Assembly: GCA_964506905.1 (NCBI GenBank)
Contig: CAZDNW010000012.1
Coordinates: forward strand, 1-36,002
Source: an uncultured Candidatus Saccharibacteria bacterium
GTDB lineage: Bacteria; Patescibacteriota; WWE3; 2-01-FULL-39-13
Reading direction: 5' to 3'
Length of the DNA: 36,002 nt
Shown: positions 1 to 36,002 of the stretch, one piece after another
Layout of the letters: every line of letters starts with the position of its first letter
Numbering within the stretch: the stretch's first letter is position 1
The notes under the pieces: model-generated
The model's input: only the letters and a program-made list of their open reading frames with translations
The model's database searches: none
What the model was told of the DNA's origin: nothing
Translations under genes and position numbers: made by a program

Positions 1-324
1 AAAATAAAAGAACTAATTTCTATACTTTTAGATAATGCAATTAAGTATTCCGATAAAGGGGGAATTGTAAAAATTATAGTTGAAAAAGATAAAAAATACG
101 TAAATTTAATTATTAAAGATAATGGTGTAGGAATGACCAAAGAAGAAAAAGAAAAGATATTTAATAGGTTTTATAGAGCTGATAAATCTAGAAATGAAAA
201 CGGATATGGTTTAGGGTTATCTATTGCTAAATCTATCGTGGCTTTGCATGATGGAAAGATTTCAGTTGATAGTAAAAAAAATGTAGGTACAAAAGTAACT
301 GTTCAATTTAAATCTGCTTCTTAA
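1..324 (+). CDS. sensor histidine kinase, C-terminal HATPase_c catalytic domain (5' end outside window)
   Basis: Frame 1 is open from nt 1 and reads KIKELISILLDNAIKYSDKGG...IIKDNGVGM...FNRFYRAD...GYGLGLSIAKSIVALHDG. These are the N, G1 (DxGxG), F and G2 (GxGLGL) boxes of GHKL kinases. TAA at 322-324. Confidence 0.9.
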   Translation, partial: KIKELISILLDNAIKYSDKGGIVKIIVEKDKKYVNLIIKDNGVGMTKEEKEKIFNRFYRADKSRNENGYGLGLSIAKSIVALHDGKISVDSKKNVGTKVTVQFKSAS

Positions 325-375
325 TTTTAAGGAACTTTTAAGTTTCATTTGTCAAAATGTAAACATAAGAGATTA

Positions 376-400
376 AATTAACTTATTTGCTAAGTTAATT
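376..400. promoter_or_regulatory. perfect 10-bp inverted repeat AATTAACTTA-N5-TAAGTTAATT between the kinase gene and the next gene (operator or AT-rich hairpin)
   Basis: Read directly: 376-385 is the reverse complement of 391-400, followed by TGTTTTCTT. Its role as a response-regulator site or a weak terminator is unproven. Confidence 0.3.
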
Positions 401-448
401 TGTTTTCTTATAAGTATTTAATTTAAAATTTAAGAGGAGGTGAAAATC

Positions 449-1006
449 ATGACAAACAAAAATTTAACAAAATATGTATTAATTGCTGCATTAGCAGTAA
501 CACCGTTTGTTGTGGTTCCCGCTTTATCGCCAGTTAACGCTGCCACAGATAACACACAATCACAGAGTATCTTAGAGAGAATTATGAGCAAATTTGGTTT
601 TAGCAACACTGATGAAGCAAAAGATTATGTGTCTGAACAAAGGATACAAAGACAATCTGTTAATCAAGAGAGAATGATAACTAAACTTGATCAAGCAGTT
701 AAAGACGGTGTTATAACCGAGGCACAAAAGCAAGAAATTCTAAATAAATCTTCAGAATTTAGAAACAAAATGAGAAGTATGGATCCATTTTTAATGGACA
801 GAGAAGCACGAAGAACTATGATTCAAGAACACAAAGAAGAAATGCAAAAATGGGCCCAGGAAAATGGAATTGATCTTAGTCAATATAGAAATTTTAGACA
901 AGGCCAAAATGACAAAGGTAATAGAATGGGAGGTATGGGTTTAAGAGATGGTAGTGGAGCAAGACAAGGTATGGGATATGGAATGGGAATGATGAATAAC
1001 AGATAA
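449..1006 (+). CDS. secreted helical protein with [LI]TxxQ-like motif and Gly/Met-rich C-terminal tail (CpxP/Spy/ZraP-like, tentative)
   Basis: GAGGAGG at 434-440 lies 8 nt before ATG 449; the ORF track starts at GTG 440. Signal peptide ...VVVPALSPVNA/ATD. Contains ITEAQKQEI and ends GNRMGGMGLRDGSGARQGMGYGMGMMNNR, resembling the ZraP tail. The coding call is firm; the family assignment is weak. Confidence 0.6.
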   Translation: MTNKNLTKYVLIAALAVTPFVVVPALSPVNAATDNTQSQSILERIMSKFGFSNTDEAKDYVSEQRIQRQSVNQERMITKLDQAVKDGVITEAQKQEILNKSSEFRNKMRSMDPFLMDREARRTMIQEHKEEMQKWAQENGIDLSQYRNFRQGQNDKGNRMGGMGLRDGSGARQGMGYGMGMMNNR

Positions 1007-1052
1007 AAACTTGCCGCCAAAGTTCTTTGAATGACAGTGTTTTGGACAGGTT

Positions 1053-1086
1053 GAGGGGCGACTTAAAGTCGCCCCTCATTTTATTT
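1053..1086 (+). terminator. intrinsic terminator
   Basis: GAGGGGCGAC (1053-1062), loop TTAAA, GTCGCCCCTC (1068-1077), then ATTTTATTT. Confidence 0.85.
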
Positions 1087-1102
1087 GTGATATATTATAT
1101 AT

Positions 1103-3070
1103 ATGAAGTTATCTAAAAATTTTATATTTTTATTCTTTTTAACCTTTGTTGCTTTATTTTTATTTCACTCACCGACCTTTGCTAAAGATTCTAATCTAAA
1201 TGGATATAAGAATTTGCCTACAAGAAATTTTAATAATAAAGTTCCGACCGAAGAGGTTATATCCGACTATAATGTTGCAATCAAAATTAATAAAGACGCA
1301 TCGTTAACAGTTACAGAAAAAATAAAGGTTTATGCTAAGAATATAAATATTAGGCATGGTATCTATAGAGATTATCCGACTAAATATTCTGATGATAAAG
1401 GTACCAAAAAAAGTGCTAGTTTTAATGTTTTAGAAGTGAAAATGGATAATTTTCCGATTGTATACTATATATCAAAAATAACTGGAGGCAAAAGATTATA
1501 CATTGGAGATTCAGAAAAACTAATTTTACCAGGATGGCATGAATTTACAATAAAATACAATACAAAAGGTCATGTTAGATATTTTGAAGATCACGATGAA
1601 ATTTATTATGATGCCATAGGTGATAGTTGGATGTTTCCTATAGAGAACGCGAAAGTGTTGGTTCAATTGCCTGATGGTGTTACAGAAGATATGGTTAAGT
1701 ACAAGGCATATGTTGGGAAATTTGGAGAATCAAACGATGATTACGAAGCTAAATCGGTTACTAGAGATGGCTATACCTATGTGTTATTTAAGACGAACAA
1801 TTCATTAGGTTCGTATACTGGTATGACAATTGTAGTGTCTTGGCCAAAAGGTTATGTACATGAACCTACTCAAAATGAAAAATTTATGATGTTTATAATG
1901 GATAACATTTGGTTATTCTCGAGTATTTTTGTACTTGCCTTTGTTCTTGGATACTATTTTATTGTTTGGTGGTTTAAGGGTAGAGACCCGTATGCTAATA
2001 AAGTGGTAATTCCTGAATATGAATTACCAAAAGATGTATCACCAGCACTCGCCGGTTTTATCCACCAAATGGGTTTTAACGATAAACAATTTACTTCAGC
2101 TATTATTGATATGGCTATAAAAGGTGTACTTAAAATAAATGCTGTCTCTAAAAAAGAATATGTTTTAGAAAAAGTTAAAGAAGCCCCATCTAATTTATAT
2201 CCTGAAGAACAAAATTTGTATGATAGTATGTTTAGTACAGAAACTGACTTTAAAATTAGTAAAACAAATTATTCTTCTGTTCAAAAAGTAGTAAAAGCTT
2301 TTAAAAAATTCTTAGATAAAAATTATAAAAGTGAATATTTTACGGAAAATATAAAATACTACATAATACCAATAATAGTAACTACCTTATATGTACTGTT
2401 TTTTGCTGGATCATTTATTGTTGTATTTATTATATTGATTTCCGTTGGGTTATCTATTCAGAAGCTAATTGATACTAAACTAAATCGTATCCATAGTTAT
2501 GTAGATAAAGCAAAAATTATTTTTGGAATTATTGGCGTCTTGCTTTTTATATTATTTTTATTATTTGATAGAGCAGATTCAGAATTCATAGTATTGTATA
2601 CAGGGGTATTACTTGTTGTCATACAAATATTAATAGGAAATGCATTATACGCAAGAACAAAAAAAGGAAGTGAAATAGAGATGCATATACTTGGGTTGAT
2701 AAAATTTTTAACAATTACAGAAAAAGATAGATATAATGCGGAAATAAGCAGTAAAGTTCCCAAAAATATGTCTACATACGAAAAATACTTGCCATATGCG
2801 GTAGCATTGGATGTAGAACCAATTTGGACTAAGAAATTTAGAAATGTAATTGACGAATTTATGAAAGAAAATATGGATAATAATAAGATGCTAAATTATT
2901 GGATAATCGGAAACGGGTTAAATGACCTTGGATCAATTTCTAATTTTAATTCTGCATTTGCAAACACAATTACAACTTCTGCAACTTATTCATCTTCATC
3001 GTCATCGTCAGGATTTGGTGGCGGCTTTGTAGGTGGTGGCAGTGGTGGAGGCGGAGGTGGAGGTTGGTAG
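1103..3070 (+). CDS. DUF2207 domain-containing membrane protein
   Basis: Signal peptide, ~230-aa extracellular domain, several TM helices, and the family-typical Ser/Gly tail SSSSSSSGFGGGFVGGGSGGGGGGGW. Confidence 0.85.
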   Translation: MKLSKNFIFLFFLTFVALFLFHSPTFAKDSNLNGYKNLPTRNFNNKVPTEEVISDYNVAIKINKDASLTVTEKIKVYAKNINIRHGIYRDYPTKYSDDKGTKKSASFNVLEVKMDNFPIVYYISKITGGKRLYIGDSEKLILPGWHEFTIKYNTKGHVRYFEDHDEIYYDAIGDSWMFPIENAKVLVQLPDGVTEDMVKYKAYVGKFGESNDDYEAKSVTRDGYTYVLFKTNNSLGSYTGMTIVVSWPKGYVHEPTQNEKFMMFIMDNIWLFSSIFVLAFVLGYYFIVWWFKGRDPYANKVVIPEYELPKDVSPALAGFIHQMGFNDKQFTSAIIDMAIKGVLKINAVSKKEYVLEKVKEAPSNLYPEEQNLYDSMFSTETDFKISKTNYSSVQKVVKAFKKFLDKNYKSEYFTENIKYYIIPIIVTTLYVLFFAGSFIVVFIILISVGLSIQKLIDTKLNRIHSYVDKAKIIFGIIGVLLFILFLLFDRADSEFIVLYTGVLLVVIQILIGNALYARTKKGSEIEMHILGLIKFLTITEKDRYNAEISSKVPKNMSTYEKYLPYAVALDVEPIWTKKFRNVIDEFMKENMDNNKMLNYWIIGNGLNDLGSISNFNSAFANTITTSATYSSSSSSSGFGGGFVGGGSGGGGGGGW

Positions 3071-3127
3071 TTTATGATGTGTTTGCGTTATTTACCTTAT
3101 TATTAATAGTGTATTATGTTTTAGAAT

Positions 3128-5245
3128 ATGAAAATAATAGAAAAAGATAATGCCCCAAGAAACCGAATAAGACCATTAATATATCTAAAGAGATTTATAG
3201 TTTTAATGATAATGGCATTTGTGCCTGTAGTTGTTACGGATTTCTTTTTAGATGGATTTTATATTAGTGATTGGCTTTCGTTATTTTTATTTGTATTTAT
3301 CTTAGGACTTTTAAATACTTTTATTTGGCCATTAATTTCTAAATTAGCATTTCCATTCGTTCTTGCAACATTAGGATTTGGTTCATTGATATTGAATGGA
3401 ATATTTATCGCAGTTGCGAGTTACTTAATTAAAGGAGTATCCGTTGGAACTATTACAGAAGGTATTGCAGTAACACTTAGTATCATTGTAGTTACTATGA
3501 TACTTAATTTAATATTTTCAGTTGATGACGATTATTCATATTATAGATATGTTTTAAATAGAACAAACAGAAAAAACACAGTAGATAAAGAAAAGGAAAA
3601 AGAACTTAAAAATAAAAAACCAGGGATTATATTTGTTGAGATTGATGGATTAGCCTATCCAATCATAAAAAAAGCAATTGAGATGGGTAAGATGCCTACA
3701 TTAAAAGGATTATTAGAAAATGGTAATTATAAACTAGTACATTGGGTTACAGAAATGGCTTCACAAACAAGTGCAAGCCAAGCGGGAATTTTGTTAGGAA
3801 ACAATAAAAATGTTCCTGCATTTAGATGGGTTGATAGAAAAAACAACCATAAAGTAGTTACATCTTCTGATCCAGATGATACTCCTAGAATTGAAGAAGA
3901 ATTATCGAACGGTGAAGGATTGTTATCTATTAACGGTGCTAGTAGGGTTAATATGTATTCAGGTGATGCAAGTGATACACTTTTTACTTTAAGTAAAATA
4001 AAGCAATTAAAGAATGTATATAATAGAGTTTTGATAACTTATTTTTCGCACCCGTACAATTTCTCAAGAACTTTTATACTATTTATATTTGAAATATTTT
4101 TGGAATATAGAAGCAGATTAAGACAAAAAAGAAAACATATTGAGCCAAGATTAGGTGGCGAAAAAAGAGGTGGAATATATCCGCTTGTTCGTGCAGCGAT
4201 GACTGTTTTCATGAGAGATTTAAATACATATGCACTTATTAATGATATATATAGAGGAGAATTTAATGTTATATATTCCACGTATGCGGCTTATGACGAA
4301 ATTGCACATCATTCGGGAATAGAAGATGATGATGCTTATAAAACTCTTGGTAAATTAGATAAACAATTTAGAAGACTTAAATTTGCAATAAAAGAAGCAC
4401 CGAGAAAATATAATGTTGTACTTCTTTCAGATCACGGGCAAACAGGAGGAAAAACATTCAAGCAAAGATATGGGTATACCTTGGGCGATTATGTTAGAAA
4501 TATATTAAAGAATAATTTCAATGTTAGCGGATATTTAAGCAACGATGAAGGTGTAAGTAATGTTAAAGCGGTTTTATCAACTATTATAAAAGAAGGTAGT
4601 ACAGTTGATAAACAAATTAACAAAGCACTAGATAAATTGGAGGATGATGATTTACCAACAATAAAAGGTAAGGATATTAAAGAAGACAGTGAATTATCTG
4701 AAGAAATGGATGAAAGATTAGAAAAAGATGTAATTGTTTTAGCTTCTGGGAATTTAGGATTGATATACTTTAAAGAATATAAAGAAAGAATAGATTACGA
4801 AGAAATTGAAAATAAAGCTTCGGGGTTTTTAGATGATTTAGTAAAGCATGAAGGGATAGGTTTTATAATGGTTAAAAATAGAGACAACCATGCAGTTGTT
4901 ATAAGTAAAGACGGAAAACATAACTTAACAACCGGAGAAATTGAAGGTGAAGATCCACTTAAACCATTTGGTAAATATGCTAAGCAATCTGTATTAAGGA
5001 TACATACATTTGATAATTGTCCAGATATCTTAGTTAATAGTTTTTATGATGAGGACAATAATGAAGGAGCAGCTTTTGAAGAATTGATTGGTTTCCATGG
5101 GGGGCTAGGTGGCACACAGAATCTAGGATTTGTTATGTACCCATCGGATCAATTTGAATTCCCTAAAGAAGAAGTTTACGGTGCTGAAAGCCTTTATCAT
5201 ATATTTAAGCAATGGCTTGATACCGTTGACAAAAAAAGTTTATGA
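3128..5245 (+). CDS. membrane-anchored alkaline phosphatase / nucleotide pyrophosphatase-phosphodiesterase family protein
   Basis: N-terminal ~140 aa form four hydrophobic helices (DUF360/holin-4-like). This is followed by PGIIFVEIDGLAYP, MASQTSASQAG and LLSDHGQTGG motifs of the alkaline-phosphatase superfamily. Ends at TGA 5243-5245. Confidence 0.8.
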   Translation: MKIIEKDNAPRNRIRPLIYLKRFIVLMIMAFVPVVVTDFFLDGFYISDWLSLFLFVFILGLLNTFIWPLISKLAFPFVLATLGFGSLILNGIFIAVASYLIKGVSVGTITEGIAVTLSIIVVTMILNLIFSVDDDYSYYRYVLNRTNRKNTVDKEKEKELKNKKPGIIFVEIDGLAYPIIKKAIEMGKMPTLKGLLENGNYKLVHWVTEMASQTSASQAGILLGNNKNVPAFRWVDRKNNHKVVTSSDPDDTPRIEEELSNGEGLLSINGASRVNMYSGDASDTLFTLSKIKQLKNVYNRVLITYFSHPYNFSRTFILFIFEIFLEYRSRLRQKRKHIEPRLGGEKRGGIYPLVRAAMTVFMRDLNTYALINDIYRGEFNVIYSTYAAYDEIAHHSGIEDDDAYKTLGKLDKQFRRLKFAIKEAPRKYNVVLLSDHGQTGGKTFKQRYGYTLGDYVRNILKNNFNVSGYLSNDEGVSNVKAVLSTIIKEGSTVDKQINKALDKLEDDDLPTIKGKDIKEDSELSEEMDERLEKDVIVLASGNLGLIYFKEYKERIDYEEIENKASGFLDDLVKHEGIGFIMVKNRDNHAVVISKDGKHNLTTGEIEGEDPLKPFGKYAKQSVLRIHTFDNCPDILVNSFYDEDNNEGAAFEELIGFHGGLGGTQNLGFVMYPSDQFEFPKEEVYGAESLYHIFKQWLDTVDKKSL

Positions 5246-5295
5246 GAGTATCTTATAGTTAGTGGTAGTTATTTAACTACTTGTCCTTATTACTT

Positions 5296-8200
5296 ATGAA
5301 AAAAATCCCAATGTTTAAATTACTAAATTACATTGCAATATTGTCAATGTTAATTCAAACTTTTTTGCCTATATTTTATGTTTATCCTTCCAATATTTAT
5401 GCACAACAAGATGATTCAGTGGTGTTATTAGAAGAATCCAATTTTGATGATTCAAATGATAAAGATGTCGATTCTACGTTAAATAAAAATCAAGAGCAAA
5501 AGGAGACTGAAAATAATAACGATAATGAAGATACAAATGATAATGATAAGGAAGATAATAAAGGCAATGATATTACTATAAAAGATAGTGACGATATAGA
5601 AAAACCTTCGGATAAAGAAGTTAATGAAGAAATTCTAGATGAATCAAATAATGACATTGAAGATACTAAGATAATAGAAGATGATGATAATGAATCAACT
5701 CCTAATGTTGATGAAACCAATGATTCCTTTATTGATGGCACCGATGAAGTGATGACAGATGAGGAATCTGATGTTACAAATGACAATAAATCACTGGATG
5801 CAGATCTTGCTAATAAAGATAATCAAACAGAAAAAGAGAGTACGGATGATGAGGATAATAAAGACACGAAGTCTAATTCAAATGAAAGCGATGAAGAAGC
5901 CAATGAGGAAACACAGATAACATACGGTAAATGGGAAAAGAAAGAAGATAATAAATACAGAATTTATGTCGAACCGCAAAAGGAATATAAGTTTGAATTT
6001 CTAGATGATGAGAAAGTTCCTACAATAAAATTTAAAGACATAGATGAAGATAATAAAGAACAAGATAGATATATTGATGTAGAAATAATTGAATTGTCAA
6101 AAAAGCAACAAGAAGCTCTTAATTCTGTAGACGATAATGCATATGATATTACTTCGGGAATGGATAATGGGACTTTTGAATACGAATTGGTTTTGCCGTT
6201 ATCAGAATCTGTAGATGAAAATGTTGTATCAGTAAATTATGTCGAAGATAAAGATACATTAGAAAAGGTTGTTAAGTCACAGGATAAAAAAGAAATCAAT
6301 AAAGTAAATGAAGATAATGTGGAAGTCTCTAACGATCTAGTTAGCATAAAAGATTTAGATCACTTCACAATATTTTATGTAAGCGCAACTGCATCAGGTA
6401 ATGTTTGTGTTATAAGTGGAACGACATACAATAACTGTTATCCAACAATACAAGAAGCTATAAATAATGCTTCTGATGGAGATACAATAGAGATTGCTCC
6501 GGATACATATACAGAAAATTTAATTGTAAATAAAGAATTAACTTTAGTTGGTATGGGAGCTAAAATTAATGATGTAACAGTTAGAACAAACACAAATGGA
6601 TCACAATCGTCTCCTGCATATGGAGTAGAAATAAAGTCTGACAATGTAACCATTAAAAATATAAGATTTCAATCACGATTGGGATATGGGTTTCATTTTA
6701 AAGTTTCTAATGTTAATAATTTTACAATAGAAGATGTTAAGCTAACAAACAAAAAGAAAAATAAAACTGTTAGAGGTTTAGATCTTAATAGTGTTGAAAA
6801 TGTTTTAATTAAAAATGTAACTGTTAAAAATTATAGGGTTCATGGTATAGGTGTTGTCTCGGTTTGTGGAAATAATGATATAACAAGTAAAGATATTATA
6901 TTTGAAAATGTGGTAGTCAAAAACACTAAATCACAAAGTGGATATGCTGGCGCAGGCATAGCGTTTTATACGCAAGCTGGTCCAAGCTGTAGTCCAAATC
7001 AAGGTGCAGATATTACAGGTGTAAAATTTGTTGGAGATAATTATTTAACGGATAACGAAATTGGAATTACATTGCAGTCAGATTTAGATTTAATCTCTAA
7101 TTCTCTATTGCAAATATGTTTATCAAACCCAAGTGGTCCAGCTTGTGTAAATGCCATTTCTGGATTGCCGACATTAAATCCAAATTATGGTGTTTATGGA
7201 CCCAATGGCGAAAAACTAGATTTACATAACATGACAATCCAAACATTAGGCAGTAGTGGGAGAATATTTCCATCAATTAGTATTCTTAATTTAGTTAAAT
7301 CTGATGTGGATGCAACCGAAGTTAAATTTGATGGTAAAGATGGCATAGGTGCAGATATGCAAACTGCAAATGAAATAGAAGATACGATTTGGCATGATTG
7401 TAAATATTCACCATATCCTCATGGATTTTGTAATGCTATAGAAAATTTAGTAAGTACTGAAAATTTTGGAAGTGTTGATTATACAGATTGGTCATTTAAG
7501 ATAAAAGGTCATAAATACAATTATATTTATTCAGGGCAACAAGGTCAGCCAACTCATCACCCAATATCTGATTGGGATATAACTGTATGTGAGTACGAAA
7601 ATGGTGATGTTATTCAAGGTACTTGTGTTACTAAATCTACAGATAATAGTGGATATTATGAGTTTGGGTATGATGATCTTGGAGTAATGCTTGGAAAAGT
7701 ATACAAAATTTTTGAAGAACCTGGTAGAACTGACTATACCTATATGCAACCAGAATCATATATAGTTGATTTTACTTCTTCAAATCCTGTTTATTATACA
7801 GAAGATAATTTAATTGAAAACGGAGATTTTGAAACTCCTAAATTATCTACAAGTTGGACAACATATCCAGATGGATATACTGGGCTAGGGTGGACACCTG
7901 CGTGGGTATCTACCAACCTAAGTGATCAAGAAAAAGATGGATATCGAAGACCAATGCCTCCAAGAGTTGAAATTCAAAAGGTTTATGATGGTGATAATCA
8001 ATATGTAGAATTAGATGGTGATTGGGGAACCTCACAAAACAATTATGTTAACGGTGAAAACGCAAATATATATTTGTATCAAATGTTTCCGACTTGTAAT
8101 GGAGTAAAATATAATTTATCGTTTGACTGGTCTCCACGACCACACCATGATGATAATCAATTAAAGGTAACTGTAACCGATGTGTATAACAATAATATTT

Positions 8201-11200
8201 CGTATGAAGATACATTCTTGGATAGTGGGGATAGTAGTATAAATTGGACACCTATAACAGCATCTTTCGTTTCAAATACCTCATTAGTAAAAATAACTTT
8301 TCAAGAAATGGGCAATGGCGATTCGTATGGTGCTTTAATAGATAATGTATCTGTATATCAAGATAGTGGTGAAAATAATAAATGTCAGTATTCAGAAGAT
8401 TCAGAATTTAATTTTTATAACAGAGTTAATAATGATGATGATAATTTAGTACCAATTTTAGTTGCACCAAAACAAACTGGTTACAATGAAGATAATGGTG
8501 ATTCATATGAAACACCACACTATCCTGATGAAAATGAAATTGCTTGTACTGGTGGAGTTACAAATGTAAATGAAGTTTCTGTACATTGGTATTTACTTGA
8601 TGAAAATGGTAATCAAGTGAATATCCCTAACTTGAAATATTTAAGGCAATTCACAACGCCGGGTTCTTCTACATGGAGAGGTCATGAAGTTTACACAACT
8701 CCTTATACAAATTATAGAACCTTTGGTGGAAATCCAGGTCATCCTGGAACATATGGCTCTAGAGTAAGAGCTTGGGTTGATTCCAATAATAATAATCAAA
8801 TAGATTTAGGTGAAGCTGTATCTGAATGGAGTAATGAATGTTCAATAACATACGAATTACCACCAGTTTGTGGAAACGAAATAGTTGAAACCGGTGAAGA
8901 ATGTGATGGTACCAGTGGAGTAGGTGAAGGTGAATTTTGTACATCTCAATGTAAATTAATCCCGGTTTACGACGGAATGAATTCATGTCCAGATGGTACT
9001 GTTGAGGTTCCAACTGGTACACAATTTACTTTGTCAAGTAAAACGGCAAATGAAGTTTCGCATAATTTTGAAAGTGGTAAAAGGTATTTATTAAAAGCAA
9101 GTGGAACCTATTCTTATGCAAATACGGAAGGTAGAAAAGCAGATGCTGCATATGGCACAACAGATAATTTTGCAAATTCTAGATCAGATATAGGTATATG
9201 GGGAACTAATAAAGGTGTTACTTCAATAATTGGTGATCTTGGTAGAGGTATGGGAGTAATAATGTGGGATGATGACCAAAATATAAATTCCAACCATGTA
9301 TATACCAAGTATTTTAATCCTCAAGCAGATGTGTTAGGTAGATTTGTAATTAGCGATTGGTATGGTGATTGGTATGGTAGTGGTTGCAATAATCAATCTT
9401 GCTTAAGTGATAATAACGGATCATTAACACTTTCTGTAAATGAATGTGCTGAGGTTTTAACACCAGTAAAACCATACTGTGACGAAACAAAAATATTTGC
9501 AAGATTGGTTGATAGTACAGAATATGGAATTAGTACAGATTCAGATTGGAATACAGATGTAGATGGCAAAATATTTTACGGTGATAAAGTTGTTAATGTA
9601 GGTGAGTGGTTTGAACTAACACCTACAACAAACAATAGAGATGAAGGTGCTGTATTATCTTATGACGGAAATAAATTATCAATAAACTTATTGGAATTTA
9701 AAGATAATGATAAGTTTCAAAGATTTAAAGGTAAAATTGAATTTTATAAGACTGCGGTAGATAATATAGAAGAAGGAACAGGTGATTATGCACTTGAAAC
9801 CTGTAACGGTTGTTATCCAGATTCTTATAATCAAGATTCATTAAAGACAGTTTCGTTTGACTTTGGTGTAACAAATGCAAATGACCAAATAAATGTAAGT
9901 TTACATCATCTAGGTTGTGCATTAGAAGCGTGTACAAATGATTTTGCGGTAAACAATGATGGTTATATATATAAGATTAATCTACAAAATGGTGATGAAC
10001 AAATAATAGATGAGCTGGAATTCGGCACATCAGCAGCTGCATCTCAACCAGGCAAAGGAAATGTTTATTATATAGAACGATATAATACATCAGGTAAAAA
10101 AGGGTTAAGATTAGCTTATTATGATATTAATGCTAGAGTAAATGTAGTAGTAGGAAACACAGGCATTAATGGTGTAATAGATAAATTAGCATTTAACGAA
10201 GATGGTGTTTTGTATGCGATGAGTTCAAACTCTGTTTTATATACAGTTGATATTACAACAGGGCAGGCAACAAAACTAGGCAAAGTATTAGGAATTACAA
10301 AACCAGGTGGAGATTTATCATTTGATAATAAAGGTGATATGTATGTTCATGTAAAGGGAGGAAATCTTTATAAGGTAAATCTATATACATTAAATGCGGA
10401 AGTAGTATCAGATACTGATATTGAATCAACTGGAATGGTATTTAAAGACAAATTTTACGCTACAGATGATAATGAGAGTTTATTTGATTTCGACTATAAT
10501 GGTTCGGTTAATATAATAAGTACCTCAACAAGCAATATAAATGACTTAGCAAGTTGCCCTGTTAAAGTTTTAAAATCTAATGTAACTGTTTGTAAGGTAG
10601 ATACAAAAGACAATTACCTAGAAGGTTGGAATGTGCAACTATTAAGAGACGAAGTGCAAAAAGATATAAGTGTACCAGTTCAAGGCGGGGCAAGTGTGCA
10701 TTCTGCATATTTACCAAAAGGCAATTATGTATTAAGCGCACATGGCACATATGAATATAGGGGAAACACAGGACTTTTAACTGATCCAAATTATTCTCAA
10801 AGATTAAAAGGTGATAATTATAGTGGTAGTGAAGAATTTTTCCCATGGATAAATGTAAATGATTTTAATCCTCCTCATGAAGGTTGGTTAGGGGTTATGG
10901 TAAATAACATGCCAACTAATTGGAGTAATTATTTATCAAGCAATCACACATATTATTTAGGGTATACAAATTATTCAGGTGAATTTAGATTCAATATATA
11001 CGATAATGTATATTCTGATAATAAAAACAGTACTATAGCCGTTGATATCTATACTGGTTATGCTGGTACAACAGGTAAAAATGGTTGTGTTACATTTGAA
11101 AATGTTCCTTATGGAGATTATGAGGTATCAGAAACTTTAAGGGATGGTTATATAAATGTAACTGGGTTAGGAAATGTAGAAGTAAACGACCTAGAAGAAA

Positions 11201-14200
11201 CATTTACTATTGAAAATAGAGATATAAGGCCAGCTAAAGTATTGGCAGCAAAAATAGTTTGTGATGATGAAAAATATTTACCAAATTGGGGTGCAAATAG
11301 AGGTGGTATCCCAATTAACGAAAATACAATTGATAACTTTTTTAATGCAGATCCTGATAGAAAAAACCATTGTGAAGTTGTAAAAGATTGGAAATTTCAA
11401 TGGGGATATGCAGGTACAGTTAGTTTTCCAGCTGATGATTTTGTTGGTGAAGCACAAGGTTGGAATACATTTGGACCTGCAGTAAATGGTGAATACGCAG
11501 TAGCAGAAGTTCCATTAGAAGAAGAGGGTATTAACTTAATTTGGGTAAGAGAAGTATTGCAGGATAACTACATACCATTTTCTTTCGGATTAAACGGCAA
11601 AACAAACAAAGACGATTATAGTGCTGAATTTTATTGTAATACAGATGGTGCAAATTATGACAATAGAGATGGAATAGGCAAAATAAGAAGACATGATGAA
11701 CCGATTATGAATAATAAGACATACTATTGCGTTGGATTTAATGCAATTCAAAAGTCAATAATAGAAGGTTATAAATTTAATGACTTAAATCATAATGGAG
11801 TTTGGGATAAAAACGAACCTGCAATGTCTGGGTGGCAAATTTATATTGATGAAAATAATAACGGTAATTTGGATGCAGGAGAAAAAGTTGTAGATACAGA
11901 TAAAAACGGATATTACAGTTTTGTCTTACCATCAAATAACACATATGTAGTGAGAGAGTTAAATCAAAACGGTTGGGAACAAACTAGTCCAGATACAGGT
12001 AGTTGCGAATTTGAAGATGTCGAAGATAGAGTTCATTATGAATGCAATTTTGGAAATGTAAAACTTGGATTGATGAAGGGCTATAAATTTAATGATTTGA
12101 ACCATGATAGTGCTTGGGGTGAAGATGAGCCCGCAATGTCAGGTTGGGAAATTTACATAGATTCTAATAATAATGGCATATTTGATGATGGGGAATTAAA
12201 CGGTATTACAGATGAAAACGGTTATTATGAATTTACAAATCTTTATCCAGGTACTTACAAAGTTTGTGAAGTTTTACAACCAGGGTGGAATCAATCATTT
12301 CCTGAATTTACAGATGGATGTTATTCAATAACATTAACAGGTGATGTAAATGAGACTTACGATACAGATTATAATTTTGGAAATTATGCTGGGGAGCCAC
12401 TTATGAAAGTTGCTGAATATAATGATGCATCTATAATGGCATTAGAATCTGCAAGTCCAATTACATTTACAATAAAACTTAGGTTTGATGAGATAGAAGA
12501 ATACGAAGCACTTGCTGATAATGTTAAGATTACTCACTTATTGCCCGAAGGTGTTACATATATACCTGGATCATATACAATAGAATCCTCTACAGGTAGA
12601 GATATGTCATCTATATCAGAAGCTGTTTATCACTCACCGGGTACTTGGGATTTAACACCGGCAGGTCCTTATGTAGAAGGTGAAGAAATCACATTAACAT
12701 TAAAAGCAAATGTTGATACAAGTGTAGTAGAGCCAGGGGTATTAAAAGATATCACATGGGCAGAATCAACACCTATTGATGATAATAATGAAGTAATATT
12801 AGCAGAAGCAGATCCAGTAGGAGGTTATGTCGCAGAAAAATTTGTTGGTACAGATGTGGAATTTACTAGTGAACCTGATTCACCAAAAGCAAATGCAGAA
12901 GTAGAAGAAAAAGAAGAAGTAAAAGAAGTTACCGAAGAGGGCCAAGTATTAGGAGCATCAACAACAGCGCTGCCAGCAACCGGTGCAAGTGCAAACTTAC
13001 TTGCTTTTGCAATGTTAATTTTAACAATAGGTGCAGCAAGTTTGCTTTATGGTATGAAAAAACAACAAGATTCAGTGGTTGTAGATAAAAGAAAAGGTAA
13101 GACTTCCGCAAAAAAGACCAAGAGAGTTGTCAAATCCTCAAAATCTAAAAAGGTAAATAAAATAGTGGCAGTGTTGATTGCGTCTTTAACATTAACATCT
13201 TTATTATTAATGGGAATTCAAACGCCGGCTTATGCTGCCGATGAATATCCTGTAATGGTTAGGGTTGAACAACCAAAGACGCCAACAAACGAGCCATTTA
13301 AATTAACATTTGTTGCGGTGGATACAGCTAATAGAGAAGTTCAAGTCACATGTTTTGTAAAAAACCCTGATGGAACAGAATCTCAATTTGATGTAGTAAA
13401 AACCTTAAAGGCAGGAGGAAACACTGATTCTTGTGATGCTAACACATCTGTTTTAAACAAAAACGGAACATATGAATTTTGGGTAACTGCTGAAGCGTTA
13501 GAAAACGAAAGTGTGAGTGGTGCTTCTGCAACAAGTGAAAGAGTAAAGGTTGATTATTCAACTTCAAACCCAGATGAACCAAAAGATTTCGAAGTAGACA
13601 AGAAAAATAATTGTGAGTATAAGATTAAATTTAAAACTGCTGATGATGGTGAAACCTCATATGTTGAAGTGTATAGATCAGACGATACAACATTCTCAGT
13701 AGGTGAAAGTACTAGAGTAAAAACAATATCAATAAACCCGAACGAGAAGTATGAGTATACTGACACACTTGCGGGTTCACAATGCGGACATACACAATAC
13801 TACGCAATAAGAGCATTTAATAGTGCTGGAAATCCATCAGATGTTGTAGCTCAAGAAAAAGTTGTGATAGTTGAAGAGGTAAAAGAATCTGAAGGTGAAA
13901 CAGAAGAAACGGGACAAACACAAGAGACAGAGGCAATAATTGTTCCTACAGAAGCTAGCACTGTAGCACAAGGCGGTGTAGAAGGTGCAGAAGTTGTTGC
14001 AGAAGGCAGCATTGCAACAGATGGAAATGGGGAAGTAAAAGGTGCCGCAACAGAAAACGAAGACCAAACAAATAATACCAATACAGAAAACACAGACAAT
14101 CAAAATTCTGATGATACTGGTGGAATAAAATCATTATTTTCGTTTAGAAATATAATAATAGGATTAATTGCATTGTTATTATTAGGTGGAGCTATTTTCT

Positions 14201-14211
14201 TAATACTTTAG
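5296..14211 (+). CDS. giant secreted surface protein (~2,970 codons) with an internal LPATG sorting signal
   Basis: Single uninterrupted frame. ATG 5296 gives MKKIPMFKLLNYIAILSMLIQTF... signal peptide (track start TTG 5281). Regions in order: D/E/N-rich acidic low-complexity, beta-helix, jelly-roll, Cys-rich repeat, propeller-like repeats, two SdrD-B-type repeats, LPATG plus TM, second signal peptide, FN3-like module, terminal TM. Sortase gene lies immediately downstream. Confidence 0.85.
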   Translation: MKKIPMFKLLNYIAILSMLIQTFLPIFYVYPSNIYAQQDDSVVLLEESNFDDSNDKDVDSTLNKNQEQKETENNNDNEDTNDNDKEDNKGNDITIKDSDDIEKPSDKEVNEEILDESNNDIEDTKIIEDDDNESTPNVDETNDSFIDGTDEVMTDEESDVTNDNKSLDADLANKDNQTEKESTDDEDNKDTKSNSNESDEEANEETQITYGKWEKKEDNKYRIYVEPQKEYKFEFLDDEKVPTIKFKDIDEDNKEQDRYIDVEIIELSKKQQEALNSVDDNAYDITSGMDNGTFEYELVLPLSESVDENVVSVNYVEDKDTLEKVVKSQDKKEINKVNEDNVEVSNDLVSIKDLDHFTIFYVSATASGNVCVISGTTYNNCYPTIQEAINNASDGDTIEIAPDTYTENLIVNKELTLVGMGAKINDVTVRTNTNGSQSSPAYGVEIKSDNVTIKNIRFQSRLGYGFHFKVSNVNNFTIEDVKLTNKKKNKTVRGLDLNSVENVLIKNVTVKNYRVHGIGVVSVCGNNDITSKDIIFENVVVKNTKSQSGYAGAGIAFYTQAGPSCSPNQGADITGVKFVGDNYLTDNEIGITLQSDLDLISNSLLQICLSNPSGPACVNAISGLPTLNPNYGVYGPNGEKLDLHNMTIQTLGSSGRIFPSISILNLVKSDVDATEVKFDGKDGIGADMQTANEIEDTIWHDCKYSPYPHGFCNAIENLVSTENFGSVDYTDWSFKIKGHKYNYIYSGQQGQPTHHPISDWDITVCEYENGDVIQGTCVTKSTDNSGYYEFGYDDLGVMLGKVYKIFEEPGRTDYTYMQPESYIVDFTSSNPVYYTEDNLIENGDFETPKLSTSWTTYPDGYTGLGWTPAWVSTNLSDQEKDGYRRPMPPRVEIQKVYDGDNQYVELDGDWGTSQNNYVNGENANIYLYQMFPTCNGVKYNLSFDWSPRPHHDDNQLKVTVTDVYNNNISYEDTFLDSGDSSINWTPITASFVSNTSLVKITFQEMGNGDSYGALIDNVSVYQDSGENNKCQYSEDSEFNFYNRVNNDDDNLVPILVAPKQTGYNEDNGDSYETPHYPDENEIACTGGVTNVNEVSVHWYLLDENGNQVNIPNLKYLRQFTTPGSSTWRGHEVYTTPYTNYRTFGGNPGHPGTYGSRVRAWVDSNNNNQIDLGEAVSEWSNECSITYELPPVCGNEIVETGEECDGTSGVGEGEFCTSQCKLIPVYDGMNSCPDGTVEVPTGTQFTLSSKTANEVSHNFESGKRYLLKASGTYSYANTEGRKADAAYGTTDNFANSRSDIGIWGTNKGVTSIIGDLGRGMGVIMWDDDQNINSNHVYTKYFNPQADVLGRFVISDWYGDWYGSGCNNQSCLSDNNGSLTLSVNECAEVLTPVKPYCDETKIFARLVDSTEYGISTDSDWNTDVDGKIFYGDKVVNVGEWFELTPTTNNRDEGAVLSYDGNKLSINLLEFKDNDKFQRFKGKIEFYKTAVDNIEEGTGDYALETCNGCYPDSYNQDSLKTVSFDFGVTNANDQINVSLHHLGCALEACTNDFAVNNDGYIYKINLQNGDEQIIDELEFGTSAAASQPGKGNVYYIERYNTSGKKGLRLAYYDINARVNVVVGNTGINGVIDKLAFNEDGVLYAMSSNSVLYTVDITTGQATKLGKVLGITKPGGDLSFDNKGDMYVHVKGGNLYKVNLYTLNAEVVSDTDIESTGMVFKDKFYATDDNESLFDFDYNGSVNIISTSTSNINDLASCPVKVLKSNVTVCKVDTKDNYLEGWNVQLLRDEVQKDISVPVQGGASVHSAYLPKGNYVLSAHGTYEYRGNTGLLTDPNYSQRLKGDNYSGSEEFFPWINVNDFNPPHEGWLGVMVNNMPTNWSNYLSSNHTYYLGYTNYSGEFRFNIYDNVYSDNKNSTIAVDIYTGYAGTTGKNGCVTFENVPYGDYEVSETLRDGYINVTGLGNVEVNDLEETFTIENRDIRPAKVLAAKIVCDDEKYLPNWGANRGGIPINENTIDNFFNADPDRKNHCEVVKDWKFQWGYAGTVSFPADDFVGEAQGWNTFGPAVNGEYAVAEVPLEEEGINLIWVREVLQDNYIPFSFGLNGKTNKDDYSAEFYCNTDGANYDNRDGIGKIRRHDEPIMNNKTYYCVGFNAIQKSIIEGYKFNDLNHNGVWDKNEPAMSGWQIYIDENNNGNLDAGEKVVDTDKNGYYSFVLPSNNTYVVRELNQNGWEQTSPDTGSCEFEDVEDRVHYECNFGNVKLGLMKGYKFNDLNHDSAWGEDEPAMSGWEIYIDSNNNGIFDDGELNGITDENGYYEFTNLYPGTYKVCEVLQPGWNQSFPEFTDGCYSITLTGDVNETYDTDYNFGNYAGEPLMKVAEYNDASIMALESASPITFTIKLRFDEIEEYEALADNVKITHLLPEGVTYIPGSYTIESSTGRDMSSISEAVYHSPGTWDLTPAGPYVEGEEITLTLKANVDTSVVEPGVLKDITWAESTPIDDNNEVILAEADPVGGYVAEKFVGTDVEFTSEPDSPKANAEVEEKEEVKEVTEEGQVLGASTTALPATGASANLLAFAMLILTIGAASLLYGMKKQQDSVVVDKRKGKTSAKKTKRVVKSSKSKKVNKIVAVLIASLTLTSLLLMGIQTPAYAADEYPVMVRVEQPKTPTNEPFKLTFVAVDTANREVQVTCFVKNPDGTESQFDVVKTLKAGGNTDSCDANTSVLNKNGTYEFWVTAEALENESVSGASATSERVKVDYSTSNPDEPKDFEVDKKNNCEYKIKFKTADDGETSYVEVYRSDDTTFSVGESTRVKTISINPNEKYEYTDTLAGSQCGHTQYYAIRAFNSAGNPSDVVAQEKVVIVEEVKESEGETEETGQTQETEAIIVPTEASTVAQGGVEGAEVVAEGSIATDGNGEVKGAATENEDQTNNTNTENTDNQNSDDTGGIKSLFSFRNIIIGLIALLLLGGAIFLIL
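6430..7250 (+). other. right-handed parallel beta-helix (pectin-lyase-fold) region of the giant protein
   Basis: NNCYPTIQEAINNASDGDTIEIAPDTYTENLIVNKELTLVGMG, followed by repeated ~22-aa N/V/I-rich turns (IKNIRF, IEDVKLTN, IKNVTVKN, FENVVVKN). Confidence 0.6.
7816..8362 (+). other. CBM / DUF642-like jelly-roll domain of the giant protein
   Basis: ENGDFETPKL...GWTP...VEIQKVYDGDNQYVELDG...YNLSFDWSPRP...ALIDNVSVYQ, the pattern typical of DUF642/CBM4_9-type lectin domains. Confidence 0.5.
8869..8960 (+). other. Cys-rich repeat (Myxococcus-type CGNGxxExGEECD motif)
   Basis: CGNEIVETGEECDGTSGVGEGEFCTSQCKL read in frame. Confidence 0.55.
11767..12390 (+). repeat. two tandem SdrD-B / Cna-B-type repeats (protein-level repeat)
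   Basis: GYKFNDLNHNGVWDKNEPAMSGWQIYIDENNNGNLDAGE...DKNGYYSF and GYKFNDLNHDSAWGEDEPAMSGWEIYIDSNNNGIFDDGE...DENGYYEF. The DNA copies have diverged. Confidence 0.65.
12970..13053 (+). other. cell-wall sorting signal: LPATG plus hydrophobic helix
   Basis: ctg cca gca acc ggt (12970-12984) encodes LPATG. It is followed by ASANLLAFAMLILTIGAASLLYG and then the basic MKKQQ. Confidence 0.85.
13054..13236 (+). other. second signal-peptide-like segment inside the giant ORF (possible internal start ATG 13054)
   Basis: MKKQQDSVVVDKRKGKTSAKKTKRVVKSSKSKKVNK (basic n-region), then IVAVLIASLTLTSLLLMGI (h-region), then QTPAYA/ADE (AxA site after 13236). Confidence 0.55.
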
Positions 14212-14220
14212 ATTTAAAGA

Positions 14221-14249
14221 GGCGGGAAAAAGTGTAACTTTTTCCCGCC
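14221..14249 (+). terminator. 12-bp perfect hairpin between the giant gene and the sortase gene (partial terminator or stability element)
   Basis: GGCGGGAAAAAG, loop TGTAA, CTTTTTCCCGCC. No U-tract follows (TAATACA), so read-through into the sortase gene is likely. Confidence 0.5.
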
Positions 14250-14261
14250 TAATACATTCTC

Positions 14262-14930
14262 ATGAAAATTAATAACAAATACCTAATATTTTTTGGAATT
14301 CTGCTAATTTTAACTGCATTAAGCTTATTGTTTGTGCAATTTTCACCGATTATAAGAGATGAAATTAAGTATAAAAAAACAAAAAATTTGGTTGAAAGCA
14401 TTGATGAAATTGTTATAAAACCAGAAGAAAACTCTAAAATTCCTAAAGAAAATATTGAAAAGAAAAAAAAGAGGCTTGTTATAGTAGCTAGAGATAAAGA
14501 CTTTTCTATTGTAATACCTAAAATTGGAGCAAATGCTAAAGTAATTGAAAATATAGACCCGTATAACTCATCTGAATATCAAAAAGCTCTTACAAAAGGG
14601 GTGGCACATGCAAAAGGCACTGCTTTACCGAATGAAAACGGAAATACATTTATTTTCGCTCATTCATCTGATAATTTTTATAATGCTAACAGATATAATT
14701 CAATCTTTTATTTATTAAATAAGATGGAAAAAGGTGATGACATTTATATTGTGTATAACGGAAAAGTTATTCCATATAAAGTAAAAGAAACAAAGATAGT
14801 TGATAAAGATAAAATTGAGTATCTAAAAAATAGCGAAAGGAAAAAAGATAATGAATTAACTCTTATGACTTGCTGGCCCCCAGGTACTACATACAAAAGA
14901 TTAATTGTTATAGCAGAAAAAAACAAATAG
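14262..14930 (+). CDS. sortase (transpeptidase), N-terminal membrane anchor
   Basis: TM helix YLIFFGILLILTALSLLFVQF, catalytic His in FIFAHSS, TLMTCWPPG (TLxTC Cys) and a downstream conserved Arg (YKRLIV). Adjacent to the LPATG substrate. Confidence 0.9.
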   Translation: MKINNKYLIFFGILLILTALSLLFVQFSPIIRDEIKYKKTKNLVESIDEIVIKPEENSKIPKENIEKKKKRLVIVARDKDFSIVIPKIGANAKVIENIDPYNSSEYQKALTKGVAHAKGTALPNENGNTFIFAHSSDNFYNANRYNSIFYLLNKMEKGDDIYIVYNGKVIPYKVKETKIVDKDKIEYLKNSERKKDNELTLMTCWPPGTTYKRLIVIAEKNK

Positions 14931-15024
14931 AAAATTTAGACCTACACAACTCCAGTATATAATGTATTATAAAAAGGTAGAGTAATTATAGTTAATTATT
15001 TTTCAAGTGGAGGTGAAATAGAAT

Positions 15025-15843
15025 ATGAAATTTTTAAAGTTAAGAAAAGGAGAATCTAATTTAGCTATTCCAATCGCAATACTGATTGCAGGTGTATTAA
15101 TTGCAGGAGCTGTTTTATATACAAATAGTTCTAAGACAAATATGCTTGGTGGTAAGAGTGCAGATAGCACAACCGAATCAGGCGGTAAATATGCTAAATA
15201 TGTAAAAATAGCAGAGGATATTGGTTTAGATGGCGATAAGTTTGAAGCATGTATGGAAAAGTTTGATAAAACAGAGGTAGAAAAAGATGTTGAAGAAGCT
15301 AAAACCTATGGGGCAAACGGAACTCCAACTTTCTTCCTCGGTGTGAAAAAAGGTGACAATGAAATAGAAGCCGTTAAACTTGTTGGGGCTCAACCATTTG
15401 ATGCGTTTAAACCTGTATTAGATACATTAGTTGAAACTAAGGATATAAACAAGGCTATTGAAGCATTACCCGACAATATGAAGGTTGATCAAACTGGTAA
15501 TCCAATTGAAGTTAAAACAGTTAATGTGTCTTTAGATGATGATGCAGTTAGGGGAAATAAAGATGCGGATGTTTATATTGTGGAATTCTCTGATTATGAA
15601 TGTCCATTTTGTAAGAGATACTCAACTACTACGCTTAAGGAAATTGAGGATAATTATGTAAAAAGTGGCAAAGTTGCATATGTATTCAGAGACTTAACAT
15701 TACCGTTTCACGAACCAGTTGCAACAGAAGAAGCTGTGGCAGCAAATTGTGCAAGATTATTAGGTGGAGATGATGCATATTATCAGTATCATGATAAAAT
15801 TTTTGAACTTACCCGATCAAATAAACAAGGAATTCCAGAATAA
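15025..15843 (+). CDS. membrane-anchored DsbA-family thiol:disulfide oxidoreductase, domain order apparently permuted
   Basis: GGAGGTG RBS at 15010-15016. TM anchor. CPFC active site at 15601-15612 within VYIVEFSDYECPFCKRY. The GLDxxKFxxC...GTPTFF...GAQPFxxF segment, which is normally C-terminal, lies upstream of it. Confidence 0.8.
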   Translation: MKFLKLRKGESNLAIPIAILIAGVLIAGAVLYTNSSKTNMLGGKSADSTTESGGKYAKYVKIAEDIGLDGDKFEACMEKFDKTEVEKDVEEAKTYGANGTPTFFLGVKKGDNEIEAVKLVGAQPFDAFKPVLDTLVETKDINKAIEALPDNMKVDQTGNPIEVKTVNVSLDDDAVRGNKDADVYIVEFSDYECPFCKRYSTTTLKEIEDNYVKSGKVAYVFRDLTLPFHEPVATEEAVAANCARLLGGDDAYYQYHDKIFELTRSNKQGIPE

Positions 15844-15867
15844 AAAACTTGCATAAGAAATTTAAAA

Positions 15868-15893
15868 GGCGGTGAAAAACACCGCCTTTTTTA
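15868..15893 (+). terminator. intrinsic terminator (A-tract before, T-tract after; potentially bidirectional)
   Basis: GGCGGTG, loop AAAAA, CACCGCC, then TTTTTTATT. Confidence 0.85.
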
Positions 15894-15951
15894 TTCATAA
15901 TAATTTACGGGTTTCTTAAATTAGTGATAAATGTTAACTTAGTAATCGTGT

Positions 15952-16302
15952 ATGAAAATCTCAAAAAAAGAAAAAGAACAAAGAGAATATGCAAGAAGTA
16001 TTATAACTAAAAAGGTTAATTCTTTGTGTGTTAAGTACGGATATACATACAATAGAATAGCTATTAAGAACACAAAAACTCGGTTAGGAAGTTGTTCGTC
16101 AAAGAAAAACTTAAACTTTAATTGGCAAATTATAAAATTTCCAGAACCAGTAATGAATTATGTTATTATTCACGAAGTCGCCCATTTAAAATATCAAAAT
16201 CACAAAAAGGAATTTTGGAATGAGGTAGAACGAATGGATTCAGATTATAAAAAACATCACAAGTGGATAAAACAAAACAGCAATAAATATATAAAATTTT
16301 AA
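15952..16302 (+). CDS. DUF45 / YgjP-like (M48-related) HEXXH metal-dependent hydrolase, short form
   Basis: TRLGSCSSKKNLNFNWQIIKFPEPVMNYVIIHEVAHLKYQNHKKEFW matches the RWGSC...LNW...DYVVVHELAHL..NHS..FW signature. Confidence 0.8.
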   Translation: MKISKKEKEQREYARSIITKKVNSLCVKYGYTYNRIAIKNTKTRLGSCSSKKNLNFNWQIIKFPEPVMNYVIIHEVAHLKYQNHKKEFWNEVERMDSDYKKHHKWIKQNSNKYIKF

Positions 16303-16359
16303 TGTAATGTTTTTCGTGTTAGAATGGTGTTATTAATCTTATTGTATTAAAGAGTTACT

Positions 16360-18417
16360 ATGCCTGCTAAAAAAAAGACCAGTAATAAAACAGATAAAAA
16401 AACAAAACACATTTCTACAAGTCACGATAATAATCATAATGGGCTTAATCGTAAAAAAAACACAACTGGTAAAGAAAAATTTAAGACAGAACAAAACGAT
16501 AAAAATAATACTGTGAAGTCTTCTAATATTAATAAAAATAAGACAAAAAATTCCACATTAAAAGCAAGAGATCAAGAAACACTTAAAAAGAAATCTACAA
16601 AATCCAAAGTAATATTTTCAAAATTAAAAAAGTTACTTTATTTTTTGTATATTATTATCGCCTTAGGGTTTATTGGCTATCATTTGTATTACGCAAATAA
16701 AGTTATTCCTAAAGTGTTTTATAGAAATATAGAAATGACAGGCAAATCTGTTAGTGAGGTTGCTGATTTAGTAACGACTAACGTACCAACTGTTGGTAAT
16801 GTTATTCTACAAATTGGAGAAGACACTGTAATTACTGTTACGCCGGACGATATTGGATTTAAGTTTTTACCGATAGATACAACACAAGATATATATAATG
16901 TAGGCCGAAGCGGTACAGTTACAGAAAATTTAAAGACTCAAATTTCCGCTATGTTTCACCCTGTTTATATTGATACTGCTTATACTTATGATAAAAACAA
17001 GGCAAAAAATTATTTAAGTATGGTAAGAGCAGAATCACTAGATTTTGTTAAAGAGCCAAAGTTTGTCTATGTCGATGGAGAATTAAAAATAATTGATGGG
17101 AAATCAGGATACACTTTTGATGAAAACGAACTAGCTGAACAAATTTCTATATGTATGACTGGTGAATGTGAAACAAATGAAATAAAAGTCAAATTACAAA
17201 AAGTAGATCCGATATTAACATTAGAGGATTTGGATTCAGTTAAACCATATGTCGATACTTATCTAAAAAACGGGATTACCTTATATTATGATGATTTTTC
17301 ATATGATTTATCTGAAGAAGAGTTGCTAAGTTTACTAAGAATAAGTGTTGACGATTGGGTTGCCCACATAACCGCTGATGAAAATGCTGTAAAAAGAAAA
17401 ATAAAAGAAATTTCTGCAAAGGTTGATAAAAATCCTAGGGGACAAGTTTTAATAACTGACGGTGATAAAGTCATTGAGTTCACAGCCGCACAAAATGGTG
17501 TAAAGGTGAAGATAAAAGAAAATACCTTAAATTTAACTAATTTAATTGAAAAATCTTTATTTTCAAATATTGCAGAAGATCCAAAGTTAGAAGTATCTGA
17601 TGATAAAAGTGAAAATACAGATCAAACCAAGCCTAATCCATATGCTTTAGAATTAGAAGTTCAAATAACTGAAGCTCCAAGTACTGAGAATGAATTTAAT
17701 ATTAAAGATTTAATAGGTATAGGAAAATCACGGTTTAAAGGATCTTCAAAAAGTAGAATTCATAATGTTGGATTAGCAGCTTCACGGGTTAGTGGTACAT
17801 TAGTTCCGCCAGGAGAAATCTTCTCGTTTAACGATGCAGTAGGGGAAATCAGTCGTAAAACAGGCTATACAGCGGCATGGGTAATTAGCAAAGGTAGAAC
17901 TGTTTTAGGTGATGGAGGTGGAGTTTGTCAGGTTTCGACAACTATGTTTAGAGCGGCCTTAGATGCTGGACTTCCAATAATAGAAAGACATGCTCATTCA
18001 TATAGGGTTAGCTATTACGAGCAAGAATCACCTGTTGGTATTGACGCTACTATTTATAGTCCGTCCATTGATTTAAGATTTAAAAATGATACACCAGGTT
18101 ATATATTGATAATGGCTGATTTTGATGGAGACGAACAAAGATTAGCCTTTAAGATATATGGAATAGATGATGGTAGAAAAGTAGAAATGACAGAGCCAAA
18201 AATATTATCAAGAACACCACCCCCTCCACCAGAATATATAGAAGATCCATCTTTACCAAAAGGTAAAAAAGTGCAAGTTGAACACCCAGTGTGGGGTGCT
18301 TCTGTTGTGTTTAATAGAAAAGTATTTGATAAAAATGATTCGTTAATATATGACGATACATTCAAAAGTAATTATAGGGCTTGGCGAGCAGTTTACAAAG
18401 TTGGTACTAAGGAATAA
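16360..18417 (+). CDS. VanW family protein with basic low-complexity N-tail, TM anchor and G5-like C-terminus
   Basis: GGGVCQVSTTMFRAALDAGLPIIERHAHSYRVSYY is the VanW core. A PPPPPEYIEDPSLPKGKKVQVEHPVWG segment follows, which is G5-like. Confidence 0.9.
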   Translation: MPAKKKTSNKTDKKTKHISTSHDNNHNGLNRKKNTTGKEKFKTEQNDKNNTVKSSNINKNKTKNSTLKARDQETLKKKSTKSKVIFSKLKKLLYFLYIIIALGFIGYHLYYANKVIPKVFYRNIEMTGKSVSEVADLVTTNVPTVGNVILQIGEDTVITVTPDDIGFKFLPIDTTQDIYNVGRSGTVTENLKTQISAMFHPVYIDTAYTYDKNKAKNYLSMVRAESLDFVKEPKFVYVDGELKIIDGKSGYTFDENELAEQISICMTGECETNEIKVKLQKVDPILTLEDLDSVKPYVDTYLKNGITLYYDDFSYDLSEEELLSLLRISVDDWVAHITADENAVKRKIKEISAKVDKNPRGQVLITDGDKVIEFTAAQNGVKVKIKENTLNLTNLIEKSLFSNIAEDPKLEVSDDKSENTDQTKPNPYALELEVQITEAPSTENEFNIKDLIGIGKSRFKGSSKSRIHNVGLAASRVSGTLVPPGEIFSFNDAVGEISRKTGYTAAWVISKGRTVLGDGGGVCQVSTTMFRAALDAGLPIIERHAHSYRVSYYEQESPVGIDATIYSPSIDLRFKNDTPGYILIMADFDGDEQRLAFKIYGIDDGRKVEMTEPKILSRTPPPPPEYIEDPSLPKGKKVQVEHPVWGASVVFNRKVFDKNDSLIYDDTFKSNYRAWRAVYKVGTKE

Positions 18418-18418
18418 T

Positions 18419-18916
18419 CTATTTTGTTAATTCCATCTTTATTATTTTGTCTGACATCATAATCCTAAGCGTTTTATTGTCTTTCGTATATGTTTCATCA
18501 TCTATTTGTTGCCATCCATTTTCAAAAAAGTAATCATCGTAAAAATTTTTAATTTCTTCATAGTTTTTGTTTGATATTACCGTTAAGGAGATTGTTTTAT
18601 CACTCCTTCTTACATCAGATATCTCTGCATTGTCAATTATTGGGAATGCATTTGTTAAGTCAACAACTTCTGGTTTTTTTGTTTCTGCTCCTGCAACAGA
18701 ACCATTTTGTAATTCTTGTAATTTTGCAAGTTGGTTTTGTGTTTTTGCTGTTTGATTGGAAAAATGCATTAATGATATATACATTCCGAATGCCGGAACT
18801 AATACTAATGCACTAATGATAATTATTCTTGTAAAAGGTATTGAATTATGTTGCTTTTCCTTTTTATGTTCTGTGTTGTTATTTTTTTGTTTAGTTTTTG
18901 TATGTTTTTTGTTCAT
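18419..18916 (-). CDS. hypothetical membrane-anchored protein
   Basis: Lys-rich N-terminus, one TM helix (IIIISALVLVPAFGMYISL), ~100-aa extracytoplasmic domain. No family recognised. Its stop codon lies 1 nt from the VanW stop (convergent). Confidence 0.6.
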   Translation of the reverse strand: MNKKHTKTKQKNNNTEHKKEKQHNSIPFTRIIIISALVLVPAFGMYISLMHFSNQTAKTQNQLAKLQELQNGSVAGAETKKPEVVDLTNAFPIIDNAEISDVRRSDKTISLTVISNKNYEEIKNFYDDYFFENGWQQIDDETYTKDNKTLRIMMSDKIIKMELTK

Positions 18917-19140
18917 TTTTTGTTAATGGACTTAAATTACCATTGTAACTAGATATATGTTAGCAGATTAAAGCAATCTGATAAACATATTATTTTAGCT
19001 TAGATCTAAGTTCCTAGCTCTAAGTAAACTTTAGCACATTTAAATAATAATAGGTTGTAGTTCGCAGAAAGTTATATAAAAAATATGATTTTCTGCGGAT
19101 TACAATCTCTACGCGACATCCCATCTTATAGGAGGTTAAA

Positions 19141-19365
19141 ATGACTGCTTACGATAAGCATGATGCCGCAAAAGATACTGGCAGTAGTGTCCGTGAAGTG
19201 GAACGGGCTTGGCATACTGCTCGTGACGATTCCGGTCGTGGCGATTACAATGACAAGTTGCGGGACCCTTCTTACAAAGACAATGCCTCTCAAGCCTTGA
19301 GCCAGATCTTGCGCGATTCGGGCATCACCGATATCCAGTCGCTTCCCGAAGGTTTCGGAGACTAA
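19141..19365 (+). CDS. 74-aa highly hydrophilic protein of unknown function in a G+C-rich mini-cassette
   Basis: GGAGG at 19131-19135 lies 5 nt before the ATG. There are 74 sense codons. By hand count 116 of 225 nt are G/C, against ~20-33% in neighbours. Codons are foreign to this window (cgt, ggc, ccc, gcc). A strong terminator follows. Confidence 0.55.
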   Translation: MTAYDKHDAAKDTGSSVREVERAWHTARDDSGRGDYNDKLRDPSYKDNASQALSQILRDSGITDIQSLPEGFGD

Positions 19366-19406
19366 TCAACAACATATCAGTATATTCTGATGACGAGCTA
19401 GGTAAT

Positions 19407-19462
19407 GGGTGAGATACATTTCTTCGCGTAGAGACCGCAATGTATCTCGCCCTTACTTTTTT
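19407..19462 (+). terminator. intrinsic terminator with 14-bp stem and 18-nt loop
   Basis: GGGTGAGATACATT (19407-19420) pairs with AATGTATCTCGCCC (19439-19452), with one G-U pair, then TTACTTTTTT. Confidence 0.75.
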
Positions 19463-19486
19463 GTTTATTTAGATTAAAATTTACTT

Positions 19487-19867
19487 ATGATGGATTCAAA
19501 TAAAAAAGATAACAAAACTAAACCAATTTTAAATACATTACTATCAGAAGAACAATTAGACGATGTTCTTAAAAGTAAAAATTTATCTATTGCAAATTAT
19601 GAGGGATTAAACGAGATTATATATTTGATTAACCTTGTTGAAAAGATTGCTAAGGCATACAACGATGAGTTACCAGAAAATGATGCAATTGAAGCAGGAT
19701 TAAAAGGATTAAGATTTGGTTTAGCAAAATATAGAGATAAGGTCTTATCTGCTGGTGATGAAGTTAAGATATCAGCATATTTGAGTTGGTTTATTAAAAC
19801 GGCAATAGAATTTAAAATTGGAATAGAAAATGAAGATACTAAGGCATGGGCTAATATGAATGCATAA
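19487..19867 (+). CDS. hypothetical protein with sigma-70 region 2 (2.1-2.3)-like segment only
   Basis: LINLVEKIAKAYNDELPENDAIEAGLKGLRFGLAKYRD....KISAYLSWFIKTAIE parallels LRLVVSIAKKY......DLIQEGNIGLMKAVDKFD...KFSTYATWWIRQAI. There is no region 3 or 4. The similarity was judged by eye only. Confidence 0.5.
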   Translation: MMDSNKKDNKTKPILNTLLSEEQLDDVLKSKNLSIANYEGLNEIIYLINLVEKIAKAYNDELPENDAIEAGLKGLRFGLAKYRDKVLSAGDEVKISAYLSWFIKTAIEFKIGIENEDTKAWANMNA

Positions 19868-19975
19868 ATTTATTGTTAAAAATTTTCTTATAAAAGATAT
19901 TTCACATTTTGGAATTGTAAATTTCCTTTTCTTTATCAAGTTCATATAGAAGTGTTTGTATGTTATTGTATTGGT

Positions 19976-20638
19976 ATGCGAATATTAATATTTGGGGATT
20001 TACACTTATCAACGAAATTTAATCAAGCTAAATTTAATAAAATTGTTAATTTAGTAAACAGTGTGGATGAAGTAATAATAAACGGAGATTTTTGGGATAG
20101 TGCGTATTGTAACTTTGATGAATTCACAAAATCTAAATGGAATCAATTGTTTCCTGTATTAAAAAGAAAAAGTGCGATATACCTCTATGGTAATCATGAT
20201 AAAAAAGAATGGTGTGATGATAGAGTTACACTTTTTTCAGTGAAACAAGGAAAAACTTATGAGATTGATTTTAGTAATCATAAGGTATATGCAACGCATG
20301 GAGACAATCAAGTATATGGTTCACACTGGCAAAAAATGTCGGATTGGTTAGAAAAGTTCTTATGGAGAATTGGAAATATCATAGAGGGTACTCTTGTTAA
20401 AATATTTGGCAAACATTTTCTAAAATGGTATCACAAAGGTACAAATAATAGATTTAAAGAAGCTAAATTAAAAGAGTTTGGTGTAGAACCGTTAGTTTTT
20501 TACAACCATACACATGCACAAGAAAGGGATGATAAAACAAGATGCCACAATACAGGTTGTATGAAATATGGTTTATTTCAGTATGTAATATTTGATACAA
20601 AAACAGGTGATATTGAATTTTACGATGAATCGTATTAA
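19976..20638 (+). CDS. calcineurin-like metallophosphoesterase
   Basis: MRILIFGDLHLS, INGDFWD, LYGNHD and THGD motifs. The track ORF begins at GTG 19952; ATG 19976 places the DxH motif at the usual N-terminal position. Confidence 0.85.
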   Translation: MRILIFGDLHLSTKFNQAKFNKIVNLVNSVDEVIINGDFWDSAYCNFDEFTKSKWNQLFPVLKRKSAIYLYGNHDKKEWCDDRVTLFSVKQGKTYEIDFSNHKVYATHGDNQVYGSHWQKMSDWLEKFLWRIGNIIEGTLVKIFGKHFLKWYHKGTNNRFKEAKLKEFGVEPLVFYNHTHAQERDDKTRCHNTGCMKYGLFQYVIFDTKTGDIEFYDESY

Positions 20639-20649
20639 TCTTTGTACAC

Positions 20650-21753
20650 ATGTTAAAAGAAATAAATTTACGAGGATTAAAATTAAAGCTTCCAATATTT
20701 TTTCCAGATGCAACTAGAGGAGTTATCAGAAGTGTGGATTCTGATGATTTGAAGAATGCTAAGGTTGAGGGGTTGGTTGTTAATACTTATCATTTACTTT
20801 CAAGGCCGGGGCCTACTGTTTTAGATTCTTTTGGTGGGATTAAGCCTTTTATGAATTTTAAGGGTGGCATTATTTCTGATTCGGGAGGTTTTCAAATTTT
20901 TTCTTTAATTCACAGAAACCCAAGCCTCGGAAAAATTACAAAAGATGGGGTAACTTTTCATTTAGACACTAAAGGGGGAAGAAAAAAATATATGATTTCC
21001 CCAGAAAAAGCAATACAAATTCAATCTAAAATAAATTCCGATATAATGATTGTTTTAGATTATTTTACTCCATTTGATGCTGATGACGATGAAACAAAAA
21101 AAAGTGTTGATTATACAATTGAATGGGCAAAAAGATGTAAGGATGAATTTAATAAAATATGTGACACGAAAGGATATACAGAGGAAACAAGACCAATGCT
21201 ATTTGGAGTAGTACAAGGAGGAACAAATAAAAAAGAAAGGGAAAGATGTATTACAGAATTAGAGAAAATAGGTTTTGACGGATATGGCTTAGGTGGTTGG
21301 ACGTTTACAAAAGATGGAAAATTAGATATGGATATAATTGAGTTTGTTGCTGACATAATGCCAAATAATAAATTTAAATATGGTTTAGGTATAGGAAACC
21401 CCCAAGCAATAGTAGATTCTGTAGCAATGGGGTATAACATATTTGATTGTGTTTTACCCACTAGAGATGCAAGACATAAAAGACTGTATGTGTTCAATAA
21501 AAATCCAAGTTCAATAAAAAATATATTTGAGGAATCAAACTGGTATGAATATTTAGATGTTACTAAAGAAAAATATGTTAGAGATGATTCTCCAATAAGT
21601 GAATATTGTGATTGTTATACTTGTAAAAATCATTCAAAAGGTTATATAAATCATTTATTTAAGATAGAAGATTTTTTAGCAGGAAGACTTTCGACAATTC
21701 ATAATTTGAGAATGTATACCAAACTTATGGCAATGTTAAAGGCTCAAGTTTAA
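20650..21753 (+). CDS. tgt: tRNA-guanine transglycosylase (queuine tRNA-ribosyltransferase)
   Basis: YHLLSRPG, SDSGGFQ, FGVVQGG, IFDCVLPTR and the zinc site CDCYTCKNHSKGYINHL, then RLSTIHNLRMY. Confidence 0.92.
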   Translation: MLKEINLRGLKLKLPIFFPDATRGVIRSVDSDDLKNAKVEGLVVNTYHLLSRPGPTVLDSFGGIKPFMNFKGGIISDSGGFQIFSLIHRNPSLGKITKDGVTFHLDTKGGRKKYMISPEKAIQIQSKINSDIMIVLDYFTPFDADDDETKKSVDYTIEWAKRCKDEFNKICDTKGYTEETRPMLFGVVQGGTNKKERERCITELEKIGFDGYGLGGWTFTKDGKLDMDIIEFVADIMPNNKFKYGLGIGNPQAIVDSVAMGYNIFDCVLPTRDARHKRLYVFNKNPSSIKNIFEESNWYEYLDVTKEKYVRDDSPISEYCDCYTCKNHSKGYINHLFKIEDFLAGRLSTIHNLRMYTKLMAMLKAQV

Positions 21754-21806
21754 GAATCGGTACTATATATATTGTATGTTCTTTTTTCAAGTGTTATTGT
21801 GATTGT

Positions 21807-22124
21807 ATGAAAAGAACACAGCTTGGAATTGTATTAGGAGTGATTATTGGCATTATAGACATTATTCCAATGATTTTTCAAAAGATGCCATGTGACGCTA
21901 ATTTTTCCGCTTTTTTTCACTGGGTGATATTGGGATATTTAATTTCAATTACAAATGTAAATCTAAAGGGATATATAAAAGGCTTATTGCTTGCAGTTAT
22001 AACTATGATTCCAATTGCTTTTTTGGTTTGGTGGAATAATTATGCTGCGATAATTCCCATGACTGTTTCAACTTTGGTATTTGGTTTACTATTAGGATTT
22101 TTAATTGAAAAATATGGGGAATGA
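21807..22124 (+). CDS. small integral membrane protein (3-4 TM), unknown function
   Basis: 105 aa, almost entirely hydrophobic helices. Ends at TGA. Confidence 0.6.
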   Translation: MKRTQLGIVLGVIIGIIDIIPMIFQKMPCDANFSAFFHWVILGYLISITNVNLKGYIKGLLLAVITMIPIAFLVWWNNYAAIIPMTVSTLVFGLLLGFLIEKYGE

Positions 22125-22219
22125 TTATGTGCTTATTATATATTTGATTTTTATACTTTTAAAGTTGTGATGCTTTGCGGGTTCGCGTATCGAGTTAAGA
22201 AGATCGACAATGTATTATT

Positions 22220-22295
22220 TGGTGACCCCTACGGGACTCGAACCCGTGTTTCCAGGATGAGAACCTGGTGTCCTAGGCCACTAGACGAAGGGGTC
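22220..22295 (-). tRNA. tRNA-Glu (anticodon CUC), CCA encoded
   Basis: Reverse complement folds by hand as GACCCCT-TC-GTCT-AGTGGCCTA-GGAC-A-CCAGG-TTCTCAT-CCTGG-AAAC-ACGGG-TTCGAGT-CCCGT-AGGGGTC-A-CCA. The TTCGTCTAGTGGCCTAGGACA stretch is typical of tRNA-Glu. Confidence 0.9.
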
Positions 22296-22305
22296 ATGTG
22301 AGAAT

Positions 22306-22332
22306 ATTCTACCATAAACGCATTTTTTTCAA
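22306..22332 (-). promoter_or_regulatory. candidate promoter for tRNA-Glu
   Basis: Minus strand reads TTGAAA-15 nt-(TGG)TAGAAT. The -10 ends about 10 nt before the mature tRNA 5' end. Confidence 0.45.
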
Positions 22333-22505
22333 ATAAATAATTTTGTATTTAGTTAGTAATGAATTAGAATTTGATACTATGCCGAAATGTGCTTATTTAA
22401 CAGTCAAAATAGTGGTTTGGTGTAATACAATCATATTGTTTCCTATCATTTACATCGTATAGAATAAAGAAAATGGAGCTAATACAATACTATTGAGGGG
22501 CGTTC

Positions 22506-22533
22506 TTGACTAATTTGTAAAAATAGATAGAAT
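22506..22533 (+). promoter_or_regulatory. candidate sigma-70-type promoter of the greA leader
   Basis: TTGACT (22506-22511), 16 nt, TAGAAT (22528-22533). Confidence 0.45.
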
Positions 22534-22557
22534 TATGTGGCAAGATTATATGCTAAC

Positions 22558-22585
22558 GCCTTATAAAACTATAAGGCTTTTTGTA
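22558..22585 (+). terminator. promoter-proximal intrinsic terminator/attenuator in the greA leader
   Basis: GCCTTATA, loop AAAC, TATAAGGC, then TTTTTGTATT. It lies ~25 nt after the putative -10 and 22 nt before the greA ATG. Confidence 0.7.
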
Positions 22586-22606
22586 TTGTAATCGGTTTGA
22601 ATTACC

Positions 22607-23086
22607 ATGAGCGGCAAAAAAAACGATGACAAAAAAATAATGATGACAAAAGAAGGCTATAAAAAACTAAAAGCCGAATATGACGATTTAGTAAATGTTC
22701 AAAGACCAGCTATTATTGCTGATATTCAATCTGCGAGAGAAATGGGAGATTTAAGGGAAAATGGATATTATTCTGCATCAAGAGAAAAACAATCTTTCAT
22801 TGAGGGAAGAATTAGAGAATTAGAAGAATTACTTAAAAATGCAGAAGTTGTGGAGGTTGAAAAGGATAGCGGTGTAGTAGGGTTAGGTTGTAAAGTAAAG
22901 GTAAAGGTGGTTGATAAAGAAATCGAATACCATATTGTTAGTCCAGAAGAAGTCGATTTTGAAAATAATAAAATTTCGCATGAATCGCCACTAGGAAAGT
23001 CATTGCTTGGTAAAAAAGTTGGCGATGATGTTGAATTTGATGCACCAGTAGGTAAAGTTACCTATAAAATTATTGAGATCAGTTAG
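22607..23086 (+). CDS. greA: transcription elongation factor GreA
   Basis: MTKEGYKKLKAEYDDL...AREMGDLRENGYYSASREKQ...RIRELEELLKNAEVV, plus the C-terminal ISHESPLGKSLLGKKVGD. The start could instead be ATG 22640. Confidence 0.9.
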   Translation: MSGKKNDDKKIMMTKEGYKKLKAEYDDLVNVQRPAIIADIQSAREMGDLRENGYYSASREKQSFIEGRIRELEELLKNAEVVEVEKDSGVVGLGCKVKVKVVDKEIEYHIVSPEEVDFENNKISHESPLGKSLLGKKVGDDVEFDAPVGKVTYKIIEIS

Positions 23087-23159
23087 TATTAGTGATTAGT
23101 TTACGAGATCACTATACTAATTTAAACTAATTTGTGTTTTGATCTCATCTATTCTCATT

Positions 23160-23627
23160 ATGGCAAAACAAAAAAAGTATTTTTTAACACCAGAAGGCTA
23201 CAAAAAACTAAAAGAAGAATTACATCGGTTGCGAGAAATTGATATGGTTAATGTTGCAGAAAAAATAAAAGCAGCAAGAGAGTTAGATGCTGATATTTTG
23301 GAAAATAATGTTTACGATGCGGCTGTAGAAGAGCAAGTTTTAATGGAAAATAGAATAGCTGAAATTGAAGATATATTATCAAATGCGAAGGTCGTAGAAA
23401 ATTCTGATAAAAGTAAAGTGGATTTAGGTGATGTGGTTGTAGTTAAAACTGAAGATGATACACATGAATTTAAATTAGTAGGAAGTGAAGAAGCAGATCC
23501 TGAAAAGAAACATATTTCACATGAGTCACCATTAGGTAAAGCCTTGTTAGGGGCAAAGGTGGGGGATACGGTTGAAGTTGAAACGCCAGCTACTAAGGTT
23601 AGATATACAATAGTTGAAATCAAATAA
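23160..23627 (+). CDS. second, more divergent GreA-family paralog
   Basis: LTPEGYKKLKEEL...ARELDADILENNVYDAAVEEQ...ISHESPLGKALLGAKVGD. ATG 23160 is preferred over the track's TTG 23139. Confidence 0.85.
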   Translation: MAKQKKYFLTPEGYKKLKEELHRLREIDMVNVAEKIKAARELDADILENNVYDAAVEEQVLMENRIAEIEDILSNAKVVENSDKSKVDLGDVVVVKTEDDTHEFKLVGSEEADPEKKHISHESPLGKALLGAKVGDTVEVETPATKVRYTIVEIK

Positions 23628-23721
23628 TTTACTTTAGTTTGAAACGCGTTTAAGAATCCTCTTTCTTTTATTACATTAATGTGCGATTGTCTTAATCGCG
23701 TTATACCTATATAATTCAACC

Positions 23722-25950
23722 ATGGATACAAGTGAAACAACACAATTACCATTAGAACAACTTAGACAAATTAGAATTGATAAATTGAATGAATTGAAAA
23801 AACTGGGTGTTAATCCATATCCATCCGATTCTTTTAAGAATACAGATAATGCTGAAATTAAAGAAAGGTATAATGAATTAGAGGGTAAAGAAGTTACAGT
23901 GGCTGGACGTATAAAATCAATAAGAAAACATGGGAAATTAATGTTTATCGATATATATGATGCTTCAGGTAGTATACAAATTTATATAAAATCAGAAAAT
24001 TTACAAAACGCAAATCATGATAATAGTGAATTAAATTTTGATGAGTTGCATTTATTAGACGAATCAGATTTTATTGAGGTTACTGGCAATGTGGTAAAGA
24101 CAAAGTCTGGTGAGGTTTCTGTTGAGGCAAAAAAGTTGAGAATATTAACTAAGACATTGCGTGCAATTCCCAAAAAATTAAAAGACAAAGAAATTAGATT
24201 TAGAAGAAGATATGTTGATACTAATGTTAATAGAGATGTTTATGAAAGGTTTATAAGGCGAGCTTTGTTTTGGAAAGCACACAGAGATTTTTTTGATAAA
24301 CATGGGTTTATTGAAATGGCAATTCCTGTATTAGAACATATCCCAGGTGGTGGTGATGCTGTACCATTTATCACCCATATGAATGCTATTGATGAAGATT
24401 TTTACTTAAGAATTTCGCACGAACTTCCACTTAAAAGATTAATTGGTGCTGGGTATGAAAAAATTTATGATATTGGCCCGCGATTTAGAAATGAAGGCCT
24501 ATCAGATGAGCATTTACCAGAGCATTATGCAATGGAATTTTATTGGGCGTATGCAAATTGGAAACAAGGTATGAAATTAGTAGAAGATTTATTTAATTAT
24601 ATAATTGATAAAGTTTATGATGGTAAAAGGGTTTTTGAAATAAGAGGTTTTACAGTAGATTTTTCTAATGGATGGGAAGTTATAGATTTTGCTAAGATTA
24701 TGCAAGAAAAGTACGATATTAAAGATATATATAAAGTTACAGAAAAAGAACTAAGAGAAGTTGTAGATAGGTATGAAATAGAAGTAGAAGGTAATTTTAA
24801 TATACCAAGAGTTGTTGATACCCTATGGAAAAATGTAAGAAAAGAAATTGCAGGGCCTGCGTTTTTAATAAATCATCCAAAGTATTTATCACCGTTGCAA
24901 AAACCAAGCTTAGAAAATCCGAATATGGTAGAAAGGTTTCAGCCAATTGTTGCAGGAAGCGAATTAGGTAATGGGTGGTCTGAAGTTAATGATCCAATAG
25001 ATCAGTTTGAAAGATTTATGGAACAACAAAAATTAAGAGAGCAGGGTGATGAAGAAGCACAATTTTTAGATATAGATTATGTTGAAATGCTTGAATATGG
25101 TATGCCACCTACATTTGGTTATGGACATAGTGAGAGAGTCTTTTGGTTTTTAGAAGATGTTTCAGCAAGAGAAGGCGTGCCATTTCCTCAACTTAAATTT
25201 GAGATTAGTGATGTCACAAGAAAAATTTATGGTTTGCGTAATTACGAAAGAGAAACTTCTATAAATCGAGAATCAAAACCAGAAACTTTTGATAATAATG
25301 CTGATATAAAAAAATCTTCATTAAGTAAAGAAAAACCTGATAATTCCACATCAAAAATTACTAAAGAAAAGGCTTTGGAAATATTACATAAACACATGCA
25401 AAATCAAAACTTAAGAAGACATTCTTATGCAGTTGGATATGCAATGAGTGCAATTTATGACTACCTTAAAGAAAACAATATGTTAGAAGATAATGCACCA
25501 GATAAAGAAACATGGGAAGTTTTAGGTATTTTACATGATTCTGATTATGAGTTAACAAAAGACGATTGGGATAATCATACACTTTTAACTTTAGAGTGGT
25601 TAAAAAATGAAGGATTATCTGAAAGTGATCCATTGTATCTTGCAGAAATGTCACACAATAACAAAAGAACTGGCCTACGAGAGCCACAAACCCAAATGGA
25701 ATGGGCATTAGAAACATGTGATGAATTAACAGGATTTATTGTCGCTGTTGCGTTAGTTCAACCTGAAAAAAAACTGTCAGCAGTTAAATTAGAATCAATA
25801 AAAAAGAAATGGGGACAAAAAGCATTTGCAAAAGGAGTAGAAAGAGAACAAATTGAACAATGCGAAACTAAATTAAACATTCCAATTGATACATTTATTA
25901 ATATAGTTTTAAAAGCAATGCAATCGCATTCTGATGATTTGGGATTGTAA
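23722..25950 (+). CDS. lysS: lysine--tRNA ligase (class II) fused to a C-terminal HD-domain (COG2316-like) hydrolase
   Basis: The N-terminal ~500 aa carry an OB fold plus class II motifs (GPRFRNEG, GMPPTFGYG). After a linker, from ~25354, come LRRHSYAVGYAM...LGILHDSDYE (His-Asp at 25534-25539) and ETCDELTGFIVAVALVQPEKKL...KKKWGQKAFAKGVERE. Confidence 0.9.
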   Translation: MDTSETTQLPLEQLRQIRIDKLNELKKLGVNPYPSDSFKNTDNAEIKERYNELEGKEVTVAGRIKSIRKHGKLMFIDIYDASGSIQIYIKSENLQNANHDNSELNFDELHLLDESDFIEVTGNVVKTKSGEVSVEAKKLRILTKTLRAIPKKLKDKEIRFRRRYVDTNVNRDVYERFIRRALFWKAHRDFFDKHGFIEMAIPVLEHIPGGGDAVPFITHMNAIDEDFYLRISHELPLKRLIGAGYEKIYDIGPRFRNEGLSDEHLPEHYAMEFYWAYANWKQGMKLVEDLFNYIIDKVYDGKRVFEIRGFTVDFSNGWEVIDFAKIMQEKYDIKDIYKVTEKELREVVDRYEIEVEGNFNIPRVVDTLWKNVRKEIAGPAFLINHPKYLSPLQKPSLENPNMVERFQPIVAGSELGNGWSEVNDPIDQFERFMEQQKLREQGDEEAQFLDIDYVEMLEYGMPPTFGYGHSERVFWFLEDVSAREGVPFPQLKFEISDVTRKIYGLRNYERETSINRESKPETFDNNADIKKSSLSKEKPDNSTSKITKEKALEILHKHMQNQNLRRHSYAVGYAMSAIYDYLKENNMLEDNAPDKETWEVLGILHDSDYELTKDDWDNHTLLTLEWLKNEGLSESDPLYLAEMSHNNKRTGLREPQTQMEWALETCDELTGFIVAVALVQPEKKLSAVKLESIKKKWGQKAFAKGVEREQIEQCETKLNIPIDTFINIVLKAMQSHSDDLGL

Positions 25951-26057
25951 TTTGGGAGGTGTTAAATCTGCAATTTGGGAACAAAAAATGATTGTTGAAA
26001 ACTTATTAGGTGAACACGATAGTATTGTAACTAAAGAAGAAAAGATTTTAGTTAAAA

Positions 26058-26246
26058 ATGAAGGAGATTTTTTTCAGTAGAAGATATAGAGATATGCCTA
26101 GAAAATTGTCTAAAAGATTAATAAAATATCAAAATTTATTGGCAATGCTTAAGCATACCGTTACAGAAGAAGAAAAAGAAGTAGATTCTGTAAAAGAAGT
26201 AAAGGATTTAAAGCACGCAATCATTGAATTAAGAAAATCTGTATAA
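26058..26246 (+). CDS. hypothetical small basic protein (uncertain gene)
   Basis: 62-codon ORF with no family recognised. It overlaps in another frame a 30-codon ORF (25988-26080) across a T7 run. Confidence 0.35.
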   Translation: MKEIFFSRRYRDMPRKLSKRLIKYQNLLAMLKHTVTEEEKEVDSVKEVKDLKHAIIELRKSV

Positions 26247-26252
26247 TATAAT
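26224..26252 (+). promoter_or_regulatory. candidate promoter of the serS leader
   Basis: TTGAAT (26224-26229), 17 nt, TATAAT (26247-26252). This would start transcription at about the first leader helix (26257). Confidence 0.45.
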
Positions 26253-26256
26253 GAAA

Positions 26257-26414
26257 GTGCGATGATAAAGGGTAGCGCCTTTTGAGCATTTAGGGAAAAC
26301 TTACTTTTAGTAAGATTAACCTAAACGGGTTATGCACGAAACGCATATTCCACAAAGTGCCTAGTTGTTAACTAGGAAATGGAGTGGCACCGCGGTTATT
26401 ATAATCGTCTCCAT
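26257..26414 (+). promoter_or_regulatory. T-box leader RNA upstream of serS
   Basis: GCGATGA K-turn-type motif at 26259-26265. Stem III CCTAGTT-GTT-AACTAGG at 26360-26376. T-box sequence AAATGGAGTGGCACCGCGG. It folds into an antiterminator with helix ATGGAG/CTCCAT (26379-84 / 26409-14), a 7-nt bulge TGGCACC (26385-91) and helix GCGG/TCGT. Confidence 0.65.
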
Positions 26415-26536
26415 ATAAGTTTATATATAATTTTTGCTCTTTAAATTAAGAGTGTGTTGTAGTTTTATCTGTGTATTGGTGGAATTTATAGGTTTGAATT
26501 CCACATAATGCATATATAAAACTGAAAATAACTTAT

Positions 26537-27811
26537 ATGTTGGACATTAAGTTTATTAGAGAAAACCCTGATGTTGTAAAAAATGCAATAAAAGTTAAAC
26601 AATTAGAAGGTACGGTTGATATTGACGAGCTATTACAAGTTGATACTAAATTACAAGAAATTAGTAAAGAGCTGGATGAATTAAGACGACAAAGAAATGA
26701 ATTAGATAAACAAATAAAGTTTGAAAAAGATCTCGAAAAAAAGAAGCCATTAATTGAAAAAGCAACTGAGCTTAAACCGAAAGTAAATGAACTTGAAGAA
26801 AAATATAGAGAATTAAAAGAAAAATTCGATAATCTTATGTTATGGGTGCCAAATGTTCCAGCTGATGATGTACCTATTGGTGAAGATGAGTCTGGAAATG
26901 TAGAGATTAAAGTTGTTGGAGAAATTCCAAATTTTGATTTTGAACCTAAAAATCATGTTGAATTAATAGAAAATTTAAAGTTAGCAGATACAAAAAGGGG
27001 AACTAAGATAGGTGGATTTAGAGCATATTTTATGACTGGAAAAGGTGCGATTTTAGAACAAGCAATATTAAGGTATGCGTATGATTTTATGATTAAACAA
27101 GGGTTTACACCGATGAATGTACCTGTAATGGTAAAAAAAGAATGGTTAGTTGGAACAGGATATTTCCCTTGGGGGCAAGAAGATCATTATGGCATAGAAA
27201 ATGATATGGCCTTAATAGGAACAGCTGAAGTTTCGTTGACAGCATATCATGCAAATGAAGTTTTGGATGAAAAAGAATTGCCGGTAAAAATGGTCGGAAT
27301 TTCTCCTTGTTTTAGAAGAGAAGTTGGTTCGCACGGAAAAGATACAAAAGGTATTTTTAGAGTTCACTATTTTAATAAAGTAGAACAAGTAGTTTTATTA
27401 CCGCAAGGGGAAGATTTAACAAGGGAATGGCATGACAGAATGCTTGGTTATGCAGAACAGATATTGCAAGATTTTGGGTTGCCATATCATGTATTACTTA
27501 TGTGTACTGGAGATATGGGAGCAGGACAAAGAAAAAAGTATGATATAGAAGTTTGGTTTCCAGGTGAAGGTAAATATAGAGAAACCCATTCCGATTCATA
27601 TTTTCTAGATTTTCAAGCAAGAAGATTAAATATGAGATATACAGATAAAGATGGAAACAAGAAATATATGTATACATTAAATAATACTGTTGCAGCAACT
27701 CCACGATTATTAGCAGGATTGATAGAAAATTATCAGCAAAAAGATGGGTCAGTTGTGGTGCCTGAGGTATTAAGAAAATATACTGGTTTTGATGTTATTG
27801 AACCAGAATAA
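26537..27811 (+). CDS. serS: serine--tRNA ligase
   Basis: N-terminal coiled-coil arm (MLDIKFIRENPD...), class II motifs FRREVGSHGKDTKGIFRVHYFNKVE and NNTVAATPRLLAGLIENYQ. Confidence 0.95.
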   Translation: MLDIKFIRENPDVVKNAIKVKQLEGTVDIDELLQVDTKLQEISKELDELRRQRNELDKQIKFEKDLEKKKPLIEKATELKPKVNELEEKYRELKEKFDNLMLWVPNVPADDVPIGEDESGNVEIKVVGEIPNFDFEPKNHVELIENLKLADTKRGTKIGGFRAYFMTGKGAILEQAILRYAYDFMIKQGFTPMNVPVMVKKEWLVGTGYFPWGQEDHYGIENDMALIGTAEVSLTAYHANEVLDEKELPVKMVGISPCFRREVGSHGKDTKGIFRVHYFNKVEQVVLLPQGEDLTREWHDRMLGYAEQILQDFGLPYHVLLMCTGDMGAGQRKKYDIEVWFPGEGKYRETHSDSYFLDFQARRLNMRYTDKDGNKKYMYTLNNTVAATPRLLAGLIENYQQKDGSVVVPEVLRKYTGFDVIEPE

Positions 27812-27830
27812 ATAATGATGAAGAAAAAAG

Positions 27831-27864
27831 AGGGGCATTAGTAAAAAATGCCCCTTTTCTTATT
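27831..27864 (+). terminator. intrinsic terminator
   Basis: AGGGGCAT, loop TAGTAAAAA, ATGCCCCT, then TTTCTTATT. An A-tract precedes it. Confidence 0.85.
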
Positions 27865-27896
27865 GTTACACATATTATTTTTGTTAAACTTTAACT

Positions 27897-28415
27897 ATGA
27901 TTCAAATGACTTTTTTTGATTTTATAGATAATTTTGCGATATTTGTGTATGTGGTTATTGTAGGTTTTCTAATCTTTAGAAGGTTTAGGCATAAATTTTT
28001 AGATTATATTGGAATTTTAATCTTAGCTGCTGCAATTTCTGAAGGTTTAAAATATTTTATTGCAAAGCCAAGGCCAGAATTGGGTGTTATTAAAGGATTT
28101 GAAGGTTCAAGTTTTCCATCTACACATTCTACTATAGTATTTACAGCGTTTTTTTTCTTTTTATTTTCTTGTCATAGTTTGTCTTTTATAAAGAGAAAGA
28201 GGGAAGGGGATAAAAGTACTCATTTAGATAGGGTAGAGGTGTCTGAAAATATTCTTGTCATAGTTTTATTATTTTTTGGAGCATTATTTGTTGGAGCACT
28301 AAGAGTAATTGTCGGAGCCCATTATCCAGTAGATGTTTTAGCAGGAGCTGTTTTAGGATTTCTAATATCTGCGCCTTTTAGATATTACGACATCTCCATT
28401 TCGAAAATACGATGA
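27897..28415 (+). CDS. PAP2-family phosphatase (BcrC/PgpB-type lipid phosphate phosphatase)
   Basis: KYFIAKPRP, PSTHS and RVIVGAHYPVDVLAG are the three PAP2 motifs; multiple TM helices. Confidence 0.85.
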   Translation: MIQMTFFDFIDNFAIFVYVVIVGFLIFRRFRHKFLDYIGILILAAAISEGLKYFIAKPRPELGVIKGFEGSSFPSTHSTIVFTAFFFFLFSCHSLSFIKRKREGDKSTHLDRVEVSENILVIVLLFFGALFVGALRVIVGAHYPVDVLAGAVLGFLISAPFRYYDISISKIR

Positions 28416-29287
28416 CTCTATACGAAGCGATAATACTTGGAATTGTACAAGGAATTGCGGAGTTTCTTCCTATCTCATCGTCAGGGCATTTGATTTTATT
28501 TCCTTATTTATTAGGGTGGGAACCACACGATTTAGTATTTGATGTAGCATTGCATTTTGGAACTGCATTAGCTGTGATTATATATTTCTTTAAGGATTGG
28601 TTTAATATGATATATTCTACAACTCAGGATTTGGTAAATATTATGAAAGTAGCATTTAGTAAGAAACAGCCGCTAAAAACCACGGCTACACACACATTGC
28701 GACATCAGTCCAGATTGTTTATCTATATCATATTGGTAACTATTCCTGTTGGAATTGCGGGTTTTTTATTAGAAGATACGGTAGAACATATTTTCAGATC
28801 TCCCCTACTCGTTGGAATTATGTTGATATTAATGAGCATTGTAATGATTATGGCTGATAGATATATGAATTTCATTGAATCTAGACATATTGATATTATT
28901 TCCACATTAAAAAATTTGAAATTTTTAGATGCTTTATTGATAAGTTTAAGTCAAATTATTGCTTTAATCCCAGGTACTTCAAGATCAGGGATTACAGTAT
29001 CAGTTGGAATGTTTAGAAAAATTTCTAGAGAACAAGCGGCCAGATTTTCATTTTTACTTGCTACACCAGTTATTTTGGGTGCTGCATTATTAAAATCAAG
29101 AGATTTAGTAGATATGACTTCAGATGATTTGCAATTATTAGCAGTTGGTACAATTGTGTCATTTGTTGTAGGAATTCTATCCATTGCATTTTTGGTTAAA
29201 TATTTAAAAAATCATAGTTTAACTTTATTCATAGTGTATAGGATTTTATTGGGTGTTTTGGTTATTTATGTTGCACTTTTCAAATAA
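28412..29287 (+). CDS. uppP: undecaprenyl-diphosphate phosphatase (BacA/UppP)
   Basis: GIVQGIAEFLPISSSGHLILFPYLLGW and PGTSRSGITVSVGMF motifs. The start overlaps the PAP2 stop (ATGA at 28412-28415). Confidence 0.92.
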   Translation: MTLYEAIILGIVQGIAEFLPISSSGHLILFPYLLGWEPHDLVFDVALHFGTALAVIIYFFKDWFNMIYSTTQDLVNIMKVAFSKKQPLKTTATHTLRHQSRLFIYIILVTIPVGIAGFLLEDTVEHIFRSPLLVGIMLILMSIVMIMADRYMNFIESRHIDIISTLKNLKFLDALLISLSQIIALIPGTSRSGITVSVGMFRKISREQAARFSFLLATPVILGAALLKSRDLVDMTSDDLQLLAVGTIVSFVVGILSIAFLVKYLKNHSLTLFIVYRILLGVLVIYVALFK

Positions 29288-29351
29288 CCTATCTACATAA
29301 GAAAAAATGCATATACCTGACTTATACTAAGTATGATATATTAAAACTAAT

Positions 29352-29663
29352 ATGGACAAAACATTATTAAAAGCATTAGGATTATTATTTTTATTAGTAT
29401 TAATGATGGGAGGATTTCTGCTGTATTCAATGAAGTCTACTGAGAATCAAATAGAAGAGACAGAACAAGATTGTGTTACACAAATAAGAAAAAAGTACAA
29501 CATATCAGAGGAACAATTTGAGCAGATGAAAGCTCAAAGTCAAGATGGAATAATAGCAGTACCGCCAGAAGTTGTTGAAGAATTTAATAAGTGTGTTAAA
29601 GATGATGCTTCGACAATGGCACCCGCACCATCTACAACAAAACCAATAACTCCACCAAATTAA
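29352..29663 (+). CDS. hypothetical small membrane-anchored protein
   Basis: One N-terminal TM helix (LGLLFLLVLMMGGFLLY), an acidic helical region and a Pro/Thr-rich tail. Confidence 0.55.
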   Translation: MDKTLLKALGLLFLLVLMMGGFLLYSMKSTENQIEETEQDCVTQIRKKYNISEEQFEQMKAQSQDGIIAVPPEVVEEFNKCVKDDASTMAPAPSTTKPITPPN

Positions 29664-29719
29664 TAGAATCTAATTTTGTTTTGTTGATAATTTTATAGTA
29701 GGTAATATAATTACTAATT

Positions 29720-32311
29720 ATGTTTAATAAAATTTTTGGGAAATTACTTGACAGTAATGATTATAAACTGAAACAACTTGAACCGATTGTTAAAGAGATA
29801 AATTCATATGAGGATGAATTTAAGACATTAACAGACGAAGAAATTAAAGAAAAGACTAGTAAATGGCAAAAAGAATTGCGAGAAAATGACTTAACTGATG
29901 ATGAGGTAAATGAGAAATTAAATAAAATTTTGCCAGAGGCATACGCTTTAGTAAAAGAATCAGCGAGAAGAACAATGAGCCAACCGCATAGAGATGTGCA
30001 ATTAATGGCTGGTATTGTATTGCATCAAGGAAGAATAGCTGAACAAAAAACTGGTGAAGGAAAAACCTTAACTGCCACACTGCCGTTGTATTTAAATTCA
30101 CTTACAGGTAAGGGTGCGCATTTAGTTACTCCAAATGATTATTTATCTAAACACGCTGTTGGTTGGTACGGACCAGTATATGAAATGTTAGGTGTTAAAG
30201 TTGGGGTAATTGTGCATGAAGAAGCATTTATGTATGATCCTGAATATACAAACGAGGATATTAATGATATGTATTTGGTTCATCTAAAACCTGTTTCAAG
30301 ATTAAAAGCATATCGTTGTGATATCACATACGGAACAAATAGCGAATTTGGTTTTGACTTTTTAAGAGATAATATGAAACAACAAGTTTGGGAACTTGTT
30401 CAATCTAATCCAAATCGAGATTACTATGCTCATAATTTTGCGATTGTCGATGAGGTTGATAATATTTTAATTGATATTGCAAGAACGCCTCTTATTATTT
30501 CGTCATCTAAAAATTTACCACCTGAAATGTATACGAAATTCGCACAGTTAGCTGAAGGATTAGTTGAAGAAACAGATTATACAATAGACGAAAAATTTAA
30601 GGTTGTAACACTTACTGAAATTGGTATTCGAAAGATTGAACGTAAGTTAGGTGTAGAAAATTTGTATGAAAAAGATTTTGCAACTGTGCATCATATTGAA
30701 AACGCATTAAAAGCTAAAGCATTATTTATAAAGGATAGAGATTATGTTGTTAAAGATGGAGAAGTTATTATCGTTGACCAAAATACAGGTAGATTATTAT
30801 TTGGAAATCGTTGGAGTAATGGATTACATCAAGCTGTAGAGGCAAAAGAAGGTGTCGAAATTAAACCGGAATCTAAGACCGTGGCAACTATTACTTATCA
30901 AAATTATTTTAGGTTGTATGACAAATTAGCTGGTATGACTGGTACGGCTGCAACAGAGGCTGATGAATTTTATAAATTTTATAAATTAGATGTTGTTGTG
31001 ATTCCAACATACAAACCAATTGCTAGAGTTGATCAGCCCGATGTGGTTTACAAAACTGAGTCAGCAAAATTTAGAGCAGTTGCGCGAGACATTGCGGAAA
31101 GACATAAAATGGGTCAACCGGTTTTGATTGGTACTACAACGGTTGAAAAATCACAGTTATTATCTACCTACTTAAAAAGACTAAAAATTCCACATCAAAT
31201 ATTAAATGCAAAAAACCATGAAAAAGAAGCGTTAATTATTGCTCAAGCAGGGCGCAAAGGAGCGGTTACTGTTGCTACAAATATGGCAGGTCGTGGTGTT
31301 GATATTATATTAGGTGGTGATCCATTTGATCAAGAAAAGTATGAGGAAGTTATAAAACTTGGCGGGTTATATGTAATAGGTACAGAAAGACATGATTCAA
31401 GAAGAATTGATAATCAGTTAAGAGGTCGTGCAGGTAGACAAGGTGATGTTGGTGAATCACGTTTTTATTTATCATTGCAAGATTATTTGTTGAGGGTTTT
31501 TGGTGGAGACAAAATTGAATCAATGATGGGTAAACTAGGAGTTGATGAAAATATGCCTATTGAGGCTAGACTAATATCAAGAACTATTGAAAGTGCACAA
31601 AAGAAAGTTGAAGGAATGAATTTTGATCAAAGACAGTCATTAGTGAAATTTGATGATGTTATGACTATACAAAGGGAAACAATTTACGAAATGCGTAGAG
31701 AAATATTATTTTCAGAGGAAGATAAAGAAGCATTTTTAAATTGGATTTTGGAAAAACTAGAACCGTATAAACCGGAGGGTTTTGATAAAATATGGGAACG
31801 AAATTTAAAAGAATATGGTTTGGAAATATGGTATGAGGCAGTTAAACAAGTTTCATTACAAATAATTGATACATTGTGGATTGATCATATAGACGCAATG
31901 GATGATCTTAAGGATGGTGTAAGATTAAGGGGGTATGGGCAGGTAGATCCGTTGGTTGAATACAAACGAGAAGGTAAAATTATGTTTGAAAGGTTGGTGA
32001 ATGAAATTTGGATTACGGTTGCAGATAGACTAGAAAAAATCAAAGTGGAAGTTCAGGTTGCAGAAGATGAACTTGGTGGTAATAATGACAATGCAATAGG
32101 TTCCAAAGAAACACCTGAAAAATTATTAGAAGATGCACAATATAAATCTGGGGAATTTCAAAGTGGTGTAGAGGATGAAGTGGAAACCTTAGCAAAACAA
32201 GCCGCTGATAAATTGCCAGTGAAGGGTGATAAGAAGCCAGGAAGAAACGATCCCTGCTGGTGTGGTAGTGGGAAGAAGTATAAAAAATGCCACGGAAGAT
32301 TTGAAGAATAG
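29720..32311 (+). CDS. secA: preprotein translocase ATPase SecA
   Basis: MAGIVLHQGRIAEQKTGEGKTL (Walker A), DEVDNILIDIARTPLIIS, GMTGTA, ATNMAGRGVDI, and the C-terminal zinc tail CWCGSGKKYKKCHG. Confidence 0.95.
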   Translation: MFNKIFGKLLDSNDYKLKQLEPIVKEINSYEDEFKTLTDEEIKEKTSKWQKELRENDLTDDEVNEKLNKILPEAYALVKESARRTMSQPHRDVQLMAGIVLHQGRIAEQKTGEGKTLTATLPLYLNSLTGKGAHLVTPNDYLSKHAVGWYGPVYEMLGVKVGVIVHEEAFMYDPEYTNEDINDMYLVHLKPVSRLKAYRCDITYGTNSEFGFDFLRDNMKQQVWELVQSNPNRDYYAHNFAIVDEVDNILIDIARTPLIISSSKNLPPEMYTKFAQLAEGLVEETDYTIDEKFKVVTLTEIGIRKIERKLGVENLYEKDFATVHHIENALKAKALFIKDRDYVVKDGEVIIVDQNTGRLLFGNRWSNGLHQAVEAKEGVEIKPESKTVATITYQNYFRLYDKLAGMTGTAATEADEFYKFYKLDVVVIPTYKPIARVDQPDVVYKTESAKFRAVARDIAERHKMGQPVLIGTTTVEKSQLLSTYLKRLKIPHQILNAKNHEKEALIIAQAGRKGAVTVATNMAGRGVDIILGGDPFDQEKYEEVIKLGGLYVIGTERHDSRRIDNQLRGRAGRQGDVGESRFYLSLQDYLLRVFGGDKIESMMGKLGVDENMPIEARLISRTIESAQKKVEGMNFDQRQSLVKFDDVMTIQRETIYEMRREILFSEEDKEAFLNWILEKLEPYKPEGFDKIWERNLKEYGLEIWYEAVKQVSLQIIDTLWIDHIDAMDDLKDGVRLRGYGQVDPLVEYKREGKIMFERLVNEIWITVADRLEKIKVEVQVAEDELGGNNDNAIGSKETPEKLLEDAQYKSGEFQSGVEDEVETLAKQAADKLPVKGDKKPGRNDPCWCGSGKKYKKCHGRFEE

Positions 32312-32585
32312 ATTATAGTGATTTGTAATAAAGTTTAATTTGTGAATATGCAGTCATTTTTTCTTGTTTTCGCGTTGCTCGAAAAGTAAAAAATGCCACT
32401 GAAGATTTGAAGAATAGATTATAGTGATTTGTAATAAAGTTTAATTTGTGAATATGCAGTCATTTTTTCTTGTTCTCGCGTTGCTCGAAAAGTAAAAAAT
32501 GCCACGGAAGATTTGAAGTATAGATTGTAATAGTTTGTAATAAAATTTAGCTTGTGAATAGACAGTAATTTGTTCTACCTCGTTA
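32282..32585. repeat. 106-bp tandem direct repeat, about 2.8 copies; the first copy includes the last 30 nt of secA
   Basis: AAAAAATGCC recurs at 32282, 32388 and 32494. Copies 1 and 2 differ at only two positions (32294 g vs 32400 t; 32369 t vs 32475 c). Copy 3 (32494 to ~32585) is clearly more diverged. Confidence 0.9.
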
Positions 32586-32634
32586 ACACTTTCCAATCCT
32601 TGATATTATTTTCATATCGTATTATAAGTTAAAT

Positions 32635-33267
32635 ATGAATAAATCATATGATGATTTGCTTGATGAATTAGTACAGCAAGGTATATTAGAAAAAAACACA
32701 AGATTATATTATGCATTCGAAAAATTTGACAGAGCTGATTTTGTTAGAGAAGAAGATAGGCAAAATGCATATATGAATACCCCTTTATATATTGGTTACG
32801 GTCAGACTGTTTCACAGCCATATACCATAGCATTTATGTTAAAACTTTTAGAAGTTCAACCTGGAAATAAAGTTTTGGAGGTTGGATATGGTTCTGGATG
32901 GCAAACAGCAATTTTAACTGATTTGGTTCAACCAAATGGTGAAGTTCATGCTACTGAACTAGTTCCTGAAATAAAAAAGTTTGGCGAAAAGAACTTAAAA
33001 AAGTATAATTTAGACTTAAATGGGAATTTGTTTTTATATCAAGCTAAAAAGGGTGATTTAGGTGTTAAAAAAGAATGCCCATTTGATAGAATTATTAGTG
33101 GAGCTTCAGCATTAAGTTTGCCACAACAGTTAATAGATCAACTTAAATCAGGTGGAATAATGGTTTTGCCAGTAAAAAACTCAATTTTAAAGGTTGTTAA
33201 AACAAATGAGAAAGATTTTACAGTTGAAGAATATCCTGGGTTTGTATTTGTTCCTTTAATCACCTAA
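32635..33267 (+). CDS. pcm: protein-L-isoaspartate O-methyltransferase
   Basis: GYGQTVSQPYTIAFMLKLLEVQPGNKVLEVGYGSGWQTAILTDLV (SAM-binding motif I), with the usual PGFVFVPL ending. Confidence 0.9.
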   Translation: MNKSYDDLLDELVQQGILEKNTRLYYAFEKFDRADFVREEDRQNAYMNTPLYIGYGQTVSQPYTIAFMLKLLEVQPGNKVLEVGYGSGWQTAILTDLVQPNGEVHATELVPEIKKFGEKNLKKYNLDLNGNLFLYQAKKGDLGVKKECPFDRIISGASALSLPQQLIDQLKSGGIMVLPVKNSILKVVKTNEKDFTVEEYPGFVFVPLIT

Positions 33268-33278
33268 TTTGAATTATT

Positions 33279-34406
33279 TTATTTGTGAAAATTACAACCT
33301 ATTGCTTCTGAAATGTTAGAAAACCCATTTTTTTTCAACATTTTAACTAAATCCTTATTAATTTTACCGATTAATTGTGGTCCTTCAAATACCATTCCTG
33401 TAATAAGTTGCACTAACGATGCCCCATTTTTGATTTTTTCATAAGCATCTTGTGCATTAAATACTCCTCCTGTACCAATAAATATTGTGTGGTTTTTATA
33501 ATCCTTATACATATTGCGTAATAGCTTATCAGCATTTTTTTGTGTTGGCTTTCCGCTAAAATTTCCTTTTAGATTTTTTACACTCTCTATTTCTGTTTTA
33601 TCAAAATATGGATTTGTTCTGTCTTTTACTAAGTTGGAAAATATGAAACCTGATATACCGTTTTCTATTCCTATTTTAATGAGTTTGCTAGCGTGATTTA
33701 AAGTTAATTCGTTAGCCATTTTCACAAATAAAGGTTGTTTTATATTTAAATTTTTGATTTCCTTCAATAAATCTTCATAGTTTTTTAAATCAGCAAAGCT
33801 TTCTGTAATTCTAGAATTTGGACAGCTTATATTTATTTCAAAATATTTTAAATATGTTTTTGATTTAAAAACTTCAAATCCATTTATATAATCATCAATT
33901 GCTTTTGAAATAGTATCAATTTCTGGAATATTTGTGCTTCCTACACTTAATCCCACAGTTTTATCATGCAAGTTCATTTTATCTAGTCGCTTTGCGACAG
34001 CTTCGGCACCTTCTGATTTAAAACCTTTATTTACAAGTAATGATTTGGATTTAGGAAGTCTTGCTAATCTTGGGGGTTTATTACCCTCGTATTGTTGAAA
34101 AGTAACAGTACCAACAGTATTAAATCCAAAACCTATATAATACATGGTTTCAGCTAAGTGACCATCATAATCAAAACCAGCCGATAAACCGATTGGATTC
34201 GCAAAGTCTATTCCAAGTATCTTTTGCTTTAGTTTAGGGTTTTCATACCTAAATGTTTTTAAGAGTAAACTTTTGGTTGTGTTGTTTTTTGTTAATTGCT
34301 TTCCTAATTTAGTGAAATGATTATGAACATCTTCAGCATCTTTTTTGAAAAGAATCGGTTTAATTAAGTTCTTATAAGTTAAGTTTATTGGTTTATTTGC
34401 TACCAT
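33279..34406 (-). CDS. pyrD: dihydroorotate dehydrogenase-like flavoenzyme (class 2-type architecture, Cys at the catalytic-base position)
   Basis: The N-terminal extension plus NPIGLSAGFDYDG, NKPPRLARL, EINISCPN, IGTGGV and ASLVQLITG all align with E. coli PyrD. Confidence 0.75.
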   Translation of the reverse strand: MVANKPINLTYKNLIKPILFKKDAEDVHNHFTKLGKQLTKNNTTKSLLLKTFRYENPKLKQKILGIDFANPIGLSAGFDYDGHLAETMYYIGFGFNTVGTVTFQQYEGNKPPRLARLPKSKSLLVNKGFKSEGAEAVAKRLDKMNLHDKTVGLSVGSTNIPEIDTISKAIDDYINGFEVFKSKTYLKYFEINISCPNSRITESFADLKNYEDLLKEIKNLNIKQPLFVKMANELTLNHASKLIKIGIENGISGFIFSNLVKDRTNPYFDKTEIESVKNLKGNFSGKPTQKNADKLLRNMYKDYKNHTIFIGTGGVFNAQDAYEKIKNGASLVQLITGMVFEGPQLIGKINKDLVKMLKKNGFSNISEAIGCNFHK

Positions 34407-34410
34407 AATT

Positions 34411-35706
34411 TTATTTAGTTATTAATTTACGCATATAAGATGTCATAGAATTGTTTGTGTTTCCATAGGCTAGTGCACCTGCTTTATTAAGTTTATATAT
34501 AGTTCCAATATATTCGTTAACTTCTTTTAAGGATAAGCTCTTCATTATATCAATATAATCCTGCAGACTTAAAATATCTTTATTGTAAAACTTATGCGTT
34601 TTTATTAAATTAGCAATGGCATATACATTATCATATCTTACCAAGTTATTATTAATAATATAATCCTTAAAATGATTAAGTTCGTCTTTTGTTATGCCCT
34701 TTTCATTAAATCGTTTAATCTCTTCAACCGTTATTGCAAACACCTTTTTAAATTGTTCAGGTTTACAGTTTGCACTTATTGAAATTACACCTGTTTTATA
34801 TGTTGAATCATGGTGTACTGTAATTCCATACAATAGCCCTTCTTTTTCTCGTAGTCTATTCATTAAACGGCTTGTAAATGGACCCCCAAGTATATTTAAG
34901 GATAAACTTAACAATCTAGATTCTTTATGTGTTAAATCTTTTATACCCTTATATGGAATCGTGATTGTATTAAATACAAGATCAGTTTTTTCTTTATCGT
35001 TTTTTGATTTAAAAACATTATTTTTAATTAATTGTTTTGGATATTCTGTATGTGTCTTTTTATTTTCTATATTTCCGAATTTTTCTTTTATGAATTTTAG
35101 GGTTTTAGTTTTATTAAAGTTTCCAACAACTACTAAAAGGAGTCTATCAGGCGAATGATAGATATCTCTTAATATCTTTAACTCATTAGTTGAAAAGCGC
35201 TTTATATTTTTTTCGTTTCCGAGTATTGGAAATAAGTAAGGTGTCTTATTTTTTGCAAGTGATTTTACTATAAATCTATGGTTTCTAAACCAAATTTTAT
35301 CAAATCTTTTGTGAAGTTCATCTAAAACTATCGTTTTTTCTATTTCTATATATTCTGGATTGAATGTACTTTTATATAAAACTTCAAAAATAAAATCTAT
35401 TCCAAATTCCACTTTATTATATGGTACTGTTATATAATATTCCAATATCTCATATCCAGTTGAAGCATTATACATTCCACCTAATTGTTCCAAAAGGGCA
35501 TTTAACTCAATTTTATTCGGCCATTTTTCCGTTGCCTGCATTGCAGTGTGTTCTAAAAAATGAGTAACACCTGACGTTTTTGATGTTTCAAAAGCTGCCC
35601 CCGATTTTAACATTGCGGATATTGTTGCAGAATACGGTTCTTTACTTGGGATTAGTAATACTTCAGCACCATTTTTTAATTTATGCAATTCATAATTAAA
35701 TTTCAT
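34411..35706 (-). CDS. M16 (pitrilysin/insulinase) family zinc peptidase
   Basis: GVTHFLEHTAMQ carries the inverted HxxEH zinc motif, and the downstream Glu region is conserved. 431 aa with the two-lobe length typical of M16B. Confidence 0.85.
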   Translation of the reverse strand: MKFNYELHKLKNGAEVLLIPSKEPYSATISAMLKSGAAFETSKTSGVTHFLEHTAMQATEKWPNKIELNALLEQLGGMYNASTGYEILEYYITVPYNKVEFGIDFIFEVLYKSTFNPEYIEIEKTIVLDELHKRFDKIWFRNHRFIVKSLAKNKTPYLFPILGNEKNIKRFSTNELKILRDIYHSPDRLLLVVVGNFNKTKTLKFIKEKFGNIENKKTHTEYPKQLIKNNVFKSKNDKEKTDLVFNTITIPYKGIKDLTHKESRLLSLSLNILGGPFTSRLMNRLREKEGLLYGITVHHDSTYKTGVISISANCKPEQFKKVFAITVEEIKRFNEKGITKDELNHFKDYIINNNLVRYDNVYAIANLIKTHKFYNKDILSLQDYIDIMKSLSLKEVNEYIGTIYKLNKAGALAYGNTNNSMTSYMRKLITK

Positions 35707-35753
35707 AAAATGAGTTTAGCATAATTAGACGATTAGTCATTATTAATTAAGAT

Positions 35754-36002
35754 TTATAGGTATCCTTGTTTTTGAATTTCAAAAGCTTCTTTGTATTTTC
35801 CGTTTATTTTAATTAATTCTTCATGGGTTCCGTCTTCAATTATCTTACCGTTATCTATAACAATTATTCTTTGGGCATTTCTTACTGTAGAAAATCTGTG
35901 AGAAATGATAATTACAGTTTTTTCTTCGGCAAATTCAAATAATTTATTAAATATGTGGAATTCTGCTTTTGGATCTATAGCACTAGTTGGTTCATCTAAA
36001 AT
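35754..36002 (-). CDS. ABC transporter ATP-binding domain, C-terminal end (5' part outside window)
   Basis: Reverse complement reads ILDEPTSAIDPKAEFHIFNKLFEFAEEKTVIIISHRFSTVRNAQRIIVIDNGKIIEDGTHEELIK...QGYL*, containing Walker B, D-loop and H-loop. The stop codon is the complement of 35754-35756. This ORF is absent from the supplied ORF track because it is partial. Confidence 0.85.
   Translation of the reverse strand: MLDEPTSAIDPKAEFHIFNKLFEFAEEKTVIIISHRFSTVRNAQRIIVIDNGKIIEDGTHEELIKINGKYKEAFEIQKQGYL

Follow-up and report, generated by a model that had tools for sequence, protein, structure and literature searches.

A giant open reading frame (ORF) on the forward strand of the window (the whole 36,002-nt stretch of DNA that was analysed) runs from 5311 to 14211 and encodes an adhesin, an internal sorting signal, a membrane hairpin and a further part, called module 2 here, in one frame; all other features described lie on the same strand. 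The product is 2966 aa long from ATG 5311 and 2976 aa from TTG 5281. In the translation of 12700–14300 and the ORF list the segments succeed one another in one open frame as LPATG, a hydrophobic segment (TM1), a K/R-rich loop, a second hydrophobic segment (TM2), module 2, a third hydrophobic segment (TM3) and a stop codon (14209–14211), and direct reading of the DNA revealed no stop codons or ambiguous bases in 12900–13320. A preliminary description of the ORF had listed the same succession of LPATG, helix, loop, second signal peptide, module and helix, and all of its coordinates and segments were confirmed by translation, ORF list and DNA.

The adhesin and its sorting signal

A putative N-terminal signal peptide (MFKLLNYIAILSMLIQTFLPIFYVYPSNIYA/QQ, 5311–5403) was read by eye from the translation and the start coordinate. 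The stalk domains of the adhesin are SpaA-, SdrD_B- and DUF11/CLIPPER-like, and the DUF11/CLIPPER-like domain (12508–12786) matches Pfam PF01345 weakly here (16.7 bits, E=0.0097) and above threshold in a relative (P0004). It is the conserved last domain of all adhesins of the cassette described below, with a consensus kept across 89 fused relatives, and the N-terminal passenger ahead of it is variable. CLIPPER (PF01345) was also considered as a self-cleaving domain and rejected, the name being a new one for DUF11, an isopeptide stalk domain. A VLG motif (GQVLGASTTALPATG, 12946–12954) lies about four residues before LPATG and is found 2–8 aa ahead of LPxTG in 92 of 95 relatives. The sortase recognition motif LPATG itself (12970–12984), read from both translation and DNA, is conserved as LPxTG in relatives and is followed by the hydrophobic segment of the sorting signal, TM1 (ASANLLAFAMLILTIGAASLLYG, 23 aa, 12985–13053), a predicted stop-transfer segment crossing from outside to inside. 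The K/R-rich loop (MKKQQ...VNK, 36 aa, net charge about +13, 13054–13161) begins at the in-frame ATG 13054, is predicted to be cytoplasmic and would double as basic tail for the sorting signal and n-region for a second signal peptide. TM2 (IVAVLIASLTLTSLLLMGIQTPAYA, 13162–13236) is the predicted internal signal peptide, with an h-region and the c-region IQTPAYA, and a predicted signal peptidase I site lies after 13236 (AYA/ADE), where the sequence continues as ADEYPVMV. Thus the LPXTG pentapeptide, a hydrophobic segment of about 20 aa and basic residues are all present, and the NCBIfam LPXTG_anchor model (TIGR01167) matches residues 2564–2595 with 15.8 bits against a cut-off of 15.9. The signal is not C-terminal, as the frame runs on for 385 codons past it, and it is also internal in 97 of 164 relatives.

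TM3 (IIIGLIALLLLGGAIFLIL, 14146–14208) is the C-terminal membrane anchor of module 2, as indicated by the hydropathy scan, AlphaFold2 (AF2) and the relatives; the basic tail that follows it in 150 of 163 relatives is absent from this gene. TM1, TM2 and TM3 are exactly the three membrane-competent blocks found in the 2966-aa protein by a simple insertion-energy scan (19 residues), and the topology was called from hydropathy, charge and motif conservation.

Module 2 and the neighbouring genes

Module 2 comprises 324 residues forming two beta-sandwich domains, a disordered stalk and a membrane helix. Domain 1 (13237–13560) has a conserved Cys pair and an N-terminal VRxxQPK(T/S)P motif and was delimited by conservation and by AF2, which models residues 1–215 at pLDDT >90 and the N-terminal strand at 84–91. 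Domain 2 (13561–13881) is an FN3-like beta-sandwich with its own conserved Cys pair and the motif C.YKIKFKTADDG...YRS...YYA.RAF, identified by AF2 and tandem FN3 matches. The FN3-like segment noted in the preliminary description corresponds to the second of a pair of beta-sandwich domains, both predicted with confidence. The acidic/Thr-rich stalk (13882–14145) is disordered (AF2 pLDDT <50 for residues 216–299) and includes a degenerate VLG-like sequence, GEVKGAA. As the four cysteines are conserved at 98–100% and the fold is a tandem beta-sandwich, module 2 must be extracytoplasmic. No family for it was found in Pfam, NCBIfam or precomputed Pfam, and a Foldseek search against the PDB returned only generic tandem FN3, transglutaminase beta-barrel and RbmA structures with low TM-scores, from which no function could be inferred. 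As a guess, module 2 could serve as a membrane-proximal scaffold or partner for the sortase–adhesin pair. An M26 zinc-metalloprotease domain (HEXXH...E) was not found downstream of LPATG with Pfam or NCBIfam, the fold there being tandem FN3.

The sortase gene said to lie next door is indeed there (14262–14930; Pfam PF04203, E=6.6e-26), and its translation has an N-terminal membrane anchor, the catalytic Cys motif TLMTC, AHSS and YKR. The NCBIfam model sortase_fam scored above its cut-off and no class-specific NCBIfam model reached its own. In 17 of 17 loci, counting the window, module 2 is immediately followed by a sortase gene. A DsbA-like thiol-disulfide oxidoreductase is encoded further on (15025–15843); among relatives it is not a conserved member of the cassette, but it is possibly associated because module 2 has four conserved cysteines.

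Fused and split forms among relatives

Related loci were found with a six-sequence alignment. The fused form occurs at 8 of 10 GTDB Patescibacteria loci translated with table 11 (WWE3, Saccharibacteria, Microgenomates, Nomurabacteria and others) and in 97 of the 164 family proteins examined, the other 67 being split, while the module 2 family as a whole has at least 447 representatives (clusters at 50% identity) at E<=1e-30, the hits numbering 1,510 in all. On a neighbour-joining tree at least 23 switches between fused and split states are needed. Split relatives have two tightly coupled genes, the upstream one ending in a canonical C-terminal sorting signal; at one type of junction the LPATG gene ends in TAA and an ATG follows at once in the same frame, and at the other the LPATG gene and the module 2 gene overlap by 8 nt. 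The gene context in relatives is always an LPXTG adhesin upstream and a sortase downstream of module 2. All 97 fused relatives share the order helix, loop, helix and A-x-A site, and 90 of them have LPxTG no more than 130 aa upstream of module 2 (most of the others have near variants), a retention that occurs at 35–45% overall identity. TM1 has a median length of 24 aa in the fused relatives and the loop is net positive in every one, the 36-aa loop of the window being the longest of 95. The signal-peptidase-type site has Ala at −1 in 95 of the 97 and V/A at −3 in about 90%, which is the pattern seen in the stand-alone forms with an N-terminal signal peptide (97 fused and 67 split proteins compared). 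An architecture so conserved excludes chance, and from the sequence comparisons we infer that the processing signals in fused forms are under selection. The fused form is common in Patescibacteria (ultra-small bacteria), and on the same comparative grounds the fusion is judged to be genuine and evolutionarily recurrent within a three-part Patescibacteria cassette of variable giant adhesin, module 2 and dedicated sortase, which was not described in the literature found on internal LPXTG motifs and on the sortases of Patescibacteria, CPR and Saccharibacteria.

The preliminary description had allowed that a stop codon was lost by mutation or sequencing error. A search for exact copies of the giant protein led to no further contig, but a look-up of the sortase located two independent assemblies from other samples, one from a JGI sample (L014; 99.68% identical, 20 SNPs, 0 gaps) and one from an SRA run (L015; 99.87% identical, 5 SNPs, 0 gaps), both of which keep the ORF open. 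As they differ by 5–20 SNPs it is unlikely that the assemblies share one set of reads. The only junction SNP in L014 causes A2650V at −3 of the predicted AYA site and keeps to the −3 rule. Some relatives do have a single in-frame TAA between the two parts, which is in keeping with loss of a stop through sequencing or assembly error in this contig, but three assemblies from different data sets agree, with SNPs yet no indels, and fusion is likewise the state of L004, the closest relative, and of most of the family. An error is thus hardly credible and this explanation is refuted, with fusion the majority state in the family. Two ordinary genes in close relatives had been named as the sign that the fusion is an error; some relatives do have them, but they do not imply error, given the many alternations between fused and split forms on the family tree.

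Proposed processing of the fused product

The adhesin and module 2 are likely to be made as one polypeptide that is cut by sortase and signal peptidase I, so that the fused product would probably be cut apart at the membrane by the two enzymes together. Cleavage of one polypeptide by sortase, and perhaps signal peptidase, was among the explanations proposed earlier and is the one best supported by the comparative evidence. The N-terminal signal peptide would start Sec export of the ~2,530-aa adhesin, TM1 would halt transfer and leave LPATG on the external side of the membrane, the K/R loop would remain cytoplasmic, TM2 would act as an internal signal peptide at which export of module 2 restarts, and TM3 would anchor module 2 in the membrane. 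The neighbouring sortase would then cut LPAT/G and pass the adhesin to an acceptor, presumably a cell-wall precursor, and signal peptidase I would cut after AYA and free an 85-aa membrane hairpin, after which module 2 would remain next to the sortase as a surface protein anchored by its tail. Fusion would give 1:1 co-production and co-insertion of adhesin and module 2, and the two-gene relatives would reach much the same through translational coupling. A polyprotein is the best reading because the fused forms keep LPxTG, the positive loop and [V/A]-x-A, yet 41 of 95 have no junction Met.

It was also proposed that module 2 arises by internal initiation at the in-frame ATG 13054; the fused read-through would then be minor or irrelevant. 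The start MKKQQ... would give an ordinary n-h-c signal peptide and the ATG lies exactly at the end of TM1; moreover, L004 also has a Met near the loop start, four residues further in, and a Met is kept in 54 of 95 fused relatives, as expected for the relic start codon of a once separate gene. We nevertheless consider separate translation unlikely, given that those fused relatives in which the Met near the junction is missing retain the signal-peptide-like TM2 and the A-x-A site, that no promoter-like site above chance level was found in 12800–13240, that the n-region would be 36 aa long compared with 3–6 aa in stand-alone homologues and that ribosomes on the giant ORF make the fused chain anyway. 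There is no Shine–Dalgarno sequence at 13054, but this is no argument against initiation as most genes in the window are without one. Internal initiation may occur in this gene; it cannot be the general route because so many fused relatives have no junction Met. Alternatively the sortase might cut LPATG while signal peptidase spares TM2, module 2 then being kept on the TM1–loop–TM2 hairpin as a three-helix protein. Signal peptidase cannot always reach an internal signal peptide and all three helices are membrane-competent, so that such an outcome is conceivable if improbable, but fused forms conserve the Ala at −1 (95 of 97) and V/A at −3 no less than split forms do, and a plain membrane helix would not need these residues, whereas the split forms use the segment as an N-terminal signal peptide.

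If LPATG were vestigial the product would be a permanent polytopic membrane protein with two ectodomains that is never cut. The marginally low score of the sorting-signal model is in keeping with this, but the retention of LPxTG in 90 of 97 fused relatives at such low identity, the conserved VLG pre-motif, the ever-adjacent sortase gene and the canonical C-terminal sorting signal of the split relatives make it very unlikely. There is also a slim chance that the sortase resolves the LPAT-acyl intermediate onto module 2, instead of or besides the cell wall, and as part of the same slender proposal the acceptor would be either the new N-terminus that signal peptidase creates or the Lys of VRxxQPK(T/S)P, which is mostly conserved. 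The fused form would then be a case of sortase-driven protein splicing, in which the 85-aa hairpin is excised and the adhesin re-joined to a TM3-anchored tandem-FN3 stalk, and the split form a ligation of two gene products, which would account for adhesin, module 2 and sortase being always adjacent and so often fused. The family alignment contained no invariant sortase nucleophile in module 2; among the candidates the QPK Lys is 79% conserved and the Lys of the YSK column 93% conserved but Val in the window, and the residue predicted to become the new N-terminus varies (A 36%, G 13%, S 12%).

Some observations weigh against the polyprotein model itself, in that for the n-region of a signal peptide a loop of 36 aa is unusually long, the LPXTG HMM score falls 0.1 bit below its cut-off and the window lineage keeps an in-frame Met at the loop start, where internal initiation could contribute. 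The definition and annotation of sortase substrates rely on a sorting signal at the C-terminus, and here a large unannotated Patescibacteria family has the complete signal internally, joined by a short positive hairpin to the signal peptide of the operon's next protein. Under the polyprotein reading the repeated interchange of fused and split forms is a natural experiment, pointing to the combination of sorting signal and signal peptide as a membrane linker that can be excised, and to sortase as one of two enzymes that process the polyprotein. Such ORFs should be annotated neither as errors nor as ordinary C-terminally anchored proteins, and module 2 is flagged as a conserved partner of a dedicated sortase system, in bacteria about whose machinery for attachment to hosts little is known.

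Canonical LPXTG substrates (TIGR01167-type) resemble the present protein in having an N-terminal signal peptide, stalk domains, LPATG, a helix, basic residues and an adjacent sortase, but their signal is C-terminal, whereas here it is followed by 385 codons of a second exported protein. In the cytochrome b/c1 precursor FbcH of Bradyrhizobium japonicum one gene with an internal signal peptide gives two membrane or exported proteins in fixed stoichiometry through a signal peptidase cut; it is without a sortase step and the proteins are unrelated to those described here. A membrane remnant with its own function after LPXTG cleavage is represented by the C-peptide of Streptococcus gordonii, as summarised in PMC11502775, although according to that summary it is a helix plus tail of about 30 aa acting on a histidine kinase, whereas here the remnant carries a folded ectodomain. 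PamR (WP_260763282.1), which the CPR bacterium Ca. Mycosynbacter amalyticus encodes in its Pam pilus operon, has been proposed to tether an extracellular structure to the membrane (bioRxiv 10.64898/2026.03.03.709456) and, compared by description only, shares with module 2 a signal peptide, two tandem FnIII domains (RbmA-like) and a membrane helix at the C-terminus; the Foldseek matches of module 2 also include RbmA. However, PamR belongs to a chaperone/donor-strand operon with PapD-like chaperones and Pam pilins, while module 2 lies between an LPXTG adhesin and a sortase, and the PamR paper names sortase just once, in a general introduction passage (bioRxiv 10.64898/2026.03.03.709456). The extra N-terminal strand of PamR is proposed to insert into a pilin, whereas the N-terminal strand of module 2 is modelled at pLDDT 84–91.

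The preliminary description knew of no described sortase substrate whose remnant is a folded surface protein, which was incorrect, as streptococcal Zmp proteins provide a precedent. IgA1 protease (ZmpA), ZmpB, ZmpC and ZmpD are described as proteins in which a signal peptide is followed by LPXTG, a pair of membrane segments, a further signal-peptidase site and a large ectodomain, and in the proposed secretion model (PMC3518915, citing Bender & Weiser 2006) the second segment serves as another signal peptide, so that the Zmp remnant after LPXTG would be a functional surface protein. As here, LPXTG and two hydrophobic segments with a signal-peptidase-type site precede a large extracellular part. 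In Zmp proteins LPXTG lies near the N-terminus after a short stretch, whereas here a folded adhesin of ~2,530 aa precedes it and both products are therefore substantial. The downstream part in Zmp is an M26 protease, whereas here it is not M26 and ends in its own membrane helix; furthermore, the two halves are separate genes in many relatives, and the system occurs in Patescibacteria with a dedicated adjacent sortase. No sequence homology was found between Zmp proteins and this system. By analogy, the streptococcal Zmp topology and secretion model is the described precedent from which the Patescibacteria cassette differs as a variant, and this little-known model would thereby be generalised beyond streptococci.

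The giant reading frame and its neighbours

The window (GC about 31%) lies on a chromosomal contig, and its housekeeping genes include SecA, SerRS, class II aaRS, GreA, TGT and UppP. The frame 5281/5311–14211 is unbroken under table 11, and the gene-caller start, ATG 5311, gives a protein of 2966 aa. Translation of its C-terminal 436 codons agrees exactly with the preliminary description, which had read there a sorting signal followed in frame by a second signal peptide and a second anchored module, and that observation is confirmed. On the + strand GQVLGASTTA runs into LPATG (12970–12984), followed by the sorting-signal helix TM1 (ASANLLAFAMLILTIGAASLLYG, 12985–13053), a K/R loop of 36 aa (MKKQQ...KKVNK, 13054–13161, net charge about +13), the signal-peptide-like TM2 (IVAVLIASLTLTSLLLMGIQTPAYA, 13162–13236, then ADE) and the 324-aa module 2, which ends in IIIGLIALLLLGGAIFLIL and a stop at 14211. 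In a 19-residue insertion-energy scan TM1, TM2 and the terminal helix TM3 were the only membrane-competent blocks in the whole protein, and the NCBIfam LPXTG_anchor model matches residues 2564–2595 at 15.8 bits, 0.1 bit under its cut-off. The passenger (window 5281–12500) has an acidic low-complexity N-terminal region, a short-repeat stretch that is beta-helix-like by eye, a choice-of-anchor-C-like segment below cut-off (residues 924–1025), a SpaA-like domain (residues 1904–1978) and two SdrD_B-like repeats (residues ~2160–2330).

The sortase gene (14262–14930, +; PF04203, E=6.6e-26; TLMTC motif) is followed directly by a gene for a DsbA-like thiol-disulfide oxidoreductase (15025–15843, +), the Pfam matches of which are oddly ordered (DSBA C-terminal part at residues 59–130, Thioredoxin_4 at residues 172–260). 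Elsewhere in the window, ORF 3128–5245 encodes a holin-like four-helix membrane domain (PF04020) fused with an AlkP/phosphodiesterase domain, and a class II aaRS (23722–25950) is 742 aa long, its Pfam-covered part being about 250 aa shorter. The majority of window genes lack a Shine–Dalgarno sequence and several have A/T-rich TAnAAT-like boxes immediately 5′ of the ATG (e.g. 3128, 15025, 19952), which together suggest that translation in this organism starts by a non-SD or leaderless route.

Fused and split members of the family

Searching with the C-terminal 453 aa gave 20 proteins of 30–41% identity, some of them stand-alone (300–340 aa, each bearing a signal peptide at its N-terminus) and others longer, with LPATG, a helix, basic residues and a second hydrophobic segment ahead of module 2. 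A scan of species-representative genomes found 10 loci, almost all of which carry a Patescibacteria label (WWE3, the closest at 60% identity, Saccharibacteria, Microgenomates, Nomurabacteria and Daviesbacteria), and a profile of the folded part run against 1.84 billion representatives had 1,510 matches at E≤1e-3, 447 of them at E≤1e-30. Whether the two halves are separate genes elsewhere, a point raised in the preliminary description, is answered both ways: they are split in 2/10 loci (table 11) and in 67 of the 164 proteins counted, and fused (module preceded by >90 residues) in the other 8 loci and 97 proteins. Fused and split forms cluster on a neighbour-joining tree of the module, with a minimum of 23 switches against a mean of 52 when states were shuffled, although this count is only rough because the tree, built from a 200-aa domain, is noisy.

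Two kinds of junction are seen in split relatives. The upstream gene of L001/L002 and L003 ends in LPATG–helix–IRFIKSSNKK and its TAA is followed, in the same frame and with a spacer of 0, by the ATG of MKLKLF (TAA–ATG at 9998–10003 in L001 and 1406–1411 in L003); such a junction is one point mutation or read-through event short of the fused form. In L007, L012, L016, L017 and L018 the LPATG gene lies in another frame than the module gene and shares an 8-nt overlap with it. Since the sortase gene lies directly 3′ of module 2 in 17/17 loci (window and L001–L018, two strain variants counted), the cassette unit, judged from gene order, consists of adhesin, module 2 and sortase, parts that are tightly coupled throughout and in many cases fused. 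A conserved DUF11/CLIPPER-like stalk domain (for its nature see PMC12617251) occupies the ~170 aa preceding LPxTG; it is above the Pfam threshold in the family protein P0004 and weakly scoring in the window. The N-terminal passengers of cassette adhesins range from <400 to >2,500 aa.

Origin and proposed export and processing of module 2

Loss of a stop by mutation or sequencing error had been offered as one explanation of the open frame. By exact look-up the giant protein is carried by the window contig alone; an identical sortase occurs on two other assemblies, L014 (JGI 3300028908, 6,179 bp), which matches window 10428–16606 at 99.68% identity (20 mismatches, 0 gaps), and L015 (Logan SRR8542060, 3,947 bp), which matches 12076–16022 at 99.87% (5 mismatches, 0 gaps). 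The junction frame is open in both, and the error hypothesis is refuted. The sole junction difference among the three is A2650V (PAYA to PVYA), Val being the commonest family residue at −3. Their SNPs are uneven, with five synonymous changes within 40 nt (window 10431–10470) and nine, of which four are non-synonymous, within 120 nt (12016–12133), and this clustering in the adhesin suggests short recombination patches between strains. Initiation at ATG 13054, also proposed earlier, may supplement the supply of module 2 in the window gene, as this codon immediately follows TM1 and the closest relative, L004, has a Met four residues beyond that point. It is not needed for module 2, however, and as a Met lies near the loop in just 54/95 fused proteins it cannot be the general family solution; where none is present, module 2 must leave within the long chain and TM2 must restart translocation. 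Promoter-like matches in 12000–15100 were at chance level, with none on the + strand in 12800–13240.

The best-supported reading, and one we consider fairly probable from the conserved signals, is that of a polyprotein. The adhesin would be exported by Sec until transfer is stopped at TM1, the positively charged loop would stay inside, TM2 would restart export and TM3 would serve as anchor; sortase would then cut LPAT|G and signal peptidase I would cut after AYA, giving an adhesin of ~2,526 aa (N-terminal signal peptide removed), an 85-aa hairpin and the 324-aa module 2. LPxTG lies within 130 aa upstream of the module in 90/97 fused proteins (LPATG 50, LPSTG 21, LPGTG 12, and others), most of the remainder having MPSTG, MPATG, FPATG or YPDTG, and an [VI]LG pre-motif stands 2–8 residues before LPxTG in 92/95 (window copy 12946–12954); this conservation is an argument for continued sortase action on the fused proteins. 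Median lengths are 24 aa for TM1 and 7 aa for the loop (range 2–35, the longest being that of the window), and the loop's net charge is positive throughout (+2 to +13). Immediately ahead of the module every one of the 97 carries a small-x-small site; position −1 is Ala in 95 and position −3 is Val or Ala in ~90%, figures somewhat flattered because the site picker favours Ala. The 67 stand-alone proteins, in which this segment serves as an ordinary N-terminal signal peptide, show an indistinguishable pattern.

AlphaFold2 with an 18-sequence alignment (mean pLDDT 76.9) gave two beta-sandwich domains (module 2 residues 1–215, pLDDT >90), an acidic/Thr-rich stalk (216–299, pLDDT <50) and a confident helix (304–323). 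Foldseek against the PDB returned tandem FN3 pairs (neogenin, contactin, Ihog), transglutaminase beta-barrels and Vibrio cholerae RbmA (E ~1e-6, TM-scores low), so the predicted fold is a generic scaffold with nothing to suggest catalysis; module 2 has no match in Pfam or NCBIfam. Four Cys are 98–100% conserved, which fits an extracytoplasmic location, and the DsbA-like gene adjoins this system in the window yet is absent from the relatives' cassette. Since [VI]LG occurs ~10–15 residues before the last helix in 152/163 members, a basic C-terminal tail in 150/163 and LPxTG in 0 of 163, the tail looks like a sorting signal minus the sortase motif; in the window the motif is degenerate (GEVKGAA, 13990–14010) and the basic tail is absent. 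That sortase joins the adhesin to module 2, with the hairpin excised, we regard as very improbable; neither an invariant Lys nor a conserved new N-terminal residue was found as an acceptor mark in the module 2 alignment. Our guess is that module 2 sits close to the membrane and serves the sortase–adhesin pair as scaffold or partner.

Comparison with known systems

The preliminary description knew of no sortase substrate whose remnant is a folded surface protein. This is not right, because in the streptococcal Zmp family (IgA1 protease, ZmpB, ZmpC, ZmpD) LPXTG is followed by two membrane segments, of which the second has been proposed as a second signal peptide, and a large ectodomain (PMC3518915), and this family is the closest described case; loss of SrtA depletes Zmp proteins from pneumococci (PMC13604702). 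Unlike Zmp proteins, the window fusion has a giant folded adhesin before LPATG, its downstream protein is tail-anchored and unrelated to Zmp, its halves are separate genes in many relatives, its sortase is dedicated and adjacent, and it comes from a Patescibacteria lineage, in which sortases are common (PMC6744442). No description of the adhesin/module 2/sortase cassette was found in the literature searched. A second useful analogue, which shares the architecture of module 2 and differs from it in operon context, is PamR of the recently described CPR Pam pilus, a tandem FnIII protein of RbmA-like type that ends in a membrane helix and is a proposed pilus–membrane tether (bioRxiv 10.64898/2026.03.03.709456). 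The S. gordonii C-peptide illustrates that sortase remnants can carry functions of their own (PMC11502775). The fused family is widespread, unannotated and directly testable, and interest comes also from the possible sortase joining of adhesin to module 2. The Zmp-type arrangement, though obscure, is known already, and the system in the window is a new variation on that theme.

Follow-up and report, generated by a model that had tools for sequence, protein, structure and literature searches.

A predicted DsbA/MdbA-like oxidoreductase of CPR bacteria with the two halves of its domain in naturally permuted order

We describe here a gene that very probably encodes a functional, naturally circularly permuted and membrane-anchored protein of the DsbA/BdbD/MdbA type, predicted to act as an extracytoplasmic thiol-disulfide oxidoreductase. 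It lies in a stretch of 36,002 nucleotides, the whole of which we call the window. The encoded chain begins with a transmembrane (TM) anchor and a spacer, continues with the C-terminal half of a DsbA domain, and passes through a linker into the N-terminal half, which carries the CPFC motif (Table 1). A preliminary description of this DNA had placed the two blocks at about 15187-15430 and 15547-15843 and had remarked that the protein stops where a normal DsbA goes on into its 'GLD' segment; both statements are correct. It had also given the linker as about 40 residues, which the structural model reduces to about 28. The gene has its own translation signal and terminator. The promoter candidate counts as weak evidence only, because it rests on a consensus match and promoter-like sites are no more numerous in this region than expected from shuffled sequence. 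Since the basic residues K2, K5, R7 and K8 precede the TM helix, the catalytic domain is predicted by the positive-inside rule to lie outside the cell.

Table 1. Features of the permuted gene and its upstream neighbours in the window.
Feature	Coordinates	Strand	Remarks
Giant surface protein, candidate substrate	5281..14211	+	2976 aa; 42 Cys, mostly in close pairs; LPATG at aa 2564
Sortase gene, candidate functional partner	14262..14930	+	PF04203, E=6.6e-26; immediately upstream
Sigma-70-like promoter candidate, TTTAGA-17-TATAAT	14935..14963	+	10/12 consensus match, 5' of gene
Shine-Dalgarno sequence GGAGGTG	15009..15015	+	9 nt 5' of ATG; direct reading of sequence
Permuted DsbA/MdbA-like oxidoreductase ORF	15025..15843	+	272 aa plus stop; complete
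N-terminal transmembrane signal-anchor, aa 14-34	15064..15126	+	AlphaFold helix 15-34; hydrophobic stretch kept in family alignment
Low-complexity spacer, aa 35-54	15127..15186	+	pLDDT <50
C-half block, aa 55-136	15187..15432	+	hmm 181-263; PF01323 125-188/191
Cys76 codon	15250..15252	+	Aligns with Cys157 of P. aeruginosa DsbA2; invariant; covaries with Cys242
Thr100-Pro101, Thr-cisPro loop motif (GTP)	15322..15327	+	T100 and P101 invariant; cis conformation inferred
Linker, aa 137-164, old C-terminus (alpha7) to old N-terminus (beta1)	15433..15516	+	AlphaFold pLDDT >=90
N-half block, aa 165-272	15517..15840	+	hmm 56-180; PF13462 4-87
Catalytic CPFC motif, Cys193-Pro-Phe-Cys196	15601..15612	+	C193, P194 and C196 invariant
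Cys242 codon	15748..15750	+	Aligns with Cys111 of P. aeruginosa DsbA2; invariant
Intrinsic terminator	15864..15897	+	11-bp stem with 6 GC pairs, 5-nt loop, T-run; 20 nt past stop codon

Two Pfam profiles match the protein, each in a different half. Thioredoxin_4 (PF13462; E=4e-23, 82.8 bits against a cut-off of 23.2) aligns residues 172-260 with its positions 4-87 of 165, and DSBA (PF01323; 48.5 bits, cut-off 25.6) aligns residues 59-130 with its positions 125-188 of 191. Since the PF13462 match is C-terminal in the chain and the match to the C-terminal end of PF01323 is N-terminal, the halves stand in reversed order. The order is also reversed in a custom HMM of the canonical domain, built from 80 canonical relatives: residues 55-136 fall on model positions 181-263 and residues 146-270 on positions 56-180, with the break at 180/181. 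BLASTP against a single canonical domain (P0050, 193 aa) returned two swapped HSPs (q162-272 = s2-112 and q47-136 = s101-193), which together span s2-193. Against the same domain doubled, the query gave a single collinear HSP (q47-272 = s101-305, E=1e-62, 229 columns, 44 % identity), whose 27 gap columns are due to the linker. When the query itself was de-permuted, its E-value against solved DsbAs improved from 2e-10 to 1.4e-13, and it aligned with 4pwp, 3eu3, 4n30 and 3f4r in a single stretch across the junction. The usual succession of beta1, CxxC-alpha1, beta3, helical domain, cis-Pro, beta4, beta5 and alpha7 is not kept; it is rotated, and the window protein is a DsbA homologue with a non-canonical topology. 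The earlier proposal of a natural swap of the DsbA halves is borne out by these comparisons, in which both halves prove homologous to DsbA. Given the E-values and the recurrence of the same order in 33 other proteins, chance can be excluded.

The predicted structure agrees with a swapped order as well. AlphaFold gave a pLDDT above 90 for nearly all of residues 55-272 and a pTM of 0.77. The C-half block contains helices alpha4-alpha6 of the helical domain, the cis-Pro loop, beta4, beta5 and alpha7 (modelled as helices 57-65, 70-79 and 83-94, strands 102-108 and 113-120, and helix 125-138), and the N-half block contains beta1, beta2, the CPFC motif with alpha1, beta3, helices alpha2/alpha3 and a TxSNxxG tail (strands 165-169 and 183-189, helix 194-212, strand 217-223, helix 232-262). 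Between them, the linker has a short helix at residues 141-146; in the family alignment it is partly conserved, variable in length and without a canonical counterpart. In DsbA-type proteins the Thr-cisPro loop packs against the active site. Here G99-T100-P101 sits ahead of strand 102-108, and CPFC directly precedes helix 194-212, the start of alpha1. The order of elements is a cyclic rotation of that in the model of canonical P0050, all of whose elements are present, and the cut maps to loop 174-182 of that model, within its lowest-confidence block. In Foldseek searches with the window model, canonical DsbAs aligned over 91-103 columns, and the only end-to-end match in the PDB was 1un2, the permutant cpDsbA_Q100T99 (219 columns, rmsd 6.9 Å, TMt 0.52). 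The canonical P0050 model, used as a control, aligned end to end with BdbD and other DsbAs, covering 179-192 columns of the best monomeric canonical DsbAs with a TMt of up to 0.87. All seven matches of the window model at E <= 0.001 belong to the DsbA family, as do all others down to E ~0.15. The model supports the view that a thioredoxin fold with an inserted alpha-helical domain would be rebuilt, and AlphaFold does reconstitute a thioredoxin/DsbA fold from the rotated chain. On this prediction the chain would start halfway through the helical insertion domain, at helix alpha4, and run through the cis-Pro loop, beta4, beta5 and alpha7; the linker would then lead to beta1, the CPFC active-site helix and beta3, and the chain would end after helix alpha3, rebuilding one ordinary DsbA domain when folded.

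The permuted order is not confined to the window but is conserved in a clade of very small, uncultivated CPR bacteria. A survey of relatives, which the preliminary description had suggested, recovered it in many independent assemblies: including the query, 34 permuted proteins have a common breakpoint, the N-half ending at hmm 179-181 in 33 of them and at hmm 171 in the other. The 24 ranked relatives, drawn from NCBI, JGI, ENA and Logan, show 41-69 % identity to the query. The genomes that encode permuted proteins are labelled WWE3, Dojkabacteria or Daviesbacteria. The gene occurs in the genomes of nine GTDB species, and one copy lies on a 945-kb chromosome (OZ246395.1). The GC content of all permuted loci is low (0.32-0.40). 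Among 25 aligned family members (42-70 % identical to the query), C76, T100, P101, C193, P194, C196 and C242 are invariant. Five loci (the window, L001, L004, L008 and L009) show conserved synteny around the gene, including its downstream side.

These observations bear on two ways in which the permutation might be only apparent. The window is probably a contig from a metagenome, and a mis-join in the linker, at 15430-15550, could have brought together two incomplete DsbA genes or reads. Since order and breakpoint are conserved across assemblies, such a join is excluded for practical purposes: both recur in the 33 other proteins, from independent projects and assemblers (NCBI, JGI, ENA, Logan and OZ246395.1), and moreover the linker is partly conserved and modelled with confidence, and downstream synteny is kept around the gene. 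It is also conceivable, though highly improbable, that the gene is a decaying remnant of a tandem DsbA-DsbA protein, a non-functional pseudogene that only looks permuted. Tandem arrays are common, and a degenerate repeat of the TxSNGxG loop may persist at the N-terminal edge, in and just after the spacer (aa 47-56), although its reading as a relic is uncertain. However, a decaying gene does not fit with a CPxC motif, Thr-Pro loop and structural Cys pair that are invariant in the 25 aligned members, nor with a uniform breakpoint and a confident fold prediction. The ribosome-binding site and terminator are intact, and translation of the 108-nt intergenic region after the stop codon yielded no relic of a lost C-half; the terminator is found there instead.

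We also considered why a cut at this position might be tolerated. In an alignment to 4n30, C242 and C76 correspond to Cys111 and Cys157 of P. aeruginosa DsbA2 (PaDsbA2), whose disulfide connects helix 3 with helix 5 and adjusts the redox potential of the enzyme; T100 is the counterpart of its Thr183, which precedes the cis-Pro (PMC3870256). Because the Cys pair maps onto this helix 3-helix 5 disulfide, the cut would lie inside a disulfide-closed coil. The two residues covary: every canonical and permuted sequence and six tandem proteins have both, and two tandem proteins have neither. A Cys76-Cys242 bond would tie the new N-terminal segment covalently to the new C-terminal one, like a staple, and it is probably this staple around a surface coil that makes the cut site tolerable. 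When the family profile was compared by hhalign with the single sequences of E. coli DsbA and cpDsbA, only short local matches resulted (probability ~31 %), which serve as an anchor for residue numbers and not as proof of collinearity; in them, G67-V107 of the query matched G116-G157 of E. coli DsbA. Anchored on this match, the natural N-terminus of the domain would correspond to about residue 100-105 of E. coli DsbA. The natural cut is thus essentially where the E. coli protein was opened to give the engineered, viable permutant Q100/T99.

That permutant, cpDsbA_Q100T99 (PDB 1un2), is reportedly the work of Hennecke et al. 1999 and Manjasetty et al. 2004. Like the window protein, it has new termini in the helical insertion domain between alpha3 and alpha4 and old termini joined by a linker. 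The two proteins differ in other respects. The permutant was made in the laboratory and its linker is said to be only five residues long (GGGTG), whereas the window protein is natural, about 14 % identical to it, anchored in the membrane, and equipped with a linker of about 28 residues that includes a short helix. The window protein also belongs to the BdbD/MdbA/PaDsbA2-like branch (PF13462), and E. coli DsbA lacks the structural disulfide that is predicted to span the break in the window protein.

Much closer in sequence are the canonical single-domain DsbAs of CPR bacteria (MdbA-like fam000318, Meheust et al. 2019; P0050 from Pacebacteria and P0103 from WWE3), with 56-59 % identity in the N-half and 40-47 % in the C-half. 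They have an N-terminal TM anchor and the same four Cys residues as the window protein, and the motifs VS.DDD..G, EFSDYECPFC, PFH.P.AT, AANCAR, T.SNG.G and GTP.FF.G are common to both. However, in the canonical proteins the N-half precedes the C-half without a linker between the halves, and their membrane tether is joined to beta1 of the thioredoxin core, whereas that of the window protein leads into helix alpha4 of the cap. PaDsbA2 (4n30) and Wolbachia alpha-DsbA1 (3f4r) likewise resemble the window protein in their CxFC-type site, Thr before the cis-Pro and SNG.G coil, and their second Cys pair, in the helical domain, aligns residue for residue with C242/C76. Both are of canonical order and reside in the Gram-negative periplasm, with the disulfide-closed coil intact, whereas in the window protein the coil is cut.

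The best sequence matches of the window protein in the PDB are 4pwp and TsdA (7unn), and the alignments with these C. diphtheriae entries show an identical CPFC. MdbA of Actinomyces oris and Corynebacterium diphtheriae (4pwp is labelled DsbA) is, like the window protein, a membrane-anchored CPFC protein of a monoderm-type envelope, although its order is canonical. A genetic or functional link to sortase substrates has been described for the MdbA of these two organisms (PMC6744442; see also PMC5478893), whereas for the permuted protein the link to a sortase is one of adjacency only, in a subset of the genomes. MdbA-like oxidoreductases are enriched in CPR bacteria, linked to sortase and pilus biology, and have been proposed to be oxidative (PMC6744442). 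By analogy, the permuted protein is likely to serve in MdbA-like oxidative folding of secreted proteins. It would oxidise Cys pairs in proteins exported by Sec, as the actinobacterial MdbA does, and among its substrates in the window would be the Cys-rich LPXTG adhesin encoded close by, on which the adjacent sortase would act. The adhesin and sortase had been pointed out in the preliminary description, and this neighbourhood is real but not universal: both genes precede the permuted gene in the window and in L004, L001 and L009 lack the arrangement, and in L011-L015 no sortase is adjacent either. The L004 homologue of the giant surface protein carries SpaA/SpaA_2 matches.

VKOR is the known reoxidant in A. 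oris and C. diphtheriae. Pfam scans of 20 ORFs of the window found neither VKOR nor DsbB, which would suit a different role for the protein, as a permuted reductase or isomerase of DsbA fold or a specialised enzyme (for example of the copper-stress ScsC-like kind), next to the sortase and adhesin genes by coincidence. The lack of conservation of the sortase adjacency points the same way, as do a CcdA/DsbD-like membrane protein and a pyridine-nucleotide-disulfide-oxidoreductase-like gene, recognised by eye among the ORFs 2-5 kb from the gene in L011. We nevertheless consider such a role unlikely, since the closest characterised relatives by sequence are oxidases (C. diphtheriae DsbA 4pwp, BdbD and PaDsbA2), PaDsbA2 has the same CxFC motif, Thr-cisPro and extra disulfide, and the CPR MdbA-like family is the one proposed to be oxidative (PMC6744442). 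A monomeric oxidase would also be the wrong description if the halves complemented each other between chains, giving a domain-swapped dimer or oligomer that acts as a DsbC/ScsC-like isomerase or reductase. Circular permutants, like proteins of tandem origin, readily undergo domain swapping, which a linker of this length would permit, and the related oligomeric ScsC and BcfH are among the Foldseek matches. However, the AlphaFold monomer packs both halves into one compact, high-confidence domain, a linker of about 28 residues is ample for intramolecular closure, and there is no dedicated oligomerisation domain in the protein, all of which makes swapping quite improbable.

As to its origin, the preliminary description had proposed that a tandem duplication lost its two outer halves. 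Such a route is plausible, because DsbA domains abound in tandem: most of the top 150 representative clusters are arrays with 2-6 of them, and the permuted profile is matched over its full length at each of their domain junctions (C-half, linker, N-half). The arrays (P0020, P0027, P0097, the triple array L077 and most of P0121-P0266) consist of 2-6 complete domains and form the presumed precursor class; those that carry a name come from non-CPR lineages ('archaeon', Anaerolineae, Ardenticatenaceae). The proposal stands less well in other respects, in that no N-C-N or C-N-C intermediate of duplication and deletion was found among 146 representatives, and the Kimura distance to the permuted clade is at least 0.87 for the tandem proteins retrieved versus 0.64 for the CPR single-domain DsbAs. 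P0171, P0162, P0231, P0255 and P0122, considered as intermediates, start at residues 1-5 or carry tiny fragments, and were set aside as contig-edge truncations or weak matches; matches of the 'C-F-F' type also look like contig-edge fragments. In neighbour-joining trees, monophyly of the permuted clade had a bootstrap of 33/200 on the full core and was not recovered from the N-half alone. Because this support is weak, a single origin is argued mainly from the shared breakpoint. The permuted form would most likely have a single origin in one lineage of the CPR (Patescibacteria), where a DsbA-DsbA tandem fusion was stripped of its first N-half and its last C-half, and would since have been maintained under purifying selection.

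DsbA is a textbook model for engineered circular permutation. The searchable literature on natural DsbA or thioredoxin-fold permutants and on CPR DsbA yielded engineered permutants only, and no published natural DsbA permutant. In the window protein and cpDsbA_Q100T99, evolution and random laboratory permutation converge on one permissive site of DsbA. The proposed disulfide-closed coil around the cut offers a testable idea that could be reused in protein engineering, and the coexistence of single-domain, tandem-array and permuted forms suits a study of the duplication-deletion mechanism. For the biology of CPR bacteria, which depend on attachment to surfaces, the protein adds a distinctive enzyme, predicted to act in oxidative folding and encoded beside genes for a sortase and an adhesin.

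It is tempting to ask whether the permutation was itself adaptive and not a neutral by-product, the tether having moved to the helical cap to reorient the enzyme, and whether the permuted form replaced the canonical MdbA-like oxidase in this CPR clade. Taken together, these two proposals make a speculative reading that we hold to be rather doubtful. If it were true, the shift of the tether from beta1 to the cap would give the enzyme a new orientation towards the membrane and towards the Sec/sortase machinery, the break would fall inside a redox-tuning disulfide loop, and the permuted enzyme would be the dedicated, possibly the sole, catalyst of oxidative folding in the clade. The three extant forms of the family, single-domain, tandem-array and permuted, would in that case illustrate as a living series how duplication and deletion lead to a circular permutation, and nature would have picked the cut site of the 1999 random-permutation screen of E. 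coli DsbA. Finally, the protein draws attention to a blind spot of annotation and structure searches, in which sequential aligners detect half a domain only; at E <= 0.001, Foldseek returned 7 matches for the permuted model versus 196 for its canonical relative.

The open reading frame at 15025..15843 (+ strand, 272 aa), hereafter cpDsbA, carries the C-terminal half of a DsbA domain ahead of the N-terminal half. The preliminary description had given exactly these coordinates and proposed swapped halves and a natural circular permutation, and both proposals were borne out. In Pfam, PF13462 (Thioredoxin_4, E=4e-23) matched residues 172-260 with profile positions 4-87 of 165, and PF01323 (DSBA) matched residues 59-130 with positions 125-188 of 191; the two matches are therefore in reversed order, with the profile's C-terminal portion lying on the N-terminal part of cpDsbA and vice versa. 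A custom HMM of 264 match states, built on 80 canonical relatives, placed states 181-263 on aa 55-136 and states 56-180 on aa 146-270. BLASTP against one canonical domain (aa 72-264 of P0050, a single-domain Pacebacteria DsbA) returned two HSPs in swapped order that jointly tile the entire domain. Against the doubled P0050 domain there was one HSP (q47-272 to s101-305, 229 columns, 44 % identity, E=1e-62), in which the linker between the halves (aa 137-164) accounts for 27 gap columns. Rewritten in canonical order (aa 143-272 then aa 52-142), the query gave single unbroken alignments to solved DsbAs across the artificial junction (C. diphtheriae DsbA 4pwp, 30-187 to 68-219; 3f4r, 5-214 to 5-209), and the E-value against solved DsbAs improved from 2e-10 to 1.4e-13. 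No part of the canonical domain is absent and none is substantially duplicated. The BLASTP comparison with the single and the doubled domain is the classical way to test a sequence for circular permutation, and its outcome for cpDsbA is positive.

Structure prediction pointed the same way. The AlphaFold2 model of cpDsbA, computed from a 25-sequence family alignment, had a mean pLDDT of 86.9 and a pTM of 0.77, with values >90 across nearly all of aa 55-272. It is predicted to hold, in rotated order, all the elements of a P0050 control model (beta1, beta2, alpha1, beta3, alpha2/3, loop 174-182, alpha4, alpha5, alpha6, beta4, beta5, alpha7). The natural cut corresponds to P0050 loop 174-182, in the canonical domain's lowest-confidence 10-residue block (residues 171-180, mean pLDDT 81). 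Foldseek, a sequential aligner, matched the cpDsbA model to canonical DsbAs (4n30, BdbD 3eu3/3eu4, TsdA, alpha-DsbA1) over 91-103 columns only (TMt 0.31-0.49). The sole entry aligned across the whole domain was the engineered E. coli permutant cpDsbA_Q100T99 (1un2; 219 columns, TMt 0.52). For the P0050 control model, alignments with the best of the monomeric canonical DsbAs spanned 179-192 columns, with TMt reaching 0.87; the control had 196 matches at E <= 0.001, and 1un2 was not among its top 50. With these models Foldseek behaves as expected for a circular permutation.

Coordinates of features in the cpDsbA model (aa), in the window and in other loci (nt)
Feature	Position	Remark
Model alpha4-alpha6, helical domain	H57-65, H70-79, H83-94	
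Model beta4, beta5	E102-108, E113-120	
Model alpha7	H125-138	
Model short linker helix	141-146	
Model beta1, beta2	E165-169, E183-189	
Model alpha1	H194-212	begins at CPFC
Model beta3	E217-223	
Model alpha2/alpha3	H232-262	
Promoter-like site	14935-14963	upstream of cpDsbA gene
GGAGGTG	9 nt 5' of cpDsbA ATG	
Terminator	15864-15890	11-bp stem, downstream of cpDsbA gene
Spacer before first structured helix	15163-15192	aa 47-56
Half YgjP-like gene	15952-16302	L001 10914-11264; L004 10931-11281; L008 1358-1708
Giant surface protein	5281-14211	
Region from LPATG onward	roughly 12970-14211	aa 2564 onward; L004 counterpart ORF 2093-9214
GreA/GreB paralogues	22607-23086, 23139-23627	L001 16517-17485
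PF04020-PF01663 fusion	3128-5245	
Triple DsbA array	L077 3736-5736	Ardenticatenaceae MAG
Downstream gene pair	L011 10897-13367	minus strand

An hhalign match used for residue numbering (E. coli DsbA G116-G157 to cpDsbA G67-V107) places the natural domain start at about E. coli DsbA residue 100-105; the natural cut would be essentially the engineered Q100/T99 site. Over the helical domain, alignment of the de-permuted query with P. aeruginosa DsbA2 (PaDsbA2, 4n30) put C242 on Cys111 and C76 on Cys157, and the junction (...GIPE/SGGK...) fell at Pro140/Gly141. In PaDsbA2, residues 131-151 make up a coil, and the redox potential is -67.5 mV with the Cys111-Cys157 disulfide and -118 mV once this is removed; the cis-Pro loop contains Thr183, and Phe68 is the residue ahead of the second catalytic Cys (Arts et al., PMC3870256). 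These active-site features are common to cpDsbA (CPFC, T100-P101). The extra Cys pair covaries: every canonical or permuted sequence and six tandem proteins have both residues, and two tandem proteins have neither. By homology, the permuted chain would be cut inside a disulfide-closed surface coil, and a putative Cys76-Cys242 bond would then staple the segments at the new N- and C-termini to each other.

A homologue search, sorted by the custom HMM, yielded three architectures: the permuted order in 24 further proteins (41-69 % identical to cpDsbA, from NCBI, JGI, ENA and Logan assemblies), tandem DsbA-DsbA in 8, and canonical single-domain DsbA in about 86, named Pacebacteria, Woesebacteria, WWE3 and similar. 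A further 9 permuted clusters came from an exhaustive profile search against 1.84 billion representatives; at 50 % clustering, 12 representatives among the top 150 were permuted. The HMM endpoint lies at states 179-181, within one of 180, in 33/34 permuted proteins and at 171 in the other. Genomes with the permuted gene include GTDB species-genome MAGs labelled WWE3 (L008, 69 % identity), Daviesbacteria (L012) and Dojkabacteria (L014, L018), as well as several other GTDB genomes, among them the 945-kb chromosome OZ246395.1 (L010); GC is low at all permuted loci (0.32-0.40). Residues C76, T100, P101, C193, P194, C196 and C242 are invariant in the family alignment. The gene order cpDsbA, 116-aa YgjP-like, VanW/PG_binding_4, minus-strand ORF, TGT is common to the window, L001, L004 and L008, and L009 differs only in having the YgjP-like gene elsewhere in the locus. 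With the same domain order in proteins from independent NCBI, JGI, ENA and Logan assemblies, the permuted arrangement is a conserved family and not an artefact. The cpDsbA gene itself is a complete unit, with promoter-like site, GGAGGTG and terminator, and the intergenic region after it holds no relic of a lost C-half. The adjoining 3' gene encodes a "half" YgjP-like metallopeptidase that retains HExxH and covers only positions 108-207 of 207 of PF01863; its length of exactly 116 aa and its position are the same in several genomes, so it is a stably kept small form and not a truncated gene.

The preliminary description explained the permutation by tandem duplication followed by loss of both outer halves. 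Most of the 146 representatives from the exhaustive search carry complete DsbA domains in tandem, with 70 triple arrays, 19 double and 10 quadruple, so the duplication step is common in the superfamily, and every inter-domain junction in these arrays fits the permuted profile end to end. However, no convincing half-deleted intermediate was found among the 146 representatives, and the permuted proteins have their nearest relatives among single-domain CPR (Patescibacteria) DsbAs (mean Kimura distance 0.64), the retrieved tandem proteins lying at 0.87 or more. We infer a duplication-deletion pathway as plausible. In the best NJ tree the permuted proteins form one clade, with a bootstrap of only 33/200; the shared breakpoint argues for a single origin. 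A vestige of the duplication may persist: the two BLASTP HSPs against P0050 share about 12 subject residues, corresponding to the TxSNGxGL loop, and the C-half match begins before state 181 in 17/34 permuted proteins. The spacer at aa 47-56 (DSTTESGGKY; TSNSLGS in P0008) weakly resembles this loop, which also forms the end of cpDsbA, and could be what remains of a duplicated copy of it, a reading made uncertain by the low complexity of the segment. DsbA-like arrays comprise 2-6 complete domains per polypeptide, up to 1196 aa (P0121-P0266). Several canonical CPR DsbA genes (L043, L053, L059, L071) are followed about 1 kb downstream by another ORF, roughly 370 aa long, with a partial DsbA-like match (hmm ~60-232); this ORF could represent a paralogue or else a fusion, e.g. 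with VKOR.

The catalytic domain is predicted to be exoplasmic from an N-terminal TM helix preceded by basic residues. The closest characterised relatives are oxidases (4pwp, B. subtilis BdbD, PaDsbA2), and grouped with them is C. diphtheriae TsdA (7unn), an oxidoreductase paralogous to 4pwp. MdbA-like oxidoreductases are enriched in CPR bacteria, often adjoining VKOR, and sortases are common in Microgenomates (Meheust et al., PMC6744442). As the preliminary description had noted, a sortase (PF04203) and a giant Cys-rich adhesin precede cpDsbA; the latter is a 2976-aa LPATG surface protein whose 42 Cys are mostly arranged in close pairs. L004, with a cpDsbA of only 46 % identity, shares this neighbourhood. 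In L001 the upstream gene instead encodes an aminoacyl-tRNA synthetase, gene contexts differ in other permuted clades, and Pfam scans of 20 window ORFs found neither VKOR nor DsbB. Taken together, the predicted location, oxidase relatives, CPR context and neighbourhood favour, with rather better than even probability, a general MdbA-like oxidase with the adhesin among its substrates; cpDsbA as a reductase or isomerase, or as a domain-swapped oligomer, is the minority alternative. In the divergent permuted locus L011, two genes 2-5 kb downstream of the permuted DsbA were read by eye as encoding a CcdA/DsbD-like membrane protein (…INPCA… motif) and a pyridine-nucleotide-disulfide-oxidoreductase-like protein; the pair could form a reducing pathway.

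A full-text literature search for natural DsbA permutants gave engineered ones only (Hennecke et al. 1999; Manjasetty et al. 2004, 1un2; derived datasets). DsbA appears solely as an engineered example in the main text of the 2026 CIRPIN survey, and permutation is not mentioned in Meheust et al. (PMC6744442). The enzyme family and the engineered precedent at the same site are already known; what sets cpDsbA apart is its naturally permuted topology. While cpDsbA is not a new kind of system, it is a natural permutation in a model protein that is clean, conserved and mechanistically interpretable, and useful for protein evolution, engineering and annotation.

Other genes in the window also deserve mention. 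In the giant surface protein, LPATG (aa 2564), a TM segment and a basic tail lie about 410 aa ahead of the end with no stop after them, and the stretch beyond resembles another signal peptide (…KKVNKIVAVLIASLTLTSLLLMGIQTPAYA/ADEYP…) followed by a domain of roughly 380 aa and a TM at the C-terminus. In tblastn the alignment with the L004 homologue continues through this region (q2255-2915), so the fused layout appears conserved; the protein may be a sortase-cleaved two-part protein, or a gene start inside the ORF may have gone unrecognised. The window also has two full-length GreA/GreB paralogues side by side, kept as a pair in the related L001. Finally, a 705-aa protein joins an N-terminal 4-TMS holin-like PF04020 domain to a type I phosphodiesterase/nucleotide pyrophosphatase (PF01663), an unusual fusion.

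Follow-up and report, generated by a model that had tools for sequence, protein, structure and literature searches.

Introduction

The E. coli ompA leader and the aprE/ermC-type stabilisers of B. subtilis carry 5′-terminal stem-loops that stabilise the message. Very few bacterial mRNAs, namely hbs and some type I toxin mRNAs, are known to have a conserved pairing of their two ends. In hok (the fbi/tac interaction) and in aapA1 and aapA3 of Helicobacter, the ends of a short mRNA pair with each other, and early 5′ hairpins give way to this end-to-end pairing once the 3′ end has been made. The interaction hides the Shine-Dalgarno (SD) sequence, so that the toxic hydrophobic peptide is not translated until 3′ processing, and the system includes an antisense RNA. 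[quoted passage not shown]

Here, we describe a locus from a 36,002-nucleotide stretch of DNA, analyzed as a whole and referred to as the window, in which a small G+C-rich gene is flanked by two complementary segments (Table 1). Like hbs, the gene has an mRNA that is probably monocistronic, encodes a small protein, has a strong SD sequence and a structured 5′ UTR, and carries a fully complementary segment of ~11–14 nt just downstream of a 5′ hairpin, with its partner in the 3′ UTR near the terminator. Unlike in hbs, where the partner lies just upstream of the terminator, the 3′ partner here lies inside the terminator loop, which would make the interaction a pseudoknot. The pairing is also bipartite, consisting of two segments, Ha and Hb, separated on the 5′ side by a skipped segment of 4–7 nt that belongs to the 5′ hairpin. 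Furthermore, the coding region has a conserved G+C-rich composition, the host belongs to the CPR, the proteins are unrelated, and the pairing is predicted from sequence.

The locus shares with hok and the aapA mRNAs the complementarity of the ends of a short mRNA, kept by covariation, and a predicted passage from an early 5′ hairpin to end-to-end pairing. It differs from them in its free SD sequence, in its hydrophilic, acidic protein and in showing no evident antisense partner. With the ompA leader and the aprE/ermC-type stabilisers it has in common a strong SD sequence together with a predicted stable hairpin at or near the 5′ end of an mRNA for a presumably abundant protein; unlike theirs, this hairpin has the length (23–26 bp) to serve instead as a substrate of RNase III, and may not be 5′-terminal. 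The case made here rests on unusually clear natural compensatory changes, and its geometry is distinct, with the terminator loop as the docking site. The host group is of phylum level and cannot yet be grown alone.

Results

A G+C-rich gene at a conserved position

The window is ordinary chromosome, with genes for SecA, SerRS, a class II aaRS, two GreA proteins, TGT, UppP, PyrD and PIMT. An initial annotation, made from the letters of the window, had reported a jump in G+C content at 19095–19452. This jump is present: the G+C content of the segment is 0.486 versus 0.312 for the whole window, the highest among all 358-nt windows (z = 5.0), and the next best such window elsewhere reaches 0.419. 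The reported count of 116 G or C among the 225 nt of the open reading frame (19141–19365) was reproduced. The codon choice, described as alien to the neighbours, indeed stands apart, with a GC3 of 0.51 versus 0.17–0.25 in 22 neighbouring ORFs. If rewritten in background codons, the 74-aa protein would be encoded at 39% G+C; 52% is observed. The share of CGN among Arg codons is 0.89 in the small gene versus 0.15 in the background, that of ATC is 0.62 versus 0.07, and that of four-fold codons ending in A is 0.17 versus 0.44. G-ending codons are raised as well, a rise that simple translational selection does not predict.

Homologs of the 74-aa protein were found at 68–82% identity. Across the orthologs, dN/dS was ~0.07–0.2 (pN 0.08–0.36, pS 0.58–0.97), 70 of the 72 third codon positions in the alignment were variable, and conservation had a period of 3. 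These substitution patterns show that the 74-aa ORF is a genuine gene, which evolves under purifying selection. Every relative with flanking sequence has the small gene at the syntenic site, and its position and neighbours are kept in relatives down to 47–51% protein identity. In the lineage designated L017, the genes upstream and downstream match those of the window; in L013, the order is a 73-aa gene, a 123-aa gene, Metallophos and TGT.

The composition is shared by the relatives. In eight orthologs, the G+C content of the gene was 0.45–0.56 versus 0.27–0.40 in the flanks. The GC3 of the gene in the orthologs was 0.31–0.66 versus 0.19–0.35 in neighbouring ORFs. As synonymous sites are saturated and GC3 is nevertheless far above the host background, the composition has been maintained and is not a relic of transfer. 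On these comparisons, the G+C-rich composition of the small gene is kept across orthologs and held by selection. A specific RNA fold within the coding region was considered and rejected: permutations of synonymous codons were equally structured (minimum free energy, mean z = −0.08, nine orthologs).

Table 1. Coordinates of the features of the locus, numbered from the first letter of the window.
Feature	Coordinates	Strand	Description
5′ leader hairpin	19052..19108	+	~26 pairs with 5 G.U wobbles (MFE fold); structure kept in orthologs
Ha, 5′ half, TGCGG	19094..19098	+	In 3′ arm of 5′ hairpin; complements CCGCA of 3′ loop
Skipped segment ATTACAA, 7 nt	19099..19105	+	Bypassed by the long-range pairing; lower stem of 5′ hairpin
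Hb, 5′ half, TCTCTACGCGA	19106..19116	+	Directly 3′ of hairpin, 15 nt upstream of Shine-Dalgarno
Shine-Dalgarno GGAGG	19131..19135	+	5 nt before ATG; GGAGG or close variant in orthologs
CDS, 74-aa acidic hydrophilic protein	19141..19365	+	pI 4.8, GRAVY −1.14; G+C-rich codons
3′ UTR hairpin, presumed intrinsic terminator	19407..19452	+	13-bp stem (19407–19419 with 19440–19452, one U.G), 20-nt loop
Loop segment TCGCGTAGAGA+CCGCA	19424..19439	+	Contiguous 3′ partner of Hb and Ha
T-rich tail, TTACTTTTTTGTTTATTT	19453..19470	+	After 3′ hairpin, read from sequence
Downstream partner gene, 126 aa	19487..19867	+	Resembles stand-alone sigma-70 region 2

The 5′ leader and the 3′ hairpin

The initial annotation had placed a hairpin at 19063–19097. 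Its two arms are there (CGCAGAAA at 19063 and TTTCTGCG at 19090, with 19 nt between them), but they form part of a larger structure, which extends over 19052–19108. RNAalifold and pair counts across nine lineages gave 17 consensus pairs that were 90.8% paired, versus only 42–51% when the partner was slid as a control, and 10 pairs showed changes on both sides. The hairpin is 23–26 bp long and conserved on the sense strand, with a G.U share of ~15%. In 12 of 12 lineages, the plus strand of this region folds better than the minus strand, which implies transcription through 19052–19108.

The TACAAT box proposed at 19101–19106 exists as a sequence. Its reading as a promoter was not supported: it sits in the 3′ arm of the conserved sense-strand hairpin, most of it overlaps the skipped segment ATTACAA, and a start just downstream would delete most of the 5′ pairing segment. 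A second candidate, a predicted promoter within the hairpin (TTCGCA-17-TATGAT, 19061–19089), would start the RNA at GCGG if used; it was rejected because its hexamers are not conserved in the orthologs, as judged by eye. A search upstream of the hairpin in the window, L017, L013, L012 and others gave no consistent position for a sigma-70-type promoter. The GGAGG ribosome-binding site with its 5-nt spacer was found as described. It lies outside the long-range pairing, which stops at 19116.

Downstream of the gene, a terminator with a 14-bp stem had been claimed. The hairpin and its T-rich tail are present, and the stem was found to be 13 bp, extended by a few outer pairs. A consensus terminator scan missed this hairpin because its loop exceeds the 8-nt limit of the scan. 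The orthologs have equivalent 3′ stems of different sequence. Because the MAFFT alignment of these hairpins shifted two sequences by one position, the pair counts taken from it are too low for the stem, and per-sequence folds are the better evidence. In such folds, the 3′ partner is displayed in the loop in the window, L017, L013, L012, L001, L035 and L016; in L054 it also appears to be, from reading the sequence by eye. The partner of Ha, CCGCA at 19435–19439, adjoins the 3′ arm of the terminator stem without a linker. L016 has a strong, separate terminator downstream of the hairpin that displays the partner in its loop, and L054 looks the same by eye.

Complementarity between the two UTRs

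The initial annotation had pointed out that 19106–19116 is complementary to 19424–19434, and TGCGG at 19094–19098 to CCGCA. Both observations were confirmed. [quoted passage not shown] As the interaction is a pseudoknot, it is beyond evaluation by RNAfold, and global RNAduplex runs of the whole 5′ UTR versus the whole 3′ UTR gave long spurious duplexes. Therefore, we used the longest exact complement and its comparison with shuffled sequences.

In the orthologs, Hb segments are 8–13 nt long, each complementary to its own 3′ loop, and all nine lineages have a skipped segment of 4–7 nt between Ha and Hb. Exact complementarity of 11–14 nt was found in five lineages, and in each at most 1.3% of shuffles gave a run as long. 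When the 3′ search was widened, three more distant lineages showed a complement at +207, +213 and +288. Across the nine lineages, ~140 long-range pairs were verified, all of them standard and only one of them G.U (L057 has one such pair, in Ha). Two apparent mispairs in L054 reflect the choice of register and vanish with GCGG as Ha, as judged by eye. Compensated changes occur in Hb columns 3, 7, 8, 9, 10 and 11 and also in Ha, where L015 has GCGAAT/ATTCGC and L035 has GCGGG/CCCGC. The complementary run averages 10.6 with a lineage's own partner and 5.8 across lineages.

In the ortholog lineage L052, long-range pairing was looked for and none was found. Among 24 flank pairs taken from distant family members as a negative control, only three gave matches at p ≤ 0.02. 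The pairing is absent in the wider family, whose members share only the N-terminal domain, so it is a trait of the WWE3-type clade only.

The two UTRs had been proposed to pair in the RNA or, alternatively, to be terminal inverted repeats of a small inserted element in the DNA. Covariation in nine lineages strongly supports the former, and this pattern of compensated changes suggests that the two mRNA ends most likely pair. The near-absence of G.U among the long-range pairs counts against an RNA reading, as it is also expected of inverted repeats acting in DNA.

The encoded protein and the downstream gene

The 74-aa protein is very hydrophilic, as had been noted, and contains no hydrophobic segment. 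It also belongs to no recognised family, with no match in Pfam, PHROG, NCBIfam, PADLOC or PDB sequence profiles. AF2 models reached a pLDDT of 59.6 with 7 sequences and 74.6 with 30 sequences, and the latter model contained a confident helix-turn-helix (HTH) at residues 6–30 (pLDDT 84–90). A Foldseek search of this model against the PDB returned nothing significant (all E ≥ 2), though HTH domains dominate the list. From the model, the family looks to have a conserved N-terminal HTH-like module. Searching the literature for a small CPR protein with high expression gave no relevant result.

The 126-aa protein encoded downstream is 52% identical to the neighbour in L013 and 35% identical to that in L001, and at least six WWE3-type lineages have a partner of this type after the small gene. 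It had no Pfam match. A profile of its family, compared with the PDB, matched only region 2 of SigA/RpoD/RpoS, at marginal E-values (E = 0.007–0.1; 52 of 53 matches), and aligned to sigma regions 2.1–2.3, including the YxxW(W/F)I(R/K)xAI signature. By these profile matches, the partner gene looks like a stand-alone sigma-factor region 2; being too short to contain region 3 or 4, the protein cannot be a complete sigma factor. The sigma-region-2-like neighbour and the N-terminal HTH-like module together hint, weakly, at a role in transcription for the 74-aa protein.

Discussion

We consider it probable that the G+C-rich island is a vertically inherited, separately terminated gene of CPR bacteria (WWE3/Katanobacteria-like), with an end-paired mRNA built for persistence and strong translation. 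In such a message, the sense-strand 5′ hairpin would come first, with Hb (8–13 nt) directly after it and a GCGG-type Ha located 4–7 nt upstream of Hb. Ha and Hb would pair with one contiguous sequence that the 3′ hairpin or terminator displays in its large loop, and the SD sequence would stay free. By analogy with hbs, pairing of the ends would protect both them and the leader against ribonucleases, so that the message would be long-lived and its protein abundant. Because Ha lies within the 5′ hairpin, full pairing is incompatible with a closed 5′ hairpin, and because the Ha helix abuts the 3′ stem, it probably also conflicts with a terminator stem whose top is still closed. At least two successive conformations are therefore expected of the transcript. 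The hairpin would form first, and end-to-end pairing could follow after the 3′ loop has been made or after the hairpin has been cut, for example by RNase III.

It is possible, though unlikely, that the RNA pairing is regulatory rather than protective, the leader competing with the terminator hairpin or with the 5′ hairpin. Such competition would set the ratio of terminated transcripts to those reading through into the sigma-region-2-like gene, or would time translation in the manner of hok/aapA. The next gene begins 35 nt after the 3′ stem (~30 nt in L013 and L017), which leaves little room for a promoter of the partner gene's own; moreover, the overlap of the 5′ hairpin with Ha and Hb means that alternative conformers must exist. 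On geometric reasoning, it is sterically implausible that a loop of 20 nt, closed by a 13-bp stem, accommodates a helix of 16 bp, so that something must open. However, the separate strong terminator in L016 (and, by eye, in L054) indicates that the pairing need not touch termination in those lineages, and since the pairing does not include the SD sequence, there is no evident sign of direct translational repression of the hok/aapA type.

An end-paired, persistent mRNA may also serve a broader function, a suggestion that we regard as rather doubtful: the acidic HTH-like protein and the sigma-region-2-like protein might form an unrecognised transcription-control module of WWE3-type CPR, its abundant component being made from a hardened mRNA. 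The pseudoknot between the leader and the terminator loop would then close the message, with the 5′ hairpin as a conformational gate, and selection would keep the coding sequence G+C-rich, that is, A-poor, and thereby out of reach of the ribonucleases in an A+T-rich cell.

The repeats could instead act in DNA, either as a recombinase-bound invertible on/off switch or as sites through which a regulator loops the DNA. We judge this improbable. The complementarity is nearly all Watson-Crick (1 G.U in ~140 pairs) and both copies change together between lineages, as they would at sites that need to be identical. However, a single orientation was found in all contigs with the partner gene (six lineages, with >10 contigs of one species), and no recombinase was recognised in those window ORFs that were scanned. 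The 5′ copy of the repeat invariably contains the 4–7 nt insertion, which the RNA hairpin explains. The 3′ copy is invariably located in a hairpin loop on the sense strand; the stem of this hairpin co-varies and includes a U.G pair, and an inversion would split it. The G.U pair in Ha of L057 also argues against a function in DNA.

The locus had further been proposed to have been acquired recently by horizontal transfer or to be a miniature mobile cassette bounded by terminal inverted repeats, a reading to which we give very little credence. In its favour, the unit departs from the rest of the window in G+C content and codon usage, and inverted repeats bracket it. This conclusion nevertheless fails, because the same G+C-rich gene is conserved at this position, with its neighbours, in relatives down to the level of protein identity given above, and its GC3 is high despite saturated synonymous sites. 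The repeat occurs once per strand in the 36-kb window, with no extra copies; a search for phage or plasmid relatives found none; no transposase, integrase or recombinase was found among the window ORFs scanned; and no target-site duplication was seen on reading the flanks. What looks, in an A+T-rich genome, like a sharply bounded G+C island with foreign codons can thus be a gene of long residence, and horizontal transfer should be called from composition with corresponding caution.

Least credible of all is a structured non-coding RNA with an accidental ORF, or a locus resembling type I toxin-antitoxin systems. In favour of these readings, an island of high G+C content in an A+T-rich genome often proves to be an RNA gene, the unit as a whole has a stable fold (z = −5.9) and 5′–3′ pairing is typical of hok/aapA toxin mRNAs. 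Against them, Rfam 15, scanned at the gathering score and at E ≤ 10, returned only tRNAs in the window and 11 orthologous loci, the ORF shows period-3 conservation and the low dN/dS given above, its coding sequence is no more structured than synonymous-codon permutations, its hydrophilic, acidic product is not a membrane peptide, and the pairing does not sequester the SD sequence.

The unannotated small-protein family and its conserved sigma-region-2-like partner are candidates for study. The wider family of the 74-aa protein comprises ~70 clusters at 50% identity, from CPR phyla, Actinomycetota and others, and a looser form of the composition effect was observed throughout it.

A conserved gene with a maintained G+C-rich composition

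The 74-aa ORF is a genuine gene. Six homologs (68–82% identity) were retrieved in the first search, and profile searches added remoter full-length homologs at 47–64% identity. Across the nine orthologs compared, third codon positions vary almost throughout (70 of 72), second positions at just 29; pS was saturated (0.58–0.97) and pN low (0.08–0.36), with dN/dS of 0.07–0.2 where computable, and a GGAGG-type ribosome-binding site was kept. Among named homologs the nearest is a WWE3 (candidate division) protein annotated as hypothetical, which places the host among WWE3/Katanobacteria-like members of the Candidate Phyla Radiation (CPR). No match to an Rfam family was obtained for the window's island or the eleven orthologous loci.

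All features of the initial annotation were found where it had placed them, including the 11-mer pair, the TGCGG/CCGCA match and the G/C count of the ORF (116 of 225 nt). The island has 48.6% G+C against a window mean of 31.2% and exceeds every other 358-nt window (z = 5.0); the runner-up (41.9%) is the 3' part of a 2976-aa ORF, around 13736. GC3 of the gene is 0.51, compared with 0.17–0.25 in 22 neighbouring ORFs, and recoding the protein with background codons gave 39% G+C instead of the actual 52%. This excess is kept in the orthologs (gene 0.45–0.56, flanks 0.27–0.40; GC3 0.31–0.66 vs 0.19–0.35 for long ORFs nearby). As synonymous sites are saturated between orthologs, a relic of transfer would have decayed, and the composition must therefore be maintained.

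Recent horizontal acquisition or a mobile cassette, as had been proposed, is ruled out, because relatives share both the position and the G+C-rich composition, a finding that the initial annotation had itself named as refuting. Gene order in lineage L013 matches that of the window (73-aa gene, 123-aa gene, Metallophos, TGT), its 123-aa protein being 52% identical to the 126-aa protein here, and lineage L017 shares with the window the VanW and 165-aa genes on the upstream side as well as the downstream genes. In six lineages, among them WWE3 RIFCSPLOWO2_01_FULL_39_13 (protein 35% identical) and the distantly related L052 and L054, the small gene is followed by a 126-aa-type gene. The gene content of the window is that of an ordinary bacterial chromosome (SecA, two GreA paralogs, seryl- and class II aminoacyl-tRNA synthetases, UppP, PyrD, tRNA-guanine transglycosylase, protein-isoaspartate methyltransferase, sortase, tRNA-Glu), and the ORFs scanned in it included no transposase, integrase or invertase. 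A foreign origin was also rejected for want of phage or plasmid relatives: tblastn of the small protein gave zero matches in 50,697 phage and 72,556 plasmid records, and PADLOC gave none. The case holds a lesson for gene-transfer calls made from composition.

Codon usage of the small gene departs from background in CGN arginine codons (89%, chiefly CGT, vs 15%), the ATC share (62% vs 7%), NNC codons (42% vs 17%) and four-fold codons ending in A (17% vs 44%). This shift is in part compatible with an abundant product, but only partly: G-ending codons rise likewise (52% vs 18%), which suggests an extra pressure toward an A-poor, G+C-rich message. No specific RNA fold was found within the coding part. 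Many public contigs carrying the gene in L011, L012, L014, L015 and L016 are just 500–760 bp, with little beyond the gene and its UTRs; coverage or assembly bias toward a G+C island in A+T-rich genomes is a possible cause.

Positions of the features discussed (window coordinates)
Feature	Position	Strand
2976-aa ORF, TTG start	5281-14211	+
Sortase gene	14262-14930	+
Interrupted inverted repeat, ATATATGTTAGCAGATT ... AATCTGATAAACATAT	18953-18990	
Near-perfect 16-bp palindrome, AGCTTAGATCTAAGTT	18997-19012	
5' hairpin	19052-19108	
Ha, TGCGG	19094-19098	
G+C island	19095-19452	
TACAAT box	19101-19106	
Hb, 11-mer	19106-19116	
Shine-Dalgarno (SD), GGAGG	19131-19135	
74-aa gene	19141-19365	+
Complement of Hb	19424-19434	
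Complement of Ha, CCGCA	19435-19439	
126-aa partner gene	19487-19867	+
Tandem GreA/GreB-family paralogs	22607-23086; 23139-23627	+
Protein-L-isoaspartate O-methyltransferase gene	32635-33267	+

The leader forms a long sense-strand hairpin

The 5' hairpin of the initial annotation is present but far longer than described, with 26 pairs (five G.U), and the TACAAT box sits within its 3' arm. The hairpin was found in every lineage examined, and RNAalifold on a nine-lineage alignment gave 17 consensus pairs. Its cells were paired in 90.8% of cases, compared with 42–51% when the partner column was slid by 1–3; ten pairs showed changes on both sides, and the covariation score of 0.523 (≤0.19 in slid controls) was reached by 0 of 500 shuffles. 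U.G/G.U wobbles are conserved in two columns, and in 12 of 12 lineages the fold of the sense strand is more stable than that of the antisense. These observations indicate that the hairpin acts as sense-strand RNA, and transcription must start upstream of it. No promoter with a consistent position was found among the window and its orthologs.

Further upstream lie a palindrome, which reads AGCTTAGRTCTAAGCT in L013, L014 and L017 and has a GC centre in L011, and an interrupted inverted repeat whose arms are altered yet still complementary in L017 and L013. Both may serve as operators of the 165-aa and 74-aa genes, which are divergent, or may be additional leader structure.

The two ends of the message co-evolve

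The 11-mer TCTCTACGCGA has a single reverse-complement copy in the window (0.11 expected by chance), and the Ha match extends the complementarity. Lineages share this layout with differing sequences.

Complementary 5' and 3' segments by lineage (5', Ha-spacer-Hb; 3', complements of Hb and Ha)
Lineage	5'	3'	Remarks
Window	TGCGG-attacaa-TCTCTACGCGA	TCGCGTAGAGA-CCGCA	3' uninterrupted
L017	TGCGG-ataatg-ATCTCTACACA	TGTGTAGAGAT-CCGCA	
L013	GCGG-actatg-ATCTCTACACAA	TTGTGTAGAGAT-c-CCGC	
L012	TGCGG-actatg-ATTTCTATACAAA	TTTGTATAGAAAT-CCGCA	
L001	GCGG-atgaag-ATTTCTGCTTG	CAAGCAGAAAT-t-CCGC	
L035	TGCGGG-caaag-ATTTCTGC	GCAGAAAT-CCCGCA	
L015	GCGAAT-aatgaa-CTCTACACA	TGTGTAGAG-ATTCGC	+213; GCGG part itself compensated
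L054	GCGG-gtcga-GAGTTCTGCT	AGCAGAACTC-CCGC	+207; protein identity 51%
L057	AGCGGG-caaaa-AAATTCGCGC	GCGCGAATTT-g-CTCGCT	+288; 47% identity; one G.U

A scripted check of positions and pairing found all of the ~140 long-range pairs to be standard; two apparent mispairs in L054 reflect the choice of register and disappear with GCGG as Ha (by reading, not by script). In five lineages the complementarity is exact over 11–14 nt, a length that no more than 1.3% of shuffles reached in any of them, and a 5' segment forms 10.6 consecutive pairs with its own 3' partner vs 5.8 with those of other lineages. The complementarity thus co-evolves. In lineage L016 the equivalent topological places are occupied by another 8-nt pair, GGGTTGTC/GACAACCC, and L052 shows no 5'/3' complementarity; in a control of 24 distant family-member loci, p ≤ 0.02 was obtained in just three.

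The 3' segment occupies the loop of a hairpin with a co-varying stem, which contains a U.G pair in the window. A T-rich tail follows in the window-type lineages, where this hairpin is the presumed terminator; in L016, and in L054 as read from the sequence, the loop-displaying hairpin is succeeded by a strong terminator of its own standing.

Proposed mechanism and alternatives

From a real, conserved, separately terminated gene with a sense-strand 5' hairpin and co-evolving complementarity, we infer a mechanism resembling the 5'/3'-UTR interaction of the Bacillus subtilis hbs mRNA. There, a 14-nt segment immediately after a 5' hairpin base-pairs with its full complement beside the terminator; single and compensatory mutations demonstrated pairing in vivo, with RNase Y cleavage in the leader restrained (PMC5737220). 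By analogy, the mRNA ends would pair, shielding leader and termini, and together with the consensus SD, which lies 15 nt downstream and is left free, would yield a long-lived, heavily translated message. Three points set it apart from hbs: the loop of the terminator presents the 3' partner, the proposed pairing has two parts and would compete with formation of the 5' hairpin, and coding composition is conserved. The proposed end-to-end pairing and succession of conformers would be shared with the hok/aapA type I toxin mRNAs, but not the features that define these: the small gene encodes no hydrophobic toxin and its SD is not sequestered. Clean natural covariation and the CPR setting make this mRNA of interest, to which an unannotated protein family with a sigma-like partner adds.

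Ha is part of the 5' hairpin (its 3' arm), and its counterpart in the 3' loop abuts the 3' stem arm without a linker. On geometric reasoning rather than computation, Hb alone (11–13 bp) would fit the 20-nt loop if formed prior to stem closure, while Ha and Hb together (16 bp) would be incompatible with a closed 5' hairpin, and probably with a terminator stem whose top is intact. The transcript would accordingly have at least two states. This leaves room for a regulatory role, such as control of how much transcription reads through into the next gene, whose start is just 35 nt beyond the terminator stem, or a processing step; at 23–26 bp, the stem of the 5' hairpin could plausibly be cut by RNase III.

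Only one of the ~140 long-range pairs is G.U, compared with ~15% wobbles in the 5' hairpin, which may reflect maximal stability of a short intramolecular contact or a constraint at the DNA level. DNA-level inverted repeats would show the same near-pure Watson-Crick pairing. A DNA switch is argued against by the single orientation in all contigs with flanking sequence, by the lack of any recombinase among the window ORFs scanned, by the insertion, accounted for by the RNA hairpin, that one copy of the repeat bears in every case, and by the conserved 3' stem, which an inversion would break apart.

The partner gene and the 74-aa protein family

A six-ortholog profile of the 126-aa partner matched sigma region 2 in 52 of 53 PDB matches (E 0.007–0.1), among primary and stationary-phase factors (SigA/RpoD/RpoS). 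The partner carries the signature YxxW(W/F)I(R/K)xAI (YLSWFIKTAIE), lacks region 4 and had no Pfam match; it looks like a stand-alone sigma-70 region 2. In a more distant lineage (L058/L059), two G+C-rich ORFs (2600-3000 and 1440-1834, respectively; 57–64% G+C in a 42% locus, each with a GGAGGTGA ribosome-binding site) encode small acidic proteins upstream of the partner gene. These proteins bear the related motifs QQARQDY and EHQARNDY and may have diverged from the 74-aa family as paralogs. That the 74-aa protein takes part in transcription is a guess, though a reasonable one.

With a pI of 4.8 and a GRAVY of -1.14, the 74-aa protein is acidic and very hydrophilic. Profile searches gave a family of ~69 clusters at 50% identity, hosted by CPR phyla (Saccharibacteria, Paceibacterota, Wolfebacteria), Actinomycetota, Bifidobacteriaceae and Acidobacteriota, with genes that are G+C-rich in A+T-rich hosts too (e.g. 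0.55 vs 0.31–0.33). Members have in common only the N-terminal motif YxKxDAAKDTGxSxxEVxxAWHxARDD; the tail is variable and low-complexity, frequently ending in a short GI..LFP or IFG-type motif, a layout faintly resembling that of precursor peptides. AlphaFold, with 30 sequences, predicted a confident helix-turn-helix at residues 6–30 (pLDDT 84–90); Foldseek gave no significant match to the model (E ≥ 2), HTH DNA-binding domains dominating the weak list. A few members are fused to a CFI-box-CTERM domain (P0071, L025 3001-3384, NF041770, E 5e-26; also P0055 and P0014).

In other CPR lineages (L020, L021, L022, L025, L027, L028, L029, L036), the sigma-like gene is not downstream of the family gene; 200–1100 nt downstream lie genes for 1–2 small proteins, themselves conserved, that carry motifs of the YW.D...Y(Y/L)IPKGMI type. 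By reading of the sequence, a GNAT-type acetyltransferase lies near the family gene in five other-CPR loci.

Asp/Asn residues directly before Gly/Ser, which are prone to isoaspartate formation, abound in the 74-aa protein; the presence of an isoaspartate methyltransferase gene in the window may well be coincidence. The window also holds the tandem transcript-cleavage-factor paralogs of the GreA/GreB family. As a sortase gene directly follows the 2976-aa ORF, the product of that ORF is presumably a giant sortase-anchored surface protein.
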